Shown here: piece by piece, positions 1 to 64,000 of the stretch
Layout of the letters: each line of letters opens with the position of its first letter
How positions within the stretch are numbered: the stretch's first letter is position 1
Assembly: GCA_035380285.1 (NCBI GenBank)
Contig: DAOSXE010000015.1
Span: 1,927 to 65,926, forward strand
Length of the DNA: 64,000 nucleotides
Origin: a bacterium
GTDB lineage: Bacteria > Auribacterota > Erginobacteria > Erginobacterales > DAOSXE01
Direction: 5' to 3'
Made by a program: the position numbers and the translations under genes
Notes under the pieces: model-generated
What the model was told of the DNA's origin: nothing
What the model saw: only the letters and a program-made list of their open reading frames with translations
Database searches by the model: none

Positions 1-531
1 ATCCTCTACCTGCGGCAGCACAAGGGGAAAACCCCGGAAGAAGAGCTCAAGGGGGACCGGCCCCTCGATGAGGTCCCCGCCGACCTCGCCCCCGGTCTGG
101 TGGCGAGCTACTACAACAAGATCAGTCCCGTCGGCGAACCGGTCCGGAGGACCGTGGAAAGCGACGTCTATTTCCGGCTCAACAACGACGAGGAAAAAGT
201 CGAGCGCCTGGGCCTGAAGGCCCCCCTGAGCATCGTCTGGGAGGGCCTGATCCTGATCCCCTCGGACGGCACCTACTATTTCGCCACCGAGTCCGACGAC
301 GGATCCTGGGTCTTCGTGGACGACAAGCTGGTGGTCGACAACGGGGGCAACCACGGCAACCAGTACGTCTCCGGCGAAATCGAGCTCACCGCCGGGTACC
401 ACCGGTTCCGGGTCAAGTACTTCGACAGCGCCTGGGGGGCCTGGATGAAGCTGGTCTGGACTCCCCCCGGGGGCGCGGAGGCTCCCATTCCCGCCGACCG
501 CCTGCTGCACTCGAAAGCTGAGGAGAGCTGA
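1..531 (+). CDS. PA14 domain-containing protein, C-terminal part (5-prime end lies upstream of window)
   Basis: Frame is open from nt 1 in the same frame as ORF 100..531; translation shows PA14-like signature GTYYFATESDDGSWVFVDDKLVVDNGG...GEIELTAGYHRFRVKYF. Confidence 0.6.
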   Translation: MLYLRQHKGKTPEEELKGDRPLDEVPADLAPGLVASYYNKISPVGEPVRRTVESDVYFRLNNDEEKVERLGLKAPLSIVWEGLILIPSDGTYYFATESDDGSWVFVDDKLVVDNGGNHGNQYVSGEIELTAGYHRFRVKYFDSAWGAWMKLVWTPPGGAEAPIPADRLLHSKAEES

Positions 532-556
532 CCCGGACCGGGTGCCGGGAGACGGA

Positions 557-1282
557 TCAGGAATAACGGCCGGCCGCGGCGTTGATCCGGACCCGGAGAA
601 CGTCGCGGAACATCCGCAGGGAATCGCGGACCGGGCTGACGGTCGAGCCCTCGGCGTTGAGCCATTTCACCGGGACCTCGCGGATGCGGTAGCCGAGGCG
701 ACGCGCCAGGTACAGCATCTCCACGTCGAAGCTGAACCCGTCGATCCGGCAACGGGGGGCGATGGACGACATGGCGGCGCGGGTGAAGCATTTGAATCCG
801 CACTGGGTGTCGGCTATCCCGCCGACGGCCACGGCTCGGACCAGCCCGTTGAAGACGCGGCCCATCACCCGGCGGTAGAAGGGCTGGCGGACGACCAGGT
901 CGGAACCGGAAAGGTTGCGGGAGCCGATCACCACGTCGTACCCTTCCTCCAGGAACGGGAAAAATTTCTCCACTTCCTCGATCGGGGTCGAAAGGTCGGC
1001 GTCGGAGAAAAGAACGAATTCGCCGGAAGCCGCGGCGGCGCCTTCCCGGACCGTGTACCCCTTGCCCCGGTTGAGCTTGCGGTCGACCACGGTCAGGGGA
1101 AATCCGGGGGGGCGCCAGGCCTGGGCCGCGGCGGCGGTGGCGTCGGTACTGCCGTCGCTGACCACGATCACCTCCACGGAATAGTCGCGGCCGGAAAAAT
1201 ACCCGCGCAGGCGCTCCAGGGTGGGGACCAGGCGCGCCTCTTCGTTATAGGCGGGCACGACCACGGAGAGACGGACGCTCAC
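557..1282 (-). CDS. family 2 glycosyltransferase (polyprenol-phosphate glycosyltransferase-like)
   Basis: N-terminal LSVVVPAYNEE and downstream SDADL acidic motifs typical of GT-A fold GT2 enzymes; 241 aa. Confidence 0.8.
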   Translation of the reverse strand: MSVRLSVVVPAYNEEARLVPTLERLRGYFSGRDYSVEVIVVSDGSTDATAAAAQAWRPPGFPLTVVDRKLNRGKGYTVREGAAAASGEFVLFSDADLSTPIEEVEKFFPFLEEGYDVVIGSRNLSGSDLVVRQPFYRRVMGRVFNGLVRAVAVGGIADTQCGFKCFTRAAMSSIAPRCRIDGFSFDVEMLYLARRLGYRIREVPVKWLNAEGSTVSPVRDSLRMFRDVLRVRINAAAGRYS

Positions 1283-1782
1283 AGGATCACCCCCTGTTCC
1301 AGTTTCCTGAGCTTGCCCGCGATCAGTTTACGGGAGAAGAACCCGGCCCGGTCGCTGATCAGCACCCCCTCCAGGTGGTCGGTCTCGTGCTGGATGATCC
1401 GCCCGAACAGACCGGAGCCCTCGATCTCCCGGCTCTCCCCCTCCAGACCCCGGTAGCGGATCCGGACGGTGCGGTCGCGCTCGATCTCCACGTAGATCCC
1501 GGGAAGGCTCATGCACCCTTCCTCCGCCGTTTCCCGGCCTTCGCCGCCCAGGATCTCGGGGTTGACGAAGACCTGGAAGCCGGCGCCGTCCTGGGCATCG
1601 AGCACGAATAACCGGCGGGAGTCCCCCACCTGGGTGGCGGCCAGGCCGACCGCCTGGCTGTAGTAGAGGGTGTCGCGCATCCGTTCGACCAGGGCGCGCA
1701 GATCGGAATCGAACCGTTCCACCTCCCGGGCCTTTTCCCGTAGGACCGGGTCCCCGTAAATCCTGATCGGAATCGCATTCAT
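1279..1782 (-). CDS. def: peptide deformylase
   Basis: Motifs GLAATQVG, EGCMSLPG and QHETDHLEG in translation; start placed at internal ATG (MNAIPIR) of ORF 1279..1815. Confidence 0.85.
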   Translation of the reverse strand: MNAIPIRIYGDPVLREKAREVERFDSDLRALVERMRDTLYYSQAVGLAATQVGDSRRLFVLDAQDGAGFQVFVNPEILGGEGRETAEEGCMSLPGIYVEIERDRTVRIRYRGLEGESREIEGSGLFGRIIQHETDHLEGVLISDRAGFFSRKLIAGKLRKLEQGVIL

Positions 1783-2588
1783 CTCGGTTCCTCCGCCGCC
1801 GCGGCGGCTTTCCATCCGACCGTGGCCGCGCCCGCGCCCGGGCGGCGGCGAAACCCGATCGCTCTACACATATACGCCTTGGCCTCCTCGGCGGCGGCGC
1901 GCGCCTCAAGGCCGCGGGCCAGGCCGGCGGCCAGGGCGGCGGAGAAAGTGCATCCGGTGCCGTGGAGCGGCTCCTCGGTCAGACGCGGCGAGCGCAGCCA
2001 GCAGGCCGACTTCCCGTCCCAGAAGAGGTCGTCGGCCGGCCCCGAACCGTGGCCGGCCTTGACTACGACGGCGGCGGCGCCGAAACCGGCTATGGCCCGG
2101 GCGGCGGCCAACATCTCCCCGGCGTCGGCCACCGGGAACCCCGCCAGGATCCGGGCTTCCTCGAGATTGGGAGTGACGACGCGGGCCAGGGGAAGCAGCT
2201 CCGAGATCAGCGTCCGCACGGCTTCCTTTTCCAGGAGCCGATCGCCGGAGGTGGCGACCATGACCGGATCCACCACCAGGTTGGGAAGCTTCAGGGAACG
2301 GATCCGCGCGGCCACCTCCCGGATGATGCCGGCGTTGGCCAGCATCCCGGTCTTGACCGCCGACGGGTGCATGTCCCGCGCCACCGCCTCGATCTGAGCG
2401 CCGACGAAATCCGGCTCCAGGCAGACCACCGCCTCGACCCCTCTCGTGTTCTGAGCGGTGACCGCGGTGACGGCGGTGGTCCCGAAAACTCCGAACGCCT
2501 CGAAGGTCTTGAGATCGGCCTGGATCCCGGCCCCGCCGCCGGAATCGGAACCGGCGATGGTGAGCGCGCTGTACACTTTCTCCGCCAT
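1779..2588 (-). CDS. thiD: hydroxymethylpyrimidine/phosphomethylpyrimidine kinase
   Basis: [21 protein letters not shown] and [13 protein letters not shown] motifs; start placed at internal Met of ORF 1779..2609 whose first codon is probably non-ATG; 1-nt overlap with def. Confidence 0.85.
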
Positions 2589-2742
2589 GACCGCAGAAGA
2601 ATAGGCCAAGGAAGGTGCTTTTTCAAAACAAAACCCTCCCTCCCCGGCAGGCCGGGCGAATACGGCGGGGCATTTCGGCGGAAACGGATAAAAACCGGGG
2701 GCACGTCCGCCCGCGGATTCGCGCGCCGGGGGACGTTTATTT

Positions 2743-3492
2743 TCAGCCGAGCAGGAACCCGCCGGTGTAGCGGACCGACTTCGTGTCCTGAGAGGGCAGG
2801 TTCCAGTCCCGGATCCAGCGGATCGGGCGGGGGCCGCCGCCGCAGACGGGGAACGCGCCGGCGGCCGAACAGAGCGCGTCGACCCAGAAACCGCAGGCCT
2901 CGAGGGCGAACAGCCGCCGGAGGGGCCGACGGCACTCCTCTCCCTCGGCGCACCCCCGCGGACAGACCCGGCACGGCCCGCTGGCGTAGGCGGCGAGGAC
3001 GGCGAAACCTTCCCCGCGCAGGGCTTGCGCCGTCCGGGCGATGAAGGGATGGACCCGGTTCTGGGAGAGTTCGTCCTCGTCCGCTTCCAACTGGACGACG
3101 AGGAAACCGCGGGCGCGGGAGAGAAGCTCCCGCGTCGTTTCGACCGCGGGCGCGTAGGGCGGGCACCCCTTCCACCCCCTCAGGATACCGGGGCAGGAGG
3201 GAATCGTCCCCTCGGCCGTGCGGTAGGGGATGCGGCAGAACCGCTTCACCCGCTCGGCGACGACGGAGGACAGCGGAGGCATCAGCCCGGCCCGGAGAAC
3301 GCCGGGGGCCAGCGCCGGGTCGGCGGCGTGCCGTCGCTCCAGGAGGGCGCCCAGTGCCTCGGCGCGGCGGTCGTAGAAATCCGCGAAGTCCGCGGTGGCT
3401 CCGGCGGCGGAGACGGGGGCGAGCCGCCGGGATTGCCGGATGTATTCCCGCGCCGTGCCGATTTCTCGTCCTCCGTTGTCGGCGACGGGCAC
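2743..3492 (-). CDS. cysteine-rich predicted metal-binding protein (hypothetical)
   Basis: C-terminal ~240 aa of ORF 2743..4251 has protein-like composition with clustered Cys (CRVCPRGC, SCPG); upstream part of that ORF overlaps the next gene and looks like shadow frame; start (GTG) is a guess. Confidence 0.35.
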   Translation of the reverse strand: MPVADNGGREIGTAREYIRQSRRLAPVSAAGATADFADFYDRRAEALGALLERRHAADPALAPGVLRAGLMPPLSSVVAERVKRFCRIPYRTAEGTIPSCPGILRGWKGCPPYAPAVETTRELLSRARGFLVVQLEADEDELSQNRVHPFIARTAQALRGEGFAVLAAYASGPCRVCPRGCAEGEECRRPLRRLFALEACGFWVDALCSAAGAFPVCGGGPRPIRWIRDWNLPSQDTKSVRYTGGFLLG

Positions 3493-3500
3493 GGGCGCCT

Positions 3501-4532
3501 CTAGAAACGGACCCCGGCGAAGCCGGTCACGGTGTTCATCCGGAAGTCGAACGCCTTGTCGAACTTTTCCCGCAGCTCCTCGATTTCGTCCGGGTCGCGG
3601 TCCAGGGCGTTGACCTCGCCGTCCGTACGGAAGTGCAGGTACGCCCCTCCGAAGAACAGATCGACCGCCTCCGAAACCGGGAACTCGATCCGGGCGCTGA
3701 GGCGGTAGGTGTCGAAGTCGATGTCGAGGTCCTTTTCGTGGCGGGTCTTGACGGGGAAATGCTCGGTGGAGCCGTTGTAGGAGAAAAAACCGTAGCGACC
3801 GGAGAGGACCAGGCGCACGCCGTCGGCGGGGCCGAGGGTAAGGTCGCCGCCGGCCCCGAGCACCGGAAGACCGATCCCGCCCCAGCCGTCGGTCTGGCCG
3901 CCGATCACGTACTCCACCGGGGGCTCCTCGTAGACGGTGGTCCCCCGGGGGGGGCCGTCGTCGAGATCGTACTTGCCGAAAATGCCGATCAGCCCCAGGT
4001 AGATCCAGGGAACGAGCGCCACCGATTCCGCGGGTTCGAAGGTGAAGGGGGTGAAAGCAAGATCGATCTCGACCAAACCGGAATCGAGCGAGGCCGTGAA
4101 CTCGTCCCCTTCCGGAATCATCATGTGGTCGTAGCTCTTCCCCCGGTATTCGATGTCGTCGTCGATCCCGATGTAGTAATCGCGGTTGGCCACGGCATCG
4201 GCGTCGGTTCTGAAGTAGGAAGCCTCGAAACTGAGGGTGAAGTATTTCCATTCCTTCTCCACCGCGATGCCGAAGATGGGAACCCGGTCGTTGAGGCCGA
4301 GGTCGTCCAGGGAATACGTGGAACCCTCGCTCTCCCTTCCGATCAGCTCGTAGTACGGGCGGACGGTCTCGGTCACCTCTCCCTCCAGTTCGGAGACCAT
4401 TCCGCCCCCGACCGAAATCAGCCAGCCCCGATCGATCCCGTCGTCGCGGCCCCAGCGAAAAACCCCGGTCCCGGCCCGGGCGGAAGCGGCCCAGCAGCCG
4501 GCGAGGGCGACGGCGAAAAGCAATCTATTCAT
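3501..4532 (-). CDS. secreted hypothetical protein, possible outer-membrane beta-barrel
   Basis: N-terminal signal-peptide-like MNRLLFAVALAGCWAASARA, alternating hydrophobic pattern, C-terminal aromatic residue (ends ...GVRF). Confidence 0.5.
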   Translation of the reverse strand: MNRLLFAVALAGCWAASARAGTGVFRWGRDDGIDRGWLISVGGGMVSELEGEVTETVRPYYELIGRESEGSTYSLDDLGLNDRVPIFGIAVEKEWKYFTLSFEASYFRTDADAVANRDYYIGIDDDIEYRGKSYDHMMIPEGDEFTASLDSGLVEIDLAFTPFTFEPAESVALVPWIYLGLIGIFGKYDLDDGPPRGTTVYEEPPVEYVIGGQTDGWGGIGLPVLGAGGDLTLGPADGVRLVLSGRYGFFSYNGSTEHFPVKTRHEKDLDIDFDTYRLSARIEFPVSEAVDLFFGGAYLHFRTDGEVNALDRDPDEIEELREKFDKAFDFRMNTVTGFAGVRF

Positions 4533-5298
4533 CGGCGTTCTCCCGGTAGGTTTCCAACCGGTCCTCGCCGGGGAAAAATTCCAGGAGTTCGGGCCGGCCG
4601 TCCAGAAGCCGGATCAGCGTGTAGCGTTTGACCCAACAGCCGGTGTTGCCGTACGTCCCCTCCGGGAACGAGGACAGCTCCGGACAGTGGGTGTGCCCGA
4701 GAATAACCAGGTCGTCACCCTCCCGCAGATACTCCCGGGCGCGGACCCGGTAAGCGCCCAAAACCTCTTCGGTGGCCCGGGTAAGCTCGAACCGGCGGCT
4801 GCGGGCGGAGATAAACTCCCCCAACGGCACTCCGGCCGCCGGGGGGAGGAGCCGGTACAGCCGCTGGAGCGCCGGGTTGCGCAGGAGCCGATGGAGAAAA
4901 CGGCTGCCCCGGTCCCCGGGCCGGATCCCGTCGCCGTGCCTGACCCTCACGTTCCTCCCCTGGAGCTTTCCCCGGAACTCCCGGTCGTGGACGGTGACGC
5001 CCACGGTCTCGCTGACGAACGGCCCCAGGGCGAAATCGTGGTTGCCCTGACAGTAGTGGACCTCAACCCCGGCCTCGACCAGAGAGCGGAGGGCGTGGAG
5101 AGGACGGAAATAGTCGGGCCGGACGGCGTAACGGTATTCGATCCAGAAATCGAAGAGGTCGCCGACGATGAAGATCCGGGAGGCTCCCCCGCCCCACTTT
5201 CTCAGAAAGGACTCGAGGGCGGCGCCCCGGCCCTCGCCCCCCTCGATGCCGATGCCCAGGTGGGCGTCCGAAACGAAATAAATCGGCTTTGACGGCAC
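4525..5298 (-). CDS. LpxH-like calcineurin-type metallophosphoesterase (UDP-2,3-diacylglucosamine diphosphatase family)
   Basis: Metallophosphoesterase motifs in order: FVSDAHLG, GDLFDFW, GNHDF, HGD, GHTH. Confidence 0.6.
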   Translation of the reverse strand: MPSKPIYFVSDAHLGIGIEGGEGRGAALESFLRKWGGGASRIFIVGDLFDFWIEYRYAVRPDYFRPLHALRSLVEAGVEVHYCQGNHDFALGPFVSETVGVTVHDREFRGKLQGRNVRVRHGDGIRPGDRGSRFLHRLLRNPALQRLYRLLPPAAGVPLGEFISARSRRFELTRATEEVLGAYRVRAREYLREGDDLVILGHTHCPELSSFPEGTYGNTGCWVKRYTLIRLLDGRPELLEFFPGEDRLETYRENADE

Positions 5299-5397
5299 TG
5301 GTTCGTTCCCCGGCGTTGCCGATACCCGAAAACCGGACCATCCTGCCGGCCCGGCCTGTTATAACCATACCACAGATCGGACGGAAACGCAGGAGAC

Positions 5398-6210
5398 CTA
5401 CTTCAGGTAATAGAGCCGGGGGTTCTCCCCGATCCGCACGCTCAGTTCGATATAGGGCTTGATCGAACTCATGGCGATCTTCCCCATCAGAACCTCCTCC
5501 ACCTGGAAGATCCCGGTGGCGTCGCGCATGTCGATGGCGATTTCCAGGGGTTTGGTCTCTCCCCGCTTGAGCTCGACGCTGGTCACGCTCAGGGCCGAAT
5601 ACGCGTGGATATCCCCCACGGTGGGATCGTGCTTGCGCTTCACCGCCGCCCGGGCGCGGCCGTACTCCATGTCGCAGCCGTCGGATACCAGCATGATCCC
5701 GGATTCGATCGAGTTGACCTTCATGTGGGCCATGTGACCCATGATGCATTCGAAGATATAGGAACGCAGGATGTAGACCTTTCCCTCGTCCGGATAAATA
5801 TCCCGAAGCACTTCGAAGATGAACGGATCCCCGACGCGGGTGGAATTGATCTCGTGGTCCTGGCGCCCGATCGACATGCCCAGATCGTGAAGAAACGCCG
5901 AAACCGTCAGCACCACCTGGGCGTCCTCCACATCGCCCGAACCCTCCCTGACCACGGTGGGGTCGACCCCGGACTCGGCCAGAATGCCCACGATCTTGAG
6001 GGCGTTGAGGGTGGCGATCTTGGCGTGAACCCGGCCGTGGTCGTTGAACCCGTAGCGCTCGACCGAAACCACGTTGCAAAACCCCATCAGCCGCTCCAGC
6101 GCCTTCAGCGAGAGCAGGCGCTCCAGAGCGCGGCGGGCCTTCCCTTCCGATTTCTCCAACAGTTCGACGTCGAGCTTCTTCTCGAACTCGCTCTTCGCGT
6201 ATTCCGCCAT
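5398..6210 (-). CDS. HD-domain metal-dependent phosphohydrolase
   Basis: His...His-Asp pattern (GRVHAK ... AFLHDLGM) in 270-aa product. Confidence 0.55.
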   Translation of the reverse strand: MAEYAKSEFEKKLDVELLEKSEGKARRALERLLSLKALERLMGFCNVVSVERYGFNDHGRVHAKIATLNALKIVGILAESGVDPTVVREGSGDVEDAQVVLTVSAFLHDLGMSIGRQDHEINSTRVGDPFIFEVLRDIYPDEGKVYILRSYIFECIMGHMAHMKVNSIESGIMLVSDGCDMEYGRARAAVKRKHDPTVGDIHAYSALSVTSVELKRGETKPLEIAIDMRDATGIFQVEEVLMGKIAMSSIKPYIELSVRIGENPRLYYLK

Positions 6211-6344
6211 TCTAACCTCCTGAGTCCGTCCGCCGGGACGATCGTGCTCCCGGGCCCGTTCTTCTCCGTTCGATCATAGTATATCCGGGGAGACTCGGCG
6301 GCGCGGGAAAAATTTGCCGGGACGGGGCACGGGTTTTCTGCTTT

Positions 6345-6373
6345 TTGACATTATGGAGGGAAAATGGTAATAT
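6345..6373 (+). promoter_or_regulatory. sigma70-like promoter (TTGACA-17 nt-TAATAT) upstream of the secreted repeat protein gene
   Basis: Consensus -35 TTGACA and -10 TAATAT with 17-nt spacer read directly; GGAGG Shine-Dalgarno a few nt before the ATG at 6412. Confidence 0.45.
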
Positions 6374-6411
6374 TTAAATCAGTCCATTCAATCCTTAACG
6401 GAGGCTCTTTC

Positions 6412-8775
6412 ATGCAAAAGTCTTGGTGGGCAGCAGCGGCGGCAACGGTCCTGATTCTCGCGCCCGGGGAATCCGGGGCGGCCGGCTACGTTCCCGACTA
6501 CTCCACCTACCTGGGCGGCGGCCTCAACGATACCGGCGGCGATATAGCCGTCGAAGACGGTTCCGTCTATGTCTGCGGAATGAGCGCGTCCGCCGATTTC
6601 CCCACCGTCGCACCCTACCAGGCGGGACTGCCCGGGTTCATCAACGCCGTCATCTCCCGTTTCGATTCGGACGGGAACCTGGTCTTTTCCTCCTACCTGG
6701 GAGGCTCGACCATCGACGCCGGTATCGGGGTCGCCGTCGATGAAGGGGCGGTCTGCTTGGTCGGCTATACGATGTCGTTCGATTTCCCCACCGTCGACCC
6801 CTGCCAAGCGAACCTGGAGGGTTTTCTGGACGCTTTCGTGGCTCGTTTCGACTCCGGGGGCGACCTGATCTTTTCTTCCTACCTGGGAGGGTCCGACGAA
6901 GAGCAAGCGTTCGGTGTCGCCGCCTCCGGCGGCGACATCTACATCGCCGGATTCACCACCTCCACCGACTTCCCCGTCGTCGGAGCATGGCAGCCCGCTC
7001 TGGCCGGGGGAACCGACGCCTTCGTCGCCCGGTTCCAATTCAACCCTTCCAGCAGTCTGGCCTATTCCTCCTACCTGGGAGGGACGGGAGACGACAACGC
7101 CGAGGGTATCGCGGTGGATGGAGGCGTGCTTGGAGTAGGCGGCTACACCGATTCCCTCGATTTTCCCACCAGCGACCCGCTGCAGGGCGCCCTGGCGGGA
7201 GGCTGGGACGGATTCGTTTCCGCTATCGACTTAAACCCCTCGGGCAGCCTGGTTTTTTCGTCGTACCTGGGCGGGAGCGAAGACGATTACGTCTTCAGGA
7301 TCGCCGCCGATAACGAAACCCTCTACCTGAGCGGATCGACGGATTCGACCGATTTTCCCACCGTCAACCCATTTCAGGCCTTCCTGGGCGGCAATGCCGA
7401 CGGCTTCGCCGGAGCCATCGCGCTCAACCCCTCGGCCGCCCTGATATTCTCCTCCTATCTGGGCGGCTCCGGCGACGACGACGCCACGGGGCTGGCCGTC
7501 GAAGACGGAGACATCATTCTGACCGGAGACACCGATTCCCAGGATTTTCCCACTGCCCATCCGTTCCAGCCGGGAACGGCCGGTGGCTTCGACGCCTTCG
7601 CCGCCCGCCTGGCTCTCTCCCCCGCCACGGCCTTGGTCTTTTCGTCATACCTGGGGGGAAGCGGGGACGACAGCGCCATGGGTGCCGCCGCCGAAGACGG
7701 CATCATCTATCTGGGGGGCTGGACCGAATCCACCGACTTCCCGACCGTCAACCCCTTCCAAGCCGCGGCGGCGGGAGGGGCCGATTTCTTCGTCTCCCGT
7801 CTGGTACCGGCCCCACCGACCCCGACCCCGACCGCCAGCACCGCACCCACCTGTTCCCCCAGCGCGACGCCGACGGCCGCGCCCTCCTTCTCTCCCACCC
7901 CCTTCCTCCCCTCACCCCCCACCCCCTCCCCGACCCCATACTCCTCGCCGACGCCCGCCGGGCCTCAGCCCACACCTTCCGCGGCACCGGCCACTCCTCC
8001 CTTCCTGGTTCTGGGCGCCGGCGATTATTCCGGCAACGGCCGGAGCGACATCGCCGTTTTCCGCCCCGCCACCGGGGCATGGAAAGTGCGCGGCCTGGGC
8101 ACCACCTACTTCGGCGGCGGCACCGACATCCCGGTTCCCGGAGATTACGACGGCGACGGGGTCACCGACGTCGCCGTCTTCCGCCCTTCCCGCGGTCTAT
8201 GGTGGGCCAAGGGAGTCACTCGGCTTTATTTCAACCTCGGAGACATCGGTCCCGATACCCGACCCGTTCCGGCGGATTACGACGGAGACGGCAGAACCGA
8301 TCCCGGAATCTTCACCGCCGGAGCGGCTCTCTGGGCGGTCAAGGGCGTCAGCCGATTCCACTTCGGCGCGGCCGGCGACCTGCCCGTGCCCGGAGATTAC
8401 GACGGAGACCTGGCCGCCGACGTTGCAGTCTGGCGCCCCGCCACCGGCCTCTGGGCGGTCCGGGGGATAACCAGAAAATTCTACGGGGTCGACGGAGACA
8501 TCCCCGTCCCCGGCACTTACACCTGGTACGGGGGCGGGGGCGGCCCCTTCCGAACCGAATTCGCGGTCTTCCGACCTTCCCGGGGAGTCTGGCTGATCAG
8601 CGGCGGTCCCAAATACTACTTCGGCGTGACCGGCGACCGTCCTCTTCCCGGTAAATACGTCGGGGGCGAACACGACACCCTCGGCATCTTCCGGCCCCCG
8701 ACCGGGCTTTGGGCCTTGCGAAGCATGACCAAGGTCTTCTACGGCCTTTCCGGAGACGATCCGGTTACCCGGTAA
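6412..8775 (+). CDS. secreted beta-propeller-repeat protein with Pro/Thr linker and C-terminal FG-GAP/VCBS-like repeats
   Basis: Signal peptide MQKSWWAAAAATVLILA; about eight repeats of ...FSSYLGGS...DFPT...; PT-rich linker; repeated GDYDGDG..DVAVFRP units; start placed at internal ATG of ORF 6364..8775. Confidence 0.7.
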   Translation: MQKSWWAAAAATVLILAPGESGAAGYVPDYSTYLGGGLNDTGGDIAVEDGSVYVCGMSASADFPTVAPYQAGLPGFINAVISRFDSDGNLVFSSYLGGSTIDAGIGVAVDEGAVCLVGYTMSFDFPTVDPCQANLEGFLDAFVARFDSGGDLIFSSYLGGSDEEQAFGVAASGGDIYIAGFTTSTDFPVVGAWQPALAGGTDAFVARFQFNPSSSLAYSSYLGGTGDDNAEGIAVDGGVLGVGGYTDSLDFPTSDPLQGALAGGWDGFVSAIDLNPSGSLVFSSYLGGSEDDYVFRIAADNETLYLSGSTDSTDFPTVNPFQAFLGGNADGFAGAIALNPSAALIFSSYLGGSGDDDATGLAVEDGDIILTGDTDSQDFPTAHPFQPGTAGGFDAFAARLALSPATALVFSSYLGGSGDDSAMGAAAEDGIIYLGGWTESTDFPTVNPFQAAAAGGADFFVSRLVPAPPTPTPTASTAPTCSPSATPTAAPSFSPTPFLPSPPTPSPTPYSSPTPAGPQPTPSAAPATPPFLVLGAGDYSGNGRSDIAVFRPATGAWKVRGLGTTYFGGGTDIPVPGDYDGDGVTDVAVFRPSRGLWWAKGVTRLYFNLGDIGPDTRPVPADYDGDGRTDPGIFTAGAALWAVKGVSRFHFGAAGDLPVPGDYDGDLAADVAVWRPATGLWAVRGITRKFYGVDGDIPVPGTYTWYGGGGGPFRTEFAVFRPSRGVWLISGGPKYYFGVTGDRPLPGKYVGGEHDTLGIFRPPTGLWALRSMTKVFYGLSGDDPVTR

Positions 8776-8782
8776 GCCCGCG

Positions 8783-8816
8783 GCGCCGCCCGGGGAGGTT
8801 CGTCTCCGGGCGGCGC
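8783..8816 (+). terminator. GC-rich hairpin (11-bp stem) downstream of 6412..8775, no U-tract
   Basis: gcgccgcccgg / ccgggcggcgc perfect inverted repeat with 12-nt loop directly after the stop codon. Confidence 0.25.
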
Positions 8817-8925
8817 GCCGGCGGAAACCCGAAATTTCCTTGCATTTCGGGCCGATCCGTCTATCCTGTTGCGCCCCTGTCCCCGTTTCGACGAGCCGGA
8901 CGGGGCCAACACGCGGAGCAATGCG

Positions 8926-11019
8926 ATGACCAGAGAAATACCAATCGAAAAAGTCCGAAACATCGGGGTCATGGCCCACATCGACGCCGGGAAAACCACG
9001 GTGACGGAACGCATCCTTTTCTTCACCGGCCGCAGCCATAAGATCGGAGAGGTACACGACGGCGAAGCGACCATGGACTGGATGGTTCAGGAACAGGAAC
9101 GCGGGATCACCATCACCTCGGCGGCCACCACCGCCTTCTGGAAAGGCCATAGAATCAACATCATCGATACCCCGGGCCACGTCGACTTCACCGCGGAAGT
9201 CGAGCGTTCGCTCCGGGTCCTGGACGGGACCGTCGCTCTCTTCTGCGCGGTGGGCGGCGTCCAGCCCCAGTCGGAGACGGTATGGCGCCAGGCCGAGAAA
9301 TACATGGTCCCGCGTATCGCCTTCATCAACAAGATGGACCGGATCGGGGCCGATTTCGACGGCGTGGTGAAGGAAATCGAGGTGACCCTGGGGGCCAACC
9401 CGGTTCCGATCGTGATCCCGATCGGGGCGGGCGCGGAATTCGAAGGCGTCGTCGATCTGATCGAGATGAAGGCGATTTTCTACGACGAGGCGCCCGTCGG
9501 GGCGCGGATCCGGGAAGAAGCCGTTCCGGCCGAGCTCAGGGAAAGAGCGGAAGCCGCCCGGGAGTTTTTAGTCGAACGGGTCAGCGAACAGGACGACGCC
9601 CTCATGGAGAAATACGTGGGGGGACAGGAACCCTCCCGGGACGAACTGACGGCGGCCCTGCGCGGGGCCGTCATCCGCGGGGAGGTCATCCCGGTCCTCT
9701 GCGGCGCCGCGTTCAAGAATAAGGGCGTCCGCCGGCTGCTCGACGCCATCGTCGATCTTCTCCCCTCCCCCCTCGACCTGCCCCCGGCCATCGGCACCCG
9801 CAAGGAGGAGAACAAGGAGATCATCCGCCACCCTTCCGAGGACGCCCCGCTGGCCGCCCTGGCCTTCAAGATCATGGCCGACCGGCACCTGGGGAAACTG
9901 ACCTACCTGAGGGTCTACTCGGGGGTGCTCGCCAACGGGTCGTTCGTCTTCAACTCCAACCTGGAAACCAGGCAGCGGGTGGGGCGGATATTCCTCATGC
10001 ACGCCAACAAGCAGCAGGCGGTCGACAATTTGAGAGCCGGCGAGGTGGGGGCGGTGGTCGGCCTGGCCGAGACCAGGACCGGAGACACCGTCTGCGACGA
10101 GGCGCACCCCATCATCCTGGAAAATATCGATTTCCCCGCCCCGGTGATCGGGGTGGCCGTGGCCCCCGCCAGCCGGGCGGACCGGGATCGCCTGGCGGCG
10201 GCCCTGAGCCGCCTGGCCGACGAAGACCCCACCTTCACCGTCCGCACCGAAGAGGAGACGGGCGAAGTGATCATCTCGGGCATGGGCGAACTGCACCTCG
10301 AGGTCATCGTCGATCGGCTCAAGCGCGAATTCAACGTCGCGGTCGAAGTCGGGCAACCCCAGGTCGCCTACCGGGAGACGATCCTGGGGGATATCGAGCA
10401 CCGTTACCGCCACGTCAAGCAGACCGGAGGCCACGGCCAGTTCGCCGACATCATCTTCCGGATCGAGCCGGGCCAACCCGGCGAAGGCTTCCAGTTCTTC
10501 AACGAAATCCGGGGGGGGAACATACCCCGGGAATACATTCCTTCGATCGAACGCGGGGTGGTCGACGCCATGGCCCAGGGACCCTACGCCGGATTTCCCA
10601 TGGTCGACATCGTTTATACCGTCCTGGACGGATCGGCCCACGAAGTCGACTCCTCGGACATGGCCTTCCGCACCTGCGCCGCAGTCGGCTTCAAGGAAGC
10701 CTGCCGCAAGGCGGGCCTGCAGCTTCTGGAACCGATGATGAGCGTGGAGATCGTCACCCCCGAAGAATATATCGGCCCCCTGACCGGGAGCATCTGTTCC
10801 AAGCGGGGAAAGGTAACGAGCCTGATCCACAAGGCCACGCACTGCGTCCTCGCGGGCCAGGTGCCCCTGGCCAACATGTTCGGCTATTCCTCGGAACTGC
10901 GCACCATCACCAGCGGCCGCGGCGATTTTTCCATGCATTTCGAACACTACGCCGCCGTGCCCTTCTCCCTGGCGGAGGAGATCGTGGAACGACGGCGCCG
11001 GGAAGAGAAAATTCCCTGA
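8926..11019 (+). CDS. fusA: translation elongation factor G
   Basis: GTPase motifs [18 protein letters not shown] and full-length EF-G-like architecture (697 aa from internal ATG of ORF 8869..11019). Confidence 0.95.
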
Positions 11020-11088
11020 AGCGGCGGCCGCGAGGGGGCCCGGCGGAAAAAAACCGGCTCCCCGGGGGAGGGAACCGGTCGTGGAGCT
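10915..11088. repeat. 174-bp direct repeat, left copy (putative att site); spans last 105 nt of fusA plus 69 nt downstream
   Basis: Identical nucleotide-for-nucleotide to 21573-21746 (read directly). Confidence 0.9.
11047..11078 (-). terminator. duplicated copy of the tRNA-Ala intrinsic terminator inside the left repeat; positioned to terminate the island operon
   Basis: Same sequence as 21705-21736: on the minus strand an 8-bp stem (one G-U pair) followed by U7. Confidence 0.3.
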
Positions 11089-11281
11089 TTGTCCCTCGAT
11101 CTCAAACTTACTTTGACAACGAAAATGCGCCTACCGGAACATACGATTCGTGAAGTGTGGTTTACTTCACGACCGCGTGCGAGTATCGAGCCGCTCAGCA
11201 CGGGCGCGCAATAACCAGTGTCCTTTACCGTGCTGGCATATCATCACCGCTTTCCAGACCATAAGTACTCACTCGCTGAGT

Positions 11282-12310
11282 CTACGGCACCATCCTCGCG
11301 AAGTAAGGGTAGAGACGAGAGTACCGCTCGTAGTTGCTCATCTTGGCGATACTAACTTCCTCCGAGTCATCACCCTCAGTTAGATACCCTAGAGCGGTAA
11401 CACATACTGTCCCGTCTCCCGTTTCGGTCGGCAGAATTTCTTCGAGCTTCAGACGCTCCTTCGTGCTCAGCACCGGAACATCGATCTCATCGATCAAGCC
11501 CGAAGCAGTCACATAGAGGGGGCTCGTAGCCTTAAAGTGACCAAGCAACGCATCTCGGTTATTCTCCGGACAGAACACCCCTGTTATGCTTAACATAATT
11601 GTACCATCCGAGTACTTTGCCACCTGTAGCGGAAGAAAAGTCTTCGGCTTACTGCAAGCGCTCTCCAGAACCGATAGCACCATATGACTGAGCAACCATG
11701 GGAAGTTCTCCTCTTTGAAGTTCTCCCATGTGAACAGGTCATGGTCATAGGATACTTCTGCGACTGTCATGGCCTTCAGGTAATCATCTCGAAACTCATT
11801 GAAATCTTTCTTCTTGTAGGACGGAAGTATCTGCTGATGGCGCCGAAGCTTGACCTCCCTATATACCGGGGTCTCCGCCATGAGCGTTACCCGCAGCACA
11901 CTCCATTCAAGAGCCTGACGTGCGATACCGGACACTTCTGTCAACTCTTGTCGCCCAGCATCAACGTAATCCACCCACACAATCGTTGGTTTTTCGCTGG
12001 GAAACAGCGTTGACAGGAATTCCTCAAACCGACAGGACAGAAGTTTCACTTTTTTTGAACACTGGTGGAATTTCTGTCGCCTGTACGTCTCACCATCACT
12101 CTCAACCGACACCATGTCAAGGTTCGGGAACACGTTGCTCAGCAACCTGAAGTCTTCAAGAAACGGACCTCCAAACCCGATATACAAATGCTCTTTCAAG
12201 CTATGTGTGAGTTCAAACGTACGCAGCAACTCGACCAAGACCAAGCGATCAATAGCCTTGTTGGATCGCAAATGATATGCTGGATGTTTTGGTTTTCTGA
12301 GCCAGGTCAT
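11282..12310 (-). CDS. hypothetical protein, partner of the GHKL ATPase (4-nt overlap)
   Basis: 342-aa ORF with protein-like composition, last gene of the island gene array; no motif I can assign. Confidence 0.5.
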   Translation of the reverse strand: MTWLRKPKHPAYHLRSNKAIDRLVLVELLRTFELTHSLKEHLYIGFGGPFLEDFRLLSNVFPNLDMVSVESDGETYRRQKFHQCSKKVKLLSCRFEEFLSTLFPSEKPTIVWVDYVDAGRQELTEVSGIARQALEWSVLRVTLMAETPVYREVKLRRHQQILPSYKKKDFNEFRDDYLKAMTVAEVSYDHDLFTWENFKEENFPWLLSHMVLSVLESACSKPKTFLPLQVAKYSDGTIMLSITGVFCPENNRDALLGHFKATSPLYVTASGLIDEIDVPVLSTKERLKLEEILPTETGDGTVCVTALGYLTEGDDSEEVSIAKMSNYERYSRLYPYFARMVP

Positions 12311-13740
12311 TCCCTCGCCTCCTCAAGGATCACGTCAAAGCACCTCGCCCCAACATTGGATGGATTTCTGTCGGGGCTATCAAAGATGTACTGTGAAACA
12401 CGACGCACATCCCTGACAGCACGGGTAAAGACTATTCGCTCCGTCGTCTTCTTCTTGTCCGGTCGCGGTAACACAGGTTTGTACTGTTTGCCTTTCACGG
12501 CACCGCGCGTCGCAGTCATGTGCAATTTCAATGCTCGAGTTCGAATCTCGTCAAGCGTCGCTTTGTGTGTTGATCTCATCTCACATCGAGACTTGGCAAC
12601 GAGATCCTTACCTTTCCATTGGTTAGTGTACTGAGTGAACATCTTTGTTCCCTCAATCATCTTGTCACGCACCTGCAGGTAAAGAGGAGATGAGGCCTCG
12701 ATCCCTCTTTTGGTTGTCGTCATAGGCAAGAGATTCGCGTCATCCGCACTGAATATGACAATCCCCGATATCGCAATGAATTGCATGTGGTATTGCGGCA
12801 CTCCCGAAACTCCCCACCCAGTCAAAGGCGTCTTGTCACAGTAAACTACAGTTCGGTCGTTGCAGATCACAGTCCACCCGGCCTCTGCAGAAGAATACCG
12901 CTCCTTGTAGTTCTCAAGGCCTTCGTCTGCCTCCTCTCGGCTGGGGATCGGGCTCGTGAAACCCACAACAAGGAACACATCAACCCCATCGTGTTTCCCT
13001 TCGTAGATAAAGGGCATTATCGGGTGCTTCGATCTCACCGCTTCCTCCGCGAATAGCAGGCTTATGCTCCTAGGAGTTACCGCCTTTCCGTTGATACGGA
13101 CTTCAAACCCCTTGCCAATGATGTACGCATAGTGCGTCGCTACGGCCTCACGAAACGCTCTCTCAAAGGCTCCGGATTCGAATTCCGTACGCACGGATGA
13201 GTAAATACTTCTGATTTCAAGTGTGGTACCAAGAGTTTCTGCTGGCTTGATCGCGACTACGGGAATCAACCAGTCATCCTCTTTTGATATCCACTGCGGT
13301 GATAGCCGCAAACGGTAAGAACCGTCCTTCGCATGTGTTCTGATTGTGCAGTCCGCTCCCATCTTGAAGATGGCGCGCTTCATCCCAATTCCATACGTAC
13401 CGATGGTTTTTTTCCCCTTGTCTATGTCCGCTTTAATCCGTCCCATGCGAAAGGCGTAGTCATGGTATCTCACCGGTATCCCCCCACAGTTGTCTTCAAT
13501 CCTGAAGCGCGTCCCGTCAAACTCAATACTTGCCCAATATCCCTCGTATGGGAGACGCCTAGAAAGTTGCCGTTTCGTTTCAGCCCGCTGAATACCATCT
13601 ACACAGTTATCCAGCAGATCCAGGATCGCATCCTGAAGCTCGATGTCCCTTGTTAGCATATGTACGAAAAACGACTTGACCGGATTGGCCGGAATGTGTG
13701 GGATCTTCCTAAGATGCATCTGAGTAACCTCCTTATTCAA
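12307..13740 (-). CDS. MORC/MutL-like GHKL-superfamily ATPase (restriction/defence-associated type)
   Basis: Bergerat-fold motifs: N-box LDLLDNCVDG, G1 box EDNCGGIP, G2 box GTYGIGMKRAIF in the N-terminal ~200 aa; ~270 aa C-terminal region unassigned. Confidence 0.7.
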   Translation of the reverse strand: MNKEVTQMHLRKIPHIPANPVKSFFVHMLTRDIELQDAILDLLDNCVDGIQRAETKRQLSRRLPYEGYWASIEFDGTRFRIEDNCGGIPVRYHDYAFRMGRIKADIDKGKKTIGTYGIGMKRAIFKMGADCTIRTHAKDGSYRLRLSPQWISKEDDWLIPVVAIKPAETLGTTLEIRSIYSSVRTEFESGAFERAFREAVATHYAYIIGKGFEVRINGKAVTPRSISLLFAEEAVRSKHPIMPFIYEGKHDGVDVFLVVGFTSPIPSREEADEGLENYKERYSSAEAGWTVICNDRTVVYCDKTPLTGWGVSGVPQYHMQFIAISGIVIFSADDANLLPMTTTKRGIEASSPLYLQVRDKMIEGTKMFTQYTNQWKGKDLVAKSRCEMRSTHKATLDEIRTRALKLHMTATRGAVKGKQYKPVLPRPDKKKTTERIVFTRAVRDVRRVSQYIFDSPDRNPSNVGARCFDVILEEARE

Positions 13741-14914
13741 TAAACTCCTTCATGCGACTAAGTACGCTTTCTGCCAGAATCGGGCTGATGCTATTCCCGA
13801 TCTGTCTAAAGCTGTGCCACTTCGTCGAGTCGAACTGGAACCAGTCGGGGAAGCCCTGCAACCGGGCCGCTTCCCGGGGAGTAATGACGCGCGGCTCTGT
13901 GGGGTGAATTGGCCGAAGGGCTTGGTAGCTTCCATGCTCCGGGTCTGAGCCCGATCTTAGAGTCGGACAGAACCCCTTCCGTGCCAAACGCACAGCTCGC
14001 GAAGGCCCGTCAATGGCTCCCTCCGCCAGCTTGGCGAATCTCTCCAGAACGGTTTTCGTATGCCGTGTACCAAGACAGCCTGAAACGCGGTTCTCGTCTT
14101 GCAAGCGCCTAATCGCCTCCAGATCGCCAACACCCTCTGGTATCTTGTCGCGAATCCTTTCCCAAAACGGGCCGCTGTTGTGAGGCGTTACTGTGCGCCA
14201 ACTCTGGGCTTCTTGCTGCCACTCAGGACTGATCTTCTGGCGAAGACCTAGAAGTGCCGTCCCAACGTTGACTTTCGCGACGTTGGCAGGGGGCGCAAAA
14301 CAATCCTTCGTCAACCCGTTCGCACGCCCCACAACAATACCAATAAAGAACACTCGTTCTCGACTTGTTGCCGCGCCGAAATCCGATGCTTTGAGAATAA
14401 TAGGACCGAGGTTTATGTAGTTAGCCACTCTGGCCAACGCATTCGCGCGAACTTCGTCGAATTGAGAGTCCCGTATGCCTAGCACGTTCTCAGCAATGTA
14501 AAACGTGGGTTGAAGCTCCGCCACCAACCGAAAGAAGTGGTCGAACAGGTTGTTGCGCGCGTCATTTGGTTTGCGGCGACCGATTCGACTAAAACCCTGG
14601 CATGGCGGTCCACCGATAACCCCATCAATTCCGTTGATGTCGATTTGGGCCTTCTCAATAAGTTCTGCGCCTGTGAGTTCAGCAATGTTTGCATCAACGT
14701 ATTCGTATTTAGGGAAGTTCTTCTTGAAAGCGGATTTGGCTTGGGCATTGTTATCCACGGCTGCGGCAATCTGGAAGCCTGCGCGCGCTGCACCGAGAGT
14801 CAACCCTCCCACACCGCAGAACAAGTCAATGACCGTCGGCATACCTTCTGTTCCCTTCGCCGTTTTTCTGTTACCCGTGAAGCTCAGATCCGTCTCTATT
14901 CTTAACTGTATCAA
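13733..14914 (-). CDS. dcm: DNA (cytosine-5)-methyltransferase
   Basis: Motif I DLFCGVGG, motif IV catalytic PPCQGFS, ENV motif, C-terminal QIGNSIS. Confidence 0.9.
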   Translation of the reverse strand: MIQLRIETDLSFTGNRKTAKGTEGMPTVIDLFCGVGGLTLGAARAGFQIAAAVDNNAQAKSAFKKNFPKYEYVDANIAELTGAELIEKAQIDINGIDGVIGGPPCQGFSRIGRRKPNDARNNLFDHFFRLVAELQPTFYIAENVLGIRDSQFDEVRANALARVANYINLGPIILKASDFGAATSRERVFFIGIVVGRANGLTKDCFAPPANVAKVNVGTALLGLRQKISPEWQQEAQSWRTVTPHNSGPFWERIRDKIPEGVGDLEAIRRLQDENRVSGCLGTRHTKTVLERFAKLAEGAIDGPSRAVRLARKGFCPTLRSGSDPEHGSYQALRPIHPTEPRVITPREAARLQGFPDWFQFDSTKWHSFRQIGNSISPILAESVLSRMKEFIE

Positions 14915-15313
14915 TCACAGGCACTCCTCAAATCCATCTTCTGAAAGAATCGCTAGCCTTCCCCCTCTGCGAATCCAAGTGGCTATTCTCTTCACATCTC
15001 GGCCTTCACCAAACGCTGGGGTGCGCCTCCGAACGGCGCATTCCCAAATCACGAGAACACGCCAGCCCATATCTAGCAGTTTGCCTCGCACGCACAAATC
15101 TCGCAATCTGTTGCGTTTAATCTTCTTATTCCAAAACTGCTGATTGCTCTTTGCCTTCGGCCTTCGACCACATTCATGCCCATGCCAGTAGCATCCGTGG
15201 ACGAACACAACAGTCTTATGCCCGGCTAGAACAATGTCAGGTCGGCCCGGTAGATTCCTGGCGTGTAACCGATACCTAAAGCCTTCTCCAAACAGCGTCC
15301 TACGCACCTCCAT
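14915..15313 (-). CDS. vsr: very short patch repair endonuclease
   Basis: LPGRPDIV, FVHGCYWHGHEC and GWRVLVIWECA motifs; lies immediately 5-prime of dcm on the same strand with no gap. Confidence 0.85.
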   Translation of the reverse strand: MEVRRTLFGEGFRYRLHARNLPGRPDIVLAGHKTVVFVHGCYWHGHECGRRPKAKSNQQFWNKKIKRNRLRDLCVRGKLLDMGWRVLVIWECAVRRRTPAFGEGRDVKRIATWIRRGGRLAILSEDGFEECL

Positions 15314-15386
15314 TTCCGGGCCTGTGTTTTTCCCCGATTCGCAGCCATGATCTTGTGCCGAGTCTCAGCATTTACTCGGTCCACCA

Positions 15387-15653
15387 TCAAGACTTCCCTG
15401 CCCTTTTGTCCCGTTGATGCACTTTGTTATGACAAACGATGCACAATGTCTTCAGGTTCCCTTCAATATTTACGCTGCCCTTCACGTGATGCTCGATGTG
15501 ATGCAACTCCAAGTGTCGCGGATCGAACGGGTTCCATTCGTCGTGCGCCCACGCGCAAAACCGGCACTTGTCCCCGTCGCGCCGAAGCAACGGAAGCAAG
15601 CCGAACACACAGTTCAATCGCTTGTCCGACATAGAGATGTGGGGCGACCGCAA
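15387..15653 (-). CDS. small HNH endonuclease
   Basis: CRFC ... HHIEHHVKGSVNIEGNLKTLCIVCHNKVH (HNH motif with flanking Cys pairs); 5-prime end overlaps the end of the preceding gene so true start may be the internal Met (MSDKRL). Confidence 0.6.
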   Translation of the reverse strand: MRSPHISMSDKRLNCVFGLLPLLRRDGDKCRFCAWAHDEWNPFDPRHLELHHIEHHVKGSVNIEGNLKTLCIVCHNKVHQRDKRAGKS

Positions 15654-16720
15654 CCTGCAATCTCACCAACCGCCTGACCGACAACAGCGTATGTGTCATA
15701 GCTCGGTATCCGGAGCATTGGACCGGTGAAAGACGCACAAAGAAGAGGTACTCGTTCGCGTAGATGTGCAGACCCCAAATCTCCTCCGCCAATCTTCACA
15801 CCATGGTCAGCCACTACGAACACCCAATCGCCAGAACGAAGAAAATCCAAGAATGACTGTAGAAAAGCGTCAAACCGCTCAAGGGTTCGCCAGCACGCCG
15901 ATGCATCTCCCATGTGGGCATAACGGTCAAAATCCTCCAGATTGACCATGATAAATGCCTCGTCCTCCGCCGCTGTAACCTCTGCATTCAACAGCTCAAA
16001 GCACTGCTCGTCTCGCTCAGTTCGTACTGCCATATTCGCTGGCAAGGATAGGATTTCCTGCACCTTGCCGTTGACTATCCGTCTCCATCCAAGCGGCACG
16101 AATTTCTGCAGCAGAGACTCTCCATCGATCATCTGAAAGAAGTCACGCCGTAGTTCTTCAACCGGTTCTCCGCCACGCAACGGTCTTGCAAGCACCTTCT
16201 TCACGCATAACTCCGCTGATGCATCCAACATGCAGCGGAGTGCCTGTGCGACTTTATATAGACACTCACGGGGCACGACAATTTCATCTGCACTCACGAC
16301 CACAGTGCTGTCGAGCCCCCTATAGAGCATTATTGCCCCAGTTTGCAAATGTTCGAGCCACAACTCCGGGAGAACATCCCTGCCCCTTCCCTGTTTGTTG
16401 CCAATCAACTTAACTCCACAATTATTGCCAAGCTTCATCAGAACATCACGCGGTAGCGGTTCCGAGGGTATAGGGTGAGGTTGTTTAGTTATCCATCCGA
16501 ACATCTCGCGATGTCCTTCCTCCGATCCCACCGCGACTGACGCTTGTCTCATCACATGTCCACGACCCGTGACCGCAGCATCCAATCCCATATTAAAAAG
16601 GACTGGAAGAACGGAGATTTTGCGGCCGTACTGTTCGCACAGAGTCCCTAGGGTGCTGGTCTCACCGCCGTCAGGAGCAACTCCAAAACCATCTACAACG
16701 ATCACAAAAACGCGCGACAT
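15614..16720 (-). CDS. phosphopentomutase-like metalloenzyme (alkaline phosphatase superfamily)
   Basis: N-terminal FVIVVDGFG, central NLEDFD, C-terminal VVADHG ... HLRERVPLL, matching the DeoB-type motif order. Confidence 0.7.
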   Translation of the reverse strand: MSRVFVIVVDGFGVAPDGGETSTLGTLCEQYGRKISVLPVLFNMGLDAAVTGRGHVMRQASVAVGSEEGHREMFGWITKQPHPIPSEPLPRDVLMKLGNNCGVKLIGNKQGRGRDVLPELWLEHLQTGAIMLYRGLDSTVVVSADEIVVPRECLYKVAQALRCMLDASAELCVKKVLARPLRGGEPVEELRRDFFQMIDGESLLQKFVPLGWRRIVNGKVQEILSLPANMAVRTERDEQCFELLNAEVTAAEDEAFIMVNLEDFDRYAHMGDASACWRTLERFDAFLQSFLDFLRSGDWVFVVADHGVKIGGGDLGSAHLRERVPLLCASFTGPMLRIPSYDTYAVVGQAVGEIAGCGRPTSLCRTSD

Positions 16721-18534
16721 CAGGATTCAAATTTTCTGATTCGCAGGTTAACGAATTCAACAACTTTCCGCCAAAGACTGGCGATTGAAACTTTGCTGCC
16801 AAGCGAGAGTTCTCCTTCATACTGAAGAAGAAGAGGAATGATCGGTATAGTTACCTTTAGCTTGTCCGTAACAGAAATATCAGACTTCAGCACAGTGGAA
16901 GTAACGGAGACCCGTTCTGCGACCTTAGGCAAAATGGCTGAAGATTTTATGGTGTCACAGAGCGTCGCTAACACCTCTCTGGATTCTTCAAGCAGCGCTT
17001 TCATCTCCTCTGTTTCAGGCTCATGGTCCATCGCTGAGACGAATGACTCGACAACAACATCCCGGGCCGTTCTCGCCTCTGATACCGCCTCTGTAGCAGC
17101 GATCTTCCCTGCCATCTGAAGTTGTTCGTATTCCATGACAGACGCGACGACTCTGCCCCGTATCTCTAGGATATCTTCCTCAAGCCGCTGGATGCTTTTG
17201 GGTCGGTCCTCGACTCTCAGGGTATCTTCAGTGCGTTTGAGAAGGACGAAGTCCTTGCGTAGATTATCCCGAATATCTTCCAGCCTCTGTTTCTCTACCG
17301 GTATCCCGTTAGCCACTGTTTCGTCCTTCCTCTCTTCACAGGATCTGGGAACGCCGACGATTCTCCTCACATCGGTCAGAATATCCTTTGGGGCCGATGC
17401 CTCGGAGACAGCGCCAAGAATATGCACCAATGCTGTCACGCTCGAACGTATCCGCTCTGGGTCCGAAAGCAACCCGCGTCCCATTTGAATCATCACGTCC
17501 GCACCAAATGTCTCAACGTTCTGAAATATTTCTTCGAGGAAAATACTTCCCGAAGAAACAGCGAAGCATGGTCTGAGACCATACTGATCGCCCTGTAGCT
17601 TTTCGATTTCCTCCTTCAATATTGCTTGCTCATACGGAAAATCCTGGGTGAACGGCCCTGTGTAGACAGCATCTCCACCTGCAAGTCGCGAAAGTAGGGC
17701 AATTACCTGCTCCGCTAGGTAGTGCGTGCTCTTGCGCGTCAATACACCCCGGCCGATGTTGTTCACAACGAATGCTGTCTGACCATCACACGTATCGATC
17801 ACATGCCTGACAGCCGAAAAACCCATCGCGATACAGTTGAGGGTAAAACCACAAACGCCATGGCGCTGTCCATCCTCGACCAAGCGCAAGGATGTCTCCA
17901 CATCTGCGGTTGCATTCATGAAGTAGCCCAACTTGCGCCCCGTTTTCTCTTGGGCTGCAGTAACTACGGTTTCAATGGCCTGTGCGCGTTGTCCAAATGG
18001 ACTACAACTTGGGGACACGAGCAACTCGTCGTCAATCACGTAGTCAACACCACCCTCCAATGCTCTTTGCACTGTTGGGAGAATATCAGATAGACTCATG
18101 CGCAACCGCGGTTTCAGGATGAGCCCCAGAAGCGGCCGTTGGGAAACACCAAGAAGCTTCCTAATCCCTGATACACCATACCTTGGCCCCTTGTATTCAT
18201 CGAGGCAAACTTTGGGCAATGCCAGATCCACCACGGCAAATCGCTTCAGCGCTGAAAAGACAGAGCAATAGCACACACTCCCTAGGAGCATGGCGAGACC
18301 CGTACCAAGTCCAGCAGAACAAGGCGGCAGGGACAAAAGCACTTCAAGCTCGTTCTTGGATTGATCAATCTCACGAACATCGAGAATCTCTGGGTCTTCG
18401 TGAAATTCACAAGGCTCATCGGTACGTCGCAGCGGAATCGTTCCGGTGCTGCCTAGATCCATCGCAGCGAGGAGTTGCTTCAGCCCCTTCTCACGGTTTT
18501 CTAGGATCATGTGAAGTGTTACAGTTGCATGCAT
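16720..18534 (-). CDS. RuBisCO large-subunit-like protein (RLP) with Lys-to-Ile at the carbamylation position and a ~200-aa C-terminal extension
   Basis: [29 protein letters not shown] parallels the RuBisCO [30 protein letters not shown] signature; [10 protein letters not shown] aligns to [18 protein letters not shown] parallels GHYLNATA; C-terminal region is charged and coiled-coil-like. Confidence 0.7.
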   Translation of the reverse strand: [604 protein letters not shown]

Positions 18535-18543
18535 AATCGATCC

Positions 18544-19113
18544 TTAGTGCTTAACGTCAATGACTTTGCCATCTACAAGAAAGGTTCCGCTCGTCAAGTG
18601 GTACACCTGCGGTATTGCACTTCTCAGTTTTATCTTATCCTCTGAGAACAATTCTTTATCGATATCTGCTGCAACGACCAATCCAACAACAACGTGGTGG
18701 TTTCCTGCCTCCTTGTGCCATTGCAGCTTACATTCCAGATTGACTGCACATTCTGCTATCCGCGCGGGCTTCACCTTGTTCCTCGCATATGGTGTCAATC
18801 CCGTTTCCTCAAACTCATCCACGGCCGGCGGATACTCGTTAGCAGCCTGGTAAAGTTGAGTCAGAATCTTGCTCGTAGGAATTCCTACCACAAACTCGCC
18901 GGTCTTTGAGATATTCTTGAAGGTGTCAGACTTTGGCGAGATACCAAGCGCAACCATCGGGGGGCACGTCGAACACGGCGTGAACATAGCGTAGGGTGCC
19001 AAGTTCTTAACCCCCGCTGTGTCGACCGTTGACACGAGTACAACAGGGGACGGCTGAACCAAGTAGACAACTTTTGCAACTTTGTCTAAGACCTCGATCT
19101 TCTGATACTTCAT
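18544..19113 (-). CDS. flavin reductase-like (FMN-binding split-barrel) protein
   Basis: VVLVSTVD...NLAPYAMFTPCS..PPMVALGI...DTFKNISKTGEFVVGIP pattern typical of flavin reductase family. Confidence 0.7.
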   Translation of the reverse strand: MKYQKIEVLDKVAKVVYLVQPSPVVLVSTVDTAGVKNLAPYAMFTPCSTCPPMVALGISPKSDTFKNISKTGEFVVGIPTSKILTQLYQAANEYPPAVDEFEETGLTPYARNKVKPARIAECAVNLECKLQWHKEAGNHHVVVGLVVAADIDKELFSEDKIKLRSAIPQVYHLTSGTFLVDGKVIDVKH

Positions 19114-21059
19114 CTTGTATCTCCTCTCATCTGATCTACCATTTCAACCAAATCCGCAAAAACAAGGTCTGGCCGGGAATCATGCGTGCGTCGAGCCACA
19201 TCTTCAGCAGTACTTATCCCTCCAAGAACAAGGCAAGCCAACGCTCCAGCCTTTCTGGCTGCTGCTATGTCAGTATCGAGCGAATCCCCAATTACGGCTA
19301 CCTCTTGCGGTTTCATACCCATAAGATGAAGTAGAAGGCGAAGCGAGAAGTCATTTGGTTTCCCCACGACAAAGGGCGATTTGCCAGTTACTGTTTCAAT
19401 TGCAGCCACAATCCAGCCAGTTCCGGGCTTGTCCATACCCGGAGCAGCGAACACACGATCCCGGTCCGTGCATACGAACTCCGCACCCTTCAAAATTGCT
19501 CGCTGGGCTGCCACTAGGTCGGCATATATGAAATCCTTTGAATAGCCAACGACAACTGCGTCAATGTAACCAGTGTGATCATTGGCGGCGATATCCATGC
19601 CACCGCAGGCGAGCAACTCAGGTAGTGCTGGTGCTCCACCCAGCACCAAGCAACACCTGTATCCCTTAGTGCGGCAATACTCGGCAGCGGCAATAGTGGA
19701 CGTCATGATATGCCGCGGGTCCGCTATCACGGCCATCTGGCCGAGTTTGTCTGCTAACTCCTGCTGCCTTCTTACGCTCGTGTTTGTCAAGAAGCCAACT
19801 GTAACGCCAGATTGTCGCAAAATGCGAATGGCCGCGAGGCTGGCTTCTATCGGCTTGTCTCCTTTATAGAGAACACCGTCGAGATCCAGCACAACTCCCC
19901 GTTTTGAAGCCAGATCCCGCAGCTTATCCGTGGACTTTACTGGCACCCTCGGATGGCGTGGCTCGCGTGGGCGTGAACATTGGATCGTATAGAGCGACCT
20001 CACGGCGGTATTCCAGGATAGCTTGTACTCTTCATGGCCGCGCATGAAATCAACTTCCTGTAGCCCGTTATCGCAAGCCCATCGAATCGCTTCACCCAAT
20101 AGCACTAGCCCCGGAGAACAATCGTCTAACGCCAAATCAAAGGATGTGTTCCAGTCATAGTATCTGCCACCACGGATGAAGCCCATCCGATAAGCAACTA
20201 TGTTGCCGTTCAGAAGCAGATGAAAAAGACAGAAATTCCCGGTTCCGGCGAAATCTTTCGCAACGTCATGAATGAAGCCTCTGCGCCTTGTGTCGGCAAA
20301 TGCTTGGACTCCGTGAATACTGTCCCAACGAGTATCATGGAGATCAAATAGACGTTCGAGGGTTTCATGGTCGTAATCCCGGACAACTTGGAGTTCTACC
20401 TTGCCGCGGCGGCGCAGAGCCCGCATCTTGCGGTTCAGCATTCGCCGCCGGTTTCTTGTCCGTGACTTAAGATACTTATCCCAAGAACAACCAAGTTCTA
20501 TATACGGCGCATCCTCTGCCCTGACAATAACCGGTGATAGACCGCAATCTTGAAGTGCACGTGTTACAATGTGCAAGGTGACGTCATCTTGCCGTATGTT
20601 TTGTAGCCTTATTTCATCCCATTCCAAATGGTCGCACATCGCGGCTGCGATGCGGTCGATAGGATCACATGCAAAGGCCGAGAAGACTCCGCCTAGGTAG
20701 TCACTACAACAATCAGAAAGAAGCGTAAGGATCGTATGGGATCCTACGCGTTTGCGCATCAGAGGCAGAATGGCAAGAACGTCATCTCCCAGCGCGGCCC
20801 AGAAGATGGACAATTCCCTGTCAGAACCGAAGTGGCCCCACCAGTACGAAAGCCAACGTGGATCAACCGAGACTGGAAGGTTAGGCTGTTTTTCAAGGAT
20901 CTTAACCCAGTGAGGGTAGATTGCGGACCACTCCTCATTGCTCCTCACAACACCGACCTGGGCCCTACGATAGTCGCGTTCCGTCGACATGTAGTTACGC
21001 AGGGAATATTGCCAACTTGTCTGTGATGCATCCAGCCAGCTATCGCTGCACATCATCAC
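19110..21059 (-). CDS. fusion protein: large N-terminal FemAB/CelD-like acyltransferase-type domain (tentative) plus C-terminal HAD-IIA phosphatase domain
   Basis: C-terminal HAD motifs in order (VVLDLDGVLY, FLTNTS, GKP, IGDSLDTDI) are clear; N-terminal ~370 aa Trp-rich domain assigned by resemblance only. Confidence 0.65.
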   Translation of the reverse strand: MMMCSDSWLDASQTSWQYSLRNYMSTERDYRRAQVGVVRSNEEWSAIYPHWVKILEKQPNLPVSVDPRWLSYWWGHFGSDRELSIFWAALGDDVLAILPLMRKRVGSHTILTLLSDCCSDYLGGVFSAFACDPIDRIAAAMCDHLEWDEIRLQNIRQDDVTLHIVTRALQDCGLSPVIVRAEDAPYIELGCSWDKYLKSRTRNRRRMLNRKMRALRRRGKVELQVVRDYDHETLERLFDLHDTRWDSIHGVQAFADTRRRGFIHDVAKDFAGTGNFCLFHLLLNGNIVAYRMGFIRGGRYYDWNTSFDLALDDCSPGLVLLGEAIRWACDNGLQEVDFMRGHEEYKLSWNTAVRSLYTIQCSRPREPRHPRVPVKSTDKLRDLASKRGVVLDLDGVLYKGDKPIEASLAAIRILRQSGVTVGFLTNTSVRRQQELADKLGQMAVIADPRHIMTSTIAAAEYCRTKGYRCCLVLGGAPALPELLACGGMDIAANDHTGYIDAVVVGYSKDFIYADLVAAQRAILKGAEFVCTDRDRVFAAPGMDKPGTGWIVAAIETVTGKSPFVVGKPNDFSLRLLLHLMGMKPQEVAVIGDSLDTDIAAARKAGALACLVLGGISTAEDVARRTHDSRPDLVFADLVEMVDQMRGDTR

Positions 21060-21572
21060 TCCTGTTACTTGCTTTTTTCTTCCCGGGCGGCGAGATTCTC
21101 CTCAATCATGCGTGACACAATCCAAGAGAGCGAACGCTCCTCTTTCTCCGTCAACTCTTCCAAGATTTCTTAGACTTGCGGGGTAACTCGGACGCTCAGG
21201 AGTTTTATTTTCAGTTCAACCTTGTGCCTTTTCGTAGGGTGTACGACGTCATGCATTTGCATGCTGATTTTAATAATATATGATGTGTATGCTGTGTGAT
21301 GATAGTAGAAAGAAGAAGGATCCGATAAACTGCTTTCTGTATGCCCATTAGTCGATTGATTAGTCCACCCGTCAGATGCTATAAATTGAGGCGCAGGTCA
21401 CGGGACTTTTGGAGTATGCCCAGAAGGAACGTCTGCATCGTGGAGAAGTTTACGGAATTCATGACAGCATGGAAACCGGGCTGACCGGTTTTCAATGCAA
21501 TGATGGATCGGGGAGTCAAATGCGCTGCTCGCGTGGCTCCCTGACCGCTTCGGGCGTAACCCACTCGGCGGG

Positions 21573-21677
21573 GGCCGCGGCGATTTTTCCATGCATTTCG
21601 AACACTACGCCGCCGTGCCCTTCTCCCTGGCGGAGGAGATCGTGGAACGACGGCGCCGGGAAGAGAAAATTCCCTGA
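21573..21677 (+). pseudogene. duplicated 3-prime fragment of fusA (last 34 codons plus stop) created by the repeat; not an independent gene
   Basis: Sequence identical to fusA 10915-11019 but lacks the upstream ~2 kb of the gene. Confidence 0.7.
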
Positions 21678-21704
21678 AGCGGCGGCCGCGAGGGGGCCCG
21701 GCGG

Positions 21705-21736
21705 AAAAAAACCGGCTCCCCGGGGGAGGGAACCGG
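21705..21736 (-). terminator. intrinsic terminator directly downstream of tRNA-Ala
   Basis: On minus strand: ccgguucc / ggagccgg stem (8 bp, one G-U) with 9-nt loop followed by U7, beginning 4 nt after the tRNA 3-prime end. Confidence 0.5.
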
Positions 21737-21739
21737 TCG

Positions 21740-21812
21740 TGGAGCTGAGGGGATTCGAACCCCTGACCCCATGGCTGCCAGCCATGTGCTCTCCCAGCTG
21801 AGCTACAGCCCC
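21740..21812 (-). tRNA. tRNA-Ala (anticodon GGC)
   Basis: Reverse complement folds as cloverleaf: acceptor GGGGCTG/CAGCTCC with G3-U70 alanine identity pair, D-arm GCTC/GAGC, anticodon loop CTGGCAG, T-arm AGGGG-TTCGAAT-CCCCT; CCA not encoded. Confidence 0.9.
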
Positions 21813-21826
21813 GATCAATCGGGTCA

Positions 21827-21854
21827 ACTATAGCCGCGGAGCCGATCTAGTCAA
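21827..21854 (-). promoter_or_regulatory. candidate promoter for tRNA-Ala (TTGACT-16 nt-TATAGT on minus strand)
   Basis: Near-consensus hexamers read on minus strand, -10 ending ~15 nt upstream of tRNA 5-prime end, A/T-rich upstream tract. Confidence 0.4.
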
Positions 21855-21901
21855 ATAAAAACTGCAGCGCCGTTCCCGACGCTGCCCGGGGCCGCGGGTT
21901 G

Positions 21902-21910
21902 TGGTATACT
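21902..21910 (+). promoter_or_regulatory. candidate extended -10 element (TGgTATACT) upstream of the Memo-AMMECR1 gene
   Basis: TGn-TATACT read directly ~17 nt before the ATG at 21927; no clear -35. Confidence 0.25.
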
Positions 21911-21926
21911 CAAAAGGCGGGAACCC

Positions 21927-23465
21927 ATGAACCGGATACTGCCGATAATCTGCTTGAGCGCGGCGATAGCGGGCGGGGGCTGCTCCGCCGAGGATAAGCC
22001 GGCGGCGGGGGCGGGCGAACGGAAGCCGGTCCTGGCGGGCTCCTACTATCCCGCCGACCCCGGCGAACTCAAACGGGAAGTGGATGCCCTGCTTGCCGCC
22101 GCCCCCGAAGTTTCCGTTCCCGGGAGGCTGCTGGCCGTGGTCGCTCCTCACGCCGGTTACGTTTATTCGGGACCCACCGCCGCCGCCGCCTTCAAGGCCG
22201 TGCGGGGGAGGAAGATCGCCACGGTCGTACTCGTCGGCTGCGCCCACCGGGTCGGCTTCCCCGGCGTCTCCGTCCCCGATTTCTCCTCTTACCGGACCCC
22301 CCTGGGGGCGGTGCCGGTCGATTCGGTTCTGGCGGAGCGGATCCGGGCGGCCGCCCCGGAGATTGTCAGCATTCCCGGGGTCCACCGCAGCGAACCCACC
22401 CTGGAGGCGGAGATCCCCTTCATCCAGACGGTGCTCCCCGACGCCCGGATCGTGCCGGTTTTGATCGGGGATGCGCCGCCGGCGGCCTTGGCCGCGCTGG
22501 GAACGGTCCTGGGCGACATTCTCAGGGACGATCCGGAAACGATCGCGGTCTGCAGCACCGATCTCAGCCACTACCCCGGCGTCGAAGACGCGGCCCGGGT
22601 CGACCGGCAGACGCTTGAAGCCGTGGCGGCGCTCGATCCTTCCCGTCTCGACCTGGTCCGGGAGCGCTTCGAAGGCGGGAACGTTCCCAACCTGGTCTGC
22701 GTCATGTGCGGATTCCGGGGGGTCAAGGCCGTCGTTGCCGCGGCCCTCCGGGCCGGGGCCGACGGAGCCGCCGTCATCGCCTACGCCAATTCGGCCGATT
22801 CCCCGGCGGGGAACCCCGACTCCGTGGTCGGTTACGGCGCGGTGGCGATTTACGATTCCGAACGAGACCGAGCGGACAATCAGGAGGAGCAGCCCATGAA
22901 CACCGCCACCGACGCAAATCTCTCGCCGAAGGCCCGGGCGGAACTGCTGAAGACGGCCCGCGAAGCCCTGACCGCGGTCGTCAACGGCAGGCCGCTTCCC
23001 GATTCCCCCATCGACGACCCCGAACTCCAGGGGCACCGGGGCGCGTTCGTCACCCTCAACGAAAACGGGGCCCTGCGCGGGTGCATCGGCCAGTTCACCG
23101 CCGACGAGCCCCTCTACCGGGTGGTGCGCACCATGGCCCGCGAAGCCGCCCTCCACGATCCCCGTTTCGTCCCGGTCTCCCCCGCCGAAGCGGACCGGAT
23201 CGACATCGAAATCTCGGTTCTCTCCCCCATGCGGCGGATCTCCGATCCCCTCCGGGAGGTGGTGCCGGGCAAACACGGCATCTACATCCGGCGGGGGGCG
23301 CGGGGGGGCACCTACCTGCCCCAGGTCGCCACCGAACACCACATGGGACTGGAGGAGTTCCTCTCCTCCTGCTGCGCCCACAAAGCCGGCCTGGCTCCCG
23401 ACGCCTGGAAAGACCCGGAGACGGAGGTCTACGTCTACACCGCCGAGGTCTTCGGCGAGGAGTGA
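21927..23465 (+). CDS. Memo-like / AMMECR1 fusion lipoprotein (AmmeMemoRadiSam-type domains)
   Basis: Lipoprotein-like signal (ICLSAAIAGGGCS); N-terminal AGSYYP and APHAGYVYSG; C-terminal GAFVTLNENGALRGCIG and DPRF. Confidence 0.8.
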   Translation: MNRILPIICLSAAIAGGGCSAEDKPAAGAGERKPVLAGSYYPADPGELKREVDALLAAAPEVSVPGRLLAVVAPHAGYVYSGPTAAAAFKAVRGRKIATVVLVGCAHRVGFPGVSVPDFSSYRTPLGAVPVDSVLAERIRAAAPEIVSIPGVHRSEPTLEAEIPFIQTVLPDARIVPVLIGDAPPAALAALGTVLGDILRDDPETIAVCSTDLSHYPGVEDAARVDRQTLEAVAALDPSRLDLVRERFEGGNVPNLVCVMCGFRGVKAVVAAALRAGADGAAVIAYANSADSPAGNPDSVVGYGAVAIYDSERDRADNQEEQPMNTATDANLSPKARAELLKTAREALTAVVNGRPLPDSPIDDPELQGHRGAFVTLNENGALRGCIGQFTADEPLYRVVRTMAREAALHDPRFVPVSPAEADRIDIEISVLSPMRRISDPLREVVPGKHGIYIRRGARGGTYLPQVATEHHMGLEEFLSSCCAHKAGLAPDAWKDPETEVYVYTAEVFGEE

Positions 23466-23523
23466 ACCCCGGCGGGGCGGCTCCTCCCGGTTCCGGTTTC
23501 ATCTGGATTCCGGGCGGCGAATA

Positions 23524-26214
23524 ATGCGAGAATCCTTTCGTCCGAAACGGATCCCGATGAACCCGCGTAAATCATTCACAATTTCGGCCCTGATAATCGC
23601 GGCCGCGGCCGTCGCCGCCGCCGTGGTCTTTCCCACCGAAACCGCCCGTTTCGACATCCCCGTGGCTTTCACCTTCAGCGGGGAAGACCTGCTGGTCGTC
23701 GAGAAAAACGACAACACCATCCTGCGGCTGCGCGGGTTTTCCCCCGGTGCCCCGATGCACCTGGAGGAGGAGCGGGCCATCGAACCCGACGACGACCGTT
23801 TCTACTACATGGTCAGGGACCTGTATCCGGCCCCCGGGGGGGTCATGGTCCACAGCTACATCTACGACCGTCGGACCACCGACTTTCTGGGCTACCGCTT
23901 CAACCTCTACCGGGATATCGCCCGGGCGCCCGAAACCGTCTTCACCATTTTCCTCAAGGAACCCGACGAATCCCCGGAGCTGCGCTACGCCGCCGGGCCC
24001 GGGGGGCGGCATTATTTCGCCAACAACTGCCGGGGACAACGTTGCGTCTGGCGGCTGCCGGAGGATGCCCGGGGAGTGGTCATGACAAACGGCGTTCCCC
24101 CCGCGGAGATCCAGGAGTTGGGCGACCGCAACGGCGAGTTCGGGTACTGGATGAGCCTCTTCGTCGACCCGGAGGGGACGACATACCTCTCGTCCGGCGA
24201 AGACGACCAGATCGTCCGGTTCGACTCCGAGGGCAAGCGGCTGAGGGCGTGGGGACGACCGGGACGGGAGCGGGGGGAACTTCTGGCCCCGGTGGACGTT
24301 TTCCTGCTGGCGGAGGCTCCGGGAGGGGAACCCCGGTTGACCGTGGCCGGAACCGGCAACCGCGACTGGGTCTGTTTCGACCGTGAGGGGGAACCCGTCC
24401 GGGTCATAGAACCCCTGGAAAAAGGGTATCCTTACATCGATATCCTGGTGGGAAGGATCTTCGATATCGCGGGGAGGAACCTCAGCTACGACCTGGCCAA
24501 CAAGTGCCTGGTCGTCGCGGGTCCGACCTTCGAAGCCGTCGAGGTCTTCCGCAGGCCCGCCCGGCTCCGGACGGTCCTGCTCTGGCTGGGGGCGGGGCTG
24601 CTGGTCCTGCTGATCGCCGCCCGGGACCGCCTGGCCGCCCTCTGGAGACGGAGGAGGATTCCGGTTTTTTTCAAGATCATGCTTATTTTCGCGCCGCTGG
24701 TGGTGGGGGGGTTCCTCATCAGTTCCCGGGCCCGCAAGATCAGCTACCAGGCCTACCTGGAGGAGTCGAGGCTTCGTTCCGCCAACCTGGCCCGGGCGAT
24801 CCTCAACAGCGTCCCCGTCGAGGAACTGGAGAACATCAACCGGCCCGAAGACCGGGGAAGCGAAACCTACGAGAAGATATTCGCCGCCGCCGACCGCCTG
24901 ATCGACCGCAAAAACGTCCCCCAGACTCCGAAGTGGATCATCCATAAGATCGCGGGGGGACGCTATTACTTCGGGATCAACAGCTGGAGAGGCCCCATCT
25001 TCGAGCCTTTCATCGTCCCCGCCCAGCGCAGGATGTTTCTGGACGCGCTGGTGAAGAAGGAGCCGGCCTGGGGGCGGTTCGTCGACGACCAGGGGGAGTG
25101 GGTGAGTTACCTCCTCCCCGTTCTCGATCGGCACGGCGAAGTCATCAACGTCATCGAAATCTACCGGTCCACGGAGGAGATGGCCCGGATAGAACAGGAG
25201 ACCTTGAGCAGGGTCAAGGAAAACGCGGTTCTGATCGTGATCTCCTTCACCCTGCTGGCCCTGGTCTTCTCCTGGCTGTTCGTGCGGCGCCTGAAGCGAC
25301 TGACCGTGGAAACCCGCGAAATCAGCCGGGGCGATTTCAGCCGGCGCGTCGATTCCCGGGCCCGGGACGAGGTCGGCGACCTGGGCCGCGCCTTCAACCA
25401 CATGGCCGAGGACCTGAAGAACTACACCCGGGAACTGGAGAAAACCACCGCGGAGAAGGAAAAGATCCAGAGCGAACTGCGCCTGGCCCACCAGATTCAA
25501 CAGGACATCCTTCCCCACGTTTTTCCCCCGGAGGTGGCTTCACAAAAAGTCGAACTCTTCGGCAGAATGGTGCCGGCCCGGGAGGTGGGAGGCGATTTTT
25601 ACGACTACATCATGATCGACGATCATCACATCGGAGTGGCCATCGCCGACGTTTCCGGGAAAGGGGTTCCCGCCAGCCTCTTCATGATGGTCACCCGGAC
25701 CCTGCTCTTCAGCAACGCCTCCTTCAACCGGGAAGCGGCCGAAACCATCGCCAAGGTCAACCGGCTCCTCTGCCTCAACAACACCTCCTGCACGTTCGTC
25801 ACCCTGTTTTATTTCGTCTGCGACCTGAGGACGGGCCGTTTGGAATACTGCAACGCCGGCCACAACCCGCCGGTGGTGCGCAAGGGCGGGGCCGTCCGCC
25901 TCCTGCGCGAGCCCGGAGAAACGGGGCAGCCGGCCCTGGGGATACTGGAGGATGCGGACTACCGCCAGGGGCGTATGACCCTCGATCCGGGAGACGTTCT
26001 CCTCCTCTACACCGACGGGGTCACCGAGTGGCACAACCGCGACAACGAGCTCTTCGGAGAAGAACGGCTGCTGCGGGCGGTGGCCGAAGCGGGCGACCTC
26101 CCCGCCCGCGACCTGGCCGCGACGGTTTTCGCCAAGCTGGAGGCCTTCGGGGGGGAAGTCGAGCAGTTCGACGACACCACGATGCTGGTTTTCAGATACC
26201 TGGGACATCCCTGA
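23524..26214 (+). CDS. membrane sensor PP2C-type (SpoIIE/RsbU-like) serine phosphatase with periplasmic domain and HAMP linker
   Basis: N-terminal hydrophobic segment, large extracytoplasmic region, second TM, HAMP-like segment (GDLGRAFNHMAEDL), then VGGDFYDY ... DVSGKG ... YTDGVTE. Confidence 0.8.
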   Translation: MRESFRPKRIPMNPRKSFTISALIIAAAAVAAAVVFPTETARFDIPVAFTFSGEDLLVVEKNDNTILRLRGFSPGAPMHLEEERAIEPDDDRFYYMVRDLYPAPGGVMVHSYIYDRRTTDFLGYRFNLYRDIARAPETVFTIFLKEPDESPELRYAAGPGGRHYFANNCRGQRCVWRLPEDARGVVMTNGVPPAEIQELGDRNGEFGYWMSLFVDPEGTTYLSSGEDDQIVRFDSEGKRLRAWGRPGRERGELLAPVDVFLLAEAPGGEPRLTVAGTGNRDWVCFDREGEPVRVIEPLEKGYPYIDILVGRIFDIAGRNLSYDLANKCLVVAGPTFEAVEVFRRPARLRTVLLWLGAGLLVLLIAARDRLAALWRRRRIPVFFKIMLIFAPLVVGGFLISSRARKISYQAYLEESRLRSANLARAILNSVPVEELENINRPEDRGSETYEKIFAAADRLIDRKNVPQTPKWIIHKIAGGRYYFGINSWRGPIFEPFIVPAQRRMFLDALVKKEPAWGRFVDDQGEWVSYLLPVLDRHGEVINVIEIYRSTEEMARIEQETLSRVKENAVLIVISFTLLALVFSWLFVRRLKRLTVETREISRGDFSRRVDSRARDEVGDLGRAFNHMAEDLKNYTRELEKTTAEKEKIQSELRLAHQIQQDILPHVFPPEVASQKVELFGRMVPAREVGGDFYDYIMIDDHHIGVAIADVSGKGVPASLFMMVTRTLLFSNASFNREAAETIAKVNRLLCLNNTSCTFVTLFYFVCDLRTGRLEYCNAGHNPPVVRKGGAVRLLREPGETGQPALGILEDADYRQGRMTLDPGDVLLLYTDGVTEWHNRDNELFGEERLLRAVAEAGDLPARDLAATVFAKLEAFGGEVEQFDDTTMLVFRYLGHP

Positions 26215-26345
26215 TGGCGGGAGAAACGCGGCCGGAGTACACTAAAGGCGGGGAGCGGGGCGCCGGGAGCCGGGAATGAAGCGGACCGAACGCCGATCGA
26301 ACACGCCGGGGACCCAACCCGGCGACGAAGAGAAACGAGGCTAGC

Positions 26346-27425
26346 GTGGGGGCGAAACGTCTCAAGGCCGATCCCGAAAGCATCGATTTCATTTTGGCGG
26401 CCAGTCTCCTGGCCCGTCAGCAGCGGGGCAACCACGCGGGATACTACGCGCTGGCGGCGCTGAGCCGGCTGTTGGAAAAAAACCTTCCCGGAGAGACGGG
26501 GCCGATCGAGGCCATGAACATCCGGCGGCGGCTGGACCGCCTGATCGGAGAAACCGAGTTCCCCGCCGAAATCGCCGCCAAGGTCTACGAGAACTGGAGA
26601 CCGATCCGGCCCTTCCTGGAGAAAAAAATCAGCATGGTACCCTCCCACCGCATGCGCCGGATCCGGCTTTTCGTCGAGTTGGTGGCATGGGTTTTCGAAA
26701 ACTACGCCCGGGTACCGGTCTCCGAAGTCGTCCGGGAGATGACCGTGGCCGACCTCGCCCGCCTGGAGCAGGGTTTCGGGTTCAAAGTCAGGGAGACCAA
26801 ACAAAAGAAACGGGAATTCCAGGGCTTCGCTCTCGCCGACTTCGACGACCTGCTCCGAATGCGCAAGCGCCTGGACGAGGCCGCGGGCGCCCTGGGCGGC
26901 TTGCTGGGCGACCGGGGAGGCCTCAGGCTGGGCCCCAGCCTGAGCGCGGTCGATTACACCAGTTCCTGGGTGGCCCTGACCTGGTGGGACAACCCCTTGG
27001 GCGAACCGGACGGCGAAGCCGGGTTTCGGGTCATGGCCACCACGGAAACGATCACCGCCGGCTTTTTCCTGGGCGCCGAGAGTACCCGCACCCGGGAGCG
27101 TTATTACCGGCGCCTGGGATCGGGCGAACTCGCCGGCTCCCTGGAGCGGTTCGCGGGAGCGGGGGGAACGTTCTTCGACTTTTTCTGGACCTGCAACCAG
27201 GACGAACGCCGTCCCATCGACGCGCCGGAGCAACTCCGGCCCAAGATAGAGGAGACACTGGCGGAACTCGCCTCCCTCCCCCCTCCCTACCCCGATACCC
27301 CGCTGCTGCCGGGCTGGGCCTGGACCCGTGAAGAAGCGGCGGGAATGCGGGAGCGCATCCTCCCCCTGGCCGCCGGGGCCTTCGGCCCCTGCGCCGCCTT
27401 AACGGCGGCCCTGGCCGGTCAGTAA
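26346..27425 (+). CDS. hypothetical protein
   Basis: 359-aa ORF with GTG start and protein-like composition; no recognisable motif. Confidence 0.4.
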   Translation: MGAKRLKADPESIDFILAASLLARQQRGNHAGYYALAALSRLLEKNLPGETGPIEAMNIRRRLDRLIGETEFPAEIAAKVYENWRPIRPFLEKKISMVPSHRMRRIRLFVELVAWVFENYARVPVSEVVREMTVADLARLEQGFGFKVRETKQKKREFQGFALADFDDLLRMRKRLDEAAGALGGLLGDRGGLRLGPSLSAVDYTSSWVALTWWDNPLGEPDGEAGFRVMATTETITAGFFLGAESTRTRERYYRRLGSGELAGSLERFAGAGGTFFDFFWTCNQDERRPIDAPEQLRPKIEETLAELASLPPPYPDTPLLPGWAWTREEAAGMRERILPLAAGAFGPCAALTAALAGQ

Positions 27426-28066
27426 CTGCCCCCGGAGAGTTTGAAGAGCCAGAAATCGGTGGGAACGGTCAGTTCTTTCTCCTCCTCGCCGGGAACGTCC
27501 TTGACCTCCAGCACTTCCCGCTTCGGAAACCAGAACTCCCTTCCCTCGGAAACGAGACAATAGGCGCGATCGGTTTCCCGGAGGATCCGGGCGCGCGCGG
27601 CGGTGAAGGCCTGGTCGTCCTCGCTCGGGTTTTCCAGGCGGCGGAGTTTGAAGTTGTAGTAGTTTTTCTGGATGACGAACCGGCAGCGGTCGTCCTCGAT
27701 CGGTTCGATCTCGGAAAAACAGACCCGGGGCAGAAACATCTCCCGGCCGTCGATTTCGACGCAGAGGGCGTCCTGTTCCTCCCTGACCAGGCGCCCGACG
27801 ACCTCGACCACATCTCCCAGGATCGAACCTTTGACCCCGGTGGCCTTCTCTTTCAGCCCCCTCATTTCCGCCCGCTTGGCCTCGAGGACCGATTCGAGGA
27901 TTTCCATCTCGTAGATGCCCTGCTCCGCCCGCAGACAGGAACGCACGGCTTCTTCGGGAATCCAGACCTTGCCTCCCCCCAGGTCGACCAGGCTGGCTTC
28001 CTCGGTGCGGATCAATACCTTGAGACGGAGACGGACGTAGCGTTCTTCCTCGGGCATCGAGATCAT
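27419..28066 (-). CDS. hypothetical protein (last gene of the secretion operon)
   Basis: Protein-like C-terminal 215 aa of ORF 27419..28393 starting at internal ATG (MISMPEE); upstream part of that ORF is Arg/Gly-rich shadow. Confidence 0.4.
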   Translation of the reverse strand: MISMPEEERYVRLRLKVLIRTEEASLVDLGGGKVWIPEEAVRSCLRAEQGIYEMEILESVLEAKRAEMRGLKEKATGVKGSILGDVVEVVGRLVREEQDALCVEIDGREMFLPRVCFSEIEPIEDDRCRFVIQKNYYNFKLRRLENPSEDDQAFTAARARILRETDRAYCLVSEGREFWFPKREVLEVKDVPGEEEKELTVPTDFWLFKLSGGSY

Positions 28067-28131
28067 CCCCCCGACGGTTTCCGGGTTTACCCGAAGCCCA
28101 TGGTAGCAGAAGCCGGCGCCGGGACCAAGTC

Positions 28132-31100
28132 CTACCGAAGCTCGGAGTAAGGGCTTTCGGGAACCACCTGGTTCTCCAGATCGGAAACGGGGCGGAAGGT
28201 GGTGACCACCGCGCCCGGGGAATAGCGGTGAAGGCGGATCTCCTGGTCCCACGCCCCGGATTTCCCCCAGCGCAGATCGGGGTCGGGATCGGCCCAGGTT
28301 TCGGCGGGAACGTGCCCGGCATGATCCACTCCGGTCCACGTCACCTCCAGCTCCGTCCCTCCCACCGTCAGCACCATCCCGTCGTCGATCCACCGGTAGT
28401 CGCCCTGCAGGTGCCAGCGCACGATCCCCTGGCCGGGAAGGGTATCCTTGACTTCGATTCTCCTGTCTCCGGTCTTGTAGAGAACTACCTCGCGGCGCCA
28501 GCTCAGCGCTCCGACCGTGGAAACGGTGACGCTGCGGGACAGTTCGGAAGTGTCTTCCCAGGTCTCGGCCGCCGCCGGCGGGTAGGTGCCGCCGGTCTCG
28601 ACCAGGTTATGGAGTTTGAACGACGGATTGGAGTAGTTCATGGTCACCCCGGTGACGAACTCCTCGGGACCGACCCCCAGGCTGAGGATATCGTTGCCGA
28701 AGCCGTACCGGTCCTGGCCGCTGCCGGCGACCTGGGCGCCGAGGTCGAGCATGAGGAAAAGGGCGTCGGACCCGGACCCCGACCGGTGGATGACCTTGTC
28801 CGGGGTATCCACCAGTTGCGCCAGGGACTCGTCGTAGACTCCCGCCAACGATTGTCCCGGCATCATCGGCCGGGAGAGCACGCCCCCGGGGCAGTCCCCG
28901 TCGGCGGGCGCCTCGGGAACGAGATCTTCGTTCAGGAACCAGTAGAGGTAGACGGGGTTCATGTACACGGCGAACGGCCCCATCTGGGTGCCGGGGTAAC
29001 CGTAATCGTTGCGGCCGTAGGCCACCACTTCATGGCCCCGCGCGTACTCGAAGGCCTGCTGCAGAAGCCATTTGGCCCGCGCCGCGGCGGACCGGTGCTC
29101 GGGCACGTCATCGTCCAAAACCGCGGTGGCGGCGGCCAGGACTTCGAGGAAACGGTCGGTGAAGGCCTGCAGGTAATCCTGCCCGTAGGCGGGCATGAAC
29201 CCGTTGGGAGGGAAGGTCTCGATCAGGAGACAGACCTGGCGGTAGAAGTTGTCCCGCCACCTCTTGCCTTCCCCGTCCTCCACCGGGATCTCCATCCGGT
29301 TGGAGTAAAGGGCGACCCGCAGCATTTCCCGGATGAAGAGCCCCTGCCAATAGCGCGAGTTTTCGGGCAGGGTCCAGGTGTCGTCGTAACTGAGGAGCCG
29401 GTTGGCCCAGGCAATCATCTCCCGGCCCGGCTCTCCGCCGACGATATACCCCACCACCGCGTTGAGTCCGCAGACCGTCCCCTGCGCATAGTTCCCGGTA
29501 GAAGCGACTTCGCGGCGGTCCAGGGCCAGGCGGACGAATTTCTTCTCGATCTCGGCGCGCTCGGCCGACGAGAAAATCCCGGAGGCGGCCAGGGCCAGGT
29601 AGGCCTCGGCGACGTCGGAGATGCCCCGGGAGGTGGAGGTTCCGCCCCAGTCGAAGGAGGAATCCCGGACCAGGGCCAGCAGGTTCTCGCGAAAATAGTC
29701 GGCGCAGGGCCGGTACCCGGTCGCCAGATAGATGAAAGCGGTGTTGGGGAGATAGTCGTAAAGCGCGAACCGGGCGTCGGACGCCCCCAGGTTGCCGTCG
29801 AAGTTCTTGAAGTAGCACCCGGTGGCGAAATCGATCCAGTCGGCATAGTCCTCCACGGTCAGGCTGGAAATAAACGAGGCCCTCAGGGGGGAGGCCGGGG
29901 AATAATTGCCGTTGGTTTTTCCGGGGGTGCCGAAGTTGGTGGTGGTGCCCACGCTGTAGGTGGAACTGCTCAGCGCCCGGGCCCAGTTGGACTTGGTGGA
30001 ACCGCTCACGTCGGGGTCGAGACGCTCCATCGAAAATCCTTCCTGGGTGGTCACGAACCAGCCGGCGGAACTGCAGTCCACCGTATCGATGGTCTTACCG
30101 GAGTCGTCCTTCAAGACCAGCTTGTCCCCGCTGCCGCCGCACGTCAGCGTACTGGTGGCCTGGGCCCGGGCGCCGTTGGCCTGAACCGGAACGCTCAGGG
30201 CGCTGTTGGCGACGACCACGTAGAACGCCCCCACCGGGAGTTCGTAGCTCTTGAGCGAGATGCTCCAGTTTTCGGAATCGTTGTTCAGGGTCCAGTTTTC
30301 CACCTGCTGGGCGGCATCCCCGTAATTGGCGATCTCGATCCAACAGTAGGTGGGCTGATTCAGGGTGCCGGCGTAATTGATCTCGTTGATGACCAGCTGG
30401 CTGCTGCCGCCGCTGGAAGTGGGAGCCGGCACGGGAGTGGGAGTGGGGATGGGGGTGGGGGGAGGCGTGGGGGTGGTGAGGGTGACCCCGAACCAGGTCC
30501 GGTAAGCTTCCTTGTAGGTTTCCTGGAGGAGTCCGTAGGCCAGGGTCTGCCCTTCCGGCCGATACGGTTCCGGCGGCTCCAGGTCCTGAAGATCGTATTC
30601 CGCCTCCGCCGCGGCCGAGGCCCCGGCGGCCGCGCCGGATACCGGGGTGGGAACGACCGGGGGAAGCCAGCCCGCGCGGGCGAAGGGAGTGGGAGTGGGG
30701 GTGGCCCCGAACGTGTTCAAGTCCTCTATGTCGGGGGCGTACCAGACATGAACGCCGCCGTCTCCGGAAGCGGCGAAGACCATGTCGTCCTCCACCGCCA
30801 GCCCCTGCAGCGGGGCGCCCCCGGCTTCCAGCCTGCGCGCCAGGCGGAACCCGGGCAACTCCCAGACATAGAGGGAGCCGTCGTGACAGGAGGCGTAGAG
30901 AAACCCCCGGGCGGCGGCGGCGCCCGTAACCTGGTCCCGGCAGTCGTCGAGGATTTTCAGGGGAGCGAACTCCAGGGACCAGACATAGACATTCCCGTCC
31001 GAGGAGGAAAGGTATATCCGGTCGGCGTCGGTCGCCACCGAGTTCAGGTCGCTTTCGGCGCCGGCCAGCTCCGCCAGGGGCGCTCCGGTGGTCCGGTCCC

Positions 31101-33924
31101 AGACGTAGAGCGAGTACTCCGAGCCGCCGGTGGCGGCGTAAAGCCGTCCGGCGGCGGCGTCGACCGCCGTCACCCAGCCCCGGGACACCTGCCATTCTTC
31201 CTGCTGCTGAAACCCGTTCCGGTTCCAGGCGTAAACCCGGCGGCCGGTGGTGCCGGCGTAGACCATGCCGCCGTAAGCCGCCACTCCCTCCACCGGATCT
31301 CCGATGCTGGTCTCGCCGCGCAGGGAGCGCACCGGTTTCAGGGCAAGCCGGTCCCATACGTAGACGTTCCCGTCGTCGCTGCCGCCGTAGATGTAGCGGT
31401 CGTCGGCGGCGACCGAGATTATGGCCCCGGCGTTGGGGTAGGAGCAGCGGGAGCGGCGGCTGAAATCGTCGCGGTCCCAGATATAGACGTTGCCGTCCTC
31501 GTTCCCCCCTACCACCGAGCGGGAATCGGCCCAGACGGCCTCCATCCAACCGCTTCCGCCCTCGAGCACCGCCACTTCTTCGAACGGCGCGGGGGTGACG
31601 CTGGGCACGGCCAGCAACTGGGGCGCCGGGGTCGGAGAAAAGGGCGGAGTCCCCGCCGGCGCCGCCCCGCCGGAGGGGGAAACCGTGGGAACGGGGGTCG
31701 GGGAGCCGGGCGGCGTGGAGGCCGGGGTGACGGCGGCGGTCGGCGTCGGCGCGGGGGCTTCCGGGGACGGGGAAGGAACCGACTTCGCCGGCACCTGCAG
31801 CCAACGGTCGTAGTAGGTGTTCCCCTCGACGTCCACGTACCATTCGCGGTCGACGGCGTCGATAACGGGGGGGGGATACACGGCGGTGCGGCCGGCCGCC
31901 GCCCGGGTCGGGAGCTCGGTCAGGATTTCGAAGGAAACGTCCAGATAATCGCCTTCGGCTACGATAAAAGCGGGGTCGGTCCCCAGTTGGAGCTTGACCA
32001 TGACCGGCGCGGCGGGGACGGCGGTGCGGTCGGTGTAGGCGGTGAATTCCTGACAGTAGTCGTAGGTGCGCGCCAGCCACTCCCCGTTGTCGGCCCGGGC
32101 GACGATCCATTTCCAGCCCTTCTGCCCGGCGGCGCGGGTCTCCTTGAGATCGAGATCGGTCACCCGGCTCAGGGAGAGAGGAACGGCGCCGTACTCCGGG
32201 GTCGGAGTGGCGCTGGCGCTGGGGGTGGCGCTGGGGGTCGGGGTCTTGTACCCCTCCGGCGTCGGAGTCGGAGTCGGCGTGGGCGGGCTGGGGGTGGGGG
32301 TATGGTAACCGAAAGGAGTCGGCGTCGCGGTGGGCGCGGGAGTGGGAGTGGTCGGCGGAGTCGGAGTCGGTTCCGGGGTCGGGGTGGGGCGCGAAGAGAC
32401 CGGGGAACACAGCTCTTCGTCGCTGTAGCAGATGCCGTCCCTTCCCAGCCAGAAACGGGACGAGGCCGGAGCGCCCGGGGGCAGGTAGATCCTGGTCTGG
32501 GCGACTTGGGCCTCCCCTTCTTCGAGATAGAAGTACTGGAGGTCCAGGTAATCGCCGGCTTCGATCCGGGGATCCTCGGAATCCTTCTTGATGACCAGCG
32601 AAAGCACCGCGTCCGCGTCCAGCTTGGGCCCGGGACCGGCAAAGGAGTTGAGGCTGTCCTTGACCGAGGCCAGGGGCACATCCTCGCCCGGGGCCTCCAG
32701 GCGGTATTCCCACCCCCAACTCAGGGAGGCGCGGGGCCGGGCGATGGAGAGCGTGTTGATCTGAAACGCCGCCAGGGGGGTGGCGCAGTAGGCCGGAGTC
32801 GGCGACGGCGACGGGGGAACCGTCGGCGTCGGCGCCGCCTGACAGAGGGAGACGTCCCGGTAGAGGACCCCCGTGGAATCGGGGTACCCGACCAGAGGAG
32901 CGGTCGGGTCCAGGTCCAGGGCAGGCAGGGCGATGCTGACGGCGGAACTTCCGGAACCGGTGGCGTAATCGATCTCCAGGGTGTCCCCGGGCTCGATCAC
33001 GATGTTCCCGGAGTACCCGGGATTTTTTATGATGGTCAGGCGCAGGGGGCGGTCGTCGGTGAAAACGGCGGCGACCCGCATCTGGTTGAGGTTGTCGGTG
33101 ACGTAGGCCAGGGTGGTCCTGCCGTCGGCGGTCTGGAGCAGATAGCCCCACCCGTCGGTTGAGGTGCTCCGGGGGTGGGAGAGGCTGAGGGCGTTGATCC
33201 ACCGGGCCCGGAGGGGTTCGCGGCCGGAGCAGTAATCGGGGGTGGGGGTCGGCGTGCCCGGAATCCGGGTGGGCGGGGGCGTCGGCGTCGTCAGGTAGGG
33301 CGTCGGGGAGGTCGGCCAGATGCCGAAGGCTTCGAAATAGAACTGCCGGTAGGCTTCGTCGAGGAGGGACCGGGCCAGGGTCCCGTTCTCTTCCCGGTAA
33401 GGATTCCGCGGGTAGACGGATACCCGGCGCTCGGCGCCTTCGGGCGTGGTGATGACGACGACGATCTCCTCGCTTTCGTCCCGGTGCAATCCGCCCCGGG
33501 CGGCCGCGGCCGCGGCCGCGGTCGGACCCGGGCTGGGGGTGGGGATCCGGCTGGGCGTGGGCACCGGCGTGGGCGGCGTGGCCAGGACCACGCCGAACGC
33601 CTGGAAATAAAACTCCTTGAAGCCCCGGCCGAGCAGGGAATAGTCCAGGCTCCGGTTTTCGGGCCGGTAGTCCTCCCGGGGCTCCACCATCGTCTCGCGG
33701 GTCTCCCCCGAGGGCTCGACCACGACCACGTCCACCTTCTCCGCGCCCCCGCCGTGGAGCCCCAGGCCGGCCTCGCGGGAGGCGCCCGGAACTCCCGGCA
33801 CCCGGAAGACCCGGCCGGGAGAGGGCGAGGGAGACGGCGTCGGGGACTCGGCGCCCTCGCTCCGGAGAGGGGACAGGGCCGCGGCCAGGAGCGCCCAGGC
33901 GAAAAAGAGCGGCCGCGCCTTCAC
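28132..33924 (-). CDS. giant secreted multidomain protein (1930 aa): Pro/Thr linkers, beta-propeller repeats, lamin-tail-like domain, C-terminal heparinase II/III-like region
   Basis: Signal peptide MKARPLFFAWALLAAALSPL; many PTPTP linkers; repeated DGNVYVWD-type blades; LVINEINY...WIEIANYGD segment; ~600-aa C-terminal region of helical-then-beta character; start overlaps the upstream stop (ATGA). Confidence 0.75.
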   Translation of the reverse strand: MKARPLFFAWALLAAALSPLRSEGAESPTPSPSPSPGRVFRVPGVPGASREAGLGLHGGGAEKVDVVVVEPSGETRETMVEPREDYRPENRSLDYSLLGRGFKEFYFQAFGVVLATPPTPVPTPSRIPTPSPGPTAAAAAAARGGLHRDESEEIVVVITTPEGAERRVSVYPRNPYREENGTLARSLLDEAYRQFYFEAFGIWPTSPTPYLTTPTPPPTRIPGTPTPTPDYCSGREPLRARWINALSLSHPRSTSTDGWGYLLQTADGRTTLAYVTDNLNQMRVAAVFTDDRPLRLTIIKNPGYSGNIVIEPGDTLEIDYATGSGSSAVSIALPALDLDPTAPLVGYPDSTGVLYRDVSLCQAAPTPTVPPSPSPTPAYCATPLAAFQINTLSIARPRASLSWGWEYRLEAPGEDVPLASVKDSLNSFAGPGPKLDADAVLSLVIKKDSEDPRIEAGDYLDLQYFYLEEGEAQVAQTRIYLPPGAPASSRFWLGRDGICYSDEELCSPVSSRPTPTPEPTPTPPTTPTPAPTATPTPFGYHTPTPSPPTPTPTPTPEGYKTPTPSATPSASATPTPEYGAVPLSLSRVTDLDLKETRAAGQKGWKWIVARADNGEWLARTYDYCQEFTAYTDRTAVPAAPVMVKLQLGTDPAFIVAEGDYLDVSFEILTELPTRAAAGRTAVYPPPVIDAVDREWYVDVEGNTYYDRWLQVPAKSVPSPSPEAPAPTPTAAVTPASTPPGSPTPVPTVSPSGGAAPAGTPPFSPTPAPQLLAVPSVTPAPFEEVAVLEGGSGWMEAVWADSRSVVGGNEDGNVYIWDRDDFSRRSRCSYPNAGAIISVAADDRYIYGGSDDGNVYVWDRLALKPVRSLRGETSIGDPVEGVAAYGGMVYAGTTGRRVYAWNRNGFQQQEEWQVSRGWVTAVDAAAGRLYAATGGSEYSLYVWDRTTGAPLAELAGAESDLNSVATDADRIYLSSSDGNVYVWSLEFAPLKILDDCRDQVTGAAAARGFLYASCHDGSLYVWELPGFRLARRLEAGGAPLQGLAVEDDMVFAASGDGGVHVWYAPDIEDLNTFGATPTPTPFARAGWLPPVVPTPVSGAAAGASAAAEAEYDLQDLEPPEPYRPEGQTLAYGLLQETYKEAYRTWFGVTLTTPTPPPTPIPTPTPVPAPTSSGGSSQLVINEINYAGTLNQPTYCWIEIANYGDAAQQVENWTLNNDSENWSISLKSYELPVGAFYVVVANSALSVPVQANGARAQATSTLTCGGSGDKLVLKDDSGKTIDTVDCSSAGWFVTTQEGFSMERLDPDVSGSTKSNWARALSSSTYSVGTTTNFGTPGKTNGNYSPASPLRASFISSLTVEDYADWIDFATGCYFKNFDGNLGASDARFALYDYLPNTAFIYLATGYRPCADYFRENLLALVRDSSFDWGGTSTSRGISDVAEAYLALAASGIFSSAERAEIEKKFVRLALDRREVASTGNYAQGTVCGLNAVVGYIVGGEPGREMIAWANRLLSYDDTWTLPENSRYWQGLFIREMLRVALYSNRMEIPVEDGEGKRWRDNFYRQVCLLIETFPPNGFMPAYGQDYLQAFTDRFLEVLAAATAVLDDDVPEHRSAAARAKWLLQQAFEYARGHEVVAYGRNDYGYPGTQMGPFAVYMNPVYLYWFLNEDLVPEAPADGDCPGGVLSRPMMPGQSLAGVYDESLAQLVDTPDKVIHRSGSGSDALFLMLDLGAQVAGSGQDRYGFGNDILSLGVGPEEFVTGVTMNYSNPSFKLHNLVETGGTYPPAAAETWEDTSELSRSVTVSTVGALSWRREVVLYKTGDRRIEVKDTLPGQGIVRWHLQGDYRWIDDGMVLTVGGTELEVTWTGVDHAGHVPAETWADPDPDLRWGKSGAWDQEIRLHRYSPGAVVTTFRPVSDLENQVVPESPYSELR

Positions 33925-34481
33925 TTGCGTTCCGCCCCCTGGTTTTTGAGGGGCTCGGCCGAAATGATCGTCGCCTCGACGTCGAGCAGGTCGTCGTTCT
34001 TGCGGTTGAGAGCCACGGTCAGTTCCCGGATCACCTGGCTGCCTCCGTTCTGGTACTCGACGGCGTAGAGAAAGTCCACCAGTTGATCCAGGGGGACCCC
34101 CGCCAGCTCCACCTGCAGCTCCACCACCTTATACAGGTCGTGCACGGTCCGGTTGCGGGTGTTCATCTTGGTCAGTTCGGCCGCCGGGGCCTTCTCCGCG
34201 GCCAATTTCTCGATCAGGCCCTGATTCAGCACGGTTTCGCCGCCCACCCCGCCCATGCCCCGGAGGATCTGGTCGGTTTTGGACCGCAAGACCGCGTACT
34301 TGCGGTGGAGACGTTCCATCTTCTGCAGGGAGATCTCCTGCTCTTCGATCCGTTCGTTGACGCCGACCCATTGGTCCCAGAGCGAACCTTCCCGCAGGAA
34401 AAGAAACCAGACCACGGCGATGAGAAGAAACCCGCCGCCGCCGACGAGCACCGTCCGTTTTTCCCGTTGCTTGAGGGCCAT
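33921..34481 (-). CDS. type II secretion GspM-like protein
   Basis: Single N-terminal TM (LVGGGGFLLIAVVWFLFL) plus ~150-aa periplasmic domain, positioned after the GspL-like gene. Confidence 0.5.
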   Translation of the reverse strand: MALKQREKRTVLVGGGGFLLIAVVWFLFLREGSLWDQWVGVNERIEEQEISLQKMERLHRKYAVLRSKTDQILRGMGGVGGETVLNQGLIEKLAAEKAPAAELTKMNTRNRTVHDLYKVVELQVELAGVPLDQLVDFLYAVEYQNGGSQVIRELTVALNRKNDDLLDVEATIISAEPLKNQGAERK

Positions 34482-34484
34482 CCG

Positions 34485-36113
34485 TTACTCCTGGCGGATA
34501 AGGGGAATGGTGTAGGTGAACTCGACCGTCACCGTCTTCGCCCCGTCTTTCCTGGTCTTGGCCGGGCTTTCCTTGAGTTGGTCGCCGATGAACAGCGCCG
34601 AGGACTGAATCGCCTTCTTGATCAGTTCGGCGGTGCCGTAATTCTCGGTGCGGGCCCGCAAGCGGACACGGTCCTGGTTGATGTCGAGTTCGACCACCTG
34701 GACCTTGAGCTTGTCGGGAATGACCCGGCTCAGTTCCAGGAGGGCGTCCAATCCGGAAATGCTGCTGAACTCCCGGTAGTAATCGAAATTATCCCGCATC
34801 TCCTTCAGGGAATCCTCCATGGCCTGCAGCTCGCGGCCCCGGGCCTGCTGGGCCTGTTCGGGGAAAGCCGAAGCCAGAATTCCGGAGATGCGGGCCTGGA
34901 GAGCGGCCGATTCCGTCTCCTTCGCCCCCATCCTCAGGTGCAGGGAAACGGCGAACGCGGCCAAGAGGCCCAGAATCAACCCCAAGGTGATCAGAAGGCG
35001 CCGGCGGACCGCTCCCCACGAACCCGCCCAGGTCAACTCCTCCTTGCGGAAATTCACCCGCCGGCCCTCCCGGCCCACGGCGAACGAGGCCATCCCCATC
35101 GCTTCCCCGGCCCCGGGGAGGCGGTGCTTTCCTTCCCTGACGCCCGTCCAGGGATCGGCCGGCTGCGAGGCGCCCCCCGCCAGCCGCTCCAGGGACTCCC
35201 GCAACCCGGGGAGGTCCGCGCCCCCTCCGGTCAGGAGCAGCCGGTCCGGCGGCCGGCCCCCGGTCGCGGCGCCGGCGGTGTGCAGGGTCCGGGAAATCTC
35301 GGCTTCGAAACGGGCCAGACAGGCGCTCACGGCCGCTTCCACCTTCCCGGCTTCGGGGGCGCCCAGGCCGACCCCGCGTTTGAGGCTCTCGGCTTCGGGA
35401 AACGGGGCCCCCGTCTCCTTCATGACGGCGGCGGTGACGGTATCGCCCCCCCAGGTGAAACTTCGCAGCAGCACCAGGCGCCCGTCCTGGAAGAACCCGG
35501 CCGAGGTGTGCGCGGCCCCGACCTCGAGCAGGGCGGTCACGCCGGAGTCGAGAATCTGCCCTCCCCGGCGGCAGGCGTCGGCGAGACCGGGGAAATCGAC
35601 TCCGATCCCGGCGGGGTCGATCCCGGCCTCGGCCAGAAGTTCCAGTTGGCCGGCCAGGAAATCCTTGCGGGCGGCGACCATCATCACCCTGGTCTTGCCC
35701 TCTTCCAGGACTTCCTGAGGCCAGAAGTCGATGACCACCTGGTCCAACGGGAAGGGTATGTGCAGTTCCGCCTCCGAGGAGATGACCTGTTCGATCAGGT
35801 TGAGGCGGGTGAAGGGGACGACCAGGCTGCGCAGGAAAACCCGGTGCAGGGGCAGGGCACAGACGGTCACTTCCGCCCGGGGCGCCTTCGGGGAAAAAAG
35901 CTCGCGCAGCGCCGCGGCCGTTTCTTCCCGTCCCGGCGCCGCGGGGGCGGTCCGGGCGATCGCGGCGGAGCGGGCCCAGGAAACCCGCGGAAGCCGGCCC
36001 CGGGCGCGGCGGGCCACCACCGCGCGAACGGCGGTGGTGCCGATGTCGATCCCCAGCGCGCTGCCGGGGATATCGGCCCGCTGCCTCATTTTTTCCAAGA
36101 AGTCTTTCATCAT
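34485..36113 (-). CDS. type II secretion GspL / PilM-PilN-like assembly protein
   Basis: N-terminal actin-like ATPase-fold motif (LGIDIGTTAVRAVV), central TM, periplasmic C-terminal domain. Confidence 0.6.
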   Translation of the reverse strand: MMKDFLEKMRQRADIPGSALGIDIGTTAVRAVVARRARGRLPRVSWARSAAIARTAPAAPGREETAAALRELFSPKAPRAEVTVCALPLHRVFLRSLVVPFTRLNLIEQVISSEAELHIPFPLDQVVIDFWPQEVLEEGKTRVMMVAARKDFLAGQLELLAEAGIDPAGIGVDFPGLADACRRGGQILDSGVTALLEVGAAHTSAGFFQDGRLVLLRSFTWGGDTVTAAVMKETGAPFPEAESLKRGVGLGAPEAGKVEAAVSACLARFEAEISRTLHTAGAATGGRPPDRLLLTGGGADLPGLRESLERLAGGASQPADPWTGVREGKHRLPGAGEAMGMASFAVGREGRRVNFRKEELTWAGSWGAVRRRLLITLGLILGLLAAFAVSLHLRMGAKETESAALQARISGILASAFPEQAQQARGRELQAMEDSLKEMRDNFDYYREFSSISGLDALLELSRVIPDKLKVQVVELDINQDRVRLRARTENYGTAELIKKAIQSSALFIGDQLKESPAKTRKDGAKTVTVEFTYTIPLIRQE

Positions 36114-36131
36114 CTTCGCGTCGCCGCCGGC

Positions 36132-37409
36132 CTACTCGCTTTCCGTCGTCGGTATCCAGGGGGATTCCACTTTCCACCGGAGAATGACCATCCGCTCGTC
36201 CAGGCGGTGGACCAGGGCCCGCACCCGGCAGGTGGCGCGGGGGGGGCGTCCGGGAGAGTCTTCTCCGCCCGGGCTTCCCCCGACCCGTCCCTCGGATATG
36301 ATTGTAAAAAAATCGCTTTCGACCTTGAACCGCTTTTCCAAACCCGGCGGCAGATCGCAGTCCAGTTCGCCCAGCGACGTTTCGTCCAGCTCCTCGAAAG
36401 GAAGCTCGTCCCGGGCCTGGGCCAGGCACTGGGCCGCGTCCAAGGCGTCGTCCTCGTATTCCTCCCCCAAACTCCTCAGTCCCAGGGCGATCACCGGGAC
36501 CGAGGCGGTGTTAAGGTTGATATAGCCGTCAGAGTATACTGTAAAGTACGAACGAAACCCCGAAAATGGTTCATCTTCGCCGGAAGGTTCGGACTCCTCG
36601 GAGCCTTCCGCGCCCTCCAGCCGGATTTCCTCCGGGGCCGGCCCCAGAAACAGGTACCGGGTCATATCCTTGATCAGACTGATCTCCCCCGGCGTTTCCA
36701 TCGGGGCTTTCTTGATCGTGTACCCGGGATCGCCGAGGCTGTAATCGCTCTTCCCCCGGTCGTTGGACGTGATCCAGTTGGCCAGATTTCCGGAAATGTC
36801 CTCGGCGTTCTCCAACTCCAGGTACTCGAAAAACCAGGTGAGAACGTCGACCATCTTCTCTTCCTCGGGCCAGGGGTCGTCCTCGTCCCGGTCGGTCCCC
36901 TCCCCTCCCGGTTCGGGGTCGGGGCTGGTCCCGGTAACGGTCGATCCCTCGTCCCCCCCACCCTCCCCTTCGTCCTTGCTCTCCCCCTCCAGTTTGGAGA
37001 TCAGACCGGTGACCTCCTTGACCCCTTTTTCTTCCTTGATGAGGAGGTTGATGTTGAACTTGCGGTCCTCGTCGACGACGGCGAAGGCGAAACCGCCCCG
37101 GCCCAGCTCGACTTCGGACTGGGCCACGGCCCAGGGATCGATCAGCGAGTCGTAGGGCTTGGCTTCCATCTCCCCCTGCGCTTCCCCCGATTCCTCCAGG
37201 TCGCTGAGCTTGTCCTGCGCCAGCAGGTCCATGGCTTGAGCCACCCCGGCTCGGGCCAGGCAGTACGCTTCTTCGCTGTCGCGGAAGGCGGAGGCCATCC
37301 GGGCGTCGAGGCTGATCAGGTAGGAAAACTGCAGCACCAGGACGGCCAGAACCGCCGCCATGAAAACCACGACCATCAGCACCGCGCCGTTCTGGGAGGA
37401 AACGCGCAT
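36132..37409 (-). CDS. type II secretion GspK-like minor pseudopilin
   Basis: N-terminal hydrophobic pilin-like segment and large acidic periplasmic domain; start at internal ATG (MRVSSQ) overlapping upstream stop (TGATG). Confidence 0.55.
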   Translation of the reverse strand: MRVSSQNGAVLMVVVFMAAVLAVLVLQFSYLISLDARMASAFRDSEEAYCLARAGVAQAMDLLAQDKLSDLEESGEAQGEMEAKPYDSLIDPWAVAQSEVELGRGGFAFAVVDEDRKFNINLLIKEEKGVKEVTGLISKLEGESKDEGEGGGDEGSTVTGTSPDPEPGGEGTDRDEDDPWPEEEKMVDVLTWFFEYLELENAEDISGNLANWITSNDRGKSDYSLGDPGYTIKKAPMETPGEISLIKDMTRYLFLGPAPEEIRLEGAEGSEESEPSGEDEPFSGFRSYFTVYSDGYINLNTASVPVIALGLRSLGEEYEDDALDAAQCLAQARDELPFEELDETSLGELDCDLPPGLEKRFKVESDFFTIISEGRVGGSPGGEDSPGRPPRATCRVRALVHRLDERMVILRWKVESPWIPTTESE

Positions 37410-38095
37410 CACCGATCCTCCTCCGGCGGCGCCTTGCTCCCTCCGGCCGGAACCCAGGCGGCGACGGAAAACCGCCGGACATCCTCCTCTTCGTCGGAGG
37501 GACCGAAGCCGACGGTGACCTTGACCGCCGTGGGCAGCGCCTCTTCCTCGAGGATATCCCATTCGTCCTGCCAGGCTTCCTCCTCGGGGCTGTAGTATTT
37601 GAAATCGAGGGAGCGGACGCCCTCCGCCAGTATCATCTCCTCCCCGCCCTCGAACGGTTCGTCCAGGCTGTAGCAGGGAGCGACCTTGGCCATGAGCTTG
37701 TCTTCTTCCCGATAGTAGGAAATCTCCCAGGTGTCGTAACCGGGGGTGTCCTCCCGACCGGAGCGGAGGAAGGTGGTGGTGATGAAGCTGATCCGGTCCG
37801 ACTCGAAACCGCCCGCCCAGAGATCGTCGGTCAGAAATAGGTTTTTAACGTCGTCTTCGTCCTCTCCCGCATAAAAAGGAACGTAGATGCCGCTCAATTC
37901 CCGCTCCAGCCCCCCCAGCACCACCCGCGCCGCCTGGTAGGCGTCGGAACCGGTGCGGTAGCGGCGGCTGGAGCCGACCACGGTGGAAAAGGACCAGTAG
38001 ACCGAGGAAAGGATCACCGCGGTGAGGGCGGCGGCGATCAACAGTTCCAGAATGGTGAACCCGGCTTGCCCCGGGGAGGCGGCGCTCTTATTCAA
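37409..38095 (-). CDS. GspJ-like pseudopilin
   Basis: Prepilin-type N-terminus GFTILELLIAAALTAVIL. Confidence 0.6.
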   Translation of the reverse strand: MNKSAASPGQAGFTILELLIAAALTAVILSSVYWSFSTVVGSSRRYRTGSDAYQAARVVLGGLERELSGIYVPFYAGEDEDDVKNLFLTDDLWAGGFESDRISFITTTFLRSGREDTPGYDTWEISYYREEDKLMAKVAPCYSLDEPFEGGEEMILAEGVRSLDFKYYSPEEEAWQDEWDILEEEALPTAVKVTVGFGPSDEEEDVRRFSVAAWVPAGGSKAPPEEDR

Positions 38096-38507
38096 CCGGC
38101 TTCTCCTCGGGTTCCGGGTATTCGAGGTTGACGATATAGGTGGAGAAGGCGACCTTCCTCCCCTCTTCCTCCCCTCCCTCGGGGAACGAAACCCCCTCGA
38201 CCTGGGCCAGGGATTCGGCCACCTCGCCGACCGCCGCCTTCCAGCGCAGATGTTCCCATTCCTCCACGACCCCGCCGTAGTCGCCCTGGGCGGCGGGAAG
38301 TCCGATCGCCTCCACCGTCGCCAGAGCGGAAGCGGCCGCCAGCGTTTCTCCGGTGCGTTCCTTGGATCGGGCGAAATTCTTCAGGACCGAACCGTGGGTG
38401 AGCAGGAGGGGGGAGAGGGATATCCCCAGCAGAGCGACCGCGACCATGACCTCGATCAGGGTAAACCCCCGGGCCCCGGGAAACGACTTCTCAGCCCTTG
38501 ATCTCAA
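38088..38507 (-). CDS. GspI-like pseudopilin
   Basis: Prepilin-type N-terminus GFTLIEVMVAVALLGI. Confidence 0.55.
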   Translation of the reverse strand: MRSRAEKSFPGARGFTLIEVMVAVALLGISLSPLLLTHGSVLKNFARSKERTGETLAAASALATVEAIGLPAAQGDYGGVVEEWEHLRWKAAVGEVAESLAQVEGVSFPEGGEEEGRKVAFSTYIVNLEYPEPEEKPVE

Positions 38508-38967
38508 CCTCGCTTCTCCCCACGTACGGTTTGAGGTTGATGATGTAGCGGCGGCCGAAATCGTCGGCGCTGCGCAGCACGATCTCGGCCCCGTCCGAAT
38601 TTCCGCCGGGATAGAAGTAGATCGGGGAGGAGACCGTTCCCGAGAGCCGCAGCCCCTCGGGGATGGCCTGGGGGGCGCCCAGCCGGCCCGGGACCGTTTC
38701 CTGGGAACCGTCGGCGCCCAGGCGCCCCAACCGGAAGGTCTTGTCGTTGCGGTCGAGGTAGACCAGGTAGATCCGGCCCTCGAGGACGGCTCGGGCCCGG
38801 GCGTAGTCCAGGGTGCCGGCCAGCCGCCGGGTGAACCCCACCGCCTTGCGGGAAGAGATCAGCCCGGTGAACCGGGGGAAAACCACCAGGGCCAGCACTC
38901 CGATCAGGGCGGCCACGATCGCCAGTTCCAGGAGGGTGAACCCCCGGTTTTCGGGGCGGCGGCGCAT
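38491..38967 (-). CDS. GspH-like pseudopilin
   Basis: Prepilin-type N-terminus GFTLLELAIVAALIGVL. Confidence 0.55.
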   Translation of the reverse strand: MRRRPENRGFTLLELAIVAALIGVLALVVFPRFTGLISSRKAVGFTRRLAGTLDYARARAVLEGRIYLVYLDRNDKTFRLGRLGADGSQETVPGRLGAPQAIPEGLRLSGTVSSPIYFYPGGNSDGAEIVLRSADDFGRRYIINLKPYVGRSEVEIKG

Positions 38968-38988
38968 GACGTCGAGGGCTCCCCGGCC

Positions 38989-39408
38989 TCAGTTGGCGAT
39001 ATCCTGGTTCTCGCCTTCGCCGCCGGGGGACGCGTCCTTGCCGTAGGAGACGATGGTGTAATCGGCTCCCTCGGCCCCGCCTTTCGTGTAGATGTAGGCG
39101 TTCCCCCAGGGATCCTTGGGAATCTCCTGCTTCTTCAGGTAGGGCCCCGACCACCCGTCCGTGCTTCCCTCGGCCCGGACCAGGCCGTCGAGACTGCCGG
39201 GATAGTCGTAGACGTCGGCGTAGTACATCTCCAAGGCGTCGGCGAACGCCTGGATCTGGGCCTGGGCGGCGGCCTGCTTTCCCCGCCCGATGCGCTTCAT
39301 GAAAGCCGCCCCCACCACCGCGGTCAGGAGCCCGATGATGGCGATCACCACCATCAGCTCGACCAGGGTGAACCCCGCGGACCGTTGTCGTGCGTTCTTT
39401 CTTTTCAT
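38989..39408 (-). CDS. gspG: type II secretion major pseudopilin GspG
   Basis: GFTLVELMVVIAIIGLL prepilin N-terminus and DPWGNAYIY signature. Confidence 0.85.
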   Translation of the reverse strand: MKRKNARQRSAGFTLVELMVVIAIIGLLTAVVGAAFMKRIGRGKQAAAQAQIQAFADALEMYYADVYDYPGSLDGLVRAEGSTDGWSGPYLKKQEIPKDPWGNAYIYTKGGAEGADYTIVSYGKDASPGGEGENQDIAN

Positions 39409-39500
39409 GCTACCTCCCCCCGGCGCCGGAGAGAGACCCGGAGGGTTTCCCCGCCGCGCTCCCGGCGCCGGTTTTCGTTTTGTTCGTCACGAGCGTCTTC

Positions 39501-40721
39501 CTAGATCTGAATATCGGACATCTGCAGAATCGGCAGCAGGATGGAGATGACGATAAATCCCACCACCACCCCCATGAACAGGATCATGATCGGCTCCAGC
39601 ACCGTGGTCAGAACGCTGACCGAAGCCTCGACCTCGTCTTCGTAGGCCTGGGCCATCTTGAAGAGCATGTCCTCCAGAGCCGCGCTCGACTCCCCTACCG
39701 AGAGCATGTGCACCACGATCGGGGGGAACACCCGGCTCTGCCGGAAAGGCTCGGCGATGGATTTCCCGGCCCTGACCGCGTCCTTGGCCTGTTCGATGGC
39801 CTCTCCCACCGCCTGGTTGTTGACGATGTTCTTGACGATGTCGAAGGAGTGCAGGAGCGGCGTCCCGCTGGAGAGGAGGATGCCCAGCGTGCGGCTGAAA
39901 CGGACGATGGTGAGCTTGCGGAAAATGGGGCCGAAGATGGGGATCTTGAGCTTCCAGCAGTCCACCAGGTACCGGGCCCGCTTGCCCCGGGACCAGACCC
40001 GGTAGATCAGATATACCCCCCCCAGGACCAGGAGAATCAACCACCAGTATTCCTGGACGAGCGTGCTGGCGTTGATCAGGATCCGGGTGGGCAACGGCAG
40101 CGCCTTCTCGGTGTCCTCGAAGAGGACGATGATGGTGGGGACGACCTTGATCAGGAGAAACGCCACCACGAGCACGCCCACCATGGATACCACCACCGGG
40201 TAGAGCATGGCCCCCCGGACGGTGCTGCGCAGCTTGAGGTTCTTCTCCGCCAGGTCCGCCAGACGGCCCAGCACCATCTCCAGCGCCCCCGCGGTTTCGC
40301 CGGCCTTGACCATGTTGACGTAGAGGGGGGAAAAAATCCGGGGATGCTCGGCCAGGGCGTCGGCGAAGGTGGAGCCGGCGTTGACCTGGTCCCGGATCTG
40401 GATCACCACCCGCTTGAGGGGGTTGCCTTCGAACTGTTCGATCAGGGCGCTCAGGGAGGGGACCAAAGGCATCCCCGCCCCAACCAGGGTGGAGAGCTGG
40501 CGGGTGAAGACGGAGACGTCGGAGGCCTTGATCCTCCCCAGGATGCGGGAGACGTTGACCTCGCTCTGCAGCCCGATCTTCTCCTCGCTGCGGACGATCT
40601 CGGTCGGGTAGAGGGCCTGGCGCCGGAGTTTGGTGCGGGCGTCGGCCGGGGAATCGGCGTCGATGATCCCCGTCACCTGGCTCCCTTTCCCGTTCAATGC
40701 CTTGTATTCGAAAACCGCCAT
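39501..40721 (-). CDS. gspF: type II secretion inner-membrane platform protein GspF
   Basis: 406 aa with two GspF-type repeats and three hydrophobic segments. Confidence 0.85.
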   Translation of the reverse strand: MAVFEYKALNGKGSQVTGIIDADSPADARTKLRRQALYPTEIVRSEEKIGLQSEVNVSRILGRIKASDVSVFTRQLSTLVGAGMPLVPSLSALIEQFEGNPLKRVVIQIRDQVNAGSTFADALAEHPRIFSPLYVNMVKAGETAGALEMVLGRLADLAEKNLKLRSTVRGAMLYPVVVSMVGVLVVAFLLIKVVPTIIVLFEDTEKALPLPTRILINASTLVQEYWWLILLVLGGVYLIYRVWSRGKRARYLVDCWKLKIPIFGPIFRKLTIVRFSRTLGILLSSGTPLLHSFDIVKNIVNNQAVGEAIEQAKDAVRAGKSIAEPFRQSRVFPPIVVHMLSVGESSAALEDMLFKMAQAYEDEVEASVSVLTTVLEPIMILFMGVVVGFIVISILLPILQMSDIQI

Positions 40722-40758
40722 CCGTCTTCCCGTCCCGTTCGCCGGGCCGCTCCCGGCT

Positions 40759-42486
40759 TCAGACCTCGATGATATCTTCCTGCGTGACCCGGATCACTTC
40801 CTCGACGGTCGTCTCTCCGCTCACGACCTTGCGGGCCCCGTCCATTCTCAGGGTGCGCATCCCCCGCTTGAGGGCGGCGCGCTTGATCGTGCCCACGTCC
40901 ACCCGCTCCACCACCATCCGCCTGATCTCGTCGTCGACCAGCAGCAGTTCGAATATGGCCGAACGCCCCATGTAGCCGGAATGAAAACACTTCTCGCATC
41001 CCTTTCCCCGTACCAGGGGGCGCCCCTCGAGCTGGTCGAGGGCGAGGCCGATGCTTTTGAGTTCCTCCTCGCTGGGCGCGTAGGACTCACCGCAGTGGGG
41101 GCAGATGGTGCGGACCAGGCGCTGGGCCATGATCCCCACCACCGAGGAAGAGACCAGGTAGGGCTCGACTCCCATGTCGATCATCCTGGTGATGGCCCCG
41201 GCGGCGTCGTTGGTGTGGAGGGTGCTGAAGACCAGGTGGCCGGTCAGCGAAGCCTGGATGGCGATTTCGGCGGTCTCGGTGTCGCGCATCTCGCCGACCA
41301 GGACGATATCCGGGTCCTGGCGGAGAATCGAGCGCAACCCGTTGGCGAAGGTGAGGTTGATCTTGGGAGCGACCTGGATCTGCCCGATCCCGGGCAGCTG
41401 GTACTCCACCGGGTCCTCGATGGTGATGATGTTCTTGTCCAGGGAGTTCATCTCGTGCAGAGCGGCGTAGAGCGTGGTGGTCTTTCCCGACCCCGTGGGC
41501 CCGGTCACCAGGATGATGCCGTGGGTGAGTTTCAACAGCCGGCGCAGGAGCTTAAGGCCGTCGTCGCCCAGCCCCAGATCGTGGAGCCCGAACAACTGGC
41601 TGGACTTGTCCAGGAGCCTCAACACGATCCGTTCCCCGAACGAAACCGGGATGACCGAGACCCGGATATCGATCTCCCGGTCGGTGATCCGGATCTTGAT
41701 CCTGCCGTCCTGGGGGAGGCGCTTCTCGGCGATGTTGAGGTTGGCCATGATCTTGACGCGGGAGATGATCGAGGACTGGTACTGTTTGGGCGGGCTGAGG
41801 ACCTCGTAGAGAACGCCGTCGATCCGGTAGCGGACCCGCAGGTCCTTTTCGAAGGGTTCGATGTGGATATCGCTGGCCCGGGCCTTGACCGCCTCGAAGA
41901 TGATCAGGTTGATCAATTTGATCACCGGGGCCTTGGCGGCGATGTCCAGAAGGTCCTCGGCGGCGTCGGTGATGGTCACCATCTCCGGAGCGTCTTCGTC
42001 TTCCTCCAGCCCCTCCAACATGGCCTCGGCGGCGCCGTCGGCGTGTCCGTAGCAGCGGTTGGCGATCCGGACGATCTCCTCGGGCACCGAGACGATCACG
42101 TCCAGGTTGCGGTCGAGAAGAAGGCGGAGGTCGTCCAGAGGCTGAACGTCGAGGGGGTCGGCCATCGCCACCTTGACCGTTCCGTCGGCGGACGCACCCA
42201 GGGGGATAAGCCGGTTGGCCAGAAGAAAATTGAGCGGGACCCGGGAGACCAGCGCCTTGTCCACGCGCTCCTCGGTCAGGTGCTCCTCGAAGGGGAACCC
42301 CAGGCATTCGGCCAGGGCCCGGCGGACCTGGCTGTCCCGAACCAACCCGGCTTCGATCAGTTCCTCGGTCAGCGACCGGCTTTCGCCCGGAGACCATTTA
42401 TCCAGAACCTTGTCCAGAGCCGGCCGGGCGAGGGCGCCGGCGCCGACCAGCTTCTCGGCTACTTCCTTTTCCAGAACCTCGTTCAT
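40759..42486 (-). CDS. gspE: type II secretion ATPase GspE
   Basis: Walker A GPTGSGKTTT, Asp box, tetracysteine CPHCG...CEKCFHSG near C-terminus. Confidence 0.9.
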   Translation of the reverse strand: MNEVLEKEVAEKLVGAGALARPALDKVLDKWSPGESRSLTEELIEAGLVRDSQVRRALAECLGFPFEEHLTEERVDKALVSRVPLNFLLANRLIPLGASADGTVKVAMADPLDVQPLDDLRLLLDRNLDVIVSVPEEIVRIANRCYGHADGAAEAMLEGLEEDEDAPEMVTITDAAEDLLDIAAKAPVIKLINLIIFEAVKARASDIHIEPFEKDLRVRYRIDGVLYEVLSPPKQYQSSIISRVKIMANLNIAEKRLPQDGRIKIRITDREIDIRVSVIPVSFGERIVLRLLDKSSQLFGLHDLGLGDDGLKLLRRLLKLTHGIILVTGPTGSGKTTTLYAALHEMNSLDKNIITIEDPVEYQLPGIGQIQVAPKINLTFANGLRSILRQDPDIVLVGEMRDTETAEIAIQASLTGHLVFSTLHTNDAAGAITRMIDMGVEPYLVSSSVVGIMAQRLVRTICPHCGESYAPSEEELKSIGLALDQLEGRPLVRGKGCEKCFHSGYMGRSAIFELLLVDDEIRRMVVERVDVGTIKRAALKRGMRTLRMDGARKVVSGETTVEEVIRVTQEDIIEV

Positions 42487-42504
42487 CGCCTTTCTCCCGC
42501 CGGC

Positions 42505-44937
42505 CTACTGGCGCAAGCGCGCGGTCCCCCGTTTCGTCTCTTCCTCGTCGGGGCGGCCGAAGGTTACCCGGGGCAGGTTGTTGAGGAACCCCAGGGCGCT
42601 CCCGGAATCGGTTTCGGCCGGAACCGCCTCCGGCGGTTTTTCTTCGGAAGCGGCCGTCTCCGGTGCCGGTTCCGCGGGGGCGGAAACTTCCTCCGGCGCC
42701 GGTTTCGCCTCGGAAACGGCGGCTTCCGGGGCCTCGCCCGCGGGGGGCGCGGCCTCCGATTTCTCCTCGTACGCGGCCGCGGGAGCGGGCTCTTCCTCCT
42801 CCCCGGCGGCCGCCCGTTCTTCCCGGAGGACCCGGTCGAAGAAGGCGGAACCGGAATTCTCTTCCCGGTAGATGCTCTTGAGTTCGTCGAGGCGCTCCTG
42901 CTGCTTGCGCCGCGCCTCTTCTTCCCGCAGCCGGGTCTCGTTTTCGTCCTCGGAGAGGCGCAGGTCGATATAGGGCATTTCGTGCCGTTTCATCGCGGTC
43001 AGATCGGCGATCTGCTGGGTGGTTTTGACCACCCGGGGCGTGATGAAGACCAGGAGGTTGCGCTTGGCGGTGGTGTTGGTCTCCCAGCGGAAGAGATATC
43101 CCAGCAGGGGGATGTCGCCGAGGAAGGGGATCTTGTCCTCGGTCTGGGTCTTTTCGTCCTGGATCAGGCCGGAGATCACGATGGTGTGGTTGTCCTTGAC
43201 GATGACGTTGGTTTCGGTGATGCGCTTGTAGGTTTCCGGGGTCAGGTAGTACCCCGACACCGATTGACCGATGATCGACGAAATCTCCTGGCTGATCTCG
43301 AGCCGGACCATGCGGTCGCGGCTGATGTGGGGGGTGATCTTGAGTTTGATCCCCACGTCCTTATACTCGATGTCCTGATAATCGTTGTTGTTGTCGTTGC
43401 TGTTGATCTCGATCTTGCTCACGTAGGGGATGTTCTTGACCACTTCGATCGACGCTTCCTCGTTGTCCATGGTCAGGACCTGGGGAGTGGAGAGGATATC
43501 GACGTCCTGGTTGGTCTGAAGGGCATGGATGAGCACGGCCAGGTCGGGGATGCTGGTGCCGGTGCCCGCCATCTTCTGAACGAACCCCATGGTCCCCCCG
43601 GAAAGGCCGCTGGTGACGATGGCGGTGGGATCGGAGGCCTGAGCGGCGAGCATGGAGGAGAGGGCGTTCCCGCTGGAAGACCAGCTCGAACCTCCGTAGC
43701 CCTGGGCGTTGCTGCGGCCGGCGCCCATGGAAGAATAACCCTGCCCGGTGGGAAGCCCCTGGGTCTGCCCCTCGTTGCCGATCGACTGGATCTCGACGCC
43801 GAGTTCGAAGGACTTGTCGTAAGCGACTTCGGCGATCAGGACCTCGACCAGGACCTGGTCGCGCATGATGTCCAGCTGCTTGATGATGTTCTGCAGGGAG
43901 GCGTAATCCTCGGGGGTGGCGTCGATGATCAGGGAGTTGGTGGCCTTGTCTTCGCTGATGAGGGGGACGACCTCCCCTCCCGTGGTTTTGCGCTTGCCGA
44001 TGACGTTGTTGAGGACCTTGGATATCTCTTCGGCGTCGGAGTTCCGGAGAAAATAAACGTGGATGTTGGTGCGTTCGGTTTCGACGTCGAGCTTCTTGAT
44101 CAGTTCGATGACCTGGCGGGTGTCTTCGGAGTTGGCGAGGATGATCAGGGAGTTGGTCCGTTCGTCGGCGATGAGCTTGAGAGTCGATTCCGTGGGCTGC
44201 AGCTGCTGGCGGTTGCGGCGGCGGGGGGTGGGGGGCGTCCCCGGAACCGTTCCGGCTTCCTCGATGACCTGGGTCAGTTCCGCCGCCAGGGTCTCGGCGG
44301 CGGCGTAGCGCAGGGGCAACACCGTGATTCGGGTCTCGTAGCCGGGAACGTCGAGTTCCTTGATGATCTTGACCAGCCGGTGGATGTTGGAGGAAACGTC
44401 GGTCACGATCAGGGTGTTGGTCATGGGATAGGGGATGACGCTGGCCTCCTTGGAGAAGAGCGGCCCCAGGGCGGCCCGGACCTTCTCGACCTCGGCGTAC
44501 TCCAGGGGAATGAGCTGCGTGATCAGGGTGTCTTCGGGCACGATCTGTTCCAGGTTGTCGCCGACCGCGGTCTGGATGTTCCTCTGGCTGCCCAGGCGCT
44601 TGGTCGAGACCTTGATCACTTTCCCCGAGGGGACGGCGGTGAACCCGCGCACTTCCAGGATCGATTCGAAGACCTTGTAGGCCTCGTCCAGGGGGATCAT
44701 GGTGGGGGAGATGACGGTCACCGTGCCCCGGACGTCGTTGTCGACGATGAAGTTCTTCCCGGTCAGATCGCTGATGTACTTGATGACCAGCCGGATGTCG
44801 ACGTTGTCGAAATCCATGCTGACCATGCCTTCGTCGTCCGCCGGCTGCTGCGCCCGGACCGGCCTCCCGGGAAAAGCCAGTCCCAGGAGGCAAAGAAGGA
44901 GGACGGGTAGTGTGCGGATTCCGTGGTTTTTTCTCAT
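42505..44937 (-). CDS. gspD: type II secretion secretin GspD with Ala/Glu/Pro-rich C-terminal extension
   Basis: Signal peptide, N-domain repeats, secretin core (VPFLGDIPLLGYLFR), ~150-aa low-complexity tail. Confidence 0.9.
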   Translation of the reverse strand: MRKNHGIRTLPVLLLCLLGLAFPGRPVRAQQPADDEGMVSMDFDNVDIRLVIKYISDLTGKNFIVDNDVRGTVTVISPTMIPLDEAYKVFESILEVRGFTAVPSGKVIKVSTKRLGSQRNIQTAVGDNLEQIVPEDTLITQLIPLEYAEVEKVRAALGPLFSKEASVIPYPMTNTLIVTDVSSNIHRLVKIIKELDVPGYETRITVLPLRYAAAETLAAELTQVIEEAGTVPGTPPTPRRRNRQQLQPTESTLKLIADERTNSLIILANSEDTRQVIELIKKLDVETERTNIHVYFLRNSDAEEISKVLNNVIGKRKTTGGEVVPLISEDKATNSLIIDATPEDYASLQNIIKQLDIMRDQVLVEVLIAEVAYDKSFELGVEIQSIGNEGQTQGLPTGQGYSSMGAGRSNAQGYGGSSWSSSGNALSSMLAAQASDPTAIVTSGLSGGTMGFVQKMAGTGTSIPDLAVLIHALQTNQDVDILSTPQVLTMDNEEASIEVVKNIPYVSKIEINSNDNNNDYQDIEYKDVGIKLKITPHISRDRMVRLEISQEISSIIGQSVSGYYLTPETYKRITETNVIVKDNHTIVISGLIQDEKTQTEDKIPFLGDIPLLGYLFRWETNTTAKRNLLVFITPRVVKTTQQIADLTAMKRHEMPYIDLRLSEDENETRLREEEARRKQQERLDELKSIYREENSGSAFFDRVLREERAAAGEEEEPAPAAAYEEKSEAAPPAGEAPEAAVSEAKPAPEEVSAPAEPAPETAASEEKPPEAVPAETDSGSALGFLNNLPRVTFGRPDEEETKRGTARLRQ

Positions 44938-45016
44938 GCGGTTTCCCCTGCTCGATGTTGGCTCTGTAATCGGCTTCGTTTCCCGGGCCCGCGCGGGCGC
45001 CCGTTGCCGATTCGTT

Positions 45017-45970
45017 TCATTGCGTCGGATCCAGTTCCTGGTCCTGGACCAGATATTCCAATTGAACGTGCCGGTCCCCCCGGAGGACGTCGACGACCAC
45101 CGTCTGCGCGTCCTGGATCTTGAGGAGGATGTCCATGGCTTCCTGTTTGCCGGTGATGGTCAACCCGTTGACTTCCTGGATCACGTCCCCCTCCCTCACC
45201 CCCAGCTTGTAGGCCAGGTGCTCCCGGGGCAGGACGACGATCTCGTAACCGGAGGCCGGCCCCCGGGTCCGCCCCTGGGGCGGATACCAGGGACGGCACC
45301 CCACCGTCCGCAGGGAGCCGATGACGTCGTCGGGGACCAGCCGGAAGTTCTCCCCCCCGCGGGCCAGCTTCTCCAGCATCTTCTCGTTGACCAGCTTCCA
45401 CATCCCCCGGCGGCTGACCAGCCAGCGGTTCGGCCCCAGTTTCTTGAAGACCCGGGAAAAATGGAGCCGGTTTTCCGGGACCGGGATGTGGCCGATGAAC
45501 GACGAGATCACGTGGCGGCGGCCGTTGTTCTCCAGGGTGACGTCGATGCGGTCGATTTCGACCACCCGCCAGCCCCGGATGACGTCGTCGAGGCGGTAGA
45601 TCTTCTGGGTCTTGCTGGCCAGGTCCTCGATGATCGCCCAGCTGCGGCGGGGATCGTCGAAGACCGAGGTTCCCTTGAGTTCGAGGCGGGGCGGCGGCGC
45701 CGTCGGGGGCGGCGGGGTCGGGGGCGCTTTTTCCTCGGGCGGCTGGAACTTGGTCTGCCAGAGGTTGCGCGCGAGGATGGCGCCGTAGTAGCCGGGGCCG
45801 GGAGCCGAAGCTTCCCCCCCGGAGCCGCCGTCGTGCTCGTAGGTCACCGACGCGCCCACCTCGCCGGCGCGGGGCGGAACGACGATGGTCCAGATCAGAT
45901 ACCCCACGCCGGCGGCCAGGACGATCCCCAGGAAGTAATTGACGAAGCTGATGTAGCGGCGCGGTATCAC
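45017..45970 (-). CDS. GspC-like protein with C-terminal PDZ domain
   Basis: N-terminal TM, Pro-rich linker, PDZ-like GDVIQEVNGLTITGKQEAMDILL at the C-terminus; directly upstream of gspD. Confidence 0.6.
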   Translation of the reverse strand: MIPRRYISFVNYFLGIVLAAGVGYLIWTIVVPPRAGEVGASVTYEHDGGSGGEASAPGPGYYGAILARNLWQTKFQPPEEKAPPTPPPPTAPPPRLELKGTSVFDDPRRSWAIIEDLASKTQKIYRLDDVIRGWRVVEIDRIDVTLENNGRRHVISSFIGHIPVPENRLHFSRVFKKLGPNRWLVSRRGMWKLVNEKMLEKLARGGENFRLVPDDVIGSLRTVGCRPWYPPQGRTRGPASGYEIVVLPREHLAYKLGVREGDVIQEVNGLTITGKQEAMDILLKIQDAQTVVVDVLRGDRHVQLEYLVQDQELDPTQ

Positions 45971-46713
45971 TCCCCCCCCTCCGTCCCGGCGGCGGCCGAG
46001 GCCGCGCGCTCGCGGCGGACCCGCCGCGCCAGTTCGTCGACCTGGAACGCGGGGGGGAGCAGGACCGCTTCGCCCTCCCGCTTGCGGCCGGCATTGAGCA
46101 GGAACCGGAAATCGCCGTGGAGGTCCCTGACCAGCTCGCGGTAGCGGGACCCGGGGGAGAGCGTCCGGGTGAGGGAGAGGGCCCGCCCCTGAAGGTCGCG
46201 GGAAACGATGTCCTCCAGCAGTTCGTCCCAGGTCCCGTAGCCGCCGGCCTCCAACCGGTCCAGGACCTCCTCCACCTGCTCCAGGTAGTCGACCAGGACC
46301 GCGTCCGGGTCGCGGACGGGCGACGGGGAAAACGTCAGGGCCTCGGTGAAGGAGGGAGCCGGCCGGCGGACGAGGAAAAACCAGCCCGTCCCGGCCAGCA
46401 CGACGACGGCGGCGGCCGCCGCCGCCACCCGCGCCAGGGGAAGAATCGGAAAGACCGGGGGCTTTTTAAGTTCCTGTTCCAGCCGCTCCACCACGGCGTG
46501 GTCGGCGGCGGGGGAGAACACGGGGGGAGCGGCGGGGAGAGACTCCCAGGCCCGGGAGAGTTCCTCGCGGTAAGCCCGGCAGCCGGGGCAGTCCTCGAGG
46601 TGCTCGCGGACCCGCTCGGAAAAGCAGTCGGGCCCCGCGATCCCCAGGATCCGGTCCCGCAGGAGTTCCCGCACGGATCGACAATTCTCAGGTTGTTTCT
46701 TCATTCCCTTCAT
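45967..46713 (-). CDS. anti-sigma factor (zinc-finger type, HxxxCxxC)
   Basis: N-terminal HLEDCPGC motif, central TM; overlaps the end of the ECF sigma gene. Confidence 0.6.
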   Translation of the reverse strand: MKGMKKQPENCRSVRELLRDRILGIAGPDCFSERVREHLEDCPGCRAYREELSRAWESLPAAPPVFSPAADHAVVERLEQELKKPPVFPILPLARVAAAAAAVVVLAGTGWFFLVRRPAPSFTEALTFSPSPVRDPDAVLVDYLEQVEEVLDRLEAGGYGTWDELLEDIVSRDLQGRALSLTRTLSPGSRYRELVRDLHGDFRFLLNAGRKREGEAVLLPPAFQVDELARRVRRERAASAAAGTEGGE

Positions 46714-47290
46714 CGAGGTAGCGGCTCAGGCGCAGGCGGAGGTGCTCCAGGGCGTAATGCAGCCGCGACCTCACCGTCCCCGGCGGGACTCCGGTAACTT
46801 CGGCGATTTCACGGTAGGTCAGCCCGTTGATGCGGTTCAAAACAACCACCTCGCGGTGCGCCGCGCTCAATTCCCGCAATTCCCGGTCCAGCATTTCCCG
46901 GAACTCGGCGGCGGCGGCCTCGTCGCCGGGGCCGGGCCCCGGATATTCCAGCAGGTCCCCGTGGGTCGTTCCTTCCTCCTCTTCGGACGTCAAAGGCGCG
47001 TCCAGGGACCAGGTCCGTTTGCGTTTCATGCTCCTCAATTCGTCGCGGCAACGGTTGGCGGCGATGGCATAGAGCCAGGTCTTGAATTTTTTCCCCGCCC
47101 GGAACTTCGGCGCTCCGCGAAACACCCGTATGAACGTATCCTGATAAGCCTCCTGGGCCCGGTGGTAGTCCCGGATCATTCCCACCATGAACGCCATCAG
47201 GGGATCCCGGTAGCGTCCCATCAGCTCTTCCAATGCGCCCGTGTCTCCGCCGGCGCAGCGTTCGATCAGTTTCTCGTCGGTTTCAATCAT
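46688..47290 (-). CDS. ECF-family RNA polymerase sigma factor
   Basis: Sigma-70 region 2 (DTFIRVF ... WLYAIAANRCRDE) and region 4 (LTYREIAEVTGVPPGTVRSRL). Confidence 0.9.
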   Translation of the reverse strand: MIETDEKLIERCAGGDTGALEELMGRYRDPLMAFMVGMIRDYHRAQEAYQDTFIRVFRGAPKFRAGKKFKTWLYAIAANRCRDELRSMKRKRTWSLDAPLTSEEEEGTTHGDLLEYPGPGPGDEAAAAEFREMLDRELRELSAAHREVVVLNRINGLTYREIAEVTGVPPGTVRSRLHYALEHLRLRLSRYLDEGNEETT

Positions 47291-47436
47291 CTCTTACTAC
47301 GCCCGAAGACGGCAACCGGTTCATCCCTGAAGAGAAGCGGGCGGGTTTTTCTTCCCTTCGCGAAGAAAATCAGTATCTTATGGCTTCAATCGGCTTTTGT
47401 TAATCTAATTATACCCGAACCGGAAAGGACTTCGTC

Positions 47437-48066
47437 ATGACCAGTTCCTACCGACTGATCCTGGCCTCCGTCTCCCCCCGCCGCAATCAGCTTCTGCGGA
47501 GCGCGGGACTCCGCTTCGAGACCCGCCCGGCCCGGACCGACGAAGCGACCTTTCCCGGCCGGCCGGCCCGGACGGTGGAATACAACTCCCGTATCAAGGC
47601 CGAGGCCGTCGCGGAAACCGATCCCGGGGCGATCGTCATCGGCTCCGACACCGTGGTCTTCCGCCGGGAGATTCTGGGGAAACCCGCCGACCTCCGGGAA
47701 GCCCGGCGGATGCTGGCCGAACTGGGGGGCAAAAGCCACAGCGTCTTCACCGGGGTGACCGTGATCTTCCCCCGTCCCCGGGAAACGGTCACGGGTTGCA
47801 GCGAAAGCCGGGTCCGGTTCAAGCCCCTCGACGACGAGACCATCGACCGTTACTTCGCCCTGGTCGATCCGCTGGACAAGGCCGGGGCCTACGCCGTTCA
47901 GGAGCACGGCGAACTCCTCATCGACCGGGTCGAGGGCTCCTACTCGACCGTGATCGGGCTCCCCCTGGAGTCCCTGGTCTCGATTCTCGAACGACACCCC
48001 GGATCGGGCCTTCCCGCCGACGGACTGAAACGGCTGGTCGCCGAACTGGGCAACCCCTTCGGCTGA
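47437..48066 (+). CDS. maf: Maf-family nucleoside triphosphate pyrophosphatase
   Basis: LILASVSPRR ... GSDTVV ... AYAVQE motifs. Confidence 0.85.
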   Translation: MTSSYRLILASVSPRRNQLLRSAGLRFETRPARTDEATFPGRPARTVEYNSRIKAEAVAETDPGAIVIGSDTVVFRREILGKPADLREARRMLAELGGKSHSVFTGVTVIFPRPRETVTGCSESRVRFKPLDDETIDRYFALVDPLDKAGAYAVQEHGELLIDRVEGSYSTVIGLPLESLVSILERHPGSGLPADGLKRLVAELGNPFG

Positions 48067-48133
48067 CCCGAACTCCGGGGGAAGGCGGAAAGAGGCATGA
48101 CTTGAAGCCGACGTTCGAAGGATATCGCGAACA

Positions 48134-48952
48134 ATGACGCCGCAGGCGATCGCGGGGCTGGCGGCGGCGGCGCTCGTCGCGGCGGCGGCGGGCCGCGCCG
48201 CGGAGTATCGGGACGGGACGTTCTTCGGAATGGCCCGTGACCAATCCTCGAAAACCTCGATCAAGCTTGAGGTGACGGTTCGACAGGGCAGAATCCGCGA
48301 CATCGTCTTTCTGCAAACGCCTTCGTATCGGAAAAACCAGGCCGAAGCCGAGTTGATGCGCCAGCGGATCCTGGCGTCCCAGGAGACCGGCGTCCTTGCC
48401 ACCGCCATGACCACCGCCCCTTCGCGCCTGGTCCGGGAAGCGGTCGCGGACGCGCTCTCCCGCGCGGACCCGGCGCCCGAGGCGTGGAGCGGGCCCGCGG
48501 AAACCGGCCCGAGAATCGAAATCGACACCACGCTGGGAACCATGGAAGCGGTCCTCTACCCGGCCCTGGCGCCCCTGACGTCGGAGAAGTTCCTTGCCCT
48601 CGTCCGGGAAGGATATTATGATAAATGGATAGTGCGAAAGACGATCGCCCGGACCCTGCTCCAGGTCGCTCCCGGAACCGGGAGCCGGGTGGAGGGGGGA
48701 GTTCAGGCACTGGAGCCGCCGGCCGCGGGGGCCGGTTTCGATCGGGTGGGAATGATCGGAATATCGCGCGACGAGGTCCCGGGGTTCGTGGTCAACGCCG
48801 CCAGGGCGCCGTGGTTGGACGGGCAGTACGTGATCGTGGGAAGAATAACCCGAGGGTTCAAGATCATCGCCGAGATCGCCTTGAACGGGGGGACCCTCGG
48901 GGAAAACACGGAGATAACGAGCATCCGCCCGGCCGGGGCCGCGCGGGATTGA
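48134..48952 (+). CDS. cyclophilin-like peptidyl-prolyl isomerase domain protein with N-terminal extension
   Basis: C-terminal FVVNAARAPWLDGQYVIVGRITRGFKII resembles the cyclophilin FFI...WLDG.HVVFG segment; N-terminal part unassigned. Confidence 0.5.
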   Translation: MTPQAIAGLAAAALVAAAAGRAAEYRDGTFFGMARDQSSKTSIKLEVTVRQGRIRDIVFLQTPSYRKNQAEAELMRQRILASQETGVLATAMTTAPSRLVREAVADALSRADPAPEAWSGPAETGPRIEIDTTLGTMEAVLYPALAPLTSEKFLALVREGYYDKWIVRKTIARTLLQVAPGTGSRVEGGVQALEPPAAGAGFDRVGMIGISRDEVPGFVVNAARAPWLDGQYVIVGRITRGFKIIAEIALNGGTLGENTEITSIRPAGAARD

Positions 48953-48953
48953 G

Positions 48954-50414
48954 ATGAAAGCACGGGCCATCATCGCAGGGATTCTGGCGGGAACGCTCGG
49001 GGGCGCCGCGGCGGTTCCGGGGTTCACCGTGAAAACCGGCGAAAACGGCGGATTCGCCCATTGGGGCGACGGCGGCGGCACCATATTCTACGAAGTGGCG
49101 GACCCAACCGAGGCGATCGGAGACCGGGAACTGAACCGTATCGAAACCGCCTTCCAGACCTGGGCCGCGCCTGCTCACGGAACCGTCCGTTTCGTCTTCA
49201 CCGGCCGCACCCGCAGGCCGCGGGCCGAAAAAGACGACCGCAACCTCCTGGTCTGGCGGAAAGATTGGCCCTACGGGGCCGACAACCTGGCGATGACCAC
49301 CACCTGGATGAACCCGGAAACCGCCGCCATCGACGAAGTGGACATCGAGTTCAACGCCCGCGACTACGACTGGACGGACGGCGGACCGGTCGATCTTCTC
49401 ACCGTCGCCCTCCACGAAATCGGCCACCTGCTCGGCCTCGGACATTCCTTCTACGCCGAAGCGGCGATGCACGACTCCCTGCCGCCGGAACATCCGATCA
49501 AGCGGACGCTGAGCCGCGACGACCTCGACGCCGTGGCGTTTCTCTACCCGGTGCGGAACTGTCATTTCTCGGTCTATCCCCTCGCCCCCGCCCGCCGGAG
49601 CCGGGCCGAGGTCTCCCGGCTCCCCGGGCCCGGCTCACCGTCCTTTCAGCGTTCGATCGCCCTGGCCGCCGTCGACGCCGACCGCGACGGCGTCGTCGAC
49701 CAGGTCGCGGCGGCTTGGAACGGCGCCAATGGGCGCCCCCGGTTCGAAGTCCGGGATTTCCGGCCCGACGGCCCCGGCCGTTATCCCCTGGTCCTGGGGC
49801 CCGTCGCTCCTCCCGAACTGAAGGGAGTGCGGGCCTTGGCCGGGGTCGACCTCGACGGCGACGGTTTTGTCGCCGAACTGGCCGCCGTCACCGGCGACGG
49901 GGAACGGGAGACGGTGCGGTTCTTCGATCTTCTCGATCCGGCCGGGGGCCCGGCGGCCGAACTCGATCTGGGACGTTCCCCCGCCTGCAACGTGGTGGGG
50001 ATCGCCGCTCTCAACGTCCCCGGGGAAGCGGCGCTGGCGATCCTGCGGGCCGAGCGCGACGGTTTCCTGCTGGAAATCGTCCCCCTTCCGGACCCCGGCG
50101 AAAAACGGCGCGCGGAACCGACCGCCAGCCTGCGCCTTCCCGGCTTCGGGAACGGTTCGCGTCTGCTGGGGATAGCTTCATCCCCCGACGCCGACGTCCG
50201 GGAACTGCTCTTTCTGGAGTACTCGCCGGAAGACGGCGCCTGGATACACGGTTTCGACCTGGAAAGGGATCTTTCGGGAGCCGTGACGGACCTTTCCTAT
50301 AATTCGTCGTTCCCCGCCGGGGAAGAATCCGGCGCCCTGCTCTACCGGATGGCGGTGATGGATCCCGACCGCGACGGCTGGGCCGACGAGCTGGTCATCC
50401 TCGGCGTTCACTGA
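48954..50414 (+). CDS. matrixin-like zinc metalloprotease with C-terminal FG-GAP/VCBS-like repeats
   Basis: HEIGHLLGLGHS (HExxHxxGxxH) zinc-binding motif; signal peptide; repeated D.DGDG units. Confidence 0.7.
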   Translation: MKARAIIAGILAGTLGGAAAVPGFTVKTGENGGFAHWGDGGGTIFYEVADPTEAIGDRELNRIETAFQTWAAPAHGTVRFVFTGRTRRPRAEKDDRNLLVWRKDWPYGADNLAMTTTWMNPETAAIDEVDIEFNARDYDWTDGGPVDLLTVALHEIGHLLGLGHSFYAEAAMHDSLPPEHPIKRTLSRDDLDAVAFLYPVRNCHFSVYPLAPARRSRAEVSRLPGPGSPSFQRSIALAAVDADRDGVVDQVAAAWNGANGRPRFEVRDFRPDGPGRYPLVLGPVAPPELKGVRALAGVDLDGDGFVAELAAVTGDGERETVRFFDLLDPAGGPAAELDLGRSPACNVVGIAALNVPGEAALAILRAERDGFLLEIVPLPDPGEKRRAEPTASLRLPGFGNGSRLLGIASSPDADVRELLFLEYSPEDGAWIHGFDLERDLSGAVTDLSYNSSFPAGEESGALLYRMAVMDPDRDGWADELVILGVH

Positions 50415-51241
50415 TCTTCCCGGGCGGGAGCGCCTAGCTCCAGATACGAACAGGCTTCGGGCAGAAACCGCTCGATCTCCCGGATCCGGTCGGCGGTGGC
50501 GGGGTGGGTGGCCAAAAACTCCGGAGGTTCGGTCCCGGGGGCACGCATCATCCTCTTCCAGAAAGGGACCGCCTCCCGGGGATCGTATCCGGCCCGGGCG
50601 GTCAGGATGAGGCCGATCCGGTCGGCCTCGTACTCCTGGGTGCGGCTGTAGGGCAGAAGAATGCCGATCCTGCTTCCGAGGCCGTACGCGGCCAGGGCCA
50701 GCGCCCGGGTGGTCTCCGGCTCGTCCTCCAGAGCCGCGGCGAGGGCGACGGCCCCCATTTCCGCCAGGAGCAGCTGGCTGAGGCGCTCGTTGCCGTGGCC
50801 GGCGATGGCGTGCGCGATCTCGTGACCGATAACCACCGCCAGGCCGTCGACGTTTTCGGTGTAGGGCAGTATCCCGGTATAGACGGCGATCTTGCCCCCC
50901 GGAAGACACCAGGCGTTGGCGGTCTCGTCGTCCTCGATGAGGGTGAACCTCCATTGATATCCGGCGATCCGTTCCCCGTAGCCGAGTTCGCGCAGGAAAT
51001 CCTCGGCGGCGGCGGCCAGGCGCTTGCCCACCCTTCTCACCTGCCCCGAAGCCCGGGGGTCCGTGGAGATCTCCGACTGGGAGAGAATCTCCCGGTAGGA
51101 CGCGATCCCCAGCCGTTGCACCTCGTCGTCGGAGAAAAGGCTGAGCTGGCTGCGGCCGGTGTGGGGGACGGTGGCGCAGCCGATAAGCGCGGCGGCCATG
51201 GATGCCGCCGCCGGAAAAAGCGACCGGGCGAGACGGTTCAC
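50408..51241 (-). CDS. M48-family zinc metallopeptidase (lipoprotein)
   Basis: HEIAHAIAGH and downstream EYEADRIG; lipoprotein-type signal (AALIGCAT). Confidence 0.8.
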   Translation of the reverse strand: MNRLARSLFPAAASMAAALIGCATVPHTGRSQLSLFSDDEVQRLGIASYREILSQSEISTDPRASGQVRRVGKRLAAAAEDFLRELGYGERIAGYQWRFTLIEDDETANAWCLPGGKIAVYTGILPYTENVDGLAVVIGHEIAHAIAGHGNERLSQLLLAEMGAVALAAALEDEPETTRALALAAYGLGSRIGILLPYSRTQEYEADRIGLILTARAGYDPREAVPFWKRMMRAPGTEPPEFLATHPATADRIREIERFLPEACSYLELGAPAREDQ

Positions 51242-53019
51242 GGGAAAACCGCTCCTTCCCCGGCGGGGCGGACCCGGAAAACGCGCGCCCCCACCCCTTC
51301 GCCCGGGTCGAAACGTTCGGCGATCGGATAGAAGCTCGTCAACGAGGCCGGTTCGTAATTAAGCCGGTACAGCAGGGTTTTTTTCAGATCGCTCAGTTTC
51401 CGGATGTGAGCGGGCTGGGGGCCGATGACGGTATTGCCCCGAATGGCGAAGCGGTCGTGGAGAGGGTCGACCGCCGTCACCGCGAAACAACGGGTGTTGA
51501 TTTCGAGAAGATCGACTCCGCGCTCCCGCAACCGCCTCCAGGCCGAATCCTCGTCCAACCAATATACCCGGTTGACGTCCACGTCGATCCGTTCGGGGGT
51601 GGTCAAGGGCCGCAGGGAAGTCACGGCCCGGATGAAGAAACCCTGATTCCACGGGGCGAAAATCACCTCTCCCGGGCGGGTGAGGGGCGCCAGGCTCCGA
51701 TAGAGTTCATATTCCACCTGGGAGCTGCTGGTTCCGGCCGTGCTCCAGCACCAGAACGCGGACAACGCCGCCGGGACCAGAAACCACGCGTACCGCCAGG
51801 CGCGGCGGGGCAGGAAGAAAAACCAGACCCAGACCGGCGCGGCGGCCGCCTGGATGCGGGTGGCCCACAGCGACGCCAGGGAAGGCCCGCCCGCGAAGAA
51901 AACGGCTGCGAAGGGCATCTCCAGCCCCAGGAAGGAGGCCGCGGACGGTGCCAGCAGGTTGAGGGCGACGAAACCCAGACCGGCGGCGGCCGCGGCCAGA
52001 CCGGGACCGAGACCGATGCCGGCCAGGGCGACGCCGGCCAGGGCGGCCAGGGCCGGATCGAGAAGACGCGCACCCCGGTTGACCGCGAAGGCGACGGCGG
52101 CGGCGGTGAGCGCCACCACCGCGGGGAAAAACTCCCGGCGGGCGGCGGAGCGGTACAGGCCCCAGGGAACCAGGAAAAGAAAGAGCCCGTAGCGGTTCCA
52201 CAGCCCGTTGGGCGGGAAAGGCTGAAGGTCACCCACCCCGATCCTCACCTGGGCGGCGAGGTCGATGCCGCGGACCCGGGCGGCCAGGGGGGCCAGCCAT
52301 TCCAGAAGGCGGGCCTGAAAGAGCAGCCCGAGCCCGGCCAGGAGCAGGACCAGGCCGGCGAAATACAGAAACGGACCGAAGCGGCGGCGAGAAGACCGTC
52401 CCAGGGCGCGCGCGGGAACGTACAAAAGCGCCGCCAGAAGCCCCCCGGCCGCCAACGGCCCCACCATGAGGCCGGCCCCGAGCGCAAGCACCGCGGTCGC
52501 CCCCCAGAAGAGCCGGCTCCCGCCCCGTTCCCAGGCGGCGACGGCCCCCAAAAACACGAGGGTCAGTGGCAGCCCGGCCAGGTCGTGGGAGAAGTTGGCC
52601 AGGCAGAGGGTGAGCGGAGCGGGAAGAAAGGCGAAAACCAGGCCCGCCCACCACCCCGACTCCCTCCCGGCGCAGCGGCCGACCCACACCGCCACCAGCA
52701 GCGCCGTCAGGGAAGACAGGAGCACGCCGGTCAGAACCACGGCGGCATAGAGGGGGGCTCCTCCGAAAAACAGCCCGGGAAACCGCAGCAGCCAGAACGT
52801 CGGATCGAACGGAGAGAGACGCTCGCTTCCCCCGGCCACGCCGTAATAGTACCAAATCTCGATCAGATGAGACGCCTGCCAGCCGTTGCGCAGAAAGAAA
52901 GCCGCGTTGAGAACGGCGCGGACGGCGAAAGCGGCCGCGAAGACGGTCCACCAAGGGAACCGCCTATCGTCATCCGGCCGTTCGAGCCCGGGAAACGCTG
53001 TCGGATTCGTCTTCTTCAT
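51238..53019 (-). CDS. polytopic membrane protein, possible GT-C-type glycosyltransferase
   Basis: 593 aa with ~12 hydrophobic helices and C-terminal soluble domain; family assignment tentative. Confidence 0.45.
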   Translation of the reverse strand: MKKTNPTAFPGLERPDDDRRFPWWTVFAAAFAVRAVLNAAFFLRNGWQASHLIEIWYYYGVAGGSERLSPFDPTFWLLRFPGLFFGGAPLYAAVVLTGVLLSSLTALLVAVWVGRCAGRESGWWAGLVFAFLPAPLTLCLANFSHDLAGLPLTLVFLGAVAAWERGGSRLFWGATAVLALGAGLMVGPLAAGGLLAALLYVPARALGRSSRRRFGPFLYFAGLVLLLAGLGLLFQARLLEWLAPLAARVRGIDLAAQVRIGVGDLQPFPPNGLWNRYGLFLFLVPWGLYRSAARREFFPAVVALTAAAVAFAVNRGARLLDPALAALAGVALAGIGLGPGLAAAAAGLGFVALNLLAPSAASFLGLEMPFAAVFFAGGPSLASLWATRIQAAAAPVWVWFFFLPRRAWRYAWFLVPAALSAFWCWSTAGTSSSQVEYELYRSLAPLTRPGEVIFAPWNQGFFIRAVTSLRPLTTPERIDVDVNRVYWLDEDSAWRRLRERGVDLLEINTRCFAVTAVDPLHDRFAIRGNTVIGPQPAHIRKLSDLKKTLLYRLNYEPASLTSFYPIAERFDPGEGVGARVFRVRPAGEGAVFP

Positions 53020-53109
53020 GGTCCGGACGGCGCCGGCATCCGGGCGCCGGGGCGCTCCCGGCGCCCGGATGCCAGTATACCAGAGAATGACCCGCGCGCG
53101 GGCACGGGC

Positions 53110-53847
53110 TCATCGGGGAAAATCGTAGAAAAACCGGTCCGCCAACCGGTCCGCTCCCCCCCTCAACGCCGCCCCGACCAGCCAGGGGCGGCGAAGCAGG
53201 TACCAATCGCCGAAATAATCGAACTTGCGGCAGGAGGTGGTGATAAAGGCCCGGTACAGGGTCCGGAATCTTCGGCCGGTGCGACGGCCGTGGGCGCGCA
53301 GCCGACGGGCAAAGTCGATATCCTCGCCTACGCGGCGACCGGGATCGAAACCGCCCACGGCTTCGAAATCGCGGCGGCGGCACCAGAACAGACCCGCCGA
53401 AAGCCCGATCGGGACCGAACAGTAGATGAGAAGCCCGGTCAGCGCGATTCCCAGGGAAAGCCGTTCGGGCCGGATCATGACGCCGCCCCCGACGCACCGG
53501 GGGTTTCGCAACTTCCGTTCGATCTCGGAGAGCATGTTGTCGGACATGACGCTGTCGGCATCGACGGTCACCAGGATCTTCCCGCGGGCGAGACGGGCCC
53601 CGGCGTTGCGGACCAGGGAAAGGTTCCGGGCGTTTTCGACCGCCACCTGCGCTCCTCGGGCCCGGGCGATCTCCCCGGTCCCGTCGGTGCACCGGTTGCA
53701 GACCACGATGGTTTCCACCGCGCCCGGGCAGGCGCGCGAGGCGCGGGCGGTGGCATCGAGGCAGGCGCCGATCCGCTCGCTCTCGTCCCGGGCGGGAACC
53801 ACAACGGAAAAAAGAGGCGCGAAGGTTTGTGCGGGAACGGCCGTCAA
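53110..53847 (-). CDS. family 2 glycosyltransferase
   Basis: FSVVVPARDE, VDADSV motifs of GT-A fold. Confidence 0.8.
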   Translation of the reverse strand: MTAVPAQTFAPLFSVVVPARDESERIGACLDATARASRACPGAVETIVVCNRCTDGTGEIARARGAQVAVENARNLSLVRNAGARLARGKILVTVDADSVMSDNMLSEIERKLRNPRCVGGGVMIRPERLSLGIALTGLLIYCSVPIGLSAGLFWCRRRDFEAVGGFDPGRRVGEDIDFARRLRAHGRRTGRRFRTLYRAFITTSCRKFDYFGDWYLLRRPWLVGAALRGGADRLADRFFYDFPR

Positions 53848-54842
53848 TTATCCCGAGGCTCGCCGCCGGGCCTGAAGAGGTCGAGGAAACGGTCCTCGTA
53901 TTCCTCGTAGATTCCCCAGTGATCGAGTTCGGCCTTGAGGTGAGCCGCCAGGGCCAGATCCCGTTCCACCTGCTTGAACAGCTCCTCGATCCGGGCGATT
54001 ACTTCCCCCGGCACCGGCTCGTCCTCGTCCCATTCCTCGTCGTCGGAATAGGCCAAACCTTCCTCCCCCTCATCCATTTCCTCGAAATCCTCGTCGTCCA
54101 TGGGCATCAACGAGGCCATGGTCTCCTGGGCTTTCTTCCCCATTTCCGCCACTTCCTGATCGAAACGGACGATCGCTTCTTCGAACCCCCCGGCTCCGAA
54201 GGGCAGGTTGAGAAACTTGGTCAGAACCTGAAGCAGCGTCCTGGACGTGCGGGGGTTTTCGAAATTGATCGTATAATAGGGGACTTCCCCCAGAAGACAC
54301 ATGCCGGGCAGGTTTTCCCGGGCGGCGGCGCCCAGGAGGAGGCCGTTCAGCCCGCTGATCTGCCCGGTCTTGAGCAGGCGCATTCCCGCCTGGCGCAGGT
54401 GGTCGCGGAGTTCGGGGCTGTTGGCCACCCCCCAGAAACCGGGGGTCTCCCGATGCTGGATGGGGCTGGGAGCGGCGGCGAAGGTTATGATCCGGTACAC
54501 CCCCATCCGCCGGGCCAGGCCGATCGCTTCGGCGGCCATCCGGGCCTGATGGGAAACGTCGGGCTGGGCGTCCCCGGAGAGGAGGATGAGGTCACCCCCG
54601 GAATAAACGTTCTTCCAAAAATAAAAATTGGTTTCCGGAAGGTTGGGGACACGGGCCAGACCGGCATCGACCTCGATGCTGTTGGGGGCGAAATAGTCCT
54701 CGGCGTGAACGTAGGCAAAACGCTCAGCTCCCAGAACCTCGATCAGATACGAGACGATCTGGGAGGCCACGTACCCCATCCCCGGCCATGCGGCCAGGAG
54801 TTGGGGGTGCTTGAGACGAGGATTTTTCAGATAAGTGATCAT
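53844..54842 (-). CDS. PAC2-family protein
   Basis: MITYLKNPRLKHPQLLAAWPGMGYVA N-terminus and acidic C-terminal tail; start at internal ATG of ORF 53844..54917. Confidence 0.6.
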   Translation of the reverse strand: MITYLKNPRLKHPQLLAAWPGMGYVASQIVSYLIEVLGAERFAYVHAEDYFAPNSIEVDAGLARVPNLPETNFYFWKNVYSGGDLILLSGDAQPDVSHQARMAAEAIGLARRMGVYRIITFAAAPSPIQHRETPGFWGVANSPELRDHLRQAGMRLLKTGQISGLNGLLLGAAARENLPGMCLLGEVPYYTINFENPRTSRTLLQVLTKFLNLPFGAGGFEEAIVRFDQEVAEMGKKAQETMASLMPMDDEDFEEMDEGEEGLAYSDDEEWDEDEPVPGEVIARIEELFKQVERDLALAAHLKAELDHWGIYEEYEDRFLDLFRPGGEPRDN

Positions 54843-54856
54843 CGACGTTCGCCGTT

Positions 54857-55069
54857 TCAGAAGAACCAGAGCAGGAAGGCAAGGACCGCCGACCCGACCA
54901 GAAGCGCTCCCAGCCAATGTCTCCAGCCGTACAGCAGACCGGTGAGCGGGCCGACCGGCTCTTCCAGCAGCTCCCCGCAGTAGATGCAGTTCAGGTTTTC
55001 GTCCGGGGTGGGCTGGCCGCAGTGAGGACAGCGCACCAGCCCCGGTCCGGGGTCATTTCCCCTTCTCAA
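54857..55069 (-). CDS. small zinc-ribbon membrane protein
   Basis: CPHCG ... CIYCG double Cys pair followed by one hydrophobic helix; 70 aa. Confidence 0.4.
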   Translation of the reverse strand: MRRGNDPGPGLVRCPHCGQPTPDENLNCIYCGELLEEPVGPLTGLLYGWRHWLGALLVGSAVLAFLLWFF

Positions 55070-56414
55070 GCTTCTCGGCCTGGCGTTCGTAATCCCTGGC
55101 CGCGGCCTCGTGTCCCCGGGCGCGGCTGATCCGGGCCACCAGTTTCAGGGCCTCGATCTTATCCCGGAGAAACGAACCCTCGGCGGTCTTGGTCGCGGCC
55201 CGGGCCAGCTGGACCGCGCTTTCGGACATGCCCCGCTTGAACTGGGCCTCGGCCATATTGACCAGGACCAGGGTGTTGCCGGGGAAAGTCACCAGCAGCT
55301 GCTCCAGGACTTCCTTGGCCGCGGCCAGGTCTTTTTTCTTCTCCAGTTCGAGGGCGAGCCCGGTCAGGCAACCGAAGACGTCCAGGTTCTTCCCCAGAGC
55401 TTCGCGGATACGTCCGTGAACCCCGAGCTTGAATTCGTCTCCCAGGCCCCGGTAGGCGGCTTCCAGGATGCTGTGGGCGTGAAGAACCTCCATGGGGTAG
55501 TAGAACGGGGTTTCCGAGAGACCGTCTTCGGTCAGTTCCGCGGCTTTCTTGAATTCGCCCTTTTTCAGGCGATATTCCCCCATGGCCAGCTTGGAACGGG
55601 AATCCCAGGGCTCGCGCTTCTGCTTCTGGATGGCGCGGATCCGGTCCAGCCAATCCTTGGCCTCGTCCAGCTTCTCCTCCAAAAGGCAGAGTTCGGCCAG
55701 CTGGATCATGGCTTGATAGGATTCGGGCTCCGTTTTCAGGATCCTGTTGAAGGTGCGGCGGGCGGAGGCGTAATCGCCGAGGTCGAGGTAGGCCAACCCG
55801 ATCCACTTGACCGCGTCCATGTCGTCTTTCCTGATCTTCACCGCCTGCGTCAGGAATTCGATCGCGTCCTTTTTTCTGCCCACTTTCATGTAAAGACGCC
55901 CCAGGTCCTTGATCCGCCGGTGGGTGGCGCCGAAAACCCGGATCGCTTCCTTGAGGTTCTGAATCCCCTGCTGATGTTCGTCCATGACGAAATAGAGCTC
56001 GTAGAGGGCCGCGTACGAGCGCTCCTTCAGGGGACTGGTCCGGGGTATGTCCTTGAAGACGGCGACGGCCTCGGGAAGCTTTCCCCTCCGTTTATATATC
56101 CGGGCCAGGCGCACGTGCGCCGACCAGCTCTCCCCTTCCTTGACCAACTGCTTGTAGAGATCCACGGCGGAAGCCGATTTCCCCATCTCCTCATACACGC
56201 CGGCCAGCTGTTCCCGGATGAGCCGGTCCCGGGGAAAGACCGAGAGCGCCAGCTTCAGCACCGCCACCGCCTGCTCGTGCTCGCCCCGGCGGGCGAGCAG
56301 CGTGGCCAGGTGTTTATACGGCCCGTCCAGGCTGGGCCGATCGACGATTCGGTCCCGGACCTCGCGTTCCTTGGCCCCCTTCAATTTCAATTCCAGATCC
56401 TTGATCGTTTTCAT
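55053..56414 (-). CDS. tetratricopeptide-repeat protein
   Basis: Multiple 34-residue TPR-like units (A..Y...G.Y..A pattern) throughout. Confidence 0.8.
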   Translation of the reverse strand: MKTIKDLELKLKGAKEREVRDRIVDRPSLDGPYKHLATLLARRGEHEQAVAVLKLALSVFPRDRLIREQLAGVYEEMGKSASAVDLYKQLVKEGESWSAHVRLARIYKRRGKLPEAVAVFKDIPRTSPLKERSYAALYELYFVMDEHQQGIQNLKEAIRVFGATHRRIKDLGRLYMKVGRKKDAIEFLTQAVKIRKDDMDAVKWIGLAYLDLGDYASARRTFNRILKTEPESYQAMIQLAELCLLEEKLDEAKDWLDRIRAIQKQKREPWDSRSKLAMGEYRLKKGEFKKAAELTEDGLSETPFYYPMEVLHAHSILEAAYRGLGDEFKLGVHGRIREALGKNLDVFGCLTGLALELEKKKDLAAAKEVLEQLLVTFPGNTLVLVNMAEAQFKRGMSESAVQLARAATKTAEGSFLRDKIEALKLVARISRARGHEAAARDYERQAEKLEKGK

Positions 56415-56520
56415 CCTGACCCCCTTGGACGGTTGCAACTTTGATTTTCAGGATAGCGCAGCCCGAAGAAGCCAGGGAAGCAAAAAGCCTCGGCCCGGCG
56501 TTCGCGGCGTCGGCGACCGG

Positions 56521-56558
56521 GGCGCGGGAGGCGGGGCCGGGGCCCCGCCTCCCGCGCC
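56521..56558 (-). terminator. perfect 18-bp GC-rich inverted repeat after the kinase-fusion gene (no U-tract)
   Basis: ggcgcgggaggcggggcc / ggccccgcctcccgcgcc read directly, just past the stop codon of 56568..57932. Confidence 0.3.
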
Positions 56559-56567
56559 GGGGAGAGG

Positions 56568-57932
56568 TCAATACTCGTAGACGCTCCCGCCGATGAATTC
56601 CCGCAGAAGGGAATCGGCGGGGATGACGGAATCGTCCTCGAGAACGTCGACCTGTTCCAGCCAGTCGAGGCAGCGACGGGCCCGGGCATGGGCATCCTCG
56701 CGGCCCGGAGAGGCAGCGAACGCCTCCACCGCCCGGCGCAGGCTCTCGTACGTGTATTTCTTATGTACGGGAAGCTCGTACGGCAGATAGCCGTTGATGA
56801 CCGCGTCGGCCTCCTTGATGAAGGGAACGATGTACTTTTTTTCGGAATCCCGGACGTAATGCCAGTGTCCCACCGTCATTTCCGGGGAGTAGTTGCGGTG
56901 GAGGTTGTCCCGGACCATCCGCCGCAGGAGCCGGATGTCGGTCCAGGGAACGAAGTTCCCGTCACTGCCGGTCAGCTGACAGATCGCCTCGATATACACC
57001 CGGAACTGGCTTTTGCGGGGTACGCCCCGGGTCACCTGGTCGTGGAGGCCGTGGAGCCCCTCGACCACCAGGATTTCCCCGGGTGCGAGCTGCATCGTCT
57101 TGCCCGTTTCCTCGCGGCGGCCGGTTTTGAAGTTATAGACCGGCACCACCGTTTCTTTCCCGGCCAGGAGATCCTTAAGGTTCCTGTTGATGGTGGCGAT
57201 GTCCAGGGCCCCGGGCGTTTCGAAATCATAGTCGCCGTATTCGTCCCGGGGCTGGTCCTTGAGGTTCCAGAAATAATTGTCCAGGGCCAGAAGCTGCAGT
57301 TTTTCGCCCGCGGTCCGCAAGGCCTCGCAGATCTTCATCGTGGTCGTGGTCTTGCCCGAAGAACTCGGTCCGGCCACGATCACGAGCCTGATCCGGTCCC
57401 GGTGGGAGAGGATCTCGCCCGCGATTTTCCAGATCGCGCCCTCGTAGGCGCGGTTCACGTCGCGGATGACCTCCCCGTACCCTCCGAAAGCGAGTCTCCG
57501 GTTGATCCCCTCGATGCTGTCGACGTCGCGTTCACGGTTCCAGGACCGCGACCGGGTCACGATTTCCATGCGGTAGAGCTCTTCCCAGGTCACCCCCGGC
57601 GAGGAAGCCTGCTTCGGAGAGGGCTTCGTGCCCGCGCTCTTCTTCGCCGCCGTCTTTTTCGCGACCGCTCGCTTGACCGCGGTTTTCTTCGGGGACACCT
57701 TCTTCGCGGCGGTTTTTTTGACCGCGGCTTTCTTCGGGGGCGCCTTCTTCGCGGCGGTTTTTTTGACCGCGGCTTTCTTCGGGGGCGCCTTCTTCACGGC
57801 GGTTTTTTTGACCGCGCTCTTCTTCGCCGCCGTCTTTTTCGCGACCGCCTGCTTGACCGCGGCCTTCTTGGGGGCGGCCTTCTTCGGGGCCGCTTTCTTC
57901 TTGGTCGGCATCAATACCTCCTGGATGCTCAT
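56568..57932 (-). CDS. histone H1-like Lys/Ala-repeat N-terminal tail fused to a uridine-kinase/phosphoribulokinase-family P-loop domain
   Basis: N-terminal ~100 aa of KKAAPKKAAVKK repeats; then Walker A VIVAGPSSSGKTTT and LALDNYF motif. Confidence 0.7.
   Translation of the reverse strand: MSIQEVLMPTKKKAAPKKAAPKKAAVKQAVAKKTAAKKSAVKKTAVKKAPPKKAAVKKTAAKKAPPKKAAVKKTAAKKVSPKKTAVKRAVAKKTAAKKSAGTKPSPKQASSPGVTWEELYRMEIVTRSRSWNRERDVDSIEGINRRLAFGGYGEVIRDVNRAYEGAIWKIAGEILSHRDRIRLVIVAGPSSSGKTTTTMKICEALRTAGEKLQLLALDNYFWNLKDQPRDEYGDYDFETPGALDIATINRNLKDLLAGKETVVPVYNFKTGRREETGKTMQLAPGEILVVEGLHGLHDQVTRGVPRKSQFRVYIEAICQLTGSDGNFVPWTDIRLLRRMVRDNLHRNYSPEMTVGHWHYVRDSEKKYIVPFIKEADAVINGYLPYELPVHKKYTYESLRRAVEAFAASPGREDAHARARRCLDWLEQVDVLEDDSVIPADSLLREFIGGSVYEY
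57620..57911. repeat. coding tandem repeats (45-bp unit duplicated, plus shorter copies) encoding the Lys/Ala tail
   Basis: cttcgcggcggtttttttgaccgcggctttcttcgggggcgcc occurs twice in tandem; related units flank it. Confidence 0.7.
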
Positions 57933-57954
57933 CCGCTACGGCTGCAGAAGGGTA

Positions 57955-57987
57955 CGCCCGGGCGGCCGCAGCCGGGCCGCCCGGGCG
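57955..57987 (-). terminator. 13-bp GC-rich hairpin between the two histone-like genes
   Basis: cgcccgggcggcc / ggccgcccgggcg with 7-nt loop, downstream of the stop at 58031. Confidence 0.25.
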
Positions 57988-58030
57988 TTGACCCGCGCCC
58001 GGCGGGCGCGGGAACTGTGCGTACTCGGTG

Positions 58031-58303
58031 TTACTTTTTCTTGGCAGACTTTTTGGCGGCTTTCTTCGGAGCCGCTTTCTTGGCCACTGCCTTCTTGGGG
58101 GCGGCCTTCTTGGCGACGGCCTTCTTCGGGGCCGCTTTCTTGGCCACGGCCTTCTTGGGGGCGGCCTTCTTCACCGCGGCTTTCTTCGGGGCCGCTTTCT
58201 TGGCCGCGGCCTTCTTCGGCGCCGCTTTCTTGGCGGCGGCCTTCTTCGGCGCCGCTTTCTTGGCGGCGGCCTTCTTCGGGGCGGCTTTCTTCTGGGCGGG
58301 CAT
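58031..58303 (-). CDS. histone H1-like nucleoid protein (Lys/Ala repeat)
   Basis: 90-aa product composed almost entirely of KKAAPKKAAA decapeptide repeats; start at internal ATG (MPAQKK) of ORF 58031..58345. Confidence 0.7.
   Translation of the reverse strand: MPAQKKAAPKKAAAKKAAPKKAAAKKAAPKKAAAKKAAPKKAAVKKAAPKKAVAKKAAPKKAVAKKAAPKKAVAKKAAPKKAAKKSAKKK
58040..58290. repeat. 30-bp periodic coding repeat (KKAAPKKAAA units)
   Basis: About eight near-identical 30-nt units read directly. Confidence 0.7.
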
Positions 58304-58430
58304 CGTCTGCCTCCTTGGTGTTGCCATGGCTGCCGAAACCCTCACCCGGACAGCGACAGCCGCTCCGCCCGGGCGGGCCGGCCGGACACGAAAACCGGCC
58401 GGACCCTACTATTCTCTTTCTTGGCGCCAA

Positions 58431-58459
58431 GTTTTATTCCTTCCCCGCATGTTGTCAAC
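58431..58459 (-). promoter_or_regulatory. candidate promoter for the histone-like gene (TTGACA-17 nt-TAAAAC on minus strand)
   Basis: Hexamers read on the minus strand ~130 nt upstream of the start codon. Confidence 0.25.
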
Positions 58460-58675
58460 ATTGATTTCGCATCGATTTTTTAAAAGCGGCGGCCGGGGCG
58501 CGAACCCGGGCGCGCGACGACGACCGGGCGCGGGGGCGGAGCGGGGAGCGGACTCGGACGGCGAACGGCGGGGGCGGCGGGGCGGGGCCGACTTTTTCTC
58601 GACAACAACGCGCCGGCTGGTAAAAGATATCTCTTGGAAAACGAACCGAGAAAATCCCATCGGGAAACATCGAGG

Positions 58676-59056
58676 ATGAAAATCACCGCCATCGTCGCCC
58701 GCGGACGCGACGCCGGGACCAGGTTCGAGGAGGTCGAACTCGAAGAACACGAAATCGACGAGGGACCGGGCTCGCCGGTTTTGAGCGCCACCGAGCGCCT
58801 CCCGGCCGGGCGCGCCACCTTCATGAACATCCCCCGGGGGTGGCGCTGGGATTGGCACTCCTCTCCTACCCGGGATTTCGTCTACGTGGTCGAGGGGCAG
58901 GTCACCGTCACCGTGGGAACGCGAGGAGCCGAGGAGAGCCGATCTTTCGGACCCGGAGAACTGTTCTGTTTCGACGACCCCGTGGGGCGGGGCCATCGGA
59001 CGACGGTGGACCGGGCCAGCCGCCTGGTGCACATCCAGGGACTGAAGGATTCCTGA
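58676..59056 (+). CDS. cupin-fold small protein
   Basis: 126 aa from internal ATG (MKITAIV); beta-rich with conserved Gly/His spacing; assignment tentative. Confidence 0.45.
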   Translation: MKITAIVARGRDAGTRFEEVELEEHEIDEGPGSPVLSATERLPAGRATFMNIPRGWRWDWHSSPTRDFVYVVEGQVTVTVGTRGAEESRSFGPGELFCFDDPVGRGHRTTVDRASRLVHIQGLKDS

Positions 59057-59161
59057 GGCGGCGGGGGGGCCCGGCGCGGCTTTGCCGCTTGAGCGCGCGG
59101 CCGGAAAGCCGTAGTATCGGAGCCGGGGGCCGAAACCAGAGCCGCATCCGGAGAATAAAAA

Positions 59162-59872
59162 ATGTACGACTTTCTCTTGCCCGATCACTGGGTCTTGATC
59201 CTCCGCATCCTGGCGGCGGCCGTCCTGGGTGGAGCCGTCGGTTTCGAACGCGAACTGCACGGGCGCGCCGCCGGGCTCCGAACTCATCTCCTGGTCAGTA
59301 CCGGCGCCGCCGCCTTCACGATCCTCTCCACCCACGTCGCCGAATTCGGAGTGGCGTGGGGAGGCGGGTTCAGCAGGGTCACCGATCCGGGCCGGATCGC
59401 CGCCCAGATCGTTACCGGCATCGGATTCCTCGGAGCCGGAGCCATCATCAAGGAGGGGTTCACGGTCCGGGGTCTGACCACCGCCGCCTGCCTGTGGGTG
59501 GCGGCCGCGATCGGCATGGCCAGCGGGGCCGGTTTCCTTCTCATCGCCGCGGCGGTGACGGCCATCTCCCTGGGCGCCCTGATCGGGCTGAATTATTTCG
59601 AAAAACTCCACCACCGGGACATCTACCGCGACCTGACCGTCGTTCTCCCCAACGACGCCGACGTCACCGGTCTCATCAACCTGGTGAAGAGAAAGCAGAT
59701 CAGGATCCTGTTTTTCGATTTCACCCGCGACTACCTGACCCACACCACCACCGCCCAGATGTCGCTCAAGCTTTCCCACCGGGGCCAGGCGGAGCAGTTG
59801 TCCCACGACATCATCATCTCCCTGGAAACGAGCGGCATCCCCCTGAAATCGATCACGTGGTCGCATCCGTAA
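59162..59872 (+). CDS. MgtC/SapB-family membrane protein
   Basis: N-terminal hydrophobic domain with GFERE ... AGLRTH motif and soluble C-terminal domain. Confidence 0.85.
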   Translation: MYDFLLPDHWVLILRILAAAVLGGAVGFERELHGRAAGLRTHLLVSTGAAAFTILSTHVAEFGVAWGGGFSRVTDPGRIAAQIVTGIGFLGAGAIIKEGFTVRGLTTAACLWVAAAIGMASGAGFLLIAAAVTAISLGALIGLNYFEKLHHRDIYRDLTVVLPNDADVTGLINLVKRKQIRILFFDFTRDYLTHTTTAQMSLKLSHRGQAEQLSHDIIISLETSGIPLKSITWSHP

Positions 59873-59978
59873 CCTCCCCCGCCGGGAAGACGGGAGGGAG
59901 GAGGCGAAGCGCGGACGAAGGTTCCGAAGGCCGGTCGCGGCCGGGTTCCGGAGCCGAAAGAAATTGCAAGGAGCGGTT

Positions 59979-60248
59979 ATGAAACACGAGGAGCTCAACC
60001 GGCGCCTGGAAGACCTGCACCGGGAACTGGCGGGCAGCGCGGAGCTGGACGAAGAGACCCGAAAGAACGTGCAGACCCTGATGGGCGACATATCCCGGCT
60101 CATGGACGGGAACGCCCGAAACGACGGCGGCGGGGGGTCCCCGATAGAAGCCGTCGAATCCCAGATCCGGGCGCTGGAGGTGCAACACCCGAAGCTGGCG
60201 GCCGCCCTGGGGCGCATCGTGGACATGCTCAGCGGCATGGGCATCTAA
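59979..60248 (+). CDS. small hypothetical protein
   Basis: AAGGAG Shine-Dalgarno 8 nt before ATG (MKHEEL); 89 aa. Confidence 0.35.
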   Translation: MKHEELNRRLEDLHRELAGSAELDEETRKNVQTLMGDISRLMDGNARNDGGGGSPIEAVESQIRALEVQHPKLAAALGRIVDMLSGMGI

Positions 60249-60254
60249 ACCCTT

Positions 60255-61034
60255 ATGCGCGGCCCCATGCTCGTCGCCCACCGGGGGGCCTCGGCCGCGG
60301 CCCCCGAAAACACCCTGGCCGCGGTGCGGGCGGCCTGGGAGGCGGGGGCCGACGCCGTTGAAGGCGATTTCCGCCTGACGCGGGACGGGGTCGTCGTCTG
60401 CATCCACGACGCCACCACCGCCCGCACCGCCGACATCGATCTGACCGTGGCCGCGGCGCCCCTGGCCCGGCTGCGGGAAGCGGACGTCGGCAGCGGCAAG
60501 GGACGGCGCTGGGCCGGAGAACGCATCCCCACCATCGACGAAGTCCTGGACGCCGTGCCCGCGGACAAGACCATCCTGATCGAGATCAAGGACGGCCCCG
60601 GTCTCGTCGTCCCCGTCGCCCGCGCCCTCAAGCGGGCGCTCCTGCCCCCCGAGCGCGCCGTGATCATCGCATTCGATCCCGCCGTGATCCGCCGGGCCCG
60701 GGAGGTCATGCCCGCGACGCGGCGCTACTGGCTGACCGGCCCCGAGGGATGCCGGACGGCGGAGGCGCTGGCCGGGTTCCTGGAGAAGATCGGCGCCGAC
60801 GGAGCCGGGTGCCGTGTTCACCGGGGAATCGACCGGCGGTTCGCGGCGGCGCTGCGGAAAAGAGGCAAGGAGCTGAACGTCTGGACCGTCGACCGGGCCG
60901 ACGCCGCCCGGCGGCTGGCCGCGGCCGGGGTCGATTCCATCTCCACCAACCGCCCGGGCCCGATCGGAGAGGCCCTGGAAGCGGCCGGCCTGCGAAAGGC
61001 GCGCCCCGGGGGCCCCGGAGACTCAGGAGGCTGA
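60255..61034 (+). CDS. glycerophosphodiester phosphodiesterase
   Basis: VAHRGASAAAPENTLAA ... GADAVEGDFRLTRDGVVVCIHD. Confidence 0.85.
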   Translation: MRGPMLVAHRGASAAAPENTLAAVRAAWEAGADAVEGDFRLTRDGVVVCIHDATTARTADIDLTVAAAPLARLREADVGSGKGRRWAGERIPTIDEVLDAVPADKTILIEIKDGPGLVVPVARALKRALLPPERAVIIAFDPAVIRRAREVMPATRRYWLTGPEGCRTAEALAGFLEKIGADGAGCRVHRGIDRRFAAALRKRGKELNVWTVDRADAARRLAAAGVDSISTNRPGPIGEALEAAGLRKARPGGPGDSGG

Positions 61035-62039
61035 AATCGACCCGGCCCGGGGCGGTGGGGTCGCCGCCGCGGCGCGGTAGAGGGAGACCACGGCCCCGAT
61101 CACCCGGCGGCTCTCCGACAAGGGGTAGCGGGGGGGAGCGTCGTCCAGGATCGATTCCTCCATCGCCTCCACTTCGCAGAGATACGGATCGACCTCCTCG
61201 GTTTCGATGATCTCCTCGCGGTCGTCGGGGAAGACCCGGATGATCCCGCTGGTTTTCCCGTCGAGGTTGGGCTGGAAGGGGTTGGGGAGGATCAGGCGCC
61301 CTCCCTCCCCCACCACCTCGGCCCCGACCCGGTAGGGGAGGCAAAACCCGCAGTCGAACTGGACCAGGGTCCCCGAAGCCATCAGGAACTGGCCGGCGAA
61401 GAGGCAATCGACCCCCGCGGCGTTGTGCTTCATGGCGCCCGCGAATTCCACGACACGGGAGGCGTCCAGGCCCAAAGCCAGAGAGACGGGGTAGACGCCC
61501 ACGTCCCAGAGACACCCGCCCCCCAGTTCGGGGCACAGCCGGATATTCCCGGAGTCCTCGGACAGGGTGAAGGAATAATGGGCGCGGATCAGGCGCAACC
61601 TCCCCACGGCGCCGTCCTCGACCAGTTCGCGAAGGGAGAGAAACTGGGGGTGCATGCGGTACGCCATCCCCTCCATCAAAACCCGGCCGGCGGCGCGGGC
61701 GGCCGTTTCCAGTTCCCGGAGCCGGGCCGGGTCGAGGACCAGGGGTTTTTCGCAGAGAACGTGCTTGCCCGCCGTCAGGGCCCGGAGGGTCCATTCGTAG
61801 TGCAGGCTGTTGGGAAGCGGGATGTAGACGGCGTCGATCCCGTCGGATTCGATCAGCTCCCGGTAGGAGCCCGCCACCCGGGGGATGTTCCAGAAGGAGG
61901 CGAACTCCTCGGCCCGGGATCGATCCCTCCCCGCCACCGTCACCAGCTCGGAACGCTCCGAAGTCGCGAGCGCCGGAATCAACCGGCGGTTGACCCGGGC
62001 CGTGGAAACGATCCCCCAACGCACCTTGTCGCCGTTCAT
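61023..62039 (-). CDS. Gfo/Idh/MocA-family oxidoreductase
   Basis: N-terminal Rossmann segment VRWGIVSTARV and EKPL motif. Confidence 0.85.
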   Translation of the reverse strand: MNGDKVRWGIVSTARVNRRLIPALATSERSELVTVAGRDRSRAEEFASFWNIPRVAGSYRELIESDGIDAVYIPLPNSLHYEWTLRALTAGKHVLCEKPLVLDPARLRELETAARAAGRVLMEGMAYRMHPQFLSLRELVEDGAVGRLRLIRAHYSFTLSEDSGNIRLCPELGGGCLWDVGVYPVSLALGLDASRVVEFAGAMKHNAAGVDCLFAGQFLMASGTLVQFDCGFCLPYRVGAEVVGEGGRLILPNPFQPNLDGKTSGIIRVFPDDREEIIETEEVDPYLCEVEAMEESILDDAPPRYPLSESRRVIGAVVSLYRAAAATPPPRAGSISAS

Positions 62040-63232
62040 GCCCGCACCTCCCTTGACTCTCCCGCGGAAATAAGCAGGCGCACTCCCTCCCGCGCGATTT
62101 CCAGTTCTTCATCGTTGGGAACGACCAGGATCCGGATCCGGGAAACGGAAGCGGCGACGTCGGCGCACCGGCTTCCGTCGGCCCGGCGGTTCAACTCCGG
62201 ATCGAGCCGCACCCCCGCGAACTCCAGCCCCCGGCAGGCTTCTTCCCTGACCGCCGGGAGCGTCAAACCGACCTCGTCGGTGAAGATCAAGGCGTCCGCG
62301 CCGCCGAGCAGGGCCAGGTAACCTCCTATATAGAGCCGGAGACGGTGGAAGTAGGCGGCGACGGCCAGAGCGGCGTCGGGAAGGCGACGGCGGCCGAGCA
62401 GGTCGCCGAGATCGCCGGAATCCCCGGAGAGCCCCAGCAGCCCGGACTCCCGGTTCAAGATCCGGGACACCCGGCCGGGCGACAATCCGGATCGGACCAG
62501 GGCCAGGACCGCCTCCGGGTCGATATCCCCGCTGCGGGTGGCCATCACCAGCCCCTGGAGCGGGGAGAATCCCATGGAAGTGTCGAGCGGACGGCCGGCG
62601 GCGATCGCCGCCGCGCTGGACCCGCCCGTCCCCAGGTGGCAGGCGACCAGGCGCAGCTCGTCTTCCCGTCTCTGCAGGAAACGGGCGGCGGCGGCGACCA
62701 CCGACCGATAGGACAAGCCGTGGAAGCCGAACTTGCGCAAACCGCAGCGGCGGGCGAGATCGCGGGGCACGGCGTAGACCGCGGCCTGGGGCGGCAGCCC
62801 GGCGTGGAAGGAGGTGTCGAAACAGGCGTACTGGGGAAGACCGGGGTAGCGGTCCCGCGCGGCTTCGATCACCGCCAGCGAGAGGGGGTTGTGGAGGGGG
62901 GCCAGGGACAGGCCTTCCCGCAGCCGTTCCAGGGTTTCGGGTCCGATGAGGGCCGGAGCCGGAAAGGCCGTTCCGCCGTGGACGACACGGTGCCCGACCG
63001 CGTCCGGTTCCAGCCCCCGGGACCGCAGCTCCCGGAATACCTCCCCGGCCGCGGACCGGTGGCCGCGGCTATCGGCATCCGCAGGGAGAGACCGGCCCCG
63101 GTCGCCTTTTGCGGAAGGGCCGATCCCTCCGACCCGGCCGGAAGCGGAAGCCACGGGGTCCCCCTCCCCCCGGGTTTCGAAGAGTTTCCAGGAGAGGGAC
63201 GAGGAGCCGCAGTTGAGAACCAGGATATCCAT
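62036..63232 (-). CDS. ackA: acetate/propionate kinase
   Basis: MDILVLNCGSSSLSWKLFE and CHLGTGGSSAAAIAAGRPLDTSMGFSPLQGLVMATRSGDIDP; start at internal ATG of ORF 62036..63583. Confidence 0.85.
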   Translation of the reverse strand: MDILVLNCGSSSLSWKLFETRGEGDPVASASGRVGGIGPSAKGDRGRSLPADADSRGHRSAAGEVFRELRSRGLEPDAVGHRVVHGGTAFPAPALIGPETLERLREGLSLAPLHNPLSLAVIEAARDRYPGLPQYACFDTSFHAGLPPQAAVYAVPRDLARRCGLRKFGFHGLSYRSVVAAAARFLQRREDELRLVACHLGTGGSSAAAIAAGRPLDTSMGFSPLQGLVMATRSGDIDPEAVLALVRSGLSPGRVSRILNRESGLLGLSGDSGDLGDLLGRRRLPDAALAVAAYFHRLRLYIGGYLALLGGADALIFTDEVGLTLPAVREEACRGLEFAGVRLDPELNRRADGSRCADVAASVSRIRILVVPNDEELEIAREGVRLLISAGESREVRA

Positions 63233-63458
63233 AGCCGAACCGGGGCAAGCATATCCTTTCCGCCCCCGGGGGAGAACCTTTTTCAGGTGGTGTCTCCCCC
63301 CCCCGCCGGACCGGGAAAAGCGAATTTTATTGCGGGACGAATCCGGTCCATTATAATCACAAAAAAATCCGTTAAACCATTTCCGAAACGGCGGGGAGGA
63401 TCTCCTGTCCTCCCGGTCCCCCCCTTCCTCGGCGAAGCGCAGGGGGAAAGGATCGATA

Positions 63459-64000
63459 ATGAATTCATTGCTGCGAAACTGCGGGATCGTATTGTTCTCT
63501 TTAACCGCGGCCGCGGGGACGGCCCGGGCCCTGGAGGTCGAGTTGACCGGGGCGGAAACGGTCAGCCGCTGCGAGGCCGACACCTACTACATCTCCGTCG
63601 GGAACCCCGCCTGGACCGCCCACACCGCGGAGAACATCGTCCTGGTCGACACGGTCCCCCCCGACGGATTCGTCTTCCAGAACGATTCCGCCTCCATCAC
63701 CACCCCCCAGGGCTCCCTGTCCGGAAGCGGGGCCAACCCGGGGATTTCCGGGAGTGACCTGACCTGGGACCTGAACGCCCTTTTCGGATCCAGCATCACC
63801 CTGGCGCCCGGCGACACCCTGGATATCGAGTTCGCCCTGGAGATCGACTGCGACGGCAACAGCGGCCAGAACGACCTGACGGTCAGCTACGACTTCCCGT
63901 TCCCCGTGCCCCAGTCCGATACCGAGGCTCTCTTCATCACGGTGATGCCCGGGGACATCAACCTCCTCAAGACCCCGGTGACCCAGGAGGCCGGGATGGG
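63459..64000 (+). CDS. secreted hypothetical protein, 3-prime partial (runs off window)
   Basis: GGGGGAAAGG Shine-Dalgarno before ATG; signal peptide MNSLLRNCGIVLFSLTAAAGTARA; frame open to end of window. Confidence 0.45.
   Translation, partial: MNSLLRNCGIVLFSLTAAAGTARALEVELTGAETVSRCEADTYYISVGNPAWTAHTAENIVLVDTVPPDGFVFQNDSASITTPQGSLSGSGANPGISGSDLTWDLNALFGSSITLAPGDTLDIEFALEIDCDGNSGQNDLTVSYDFPFPVPQSDTEALFITVMPGDINLLKTPVTQEAGM

What the first reader, a model, noticed from the sequence alone, without database searches (positions are those of the whole stretch)
16720..18534. RuBisCO-like protein with Ile at the carbamylated-lysine position and a long coiled-coil-like C-terminal extension
The translation aligns by eye to the RuBisCO large-subunit core: [12 protein letters not shown] versus [23 protein letters not shown] versus [18 protein letters not shown] versus GHYLNATA. 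The Lys that is carbamylated to bind Mg2+ in bona fide RuBisCO aligns to Ile here, while the following Asp-Glu metal ligands are kept. Carboxylase activity is therefore very unlikely; a non-carboxylating isomerase/enolase-type or non-catalytic role is more plausible. An additional ~200 charged, helical residues follow the core. Characterised RLPs of methionine salvage sit beside a HAD phosphatase, which echoes the HAD domain two genes upstream, but I know of none with this substitution.
Basis: partly seen in the sequence, partly recalled or inferred. Interest (0 to 1): 0.75.

Follow-up and report, generated by a model that had tools for sequence, protein, structure and literature searches.

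The report
RuBisCO-like enzyme in defence-island cassette
A relative of the CO2-fixing enzyme RuBisCO that has lost its key catalytic lysine is fused to a module shared with bacterial immune proteins and always sits in the same four-gene enzyme cassette, often within 10 kb of anti-phage or mobile-element genes, which makes it a candidate new kind of anti-phage system.

Summary
ORF 16720-18534 (-) is a two-domain RuBisCO large-subunit homologue. Ile167 occupies the position of the carbamylated Lys201, and the Asp-Glu metal ligands and Lys175 are kept. All 13 aligned family members have Ile or Val there; every outgroup and reference has Lys. The family is a well-supported new clade grouping with form IV RuBisCO-like proteins.

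The interpretation needs revising. The C-terminal tail is not a plain coiled coil. It is a 190-235 aa module with no model in Pfam, NCBIfam or PADLOC. An exhaustive search found it in at least 758 representative proteins, either alone or fused to TIR, DUF4062 (NADase), Cap17-like ATP nucleosidase, nucleotide cyclases and STAND NTPases. Two family members carry a TIR domain inserted between core and module.

The gene always lies in one cassette: GNAT-HAD-IIA phosphatase, flavin-reductase-like protein, the RuBisCO-like protein, and a phosphopentomutase homologue. Here the cassette sits in a low-GC island beside Dcm, Vsr and HNH genes. Elsewhere it lies near restriction-modification, GmrSD, DruA, AbiC-like and recombinase genes. 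The methionine-salvage link fails.

Best reading: a non-carboxylating hub of a mobile, probably anti-phage, pentose-phosphate-processing cassette. Function is inferred, not shown.

The parts
16720..18534 (-). ORF of 604 aa: RuBisCO-like protein with a C-terminal module. The stop codon is at 16720-16722 and overlaps the start of the next gene by 1 nt.
17401..18534 (-). RuBisCO-like core, aa 1-378: a shortened N-domain plus a TIM-barrel catalytic domain.
   Evidence: Pfam PF00016 aa 121-377; Foldseek to RuBisCO and RuBisCO-like chains over about 400 columns; secondary structure
18034..18036 (-). Codon of Ile167, at the position of the carbamylated Lys201. It is followed by Asp168-Asp169-Glu170 (equivalent to D202, D203, E204).
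16723..17301 (-). C-terminal module, aa about 412-604. It consists of a helical hairpin (aa about 413-474), further helices, a conserved beta-hairpin motif and a terminal helix. The same module occurs in at least 758 representative proteins.
16807..16869 (-). The most conserved motif of the module, '[20 protein letters not shown]' (aa 556-576). It is predicted as a beta-hairpin with low confidence.
   Evidence: near-invariant K558 L559 P564 I565 I566 P567 Y572; P/I/L/Y columns conserved across 36-60 module proteins; pLDDT about 45
19110..21059 (-). Cassette gene 1: a GNAT-fold domain (Acetyltransf_6) fused to a HAD-IIA phosphatase, 649 aa. The DxD motif 'LDLDG' is intact.
   Evidence: conserved next to the RuBisCO-like gene
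18544..19113 (-). Cassette gene 2: an FMN-binding split-barrel, flavin-reductase-like protein of 189 aa. It is the most conserved protein of the cassette.
   Evidence: PF01613 E 2e-26; PDB 1eje E 1e-26; 49-71% identity in four-gene cassette loci where the RuBisCO-like protein is 30-58%
15614..16720 (-). Cassette gene 4: a phosphopentomutase homologue of 368 aa. The metal ligands are kept and the nucleophile Thr is replaced by Ser.
15387..15653 (-). Small HNH nuclease gene overlapping the end of the mutase gene by 40 nt. It is not conserved in the other cassette loci compared.
11100..21500 (.). Low-GC island (about 0.51, against about 0.66 in the flanks). It holds the cassette plus a Dcm / Vsr / GHKL-ATPase / Methyltransf_35 block.
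21739..21812 (-). tRNA-Ala(GGC) at the edge of the island.
   Evidence: no repeat of its 3' end elsewhere in the window

Best explanation
The ORF encodes a member of a new, rare clade of form IV RuBisCO-like proteins and cannot carboxylate. It is the hub of a horizontally mobile four-gene cassette: a GNAT-HAD-IIA phosphatase, an FMN-binding flavin-reductase-like protein, the RuBisCO-like protein, and a phosphopentomutase homologue. The cassette belongs to the bacterial conflict (anti-phage) gene pool. Proposed working (inferred): the mutase and the phosphatase make or consume pentose phosphates derived from nucleotides, NAD or ADP-ribose. The RuBisCO-like core kept Lys175, Asp203, Glu204 and part of the phosphate-binding loops, and replaced Lys201, His294, Arg295, His327 and the Lys334 loop with a new invariant set (I/V167, N258, N259, R262, Y291). 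It binds such a sugar phosphate and either converts it by a carbamate-independent enolisation or isomerisation, or merely senses it. The C-terminal module is the one found on TIR and DUF4062 NADases, Cap17-like ATP nucleosidases, nucleotide cyclases, response regulators and STAND NTPases. It couples the core to assembly-dependent activation or output during infection. Shown here: the homologies, the substitutions, the cassette, the distribution of the module and the genomic settings. Inferred: the substrate class, the immune role and the function of the module.
For: Superfamily membership and the K201I substitution. New clade: the family is monophyletic in 100% of bootstraps and groups with form IV proteins in 96%; all known equivalog models are missed. 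Active-site positions are replaced by residues that stay invariant across members only 27-58% identical to the window protein, which argues for a retained ligand site. The mutase keeps its metal ligands and a Ser nucleophile, and the HAD motifs are intact. The cassette was present in every locus with enough flank, from at least 11 distinct lineages including the Ruminococcus sp. JE7B6 chromosome. Homologous thymidylate-kinase-like and NUDIX genes flank two distant variants; a guanylate-kinase-like gene, a Vut_1 transporter and a phosphoribosyltransferase flank another. Together these point to nucleotide-derived substrates. Conflict setting: a low-GC island with Dcm, Vsr, HNH and a GHKL ATPase; type III restriction-modification, GmrSD and Cmr2; DruA and DUF87; HD-CE proteins; AAA_23 and putAbiC; recombinases, a YhcG nuclease and ParA. 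Module: 758 representatives at E<=1e-3. Fusion partners include TIR_2, DUF4062, Cap17-like_N, cyclases, Response_reg and STAND NTPases, and EAD7 co-occurs in the same proteins. DUF4062 is an experimentally shown anti-phage NADase with variable C-terminal auxiliary domains (bioRxiv 10.64898/2026.05.01.722283). Two family members only 58% identical to each other carry a TIR domain with its catalytic Glu motif between core and module, inside the same cassette.
Against: There are no experimental data. The immune role rests on association in about a dozen loci, without a background-corrected enrichment test. Some neighbours look simply metabolic (an FGGY sugar kinase; kinase and NUDIX genes). No cassette protein matches any PADLOC model. 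No family member was found in viral contigs, phage records or plasmids. Loss of the carbamate, which is both general base and metal ligand in RuBisCO, may mean that the core is not catalytic at all. The AlphaFold models are of moderate or low confidence (mean pLDDT 63.8 and 71.0; the conserved hairpin motif about 45). The function of the module is unknown. No partner protein with the same module lies in this window.
Confidence: 0.45

Rival explanations
1. Catalytically dead sensor. The RuBisCO-like core is a pseudoenzyme that only binds a sugar phosphate made, or left unconsumed, by the other cassette enzymes. The module (or the inserted TIR domain) is the output or effector. This overlaps with the best explanation but differs on whether the core turns over a substrate.
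For: The carbamylated Lys, which is the general base and a metal ligand in RuBisCO, is replaced in all 13 aligned members. The module follows receiver, GAF and STAND-repeat domains, the position of an output domain. The Zixibacteria variant lacks the module and is instead followed by a 113-aa protein that appears to have several transmembrane segments, as small effectors often do. The TIR domain is inserted after the core in two members.
Against: D203, E204, K175 and a new set of polar residues (N258, N259, R262, Y291, S328) are invariant, which is equally compatible with catalysis. Three further apparently active enzymes are always co-encoded, as in a pathway.
Confidence: 0.25
2. Ordinary metabolic operon. 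The cassette catabolises or salvages a rare pentose, nucleoside or acid sugar, and the module merely drives oligomerisation. Its location in islands reflects horizontal transfer of a niche trait, not immunity.
For: All four proteins are metabolic enzyme types. All characterised RuBisCO-like proteins act in sugar-phosphate catabolism or salvage (PMC10176493). One locus has an FGGY kinase and others have nucleotide kinase and NUDIX genes. No PADLOC model is hit.
Against: Among 60 module-bearing proteins scanned, the named partners of the module were conflict or signalling domains; apart from the RuBisCO-like core itself, no metabolic enzyme was among the 25 most frequent families. TIR is inserted in two members. 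Defence or mobile-element genes lie within 10 kb in most loci. No transporter or regulator typical of catabolic operons is conserved. The family is extremely rare and patchy in distribution.
Confidence: 0.17
3. Biosynthetic cassette for a modified pentose or nucleoside. The product could be an antiviral nucleoside analogue or a nucleotide used to modify DNA. The mutase would deliver a modified pentose-1-phosphate for base attachment, and kinases would activate it.
For: Phosphopentomutase interconverts pentose 5- and 1-phosphates, the entry to nucleoside synthesis (established knowledge; homology). One locus has a phosphoribosyltransferase, a guanylate-kinase-like gene and a base-transporter-like gene directly upstream. 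Thymidylate-kinase-like and NUDIX genes occur in two variants. The acyltransferase and the flavoprotein could tailor a sugar.
Against: No base-attaching enzyme and no kinase belongs to the conserved core. No DNA-modifying transferase is linked. The shared module and the TIR insertion fit effector or sensor proteins better than biosynthetic enzymes.
Confidence: 0.1
4. Methionine-salvage type RuBisCO-like protein (an MtnW-like enolase or a methylthioribulose-1-phosphate isomerase) working with a HAD phosphatase.
For: MtnW is followed by the phosphatase gene mtnX in Bacillus velezensis, and a HAD domain lies two genes upstream here.
Against: MtnW models score 105 against a cut-off of 409 and 83 against 514. 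MtnW keeps the Lys. The HAD domain here is subfamily IIA and fused to a GNAT domain. No mtn genes are in the neighbourhood. The family forms its own clade.
Confidence: 0.02

Closest known systems
Form IV RuBisCO-like proteins (MtnW enolase, Rhodospirillum rubrum methylthioribulose-1-phosphate isomerase, tetronate/apionate-pathway proteins such as OiaX, Chlorobium tepidum RuBisCO-like protein)
   Same: Two-domain RuBisCO large-subunit fold. Non-carboxylating active-site make-up. A 'DDEL' motif rather than the 'DDEN' of true RuBisCOs. Groups with these proteins in 96% of bootstraps. Encoded with sugar-phosphate enzymes.
   Different: Every reference and outgroup RuBisCO-like protein compared here keeps the carbamylated Lys, whereas this clade has Ile or Val. 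It also has a C-terminal conflict-system module (with an added TIR domain in two members), a different conserved gene cassette, and a setting in defence or mobile islands. It scores far below all equivalog cut-offs.
Form III (archaeal) RuBisCO of the pentose bisphosphate / nucleoside degradation pathway
   Same: Best sequence matches among solved structures (8dht, 3a13) and the best NCBIfam scores. Association with nucleotide- and pentose-phosphate-handling enzymes. The HAD domain scores best against the archaeal TK1734 2-phosphoglycolate phosphatase family, at 154.6 bits against a cut-off of 475.
   Different: K201, H294, R295, H327 and the K334 loop are all replaced. It groups with form III in only 4% of bootstraps. 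No ribose-1,5-bisphosphate isomerase or AMP phosphorylase is linked.
Anti-phage effectors built as an enzyme domain plus a C-terminal auxiliary domain: TIR proteins, DUF4062 'Swarozyc' NADase, Cap17-like ATP nucleosidase
   Same: The same C-terminal module is fused to TIR_2, DUF4062 and Cap17-like_N domains. DUF4062 proteins are NADases whose variable C-terminal auxiliary domain senses phage. Location in defence islands.
   Different: The N-terminal enzyme is a RuBisCO-fold protein, which I did not find in any defence system in PADLOC or in the paper library searched. The studied Swarozyc auxiliary domain is a winged helix, not this module. Three further enzymes are obligatorily co-encoded here.
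Effector-associated domains (EADs) of NTPase-centred conflict systems (Kaur et al. 2020, PMC7159879)
   Same: Non-enzymatic and largely helical. Found on both core NTPases and effector enzymes, and also alone. In one locus the first-hairpin motif of the module recurs at the N-terminus of the adjacent large TPR protein, like EAD pairing. It co-occurs with EAD7 in the same proteins.
   Different: It is much larger (190-235 aa) than the EADs, which the paper describes as small domains (the Pfam EAD7 and EAD9 models are 62 positions). It has a conserved beta-hairpin motif. No Pfam EAD model matches significantly (EAD9 E 1.6). No paired copy lies near the RuBisCO-like gene in this window.

Membership tests
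RuBisCO large-subunit superfamily | Significant match to the catalytic-domain profile PF00016 above the gathering score | tested here: met
   86.4 bits against 30.1, E 2.7e-24
RuBisCO large-subunit superfamily | Two-domain fold: N-terminal alpha/beta domain plus C-terminal TIM barrel | tested here: met
   The AlphaFold model aligns over about 400 columns with RuBisCO and RuBisCO-like chains, E 8e-23, TM 0.6 normalised to the target. The model has moderate confidence (mean pLDDT 63.8).
Bona fide RuBisCO (forms I-III) | Carbamylatable Lys201 | tested here: not met
   Ile167 here, and I or V in all 13 aligned family members
Bona fide RuBisCO (forms I-III) | Remaining catalytic set: K175, K177, D203, E204, H294, R295, H327, K334 | tested here: not met
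   K175, D203 and E204 are kept. K177 is R, H294 is N258, R295 is N259, H327 is Y291, and the K334 loop is absent.
Bona fide RuBisCO (forms I-III) | Score above the NCBIfam cut-offs | tested here: not met
   Type III 140.7 against 497; PRK04208 149.6 against 438; form II 35.8 against 489
Form IV RuBisCO-like proteins | RuBisCO homologue lacking essential carboxylase residues that groups with known RuBisCO-like proteins | tested here: met
   Neighbour-joining bootstrap of 96% for the family plus form IV references. The family itself is a separate clade with 100% support. The reference set is small and the branch is long.
Form IV RuBisCO-like proteins | Mg2+ site with carbamylated Lys used to stabilise an enediolate (a feature of characterised members) | tested here: not met
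   The Lys is absent. That characterised RuBisCO-like proteins go through an enediolate is taken from PMC10176493.
MtnW (2,3-diketo-5-methylthiopentyl-1-phosphate enolase) | Equivalog model score and mtn gene neighbourhood | tested here: not met
   105 against 409 and 83 against 514 bits. No mtn genes are nearby. MtnW keeps the Lys.
OiaX (3-oxo-isoapionate-4-phosphate decarboxylase) | Equivalog model score | tested here: not met
   91.7 against 700 bits
Known anti-phage defence systems (PADLOC-DB v2.0.0) | Match of cassette proteins to a system model | tested here: not met
   The four cassette proteins match no family; only the neighbouring HNH, Vsr and Dcm genes do. Ten module-bearing proteins (six stand-alone, four with a short additional region) gave only coiled-coil noise.
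Anti-phage defence system (functional definition) | Protects a host against phage when expressed | not testable with these tools
   Only association is available: the genomic setting and shared domains
Effector-associated domains (EADs) | Small non-enzymatic adaptor present both on a core component and on an effector encoded by the adjacent gene | tested here: inconclusive
   A pairing of the hairpin motif was seen once (L012, E 8e-8). No partner lies in this window. The size is 3-4 times that of the 62-position Pfam EAD7/EAD9 models, and no Pfam EAD match is significant.
ESCRT-III / PspA-like polymerising proteins | Helical-hairpin core with a homologous sequence or fold | tested here: inconclusive

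The most novel reading that the evidence does not exclude
A categorically new type of bacterial immune system in which a RuBisCO-fold protein that has lost its carbamate acts as sensor or effector for a nucleotide- or NAD-derived pentose phosphate. It would work with a dedicated mutase, phosphatase-acyltransferase and flavoprotein, and would be wired to the cell-death machinery through a previously undescribed module. That module is itself a major adaptor or effector domain, present in hundreds of TIR, DUF4062, cyclase and STAND immune proteins.
Probability: 0.3. Interest if true: 0.92.

Novelty: new variant of a known kind. Interest (0 to 1): 0.8.

Why it matters
For RuBisCO biology: every other RuBisCO superfamily sequence compared here keeps the carbamylated lysine. 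A conserved clade without it would show either a new way for this fold to activate a sugar phosphate or its conversion into a ligand sensor.

For phage-defence biology, there are two leads. The first is a compact four-gene candidate system built from enzyme families not represented in PADLOC v2. It is present in a cultured isolate, Ruminococcus sp. JE7B6, so it can be tested directly. The second is a 190-235 aa module with no family model. It occurs in at least 758 representative proteins, attached to NADases, ATP nucleosidases, cyclases and STAND NTPases. Working out its function could explain how many of these proteins are switched on or how they kill.

The link between a pentose-phosphate cassette and TIR NADases also suggests an unexplored layer of immunity acting on the ribose-phosphate products of NAD and nucleotide cleavage.

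Tried and rejected
- Methionine-salvage assignment: rejected on model scores, HAD subfamily and neighbourhood.
- Lys shifted by one or two residues: rejected. The alignments have no gaps around the motif and no Lys is nearby.
- Extension as a known domain: Pfam, NCBIfam, PADLOC and PDB-sequence searches gave only coiled-coil noise. EAD9 scored E 1.6, which is not significant.
- Phage or plasmid origin: no family member in IMG/VR contigs, INPHARED phages or PLSDB plasmids.
- Island integration signature: no repeat of the tRNA-Ala 3' end and no integrase in the island.
- A word-index search with the module profile returned only 12 proteins and no names. The cluster look-up gave no informative names.
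- AFDB Foldseek library was unavailable.
- Tabita et al. 2007 (PMC2168653), the reference table of active-site residues in RuBisCO-like proteins, is not held. The statement that no described clade lacks K201 therefore rests on the sequences compared here and on the Global Ocean Sampling survey, which does not list K201 among the variable sites (PMC1821046).
- The promoter and terminator scan was no better than shuffled sequence.


Full report
**1. The observation**

The minus-strand ORF 16720-18534 encodes 604 aa. It matches the Pfam RuBisCO large-chain catalytic domain well above the gathering score: 86.4 against 30.1 bits, E 2.7e-24, aa 121-377. Its best matches among solved structures are form III RuBisCOs (8dht E 1.7e-31; Thermococcus kodakarensis 3a13 E 2.7e-28). 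Form I enzymes and RuBisCO-like proteins come next: 3nwr, the Chlorobium tepidum protein and MtnW.

An AlphaFold model built on ten family sequences has moderate quality (mean pLDDT 63.8). Its first ~400 residues superpose on RuBisCO and RuBisCO-like chains (Foldseek E 8e-23, TM about 0.6 relative to the target). Both the N-terminal domain and the barrel are therefore present.

In the gap-free HMMER alignments '[17 protein letters not shown]' lies against 'LSGGMDYIKDDENLTSP'. Ile167 (codon 18034-18036) therefore takes the place of the carbamylated Lys201, and Asp169/Glu170 correspond to Asp203/Glu204. The remaining catalytic positions map as follows:

| RuBisCO residue | Residue here |
|---|---|
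| K175 | K141 (kept) |
| K177 | R143 |
| H294 | N258 |
| R295 | N259 |
| H298 | R262 |
| H327 | Y291 |
| K334 loop | absent |
| 'GGG' phosphate loop | 'GRG' |

**2. It is a family trait, not a one-off**

Only a small family shares the full-length architecture. The first search found nine clusters of 584-608 aa, 32-100% identical to the query. Later searches added more.

In alignments that include four more distant members and the nearest non-family relatives, all 13 family sequences have I or V at the Lys201 column. All 18 outgroup and reference sequences have K. They are a form I enzyme, two form III fragments, MtnW, two tetronate-type RuBisCO-like proteins encoded next to four-carbon acid sugar kinases, P0011-13 and nine metagenome relatives.

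The split is clean in 48 metagenome loci. Every ORF scoring above 400 bits on the family-core profile has Ile and also carries the C-terminal module. Nearly every ORF scoring below about 160 bits has K and lacks the module. The exceptions are two incomplete I/V-type ORFs, one split (L040) and one cut by the contig end (L066).

The replaced active-site positions are themselves invariant or nearly so, in members only 27-58% identical to the window protein. Examples are 'NNIGRG', 'DAVYTGP', 'SSG' and 'QMG.G'. This pattern speaks for a remodelled but still functional ligand site rather than decay (inference).

A neighbour-joining tree (384 columns, 200 bootstraps) gives the following support:

| Grouping | Bootstrap support |
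|---|---|
| Family monophyletic | 100% |
| Module-bearing members, excluding the Zixibacteria sequence | 100% |
| Family plus form IV proteins | 96% |
| Family plus form III | 4% |

The reference set is small and the branch is long, so the exact position is provisional. No curated equivalog model is reached: type III 140.7 against 497, MtnW 105 against 409, OiaX 91.7 against 700. I read the family as a new clade of form IV.

**3. The extension is a mobile module**

An exhaustive profile search was run with the extension alone against 1.84 billion representative proteins. It found 758 proteins at E<=1e-3 and 192 at E<=1e-10. Many are stand-alone proteins of about 230-245 aa. In the others the module is mostly C-terminal, in proteins of 340-1270 aa.

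A Pfam scan of 60 such proteins and of ten individually shows these partners:
- STAND/AAA_16/NACHT/nSTAND NTPases with TPR, HEAT or WD40 repeats
- EAD7, which co-occurs in the same proteins
- DUF4062
- TIR_2
- the Cap17-like ATP-nucleosidase N-domain
- GGDEF and adenylate/guanylate cyclases
- receiver and GAF domains
- a Roc GTPase
- the RuBisCO-like core

No Pfam, NCBIfam or PADLOC model covers the module itself, and no solved structure matches its sequence profile.

A model built on 36 sequences shows a very confident helical hairpin (pLDDT 93-98), followed by less confident helices. The most conserved motif, 'KLK.T.PIIP.LL.YEGE', is predicted as a low-confidence beta-hairpin (pLDDT about 45) ahead of a terminal helix. 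Low confidence for the best-conserved part suggests that it is structured only in an assembly (inference).

In one locus a stand-alone module gene overlaps by 4 bp the start of an 859-aa TPR protein. The N-terminus of that protein repeats the first-hairpin motif of the module (E 8e-8). This resembles the homotypic pairing described for effector-associated domains (PMC7159879).

DUF4062 was recently shown to be a TIR-like NADase of an anti-phage system, with variable C-terminal auxiliary domains that sense phage (bioRxiv 10.64898/2026.05.01.722283). That study's auxiliary domain is a winged helix, not this module.

**4. The cassette**

The RuBisCO-like gene is the third gene of a tightly packed, partly overlapping operon:
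- 21059-19110: a GNAT-fold Acetyltransf_6 domain fused to a HAD-IIA phosphatase. The DxD, Thr, Lys and DD motifs are visible in the sequence. The closest structures are archaeal Pho2 and NagD-type phosphatases.
- 19113-18544: an FMN-binding split-barrel, flavin-reductase-like protein. The closest structure is 1eje.
- 18534-16720: the RuBisCO-like protein.
- 16720-15614: a phosphopentomutase homologue (E about 1e-29 to Bacillus cereus phosphopentomutase). All metal ligands are kept and the nucleophile is Ser instead of Thr.

All four genes recur in the same order in every family locus with enough flank. Sequence identity to the RuBisCO-like protein goes down to about 30%, and the loci include the complete chromosome of Ruminococcus sp. 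JE7B6. One locus has the order changed.

The flavoprotein is the most conserved component, at 49-71% identity in the four-gene cassette loci.

A Zixibacteria variant has a HAD-only gene, the flavoprotein, and a RuBisCO-like protein with Ile but without the module. Two genes follow it: one encoding a 113-aa protein that appears to have several transmembrane segments, and one encoding a 477-aa zinc-ribbon protein.

Two distant variants share homologous thymidylate-kinase-like (34% identity) and NUDIX (41% identity) genes. Another variant is preceded by a guanylate-kinase-like gene, a Vut_1 transporter and a phosphoribosyltransferase. One is followed by an FGGY sugar kinase. These accessories point to nucleotide-derived pentose phosphates as the working material (inference).

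**5. The setting**

In this window the cassette lies in a 10.4-kb island of GC about 0.51. The island has sharp borders at about 11.1 and 21.5 kb, within DNA of GC about 0.66, and lies next to tRNA-Ala. It also holds an HNH gene, Vsr, a Dcm methylase, a GHKL ATPase and a Methyltransf_35 protein. No integrase or att repeat was found.

Neighbours within 10 kb in other loci are:
- type III restriction-modification, GmrSD, a transposase and Cmr2
- DUF87 and DruA
- HD-CE proteins, twice
- AAA_23 and putAbiC
- a serine recombinase, a YhcG nuclease and a group II intron reverse transcriptase in Ruminococcus
- a resolvase, ParA and a DnaD-like protein
- an integrase

No member was found in viral contigs, phage genomes or plasmids.

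**6. The TIR fusions**

In locus L025 the cassette is intact. Its RuBisCO-like gene encodes 762 aa: the core (with 'NYIIDDE'), then a TIR_2 domain (E 9e-32, with a '...YCKAEW...' Glu motif), then the module. Its closest relative, P0050 (83% identity), lacks the insertion.

A second sequence only 58% identical, the N-terminally truncated fragment P0176, has the same core-TIR-module order. The architecture is therefore real and maintained.

Bacterial TIR domains are NAD-cleaving or signal-making immune enzymes (established knowledge). This is the strongest single link between the family and immunity.

**7. Interpretation**

Shown:
- a new clade of RuBisCO-like proteins without the carbamate lysine
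- an invariant four-enzyme cassette
- a widespread unannotated module shared with immune-type proteins
- TIR insertions
- settings near defence or mobile-element genes

Inferred: the cassette handles a pentose or pentulose phosphate derived from nucleotides or NAD, and the RuBisCO-like core binds it at the remodelled site. The core either converts it without a carbamate or senses it. Lys141, or the conserved Cys90 and Cys177/178 that flank former active-site positions, could supply new chemistry. The module would couple the core to assembly-dependent activation or output in phage defence.

I put about 0.6-0.65 on a conflict or immune role of some kind. I put 0.45 on the best explanation as stated, 0.25 on the pure-sensor version and 0.17 on a plain metabolic operon.

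I found no paper linking RuBisCO-like proteins to defence. The Global Ocean Sampling survey of RuBisCO homologues lists N123, K177, D198, F199, H327 and G404, but not K201, as the poorly conserved sites (PMC1821046). Characterised RuBisCO-like proteins all proceed through an enediolate (PMC10176493).

**8. Verdict**

- Observation: confirmed.
- Interpretation: partly supported. 'Not a carboxylase' holds. 'Coiled coil' and 'methionine-salvage echo' do not.
- Novelty: a new variant of a known kind, namely a new clade of RuBisCO-like proteins with a new fusion and a new context. There is a substantial chance that it marks a new type of immune system and exposes a large undescribed module family.
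- Interest: 0.8.

Noticed in passing
window 11282-15653 (- strand): The same low-GC island holds a second block: a Methyltransf_35 protein (342 aa), a GHKL ATPase (HATPase_c_3, 477 aa), a Dcm C5-methylase, a Vsr nicking endonuclease and an 88-aa HNH protein. It looks like a restriction-modification-like or other defence module. The genes overlap one another.
   Followed up: partly
L025:3360-5648 and protein P0176: Two family members, 58% identical to each other, carry a TIR_2 domain inserted between the RuBisCO-like core and the module. The closest TIR domain (64% identity) sits in a TIR-metallophosphoesterase protein, P0186.
   Followed up: yes
L012:3567-6883: A stand-alone module protein (246 aa) overlaps by 4 bp the start of an 859-aa TPR protein. 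The N-terminus of that protein (aa 11-52) repeats the first-hairpin motif of the module (E 8e-8), which resembles adaptor pairing.
   Followed up: partly
L008:2908-7467 (Zixibacteria MAG): A variant without the module: a HAD-only gene, an uncalled flavin-reductase-like ORF (3773-4327), and a RuBisCO-like protein with Ile but no extension. It is followed by a 113-aa protein that appears to have several transmembrane segments and a 477-aa zinc-ribbon protein with no family match.
   Followed up: partly
L015:118-1259 and L008:1526-2746: Homologous thymidylate-kinase-like (34% identity) and NUDIX (41% identity) genes flank two distant cassette variants. L017 instead has a guanylate-kinase-like gene, a Vut_1 transporter and a phosphoribosyltransferase upstream.
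   Followed up: partly
window 16720-18534, protein positions C42, C72, C90, C177 (C178 in the relatives): Several Cys residues are nearly invariant in the family. Two clusters flank former active-site positions: 'YCSVF' at the N123 region and 'SP.CC' right after the DDE metal ligands. A changed metal or redox site is possible.
   Followed up: no
L007:254-3301 and L025:7375-9786: Large HD-CE domain proteins lie next to the cassette in two loci. The L025 protein also has a GHKL ATPase domain. The window has a GHKL ATPase a few genes away.
   Followed up: no
window 21927-23465 (+) and 8869-11019 (+): Just outside the island lie a Memo-AMMECR1 fusion protein (512 aa) and an elongation factor G homologue (716 aa), in host-like high-GC DNA.
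   Followed up: no
window 18544-19113 (-): The flavin-reductase-like protein is the most conserved cassette component (49-71% identity in four-gene cassette loci where the RuBisCO-like protein is 30-58%), although no monooxygenase partner is encoded.
   Followed up: partly
window 16720-18534 N-terminus: The database copy of this protein (P0001, 596 aa) starts 8 codons downstream. Conservation of 'MHATV...' in the relatives supports the longer 604-aa ORF.
   Followed up: partly

Follow-up and report, generated by a model that had tools for sequence, protein, structure and literature searches.

The cassette and its genomic island

The window, by which we mean the whole 64,000-nt stretch of DNA that was analysed, carries an island in the form of a 10.66-kb insertion of low GC content (51.5% GC vs 66% in the flanks) with a perfect 174-nt direct repeat on the left and on the right, the latter overlapping the last 8 nt of a tRNA-Ala(GGC) gene (21739-21812, minus strand; for the other features see Table 1). 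The island harbours a 5.4-kb cassette of four genes, which encode a putative transferase-phosphatase fusion protein, a flavin reductase-like protein, a RuBisCO-like protein (RLP) and a phosphopentomutase (PPM)-like metalloenzyme, together with a restriction-modification (R-M)-like module. The cassette genes are translationally coupled through overlapping start and stop codons, e.g. the start of the flavin reductase gene overlaps the fusion stop codon (ATGA) and the start of the PPM-like gene overlaps the RLP stop codon (TGATG).

The fusion ORF comprises 649 codons and runs uninterrupted from a GTG at 21059 to 19110, and gene callers in public assemblies give proteins of 647-648 aa. An AGGAG sequence at 21063-21059 has its best spacing to the ATG at 21053, which is the probable start and would yield 647 aa. 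Directly upstream lies a ribbon-helix-helix (RHH)-like ORF that is broken by an in-frame TAA, the same in six independent assemblies, and is probably the pseudogene remnant of a regulator. The first-pass annotation had placed the fusion first in its operon; it is the first intact gene, with the disrupted RHH-like ORF standing ahead of it. Counts of predicted promoters and terminators were no higher than in shuffled sequence, and no riboswitch or other RNA element was found upstream of the cassettes in the window island or at four related loci. Publicly, the protein is annotated as 'HAD-IIA family hydrolase' only, i.e. the transferase half is missing from its name.

Table 1. Features of the island and domains of the fusion protein (positions in the window)
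Feature	Position	Strand	Remarks
Left 174-nt direct repeat, perfect	10915..11088	+	fusA 3' end and intergenic sequence
R-M-like module	11282..15653	-	HNH-like small ORF 15387-15653; Vsr 14915-15313; Dcm 13733-14914; HATPase_c_3 12307-13740; Methyltransf_35 11282-12310
PPM-like metalloenzyme gene	15614..16720	-	368 aa
RLP gene, new clade	16720..18534	-	604 aa
Flavin reductase-like gene	18544..19113	-	189 aa, PF01613
Fusion gene	19110..21059	-	predicted N-terminal double-GNAT Fem-like transferase, linker, C-terminal HAD-IIA phosphatase
HAD-IIA phosphatase domain	19113..19901	-	residues 387-649; Pfam, NCBIfam, motifs
Interdomain linker	19902..19973	-	residues 363-386
GNAT lobe 2 (predicted)	19974..20489	-	residues ~191-362; PF13480 match 202-346 inside
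GNAT lobe 1 (predicted)	20490..20960	-	residues ~34-190; structure model
RHH-like ORF	21065..21262	-	directly upstream of fusion; in-frame TAA at 21170-21172
Right 174-nt direct repeat, perfect	21573..21746	+	duplicated fusA 3' end

The two halves of the fusion protein

The first-pass annotation described the N-terminal ~370 aa as a separate Trp-rich domain tentatively related to FemAB/CelD-type GNAT-fold acyltransferases, and our data agree. Specifically, 14 Trp residues are present among the N-terminal 372 aa (3.8%) compared to one among the C-terminal 277 aa, and Acetyltransf_6 (PF13480) matches residues 202-346 with an E-value of 1.9e-32 (112.8 bits, cutoff 22), spanning profile positions 1-142 of 143; all fusion relatives match this family as well. 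A confident structure model of the domain has FemX, FemA, Sbb17 and MprF as its top structural matches by two methods, and predicts a double (tandem) GNAT fold. The identity to the structurally matched Fem enzymes is 10-14%, the Pfam scan at E ≤0.01 gave no match to the FemAB family (PF02388), and a profile of the domain searched against PDB sequences returned chance matches only (E 0.4). The kinship to FemAB is drawn from the fold and from a common Pfam clan.

Several motifs are characteristic of the domain: CSDY in lobe 1 (residues 118-121, nt 20697-20708; invariant in the family), and in lobe 2 AYRxGF (289-294), DWNTS (302-306) and GxExYK (341-346, nt 20022-20039). The last of these, near the end of lobe 2, includes an aromatic-Lys pair, Y345-K346, that is invariant in the family alignment. 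Moreover, lobe 2 starts with a basic helix (residues 195-220, nt 20400-20477) having 14 K/R and no D/E, and the relatives carry 6-9 K/R across the equivalent 26 residues. Hallmarks of Fem-type enzymes are the double-GNAT fold and a positively charged lobe-2 helix that binds the tRNA acceptor stem, and catalysis depends on a Lys following an aromatic residue (F304-K305 in FemX, F328-K329 in DhpH-C) with no other acid/base (PMC12945691). Y345-K346 and the basic helix are candidate counterparts of these features in FemX. The modelled domain is FemX-like and probably uses aminoacyl-tRNA.

In an alternative that leaves architecture and cassette unchanged, the domain might be a CelD/BcsL- or BspF-type acyltransferase dependent on acyl-CoA, which would acetylate or acylate the dephosphorylated product with no involvement of tRNA. 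An acyl-CoA donor is possible since the domain matches PF13480 (CelD/BcsL-type) and not FemAB, and since NCBIfam gives a weak match to BspF, named as a PF13480-type protein, which uses crotonyl-CoA. We consider this alternative rather unlikely, though more probable than the others discussed below.

The reading of the C-terminal half as a HAD subfamily IIA phosphatase with all four motifs stands: the curated cutoffs are passed and motifs I-IV are all found in order. Hydrolase_6 (PF13344) matches at 389-486 with 73 bits (cutoff 27), Hydrolase_like (PF13242) matches at 565-639 with 66.6 bits (cutoff 22), and the score for TIGR01460 (HAD-SF-IIA) is 125.9 bits (cutoff 100.15). Motif I is D392-L-D394-G (nt 19875-19886), followed by TNTS at 425, GKP at 566 (K567) and GDSLDTD at 591 (D592, D597); the nucleophile Asp does not vary in the alignment of nine family members, nor do T425, K567, D592 and D597, and the acid/base residue at +2 is D, H or E depending on the type of cassette (see below). 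The domain has a C2-type cap architecture and can be aligned over its entire length with solved HAD-IIA structures (E 9e-40; the E-values against solved members reach 1e-40), among which pNPPase, NagD and PLP phosphatases are closest. On its conserved residues this half is a HAD-IIA phosphatase predicted to be catalytically intact. Its substrate is not assignable by homology, since all specific equivalog cutoffs are missed (TK1734, 154.6 vs 475; PRK10444, NagD-type, 105.7 vs 368; PGP_euk, 126.8 vs 201.95); a segment specific to the family, PGTGWIVAAIE, is also present. The linker between the halves is of similar length across the family with a mean identity of 16% and low pLDDT at its start, and the fusion protein has no transmembrane (TM) segments.

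Conservation of the fusion and of its partner genes

The fusion is rare, with ~8 full-length clusters among 1.84 billion representatives. The eight full-length relatives (30-58% identity) have both domains in a single ORF, the same ORF is found in at least six independent assemblies, and the two domains have co-diverged (Mantel r 0.80; 0 of 5000 permutations as high). The fusion arose once, in a single ancestral event, and the frameshift artefact that the first-pass annotation had named as a possible refutation is not what joins the two halves. We also looked for the domains as separate neighbours elsewhere: at one Zixibacteria locus (L102) an orthologous HAD-IIA protein (36% identity) has a gene to itself, next to an RLP of this clade, and no GNAT partner was detected there. 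A 477-aa protein at that locus was considered as the split-off GNAT partner and rejected (hhalign probability 0.1; no Pfam or NCBIfam match). This locus, referred to as type C, has no detectable GNAT domain, which suggests that the transferase is dispensable to the RLP-HAD core. A profile scan of 185,579 species-representative genomes, incomplete in coverage and with a query dominated by the generic HAD motif DLDGV(V/L)Y, gave at least 80 standalone HAD-IIA loci and no fusion among the matches listed. Viral contigs scanned with the N-domain had no relative, tblastn with the N-domain against plasmids gave only four distant GNATs (22-34% identity), and tblastn with the RLP against phage genomes gave no match.

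The RLP matches PF00016 with 86.4 bits (cutoff 30.1), and its best solved relatives are the form III RuBisCOs 8dht (E 1.7e-31) and that of T. kodakarensis (3a13). It keeps K175 (GLILKPR, nt 18106-18126), D203 and E204, and has the substitutions K201 to Ile (DYVIDDE, nt 18025-18045), H294 to Asn, R295 to Asn and H327 to Tyr; carboxylation of RuBP is ruled out by the replacement of these four residues. Position 201, the carbamylated Lys, is Ile or Val throughout the clade, and DY[IV]IDDE is among the RLP motifs common to types A and B. To our knowledge, the characterised RLPs retain the carbamylated Lys; with K201, H294 and H327 missing, the chemistry of this RLP is not extrapolable from known RLPs. 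It scores below the cutoffs of known types (MtnW/YkrW, OiaX; TIGR03332, 83 vs 513.6; NF007095, 105 vs 409; NF042437, 91.7 vs 700), and there are 16 clusters of the clade in 5.8 billion. Its sequence features place the partner RLP in a new clade of form IV. A C-terminal helical extension of ~220 aa includes an invariant PIIP motif (nt 16810-16857); the model of this extension is of low confidence (pLDDT 62, pTM 0.34). The PPM-like protein aligns over its full length with the phosphopentomutase DeoB, is below the equivalog cutoffs (146 vs 256 and 110 vs 341), and has its metal ligands preserved (D, DxxH, DH, H) with the nucleophile Thr replaced by Ser.

The fusion is always linked to this K201-less RLP clade and, with a single exception, every recovered locus that reaches past the fusion 3' end has the flavin reductase gene after the fusion; fusion, flavin reductase and the new RLP clade are the conserved core of the cassette. 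Type A (the window, L001-3/L105 and L101) consists of fusion, flavin reductase, RLP and PPM-like genes, and L099, where the contig begins inside the flavin reductase gene, shows the rest of this order. Type B (L096 and L103) has the order RLP, TM protein, PNPOx-like, TMPK-like, NUDIX, fusion and flavin reductase, i.e. dTMP-kinase-like, NUDIX and PNPOx-like genes instead of a PPM-like gene; the order is partly kept in L095 (flavin reductase truncated) and on the P0166 contig (no flavin reductase). In L103 a SemiSWEET transporter gene comes after the operon.

Among the neighbours at other loci are type III R-M, GmrSD and Cmr2 genes, DruA (E 5e-179) with a HerA-like gene, a fragment of an anti-phage HerA (E 2e-109), integrases, ArdC and TrwB. 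In other lineages the cassette is not accompanied by the R-M-like module of the window and, since adjacent modules differ between lineages, such modules are not part of it. With hosts ranging from 28% to 66% GC, the cassette is rare, horizontally mobile and located on mobile islands. When compared with PADLOC-DB 2.0.0, no model was matched by the type A fusion, flavin reductase, RLP or PPM-like proteins, nor by the RLP, TM protein, PNPOx-like protein, fusion or flavin reductase of type B; for the dTMP-kinase-like protein of types B and C there is a full-length match to PDC-M51B (E 1e-21) and one to VakA (E 5e-13). Our literature search found nothing on the cassette.

Proposed role and comparison with known systems

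Our preferred reading, for which we see an even chance, is that the fusion protein is bifunctional: it would strip the phosphate from a product that its partners derive from a pentose or nucleotide and then aminoacylate or acylate this product, probably with a role in biological conflict. A phosphorylated precursor of pentose or nucleotide origin would be supplied by the PPM-like enzyme in type A, and by the dTMP-kinase-like, NUDIX and second P-loop kinase-like enzymes in type B. The RLP might then enolise or isomerise this precursor, a kind of reaction that other RLPs carry out on ketose phosphates, after which the HAD-IIA domain would remove the phosphate, following the logic of the MtnW enolase/MtnX phosphatase pair and of PgpC acting before MprF. 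Finally, the tethered Fem-like domain would move an aminoacyl group from aminoacyl-tRNA (or, less likely, an acyl group from acyl-CoA) onto the unmasked product, and the flavin reductase could supply a redox step. Sequential action on one phosphorylated product of the PPM-like and RLP enzymes, as the first-pass annotation suggested, would fit the conserved and coupled synteny. The pathway as drawn is incomplete, since the cassette has no pentose isomerase or nucleoside phosphorylase.

From the defence and mobile neighbours, the likeliest use of the product is in conflict, whether in defence against phages or as a small molecule with antimicrobial or anti-defence action; housekeeping metabolism is less likely. 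This association is drawn from ~8 lineages, and since several neighbours (ArdC, TrwB) are mobile-element or anti-restriction genes, the cassette could equally well serve in anti-defence or be cargo. More doubtfully, the cassette may be an unrecognised conflict system that makes an aminoacylated pentose- or nucleoside-type molecule by combining RuBisCO-like chemistry with aminoacyl-tRNA. If so, this molecule might act as a signal or as an antimetabolite against viruses or microbes, and the system would provide a first function for the new RLP clade and a new enzymatic logic in bacterial immunity.

A different role, which we regard as improbable, is that of an ordinary accessory pathway which catabolises or salvages some nutrient or by-product derived from a pentose or nucleoside, carried as metabolic cargo of the island with no part in conflict. 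Here, the RLP (as enolase/isomerase) and the HAD phosphatase would follow a variant of methionine-salvage or 5-deoxyribose logic; an RLP followed by a HAD phosphatase has its metabolic precedent in the MtnW/MtnX pair, and the weak RLP matches to MtnW and OiaX, the PPM, NUDIX and nucleotide-kinase partners as classical metabolic enzymes, the SemiSWEET gene after the L103 operon and the absence of the core proteins from PADLOC are all consistent with salvage. Arguing against it are the extreme rarity of the cassette, as seen from the 16 clusters of its RLP clade, the lack of fusions among the matches listed from the incomplete genome scan, the invariably mobile or defence-related contexts in hosts of such different GC content, and the absence from the cassette of a catabolic regulator, of a kinase/isomerase set and of any equivalog of a known pathway above its cutoff; moreover, known salvage routes have no place for a Fem-like transferase.

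It is less probable still that the fusion acts on nucleic acid alongside restriction systems, the Fem-like domain using tRNA to aminoacylate DNA or RNA and the HAD domain processing a terminal phosphate. GmrSD is a nuclease family that targets modified DNA, and cassettes adjoin GmrSD, Dcm/Vsr and type III R-M genes; the very basic helix would suit such a substrate too. There is also a precedent in phage Mu Mom, a GNAT which, in the context of restriction evasion, uses Gly-tRNA to glycylate adenine in DNA (PMC13219725). However, Mom is a single-GNAT protein, and the fusion N-domain best matches double-GNAT enzymes with small-molecule or lipid acceptors. The HAD-IIA members we know of are small-metabolite phosphatases, the closest solved relatives of this domain being pNPPase, NagD and PLP phosphatases, the obligatory partners (RLP, PPM-like, NUDIX and kinase) suggest chemistry on sugar/nucleotide metabolites, and the adjacent R-M modules vary by lineage and lie outside the cassette. 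An artefact, i.e. a frameshift or assembly error joining two adjacent genes, for which we found no support apart from the public name covering the HAD part alone, is refuted by the identical ORF across assemblies, the eight orthologous clusters with a linker of similar length, and the co-divergence of the domains, and is practically excluded.

Returning to the bifunctional enzyme with a conflict role, comparison with known systems starts with the FemABX enzymes (FemX of W. viridescens, 4ii9; FemA, 1lrz; the relatives Sbb17/Sba18/Orf11, PacB, DhpH-C and VlmA). In contrast to these, to which its identity is the 10-14% given above, the fusion family is marked by invariant motifs not shared with them (CSDY, AYRxGF, DWNTS and GxExYK) and by a phosphatase tether, for which we found no description among Fem-type enzymes in the literature. 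MprF and other aminoacyl-phosphatidylglycerol synthases (L-PGS, 4v36; MprF, 6lv0) are likewise different: MprF is tied to a membrane flippase and acts on lipid, whereas the partner genes of the fusion, which itself lacks TM segments, suggest soluble sugar/nucleotide chemistry. A Fem/MprF-type transferase tethered to a phosphatase is an architecture that we did not find described in the databases or literature searched. The tether suggests that phosphate removal is coupled to aminoacylation, which, if confirmed, would extend the known non-translational uses of aminoacyl-tRNA. With the known HAD-IIA enzymes (A. fulgidus Pho2 pNPPase, 3qgm/4jdp; PH1952; NagD, 2c4n; PLP phosphatase/chronophin; 2-phosphoglycolate phosphatase of the TK1734 family) the fusion shares the four motifs and the C2 cap, and it differs from them by carrying a 370-aa transferase and by scoring below every specific equivalog cutoff.

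The MtnW (RLP) and MtnX (HAD) pair resembles the cassette in that the genes for an RLP and a HAD phosphatase occur together, their products presumably catalysing successive steps on one phospho-ketose. The cassette RLP is nevertheless far from MtnW (83 bits vs the cutoff of 513.6) and without the carbamylated Lys, MtnX falls into another HAD subfamily, further salvage genes are absent, and the transferase, flavin reductase and PPM-like enzyme are extra. In the archaeal pentose-bisphosphate/AMP pathway, which leads from nucleosides or NMP via ribose-1,5-bisphosphate and RuBP to form III RuBisCO, the enzyme is of the form to which the best solved relatives of the cassette RLP belong, and the cassette likewise pairs its RLP with pentose-phosphate and nucleotide enzymes; in contrast, the cassette has neither AMP phosphorylase nor R15P isomerase, and the carboxylase residues are replaced. 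RLPs are a long-standing annotation problem with several clades lacking a function, and the fixed set of partner enzymes makes the chemistry of the new clade experimentally tractable. As to the PADLOC kinase candidates (the PDC-M51 and VakA systems), only the accessory kinase of types B and C matches, and the type A cassette of the window has no such kinase. On mobile islands the cassette recurs beside R-M, GmrSD, Druantia, HerA and CRISPR genes, which makes it a concrete and compact candidate for metabolite-based defence or counter-defence.

Architecture and origin of the fusion protein

The fusion gene forms one uninterrupted open reading frame of 649 codons in the window, and an AGGAG motif (21063-21059) has the best spacing for an ATG at 21053, a start in agreement with the 647-648 amino acids called in public assemblies, where the NCBI label is 'HAD-IIA family hydrolase [bacterium]' and nothing more. 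A Pfam scan matched residues 202-346 to PF13480 (Acetyltransf_6; E 1.9e-32), and residues 389-486 and 565-639 to Hydrolase_6 and Hydrolase_like, the pair of domains that is the signature of HAD-IIA. Over their whole length the C-terminal 260 residues align with HAD-IIA phosphatases of solved structure (E 9e-40), and the HAD-SF-IIA subfamily model in NCBIfam is matched at 125.9 bits, above its cutoff of 100.15; HAD motifs I to IV are DLDG (392), TNTS (425), GKP (566) and GDSLDTD (591). The first-pass annotation had recognised these motifs in the IIA arrangement, correctly so, and this part belongs to HAD-IIA proper but fits no specific equivalog. Its description of the N-terminal domain as Trp-rich also holds, with 14 Trp among 372 residues (3.8%) vs one in the remainder of the protein, and all factual points of that annotation are thus confirmed.

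The N-terminal domain was modelled with good confidence by AlphaFold2 from 12 sequences (mean pLDDT 85.2, pTM 0.82), giving two successive alpha/beta lobes (residues ~34-190 and ~191-362). FemX matches this model with E 3e-12 and TM 0.60-0.66 in Foldseek, the ranking of which agrees with that of the other structural method; at the sequence level the domain matched no PDB chain, and the Pfam scan gave no match to the FemAB family. Fem-type enzymes have a double-GNAT fold, a positively charged lobe-2 helix for binding the tRNA acceptor stem and an aromatic-Lys pair as sole reactive residue (FemX F304-K305, DhpH-C F328-K329), and several of them (FemX, PacB, Orf11/Sbb17) use nucleotide-linked or amino-sugar acceptors (2026 review, PMC12945691). 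The window protein is predicted to share the double-GNAT fold; its helix 195-220 has 14 K/R and no acidic residues, and Y345-K346 at the end of lobe 2 is invariant in the family alignment, K346 being the putative Fem-type Lys. As modelled, the domain would by fold be Fem-type transferase-like (Fem/MprF class) and by sequence a PF13480 member, and the relation to FemAB/CelD-type GNAT folds that had tentatively been put forward is thus upheld. The putative donor is aminoacyl-tRNA or acyl-CoA. Both predicted catalytic domains of the fusion protein are intact.

The fusion is rare: when 1.84 billion cluster representatives were scanned exhaustively with HMMER, eight full-length relatives (598-624 aa, 30-58% identity) carrying both domains in one stretch were recovered, and a few fragments besides. 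All nine aligned sequences keep the Fem-like motifs CSD, AYRxGF, DWNTS and GxExYK unchanged, and the HAD nucleophile Asp, which is D392 in the window protein, and motifs II-IV are likewise invariant. Moreover, the two domains are correlated in their pairwise identities (Mantel r 0.80, reached by 0/5000 permutations), and the linker between them, of 24 residues and poorly conserved at 16%, is of similar length family-wide. Co-divergence together with a length-stable linker is what one ancient fusion, passed on as a unit, would leave behind; the fusion arose once. A frameshift artefact joining two genes, which had been considered beforehand, can be dismissed given the single reading frame in all eight relatives, the co-diverged domains and the identical protein in at least six independent assemblies.

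The island and the partner enzymes

In the window, the fusion gene sits in a 10,658-bp block of 51.5% GC within DNA of 66% GC, bracketed by perfect 174-nt direct repeats that comprise the fusA 3' end, intergenic sequence and the last 8 nt of tRNA-Ala(GGC) (see table). The 10.66-kb island lacks an integrase, and every island gene is on the minus strand. The fusion gene is translationally coupled to genes for a flavin reductase, a non-carboxylating RuBisCO-like protein (RLP) and a pentose-phosphate or nucleotide enzyme set; with the native upstream region, the four genes span 15614-21262. The in-frame TAA of the RHH-like ORF is the same in six independent assemblies, and the ORF has probably decayed from a gene for a regulator or an antitoxin-like protein; upstream of the cassette in the related loci L002 and L101, no equivalent was found.

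Coordinates of features in the window and in related public loci (L numbers)
Sequence	Feature	Coordinates	Strand	Remark
Window	Left direct repeat	10915-11088		174 nt, perfect
Window	R-M-like module	11282-15653	-	HNH-like ORF, Vsr, Dcm, HATPase_c_3, Methyltransf_35
Window	HNH-like small ORF	15387-15653	-	overlaps PPM-like 3' end
Window	Phosphopentomutase-like (PPM-like) gene		-	start overlaps RLP stop (TGATG)
Window	RLP gene		-	604 aa
Window	RLP C-terminal extension	16720-17382	-	~220 aa
Window	Flavin reductase-like gene		-	start overlaps fusion stop (ATGA)
Window	Fusion gene	21059-19110	-
Window	RHH-like ORF	21262-21065	-	in-frame TAA at 21170-21172
Window	Right direct repeat	21573-21746		174 nt, perfect; ends 8 nt inside tRNA-Ala(GGC) 3' end
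Window	Duplicated last 28 codons of fusA	21591-21677	+	in right repeat
Window	1930-aa ORF	28132-33924	-	outside island
L095	Small TM protein	1743-2120		after RLP
L096	Small TM protein	4238-4603		after RLP
L102	Small TM protein	5674-6015		after RLP
L103	Small TM protein	6846-7232		after RLP
L101	HD-CE protein	254-3301	+	1015 aa, upstream of cassette
L102	477-aa protein	6034-7467	+	in slot after RLP and TM protein
L103	SemiSWEET-type transporter	12035-12301	+	88 aa, NF037968, E 7e-21

The remainder of the island is a separate R-M-like system of unusual composition, in which Dcm is of the C5 methylase type, HATPase_c_3 represents a GHKL ATPase with a faint MzaB match and the Methyltransf_35 protein belongs to PF20553; the Dcm and Vsr genes are without calls in one strain variant (L005). 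Elsewhere in the window and unrelated to the fusion, the 1930-aa ORF is annotated in matching public contigs as having multiple WD40/beta-propeller domains and an LTD domain.

The closest alignments of the RLP are to form III RuBisCOs (8dht, E 1.7e-31), those to known RLPs being weaker. The protein retains K175, which is K141 in its own numbering, as well as D203 and E204, while K201 is replaced by Ile, H294 and R295 by Asn and H327 by Tyr, and a carboxylase function is therefore ruled out. Scores against the MtnW and OiaX equivalog models fall far below the cutoffs, which sets it apart from both. The replacement of K201 by Ile/Val and the motifs LILKPR, DY[IV]IDDE, NxIGR and DAVYTGP are conserved across an RLP clade of 16 clusters, and the clade is therefore under selection rather than decaying. 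To our knowledge, characterised RLPs keep the carbamylated Lys.

In some layouts, referred to below as type A, the RLP carries a C-terminal helical extension with an invariant PIIP motif, ending in the invariant K-L-K-x-T-x-PIIP-x-LL-x-Y-E-G-E; the model of the extension is of too low confidence to interpret. In the others (types B and C) the RLP is short, and its gene overlaps the next one, which encodes a small protein predicted to have 2-4 TM helices. This small protein may represent a membrane-associated partner or effector. Finally, the PPM-like protein aligns over its full length with DeoB and retains the metal ligands, and its nucleophile Thr is replaced by Ser67, which lies in GSEEGH.

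Cassette layouts and their neighbourhoods

Context look-ups of the recovered loci gave three cassette layouts. Type A (fusion, flavin reductase, long RLP, PPM-like) is found in the window, in a lineage of 58% identity (L001-3/L105), in L101 and in L099/L004, where the L099 contig starts inside the flavin reductase. Type B comprises an RLP of ~433 aa, the small TM protein, a PNPOx-like flavoprotein, a dTMP-kinase-like protein, NUDIX, the fusion, a flavin reductase and a second P-loop kinase-like protein; it is complete in L096 and in L103, where the operon runs from 5554 to 11959, while the same order appears in L095, where the flavin reductase is truncated, and on the P0166 contig, where none is called. 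In L103, the SemiSWEET-type transporter gene directly after the operon may be a hint that a sugar-like product or substrate is transported. Type C, present in a Zixibacteria MAG (L102; GCA_028700875.1), has NUDIX, dTMP-kinase-like, a standalone HAD-IIA, RLP, the TM protein and a protein of 477 aa. Identity between the standalone HAD-IIA and the HAD domain of the window protein is 36%, and the two share the GW.VAA and VGKP segments; the 477-aa protein has no Pfam, NCBIfam or PADLOC match and no similarity to the Fem-like domain. The question raised at the outset, i.e. whether the two domains occur as separate neighbouring genes, is hence answered: the HAD-IIA stands alone beside the same RLP clade, but none of the recovered loci has a separate GNAT gene alongside. 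The constant core is RLP plus HAD-IIA, to which type A and type B cassettes add the Fem-like domain and the flavin reductase. HAD motif I differs by layout: type A has DLDG, type B D[IM]HG and type C DLEG.

Cassette GC ranges between 28% and 52%, the hosts belong to different phyla, and all contexts are mobile or conflict-related. Specifically, the window cassette neighbours Dcm, Vsr and HATPase; in L105/L001-2 a type III R-M system (N6_N4_Mtase and ResIII) and GmrSD_N lie upstream, and an IS481-like gene and Cmr2 lie downstream; L099/L004 have DruA (PADLOC E 5e-179) with a HerA/DndH-like ATPase, DUF932 and TrwB/TraG; immediately upstream of the L103 cassette lies a fragment of an anti-phage HerA (E 2e-109); and integrases and ArdC accompany the cassettes of the P0166 contig and L102. 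The HD-CE protein of L101 combines an N-terminal HD-CE domain with a weak IucA/IucC-like region and had no PADLOC match. A recognised defence gene lies at most three genes away in 4 or 5 of about 8 independent lineages, and from this small sample we infer a proximity well above background. The type B/C kinase resembles PADLOC PDC-M51B and VakA; PADLOC has no model for any core cassette protein, a literature search found no paper on the cassette, and no riboswitch was detected upstream of it in the window island or four related loci. The cassette gene set moves horizontally among conflict genes, and its role could be defence, anti-defence or plain cargo.

A possible pathway and its relation to known systems

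In the pathway that we propose, a phosphorylated pentose or nucleotide-derived precursor would be delivered by the PPM-like enzyme (type A) or by NUDIX and the kinases (type B) and then enolised or isomerised by the RLP. The HAD-IIA domain would remove the phosphate, the tethered Fem-like domain would aminoacylate (or, less likely, acylate) the exposed group, and the flavin reductase would provide a redox step. No isomerase or phosphorylase is among these enzymes, and the RLP chemistry does not allow extrapolation from known enzymes. That the fusion signals a genuinely new conflict system, one built on RLP chemistry and aminoacyl-tRNA, is a rather unlikely reading. The interest of the gene goes beyond the fusion itself, in that it points to a compact and testable cassette that is uncharacterised.

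Each fusion domain falls in a known superfamily. What appears to be new is the covalent pairing of a Fem/MprF-class transferase with a HAD-IIA phosphatase, an RLP clade without the carbamylated Lys, and the fixed association of the two in a mobile cassette. The pathway logic has precedents in the MtnW/MtnX enolase-phosphatase pair, to which RLP and HAD-IIA may by analogy correspond, and in phosphatidylglycerol-phosphate phosphatase followed by MprF, where dephosphorylation precedes transfer as it would in the fusion protein.

What the first reader, a model, noticed from the sequence alone, without database searches (positions are those of the whole stretch)
21060..21572. 512-bp AT-rich non-coding arm at the tRNA-proximal end of the island, with a small coupled upstream ORF
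Between the first island gene and the right repeat lies ~0.5 kb with no credible ORF and the lowest G+C in the window, including the run gattttaataatatatgatgtgtatg. This is where an integrase gene would normally sit, so it may be a deletion scar, the operon promoter region, or a regulatory RNA. On the minus strand a short ORF of about 32 codons (approx 21065-21163, internal ATG giving MIEENLAAREEKSK) ends at a TAA immediately before the AGGAG ribosome-binding site of the 649-aa gene, which suggests a leader peptide or small regulator.
Basis: seen in the sequence. Interest (0 to 1): 0.45.

Follow-up and report, generated by a model that had tools for sequence, protein, structure and literature searches.

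The report
Decayed recombinase and regulator genes
The "non-coding" AT-rich arm is the wreck of the island's integration and control module: a broken serine-recombinase gene and a small DNA-binding regulator gene with one premature stop, back to back around their shared promoter. This explains why the island has no integrase; it is an ordinary kind of genomic fossil.

Summary
Window 21060-21572 has no intact ORF, contains the G+C minimum of the whole window, and carries a 32-codon minus-strand ORF that ends at a TAA one base before the AGGAG of the next gene.

The arm is not non-coding in origin. It consists of three parts:
- **RHH pseudogene (21262..21065, minus).** A 65-codon ribbon-helix-helix (CopG/Arc-type) gene with a single in-frame TAA at codon 31, where 31 of 32 family members have Lys.
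- **Divergent intergenic region (21263-21324).** 62 bp at 34% G+C, with overlapping promoter-like sites and a 14-nt block conserved in related elements.
- **Recombinase remnant (21325..21578, plus).** The first ~90 codons of a large serine recombinase, with the start lost, four stops and two frameshifts. It is cut off at a 6-nt microhomology (GGCCGC) with fusA, which is the inner edge of the right 174-bp repeat.

Intact relatives have the same layout, recombinase and RHH diverging with cargo behind the RHH. They sit at tRNA-Ala(GGC) or tmRNA 3' ends and carry unrelated cargo. Homologues of this island's own cargo cassette lack the arm.

The deletion-scar and promoter readings are supported. 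The leader-peptide and regulatory-RNA readings are not. This is a new member of a known kind, of modest interest.

The parts
11089..21572 (-). The 10,484-bp low-G+C island (51.5% against 65.9% host). All genes are on the minus strand and no intact recombinase is present.
21060..21572 (.). The arm under review.
21065..21262 (-). Ribbon-helix-helix (CopG/Arc-type) regulator pseudogene. It has 65 codons with one in-frame stop. The start is the ATG at 21262 or, as in relatives, at 21256.
   Evidence: The conceptual translation hits Pfam RHH_1 at E=6.3e-6, 26.4 bits (cut-off 20.5), spanning the stop. Nine full-length homologues were found among 1.84 billion representative proteins (37-49% identity). 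A family of 90 proteins of 46-89 aa was recovered. tblastn with relatives' RHH proteins gives E=1e-7 to 5e-6 against the window.
21170..21172 (-). In-frame TAA at codon 31 of the RHH gene (nonsense mutation).
   Evidence: 31 of 32 family members have Lys and one has Tyr at this column. The TAA is identical in all independent assemblies.
21065..21163 (-). It corresponds to the two helices of the RHH domain without the beta-strand.
21059..21063 (-). AGGAG ribosome-binding site of the GNAT-HAD gene (19110..21053). It lies one base after the RHH stop codon.
21263..21324 (.). 62-bp divergent intergenic region at 34% G+C. It carries overlapping promoter-like sites: minus strand 21300->21273 (ATCACA-16-TATTAT) and plus strand 21256->21284 (TTTGCA-17-TATGAT).
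   Evidence: The equivalent spacer is 55-86 bp in intact relatives.
21286..21299 (-). 14-nt block TCACACAGCATACA, identical in L032/L033. It contains one half of an inverted repeat (TGTCACACA ... TGTGTGACA in L039). The other half overlaps the first RHH codons and is degenerate in the window (21245-21256).
   Evidence: Alignments A2 and A4.
21325..21578 (+). 5' remnant (about codons 1-90) of a large serine recombinase gene. The start is ATA. In-frame stops lie at 21349, 21361, 21382 and 21482. There are frameshifts near 21436 and 21510, the second with an 11-nt deletion.
   Evidence: tblastn with intact relatives gives E=7e-16 against the whole window, in three successive frames. The stitched translation hits Pfam Resolvase at E=5.4e-6, 27 bits (cut-off 23.3). 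DNA identity to L032 is 66%.
21573..21578 (+). GGCCGC microhomology at the junction between the recombinase gene (codons 89-90, GGC CGC in relatives) and fusA (AGC GGC CGC GGC). This is the inner edge of the right repeat.
21573..21746 (.). Right copy of the 174-bp perfect direct repeat. It comprises an orphan copy of the last 35 codons of fusA, the intergenic terminator hairpin and the last 7 nt of tRNA-Ala.
10915..11088 (.). Left copy of the repeat. It completes fusA and ends with the displaced tRNA-Ala 3' fragment (TGGAGCT, 11082-11088). The junction 11088|11089 is of the att type.
   Evidence: The equivalent junction position is seen in L039, L041 and L043.
21739..21812 (-). tRNA-Ala(GGC), the integration target.

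Best explanation
The arm is the decayed integration-and-regulation module of a genomic island that a large serine recombinase (LSR) once inserted into the 3' acceptor stem of tRNA-Ala(GGC).

In intact relatives the module is a recombinase gene reading outward toward the tRNA or tmRNA, a 55-86 bp divergent promoter region, and a small ribbon-helix-helix (RHH) gene that heads the cargo operon.

In this window:
- The recombinase gene is dead (start lost, four stops, two frameshifts). Everything beyond codon ~90 has been replaced by a copy of the native sequence downstream of the tRNA. The join is at a 6-nt microhomology with fusA, and this event created the 174-bp 'direct repeat'.
- The RHH gene carries one nonsense codon at a Lys that is nearly invariant in the family.
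- The AT-rich core between them is the shared promoter/operator region.

Shown: the identity and lesions of both pseudogenes, the conserved module architecture, the tRNA-Ala/tmRNA target, and the microhomology junction.

Inferred:
- The minus-strand promoter here drives the cargo operon, probably with a leaderless or nearly leaderless RHH message.
- The RHH was an autorepressor acting on the inverted repeat, so its loss would leave the operon unrepressed.
- The island is now immobile except by homologous recombination between the 174-bp repeats.
For: RHH gene:
- Pfam RHH_1 is hit above its cut-off, spanning the stop.
- End-to-end homologues exist, with Lys at the stop position in 31 of 32.

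Recombinase remnant:
- Residues 1-37, 38-66 and 67-90 of intact relatives align in three successive frames, with E=7e-16 against the whole window.
- The stitched translation hits Pfam Resolvase above its cut-off.
- The whole arm aligns at the DNA level with the module of L032/L033: 66%, 63% and 53% identity for the recombinase, spacer and RHH parts.

Architecture:
- Recombinase and RHH are adjacent and divergent for three of the five RHH family members looked up. A fourth has a different LSR about 1 kb away.

Integration target:
- In L039 the intact recombinase gene overlaps the 3' end of tRNA-Ala(GGC). In L041 and L043 it abuts the tmRNA 3' end.
- The window's left junction falls at the corresponding acceptor-stem position.

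Junction and promoter:
- The GGCCGC junction is shown.

Precedent: islands targeted to ssrA by a serine recombinase, with the att repeat embedded in the recombinase gene (PMC3146451).
Against: - No transcription data exist, so the promoter and operator roles are inferred from consensus matches and from conservation across only a few relatives.
- No intact sibling of this particular island (the same cargo with a live recombinase) was found.
- No empty-site contig was found, so the ancestral state is reconstructed by analogy.
- The RHH departs from the family at three strongly conserved positions (E20K, F21L, A38T). It may have lost function before the nonsense mutation.
- The heavy decay of the recombinase remnant contrasts with the perfect identity of the 174-bp repeats. 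This needs a late rearrangement or gene conversion, which is not demonstrated.
Confidence: 0.85

Rival explanations
1. The 32-codon ORF is a functional leader peptide or upstream ORF. Its translation would be coupled to, and would regulate, the GNAT-HAD gene.
For: The TAA lies one base before the AGGAG, and the ATG follows 5 nt after the AGGAG. In relative L033 the RHH gene overlaps the next gene, so coupling from this reading frame can occur.
Against: The ORF has no Shine-Dalgarno sequence of its own and starts with TTG. In about 90 homologues its residues are helices 1 and 2 of a single 48-89 aa RHH protein, never a separate ORF. Homologues of the cargo cassette have no such ORF upstream. 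The gap between the RHH gene and the next gene varies from an overlap to 110 nt in relatives.
Confidence: 0.05
2. The RHH gene is still functional, through stop-codon read-through at the TAA or through termination and re-initiation at the TTG 7 nt downstream. On this reading the arm is a live regulatory switch.
For: There is only one disabling lesion in 65 codons, against at least seven in the neighbouring 90-codon recombinase remnant. The SVRV and ERSLSW motifs are retained. The TAA is fixed in all assemblies.
Against: From general knowledge, TAA is the most efficient bacterial stop codon. The same gene uses TAA as its real stop. A re-initiated product would lack the beta-strand that contacts DNA. 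Three strongly conserved positions are also changed.
Confidence: 0.08
3. The 174-bp repeats are true attachment sites, and the island is a cis-mobilisable element that a related recombinase supplied in trans could excise.
For: The repeats are perfect. The island has no recombinase of its own. Several assemblies break at the repeats. The left junction is a genuine att-type junction. Such elements are discussed for ssrA islands (PMC3146451).
Against: The inner edge of the right repeat is a microhomology junction inside the recombinase coding sequence. The element-side half of that att site is therefore gone, and what remains on the right is a restored attB. In relative L039 homology to the element begins only about 9 nt from the tRNA 3' end, not 174 bp away. 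Assembly breaks at a 174-bp repeat are expected from graph topology alone.
Confidence: 0.07
4. The arm encodes a structured regulatory RNA (a riboswitch, sRNA or long 5' leader).
For: It is a long stretch with no intact ORF upstream of an operon. Two local hairpins lie on the plus strand around 21470-21494 and 21510-21545.
Against: There is no Rfam match at E<=1 apart from the tRNA and chance hits. Folding is no better than for shuffled sequence (z = +0.54 on the minus strand, -1.55 on the plus strand). The sequence is fully accounted for by protein-coding homology.
Confidence: 0.03

Closest known systems
Serine-recombinase genomic islands targeted to ssrA or tRNA genes (Dehalococcoides ssrA-GIs with the integrase DsiB; PMC3146451)
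   Same: A large serine recombinase gene sits at the end of the island next to the tRNA-like gene. The att repeat is embedded in the 3' end of the recombinase gene. Cargo is variable behind a conserved integration module. Decayed or fixed copies occur.
   Different: The integration module differs: here it is one recombinase plus a divergent RHH gene, not the six-gene DsiB/DsiA/RecF/ParB/Mom module. The insertion point is in the acceptor stem, about 7 nt from the 3' end, rather than in the T-loop. In this window the recombinase is only a 90-codon wreck.
Islander-type tDNA genomic islands (PMC4383910)
   Same: An intact tRNA gene lies at one end and a displaced 3' fragment forms a direct repeat at the other. 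The insert has a foreign, low G+C composition.
   Different: Those islands usually carry tyrosine integrases and have repeats of tens of bases. Here the recombinase is of the serine type and is dead. The repeat was extended to 174 bp by a secondary microhomology-mediated rearrangement that copied the fusA tail.
CopG/Arc/MetJ ribbon-helix-helix repressors (Pfam RHH_1/RHH_5). The closest solved sequences are CdbA (6sbw) and CopG-family regulators (6iya, 7etr)
   Same: The protein has a beta-strand followed by two helices within about 45 residues. The gene sits at a compact promoter flanked by an inverted repeat, the usual arrangement for autorepression.
   Different: It belongs to a distinct small family (K-x-EFLSVRV...ERSLSWxVAK) that has no name in the sources consulted and is typically paired divergently with an LSR. 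The window copy has a nonsense codon, and DNA binding has not been tested.
Cis-mobilisable elements (CIMEs): islands bounded by att sites without a recombinase
   Same: The island has a repeat at each end and no working recombinase.
   Different: The element-side half of one att site has been deleted. Only homologous recombination between the 174-bp repeats could excise the island.

Membership tests
Ribbon-helix-helix (RHH_1/CopG) regulator | Sequence match to the RHH domain (beta-strand, helix, helix) | tested here: met
   Pfam RHH_1 at E=6.3e-6, 26.4 bits against a cut-off of 20.5, residues 22-57. PHROG Arc-like repressor at E=1.8e-4. The family profile hits CdbA and CopG structures.
Ribbon-helix-helix (RHH_1/CopG) regulator | Uninterrupted reading frame encoding the whole domain | tested here: not met
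   An in-frame TAA at codon 31 separates the beta-strand from the helices. It is present in all assemblies.
Ribbon-helix-helix (RHH_1/CopG) regulator | Dimerisation and operator binding | not testable with these tools
   An inverted repeat TGTCACACA/TGTGTGACA flanks the promoter in relatives. No binding data exist.
Large serine recombinase (integrase) | N-terminal resolvase catalytic domain with the Ser nucleophile | tested here: inconclusive
   The stitched remnant hits Pfam Resolvase at 27 bits against a cut-off of 23.3, and the Ser10 codon is present. However, the start is lost, and Arg8 is changed to His and Lys9 to a stop. Only about 90 of roughly 145 domain positions remain.
Large serine recombinase (integrase) | Recombinase domain and zinc-ribbon/coiled-coil C-terminal domains | tested here: not met
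   These are present in relatives L032, L034 and L039. They are absent from the whole window: tblastn finds only the N-terminal remnant.
tDNA-integrated genomic island (Islander definition) | Intact tRNA gene at one end and its displaced 3' fragment as a direct repeat at the other | tested here: met
   tRNA-Ala(GGC) lies at 21739-21812. Its last 7 nt recur at 11082-11088 within the 174-bp repeat.
tDNA-integrated genomic island (Islander definition) | Integrase gene inside the island | tested here: not met
   Only a pseudogene fragment is present. The eight large island ORFs have no recombinase domain.
Leader peptide / regulatory upstream ORF | A short ORF conserved as a separate unit upstream of homologous operons | tested here: not met
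   It is not present upstream of cassette homologues L010, L011 and L013-L016. In module homologues the residues are part of a longer protein.
Cis-regulatory or small RNA | Match to a known RNA family, or thermodynamic or covariation support for a structure | tested here: not met
   There is no Rfam match. Folding z-scores are +0.54 and -1.55.

The most novel reading that the evidence does not exclude
The divergent LSR/RHH pair may define an undescribed, widespread family of small integrative islands. These would target the alanine-type acceptor stem shared by tRNA-Ala(GGC) and tmRNA and shuttle highly variable cargo. The RHH would be the element's master switch, acting as repressor of both the recombinase and the cargo, or as a recombination directionality factor. 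In this window the cargo is a conserved four-gene cassette (GNAT-HAD fusion, flavin reductase, RuBisCO-like protein with a long C-terminal extension, phosphopentomutase-like protein). Elsewhere that cassette sits among GmrSD, ResIII and Cmr2 genes and matches no PADLOC model, so it could be a new defence or nucleotide-modifying system.
Probability: 0.3. Interest if true: 0.55.

Novelty: new member of a known kind. Interest (0 to 1): 0.3.

Why it matters
- It removes an apparent anomaly, a tRNA-flanked island with long perfect repeats but no integrase. The integrase is a serine recombinase that has rotted in place.
- It shows that the right-hand repeat is a rearrangement scar and not an attachment site. 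This changes predictions about whether and how the island can move.
- It gives a testable regulatory model for the cargo operon: a compact divergent promoter with a broken RHH repressor.
- It links this island to a family of tRNA-Ala/tmRNA-targeting serine-recombinase elements whose att sites and cargo could be mined further.
- It illustrates that the most AT-rich 'non-coding' stretch in a window can be decaying coding sequence.

Tried and rejected
- **Known RNA.** An Rfam scan of 20800-22000 at E<=1 gave only the tRNA and sub-threshold chance hits.
- **RNA structure.** Folding of both strands of 21263-21572 gave z = +0.54 and -1.55.
- **Small ORFs.** Pfam searches on six small ORFs of the arm at E<=10 found nothing. 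The homology appears only when frames are stitched.
- **DNA similarity.** blastn of the arm against plasmid and phage collections gave no match.
- **Word-indexed search.** A search with the single RHH sequence returned no candidates. The full HMMER scan was needed.
- **Exact look-up.** The 649-aa product with a GTG start is not on record. The 648-aa and 647-aa versions are.
- **Cassette homologues** (L010-L016). None has an RHH gene or any DNA similarity to the arm. The arm therefore does not belong to the cargo cassette.
- **Degenerate fusA extension.** I tested whether the G+C-rich outer part of the arm is a degenerate extension of fusA. It is not.
- **Empty site.** Look-ups through the flanking Memo/AMMECR1 and EF-G proteins found no empty-site contigs. 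Contigs either carry the island or stop inside the repeat.
- **Viral contigs.** Scans with the conserved DNA block and with the RHH alignment found nothing.
- **Metagenome scans.** The DNA-block scan returned only the window's own element, L033's contig and one chance match, L036.
- **Literature.** A search for RHH together with large serine recombinase found nothing specific.

Full report
**Observation.** The stretch 21060-21572 (513 nt) lies between the start of the first island gene and the right copy of a perfect 174-bp direct repeat (10915-11088 and 21573-21746). The repeats enclose a 10,484-bp island of 51.5% G+C in a 65.9% G+C host. At window sizes of 100, 150, 300 and 513 nt the G+C minimum of the whole 64-kb window falls in or overlaps the arm, reaching 33% at 21265-21364. 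No ORF wholly inside the arm exceeds 64 codons, and the six arm ORFs submitted match no Pfam family on their own. The 32-codon minus-strand ORF (21163..21065) is as described. Its TAA lies one base before AGGAG, and the ATG at 21053 follows 5 nt later. Gene callers chose 21053 on nine contigs and 21056 on four. Independent assemblies from four sources are 100% identical over the whole island, so nothing here is a sequencing artefact.

**The small ORF is half of a broken RHH gene.** Read upstream in the same frame, the small ORF continues through one TAA (21172-21170) into a 30-codon ORF that starts at the ATG at 21262. The joined frame reads MQMHDVVHPTKRHKVELKIKLLSVRVTPQV*EILEELTEKEERSLSWIVSRMIEENLAAREEKSK.
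- This 65-residue conceptual protein matches Pfam RHH_1 above the curated cut-off (E=6.3e-6, 26.4 bits against 20.5). The match spans the stop.
- A full HMMER scan of 1.84 billion representative proteins found nine homologues of 54-69 aa at 37-49% identity that align end to end.
- A profile built from them recovered 90 proteins of 46-89 aa.
- In a 32-member alignment the column of the window's TAA is Lys in 31 members and Tyr in one. The simplest history is AAA to TAA.
- The window copy keeps the SVRV beta-strand and the ERSLSW motif. It differs at three strongly conserved positions: E20K, F21L and A38T.
It is not a leader peptide.

**The outer part of the arm is a recombinase remnant.** I looked up the genomic context of five RHH family members.
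- Three (P0044, P0050, P0036) lie divergently next to a large serine recombinase with Resolvase, Recombinase and zinc-ribbon domains. The spacer is 55-86 bp, and cargo genes follow the RHH.
- A fourth has a different LSR about 1 kb away.
- The fifth has none within 5 kb.

tblastn of these recombinases against the whole window gives one significant locus, on the plus strand of the arm, at E=7e-16. It runs in three successive frames:
- Residues 1-37 at 21325-21435: INCFLYAH*SID*STRQML*IEAQVTGLLEYAQKERL, 26 of 37 identical.
- Residues 38-66: CIVEKFTEFMTAWKPG*PVFNAMMDR.
- Residues 67-90 at 21510-21578: ESNALLAWLPDRFGRNPLGGGR, 78% identical to L043.

The start codon is ATA. There are four in-frame stops and two frameshifts, one of them an 11-nt deletion. 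The stitched translation hits Pfam Resolvase above its cut-off (27 bits against 23.3).

At the DNA level the whole arm aligns with the module of L032/L033. Identity is 66% in the recombinase part, 63% in the spacer and 53% in the RHH part. No other recombinase sequence exists in the window, and the eight large island ORFs have no recombinase domain.

**The AT-rich core.** The 62 bp between the two pseudogenes (21263-21324, 34% G+C) carry the only promoter-like sites in the arm, one on each strand, with adjacent -10 boxes. In L039, L041 and L043 the block is one arm of a 9-nt inverted repeat, TGTCACACA...TGTGTGACA. The other arm overlaps the first RHH codons and is degenerate in the window. There is no Shine-Dalgarno sequence before the RHH ATG, and a TAAAAT lies 4 nt upstream of it. 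I infer from this a leaderless or nearly leaderless message. These are inferences from sequence; transcription was not measured. No RNA family matches the arm, and it does not fold better than shuffled sequence.

**Target and the meaning of the repeat.**
- In L039 an intact recombinase gene of this family ends inside tRNA-Ala(GGC). The element-chromosome boundary lies about 9 nt from the CCA end.
- In L041 and L043 the same family abuts the 3' end of tmRNA (Rfam RF00023, 63.9 and 47.5 bits).
- The window's left junction (11088|11089) falls after the last 7 nt of tRNA-Ala(GGC), the corresponding acceptor-stem position. It is therefore a genuine att-type junction.

The inner edge of the right repeat is different in kind. 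Relatives read ...GGG GGC CGC TTG... at codons 88-91. fusA reads AGC GGC CGC GGC GAT. The window reads CTC GGC GGG|GGC CGC GGC GAT. The recombinase gene is thus joined to the fusA tail at a 6-nt microhomology, GGCCGC. About 1.5 kb of recombinase gene and its att half-site have been replaced by the native sequence downstream of the tRNA. The 174-bp 'direct repeat' is a by-product of this event, not an attachment-site duplication.

**How the rearrangement may have happened.** Three routes give this product:
- an illegitimate crossover with an island-free copy of the locus, anchored by homology on the tRNA side;
- a tandem duplication followed by excision of the complete copy;
- replicative template switching onto the left repeat.

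I cannot choose between them. One constraint applies to all of them. The 254-nt remnant carries at least seven disabling lesions and is about 34% diverged from L032, yet the repeats are identical at all 174 positions. So either the recombinase was long dead when the rearrangement happened, or the repeats are homogenised by gene conversion. This is inference.

**The arm belongs to the mobility module, not to the cargo.** Homologues of the neighbouring GNAT-HAD gene occur with the same following genes: flavin reductase, a roughly 600-aa RuBisCO-like protein and a phosphopentomutase-like protein. They are found in L013-L015 (58% identity) and L016 (36%). Their upstream regions contain no RHH and no DNA similarity to the arm. 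Conversely, the elements that conserve the arm carry unrelated cargo. The island is therefore a mosaic of a decayed LSR/RHH module and a cargo set.

**Comparison with what is known.** Serine-recombinase islands targeted to ssrA, with the att repeat embedded in the recombinase gene and with fixed or decayed copies, are described for Dehalococcoides (PMC3146451). tDNA islands in general are catalogued by Islander (PMC4383910). The intact relatives' recombinase matches solved LSR domains from the A118 integrase, TnpX and a conjugative-transposon recombinase. The RHH family's nearest solved sequences are CdbA and CopG-family regulators. I found no paper describing the divergent RHH/LSR pairing. 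The window's copy fails the membership tests for a functional RHH and a functional LSR: the frames are interrupted and the C-terminal domains are absent. It is best filed as pseudogenes of both.

**Verdict.** The deletion-scar and promoter readings are supported, and the leader-peptide and RNA readings are rejected. This is a well-explained genomic fossil and a new member of a known kind. Interest is modest (0.3). The more interesting material lies beside the finding: the LSR/RHH element family and the unexplained four-gene cargo cassette.

Noticed in passing
window 15614-21053 (minus); L013-L015, L016, L010, L011: A four-gene cassette is conserved at 32-58% identity in unrelated contexts. It comprises a GNAT(Acetyltransf_6)-HAD-IIA fusion, a flavin reductase, a ~600-aa RuBisCO-large-like protein with a ~220-aa C-terminal extension, and a phosphopentomutase-like metalloenzyme. 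In L013-L015 it sits among GmrSD_N, ResIII and Cmr2 genes. None of the four proteins hits a PADLOC model. It may be a new defence or nucleotide/sugar-phosphate modifying system.
   Followed up: partly
window 11282-15313 (minus): The second half of the island holds Vsr, a Dcm-type C5 cytosine methyltransferase, a 477-aa HATPase_c_3 protein and a 342-aa Methyltransf_35 protein. Together they look like a restriction-modification-like or defence module. An 81-aa weak HNH ORF is called at about 15387-15653 in other assemblies.
   Followed up: no
L039 9499-9909; ends of L040 and L041: At the far end of the cargo of the intact relatives there is an inverted ~400-nt copy (93% identity) of the recombinase 3' end. 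An 18-nt tmRNA-3'-like sequence follows it on the opposite strand. It could be a second truncated element lying tail to tail, or long terminal inverted repeats. It remains unexplained.
   Followed up: partly
L031 4648-10119: There are three consecutive modules, each a 95-104 aa gene diverging from an RHH family gene that is followed by different cargo. No recombinase lies within 5 kb. Peptidase_M78 and SLFN/AlbA_2 genes are nearby. The RHH family is therefore also used outside LSR modules.
   Followed up: no
L040 2015-2115: The same recombinase 3' end and core (CCTCCACCA) is joined to a flank that is neither tRNA nor tmRNA. This may be the excised attP form or a secondary site.
   Followed up: no
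window 21573-21677: An orphan copy of the last 35 codons of fusA (EF-G) lies next to tRNA-Ala and is 100% identical to the functional copy at 10915-11019. Several assemblies break inside this repeat. The repeat is long enough for RecA-mediated loss of the island.
   Followed up: partly
L016 2243-2308 and 9185-9574: The distant cassette homologue has a 66-nt tRNA-Val-like gene about 270 nt upstream on the opposite strand and an IS66-family transposase fragment downstream. This suggests the cassette travels on other kinds of mobile element as well.
   Followed up: no
window 21325-21572 compared with L032: Where the recombinase remnant and L032 differ by an A/T-versus-G/C change, the window has A/T at 41 sites and G/C at 23 (53% against 60% G+C). 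This fits AT-biased decay of unselected DNA contributing to the G+C minimum. The changes are not polarised by an outgroup.
   Followed up: partly
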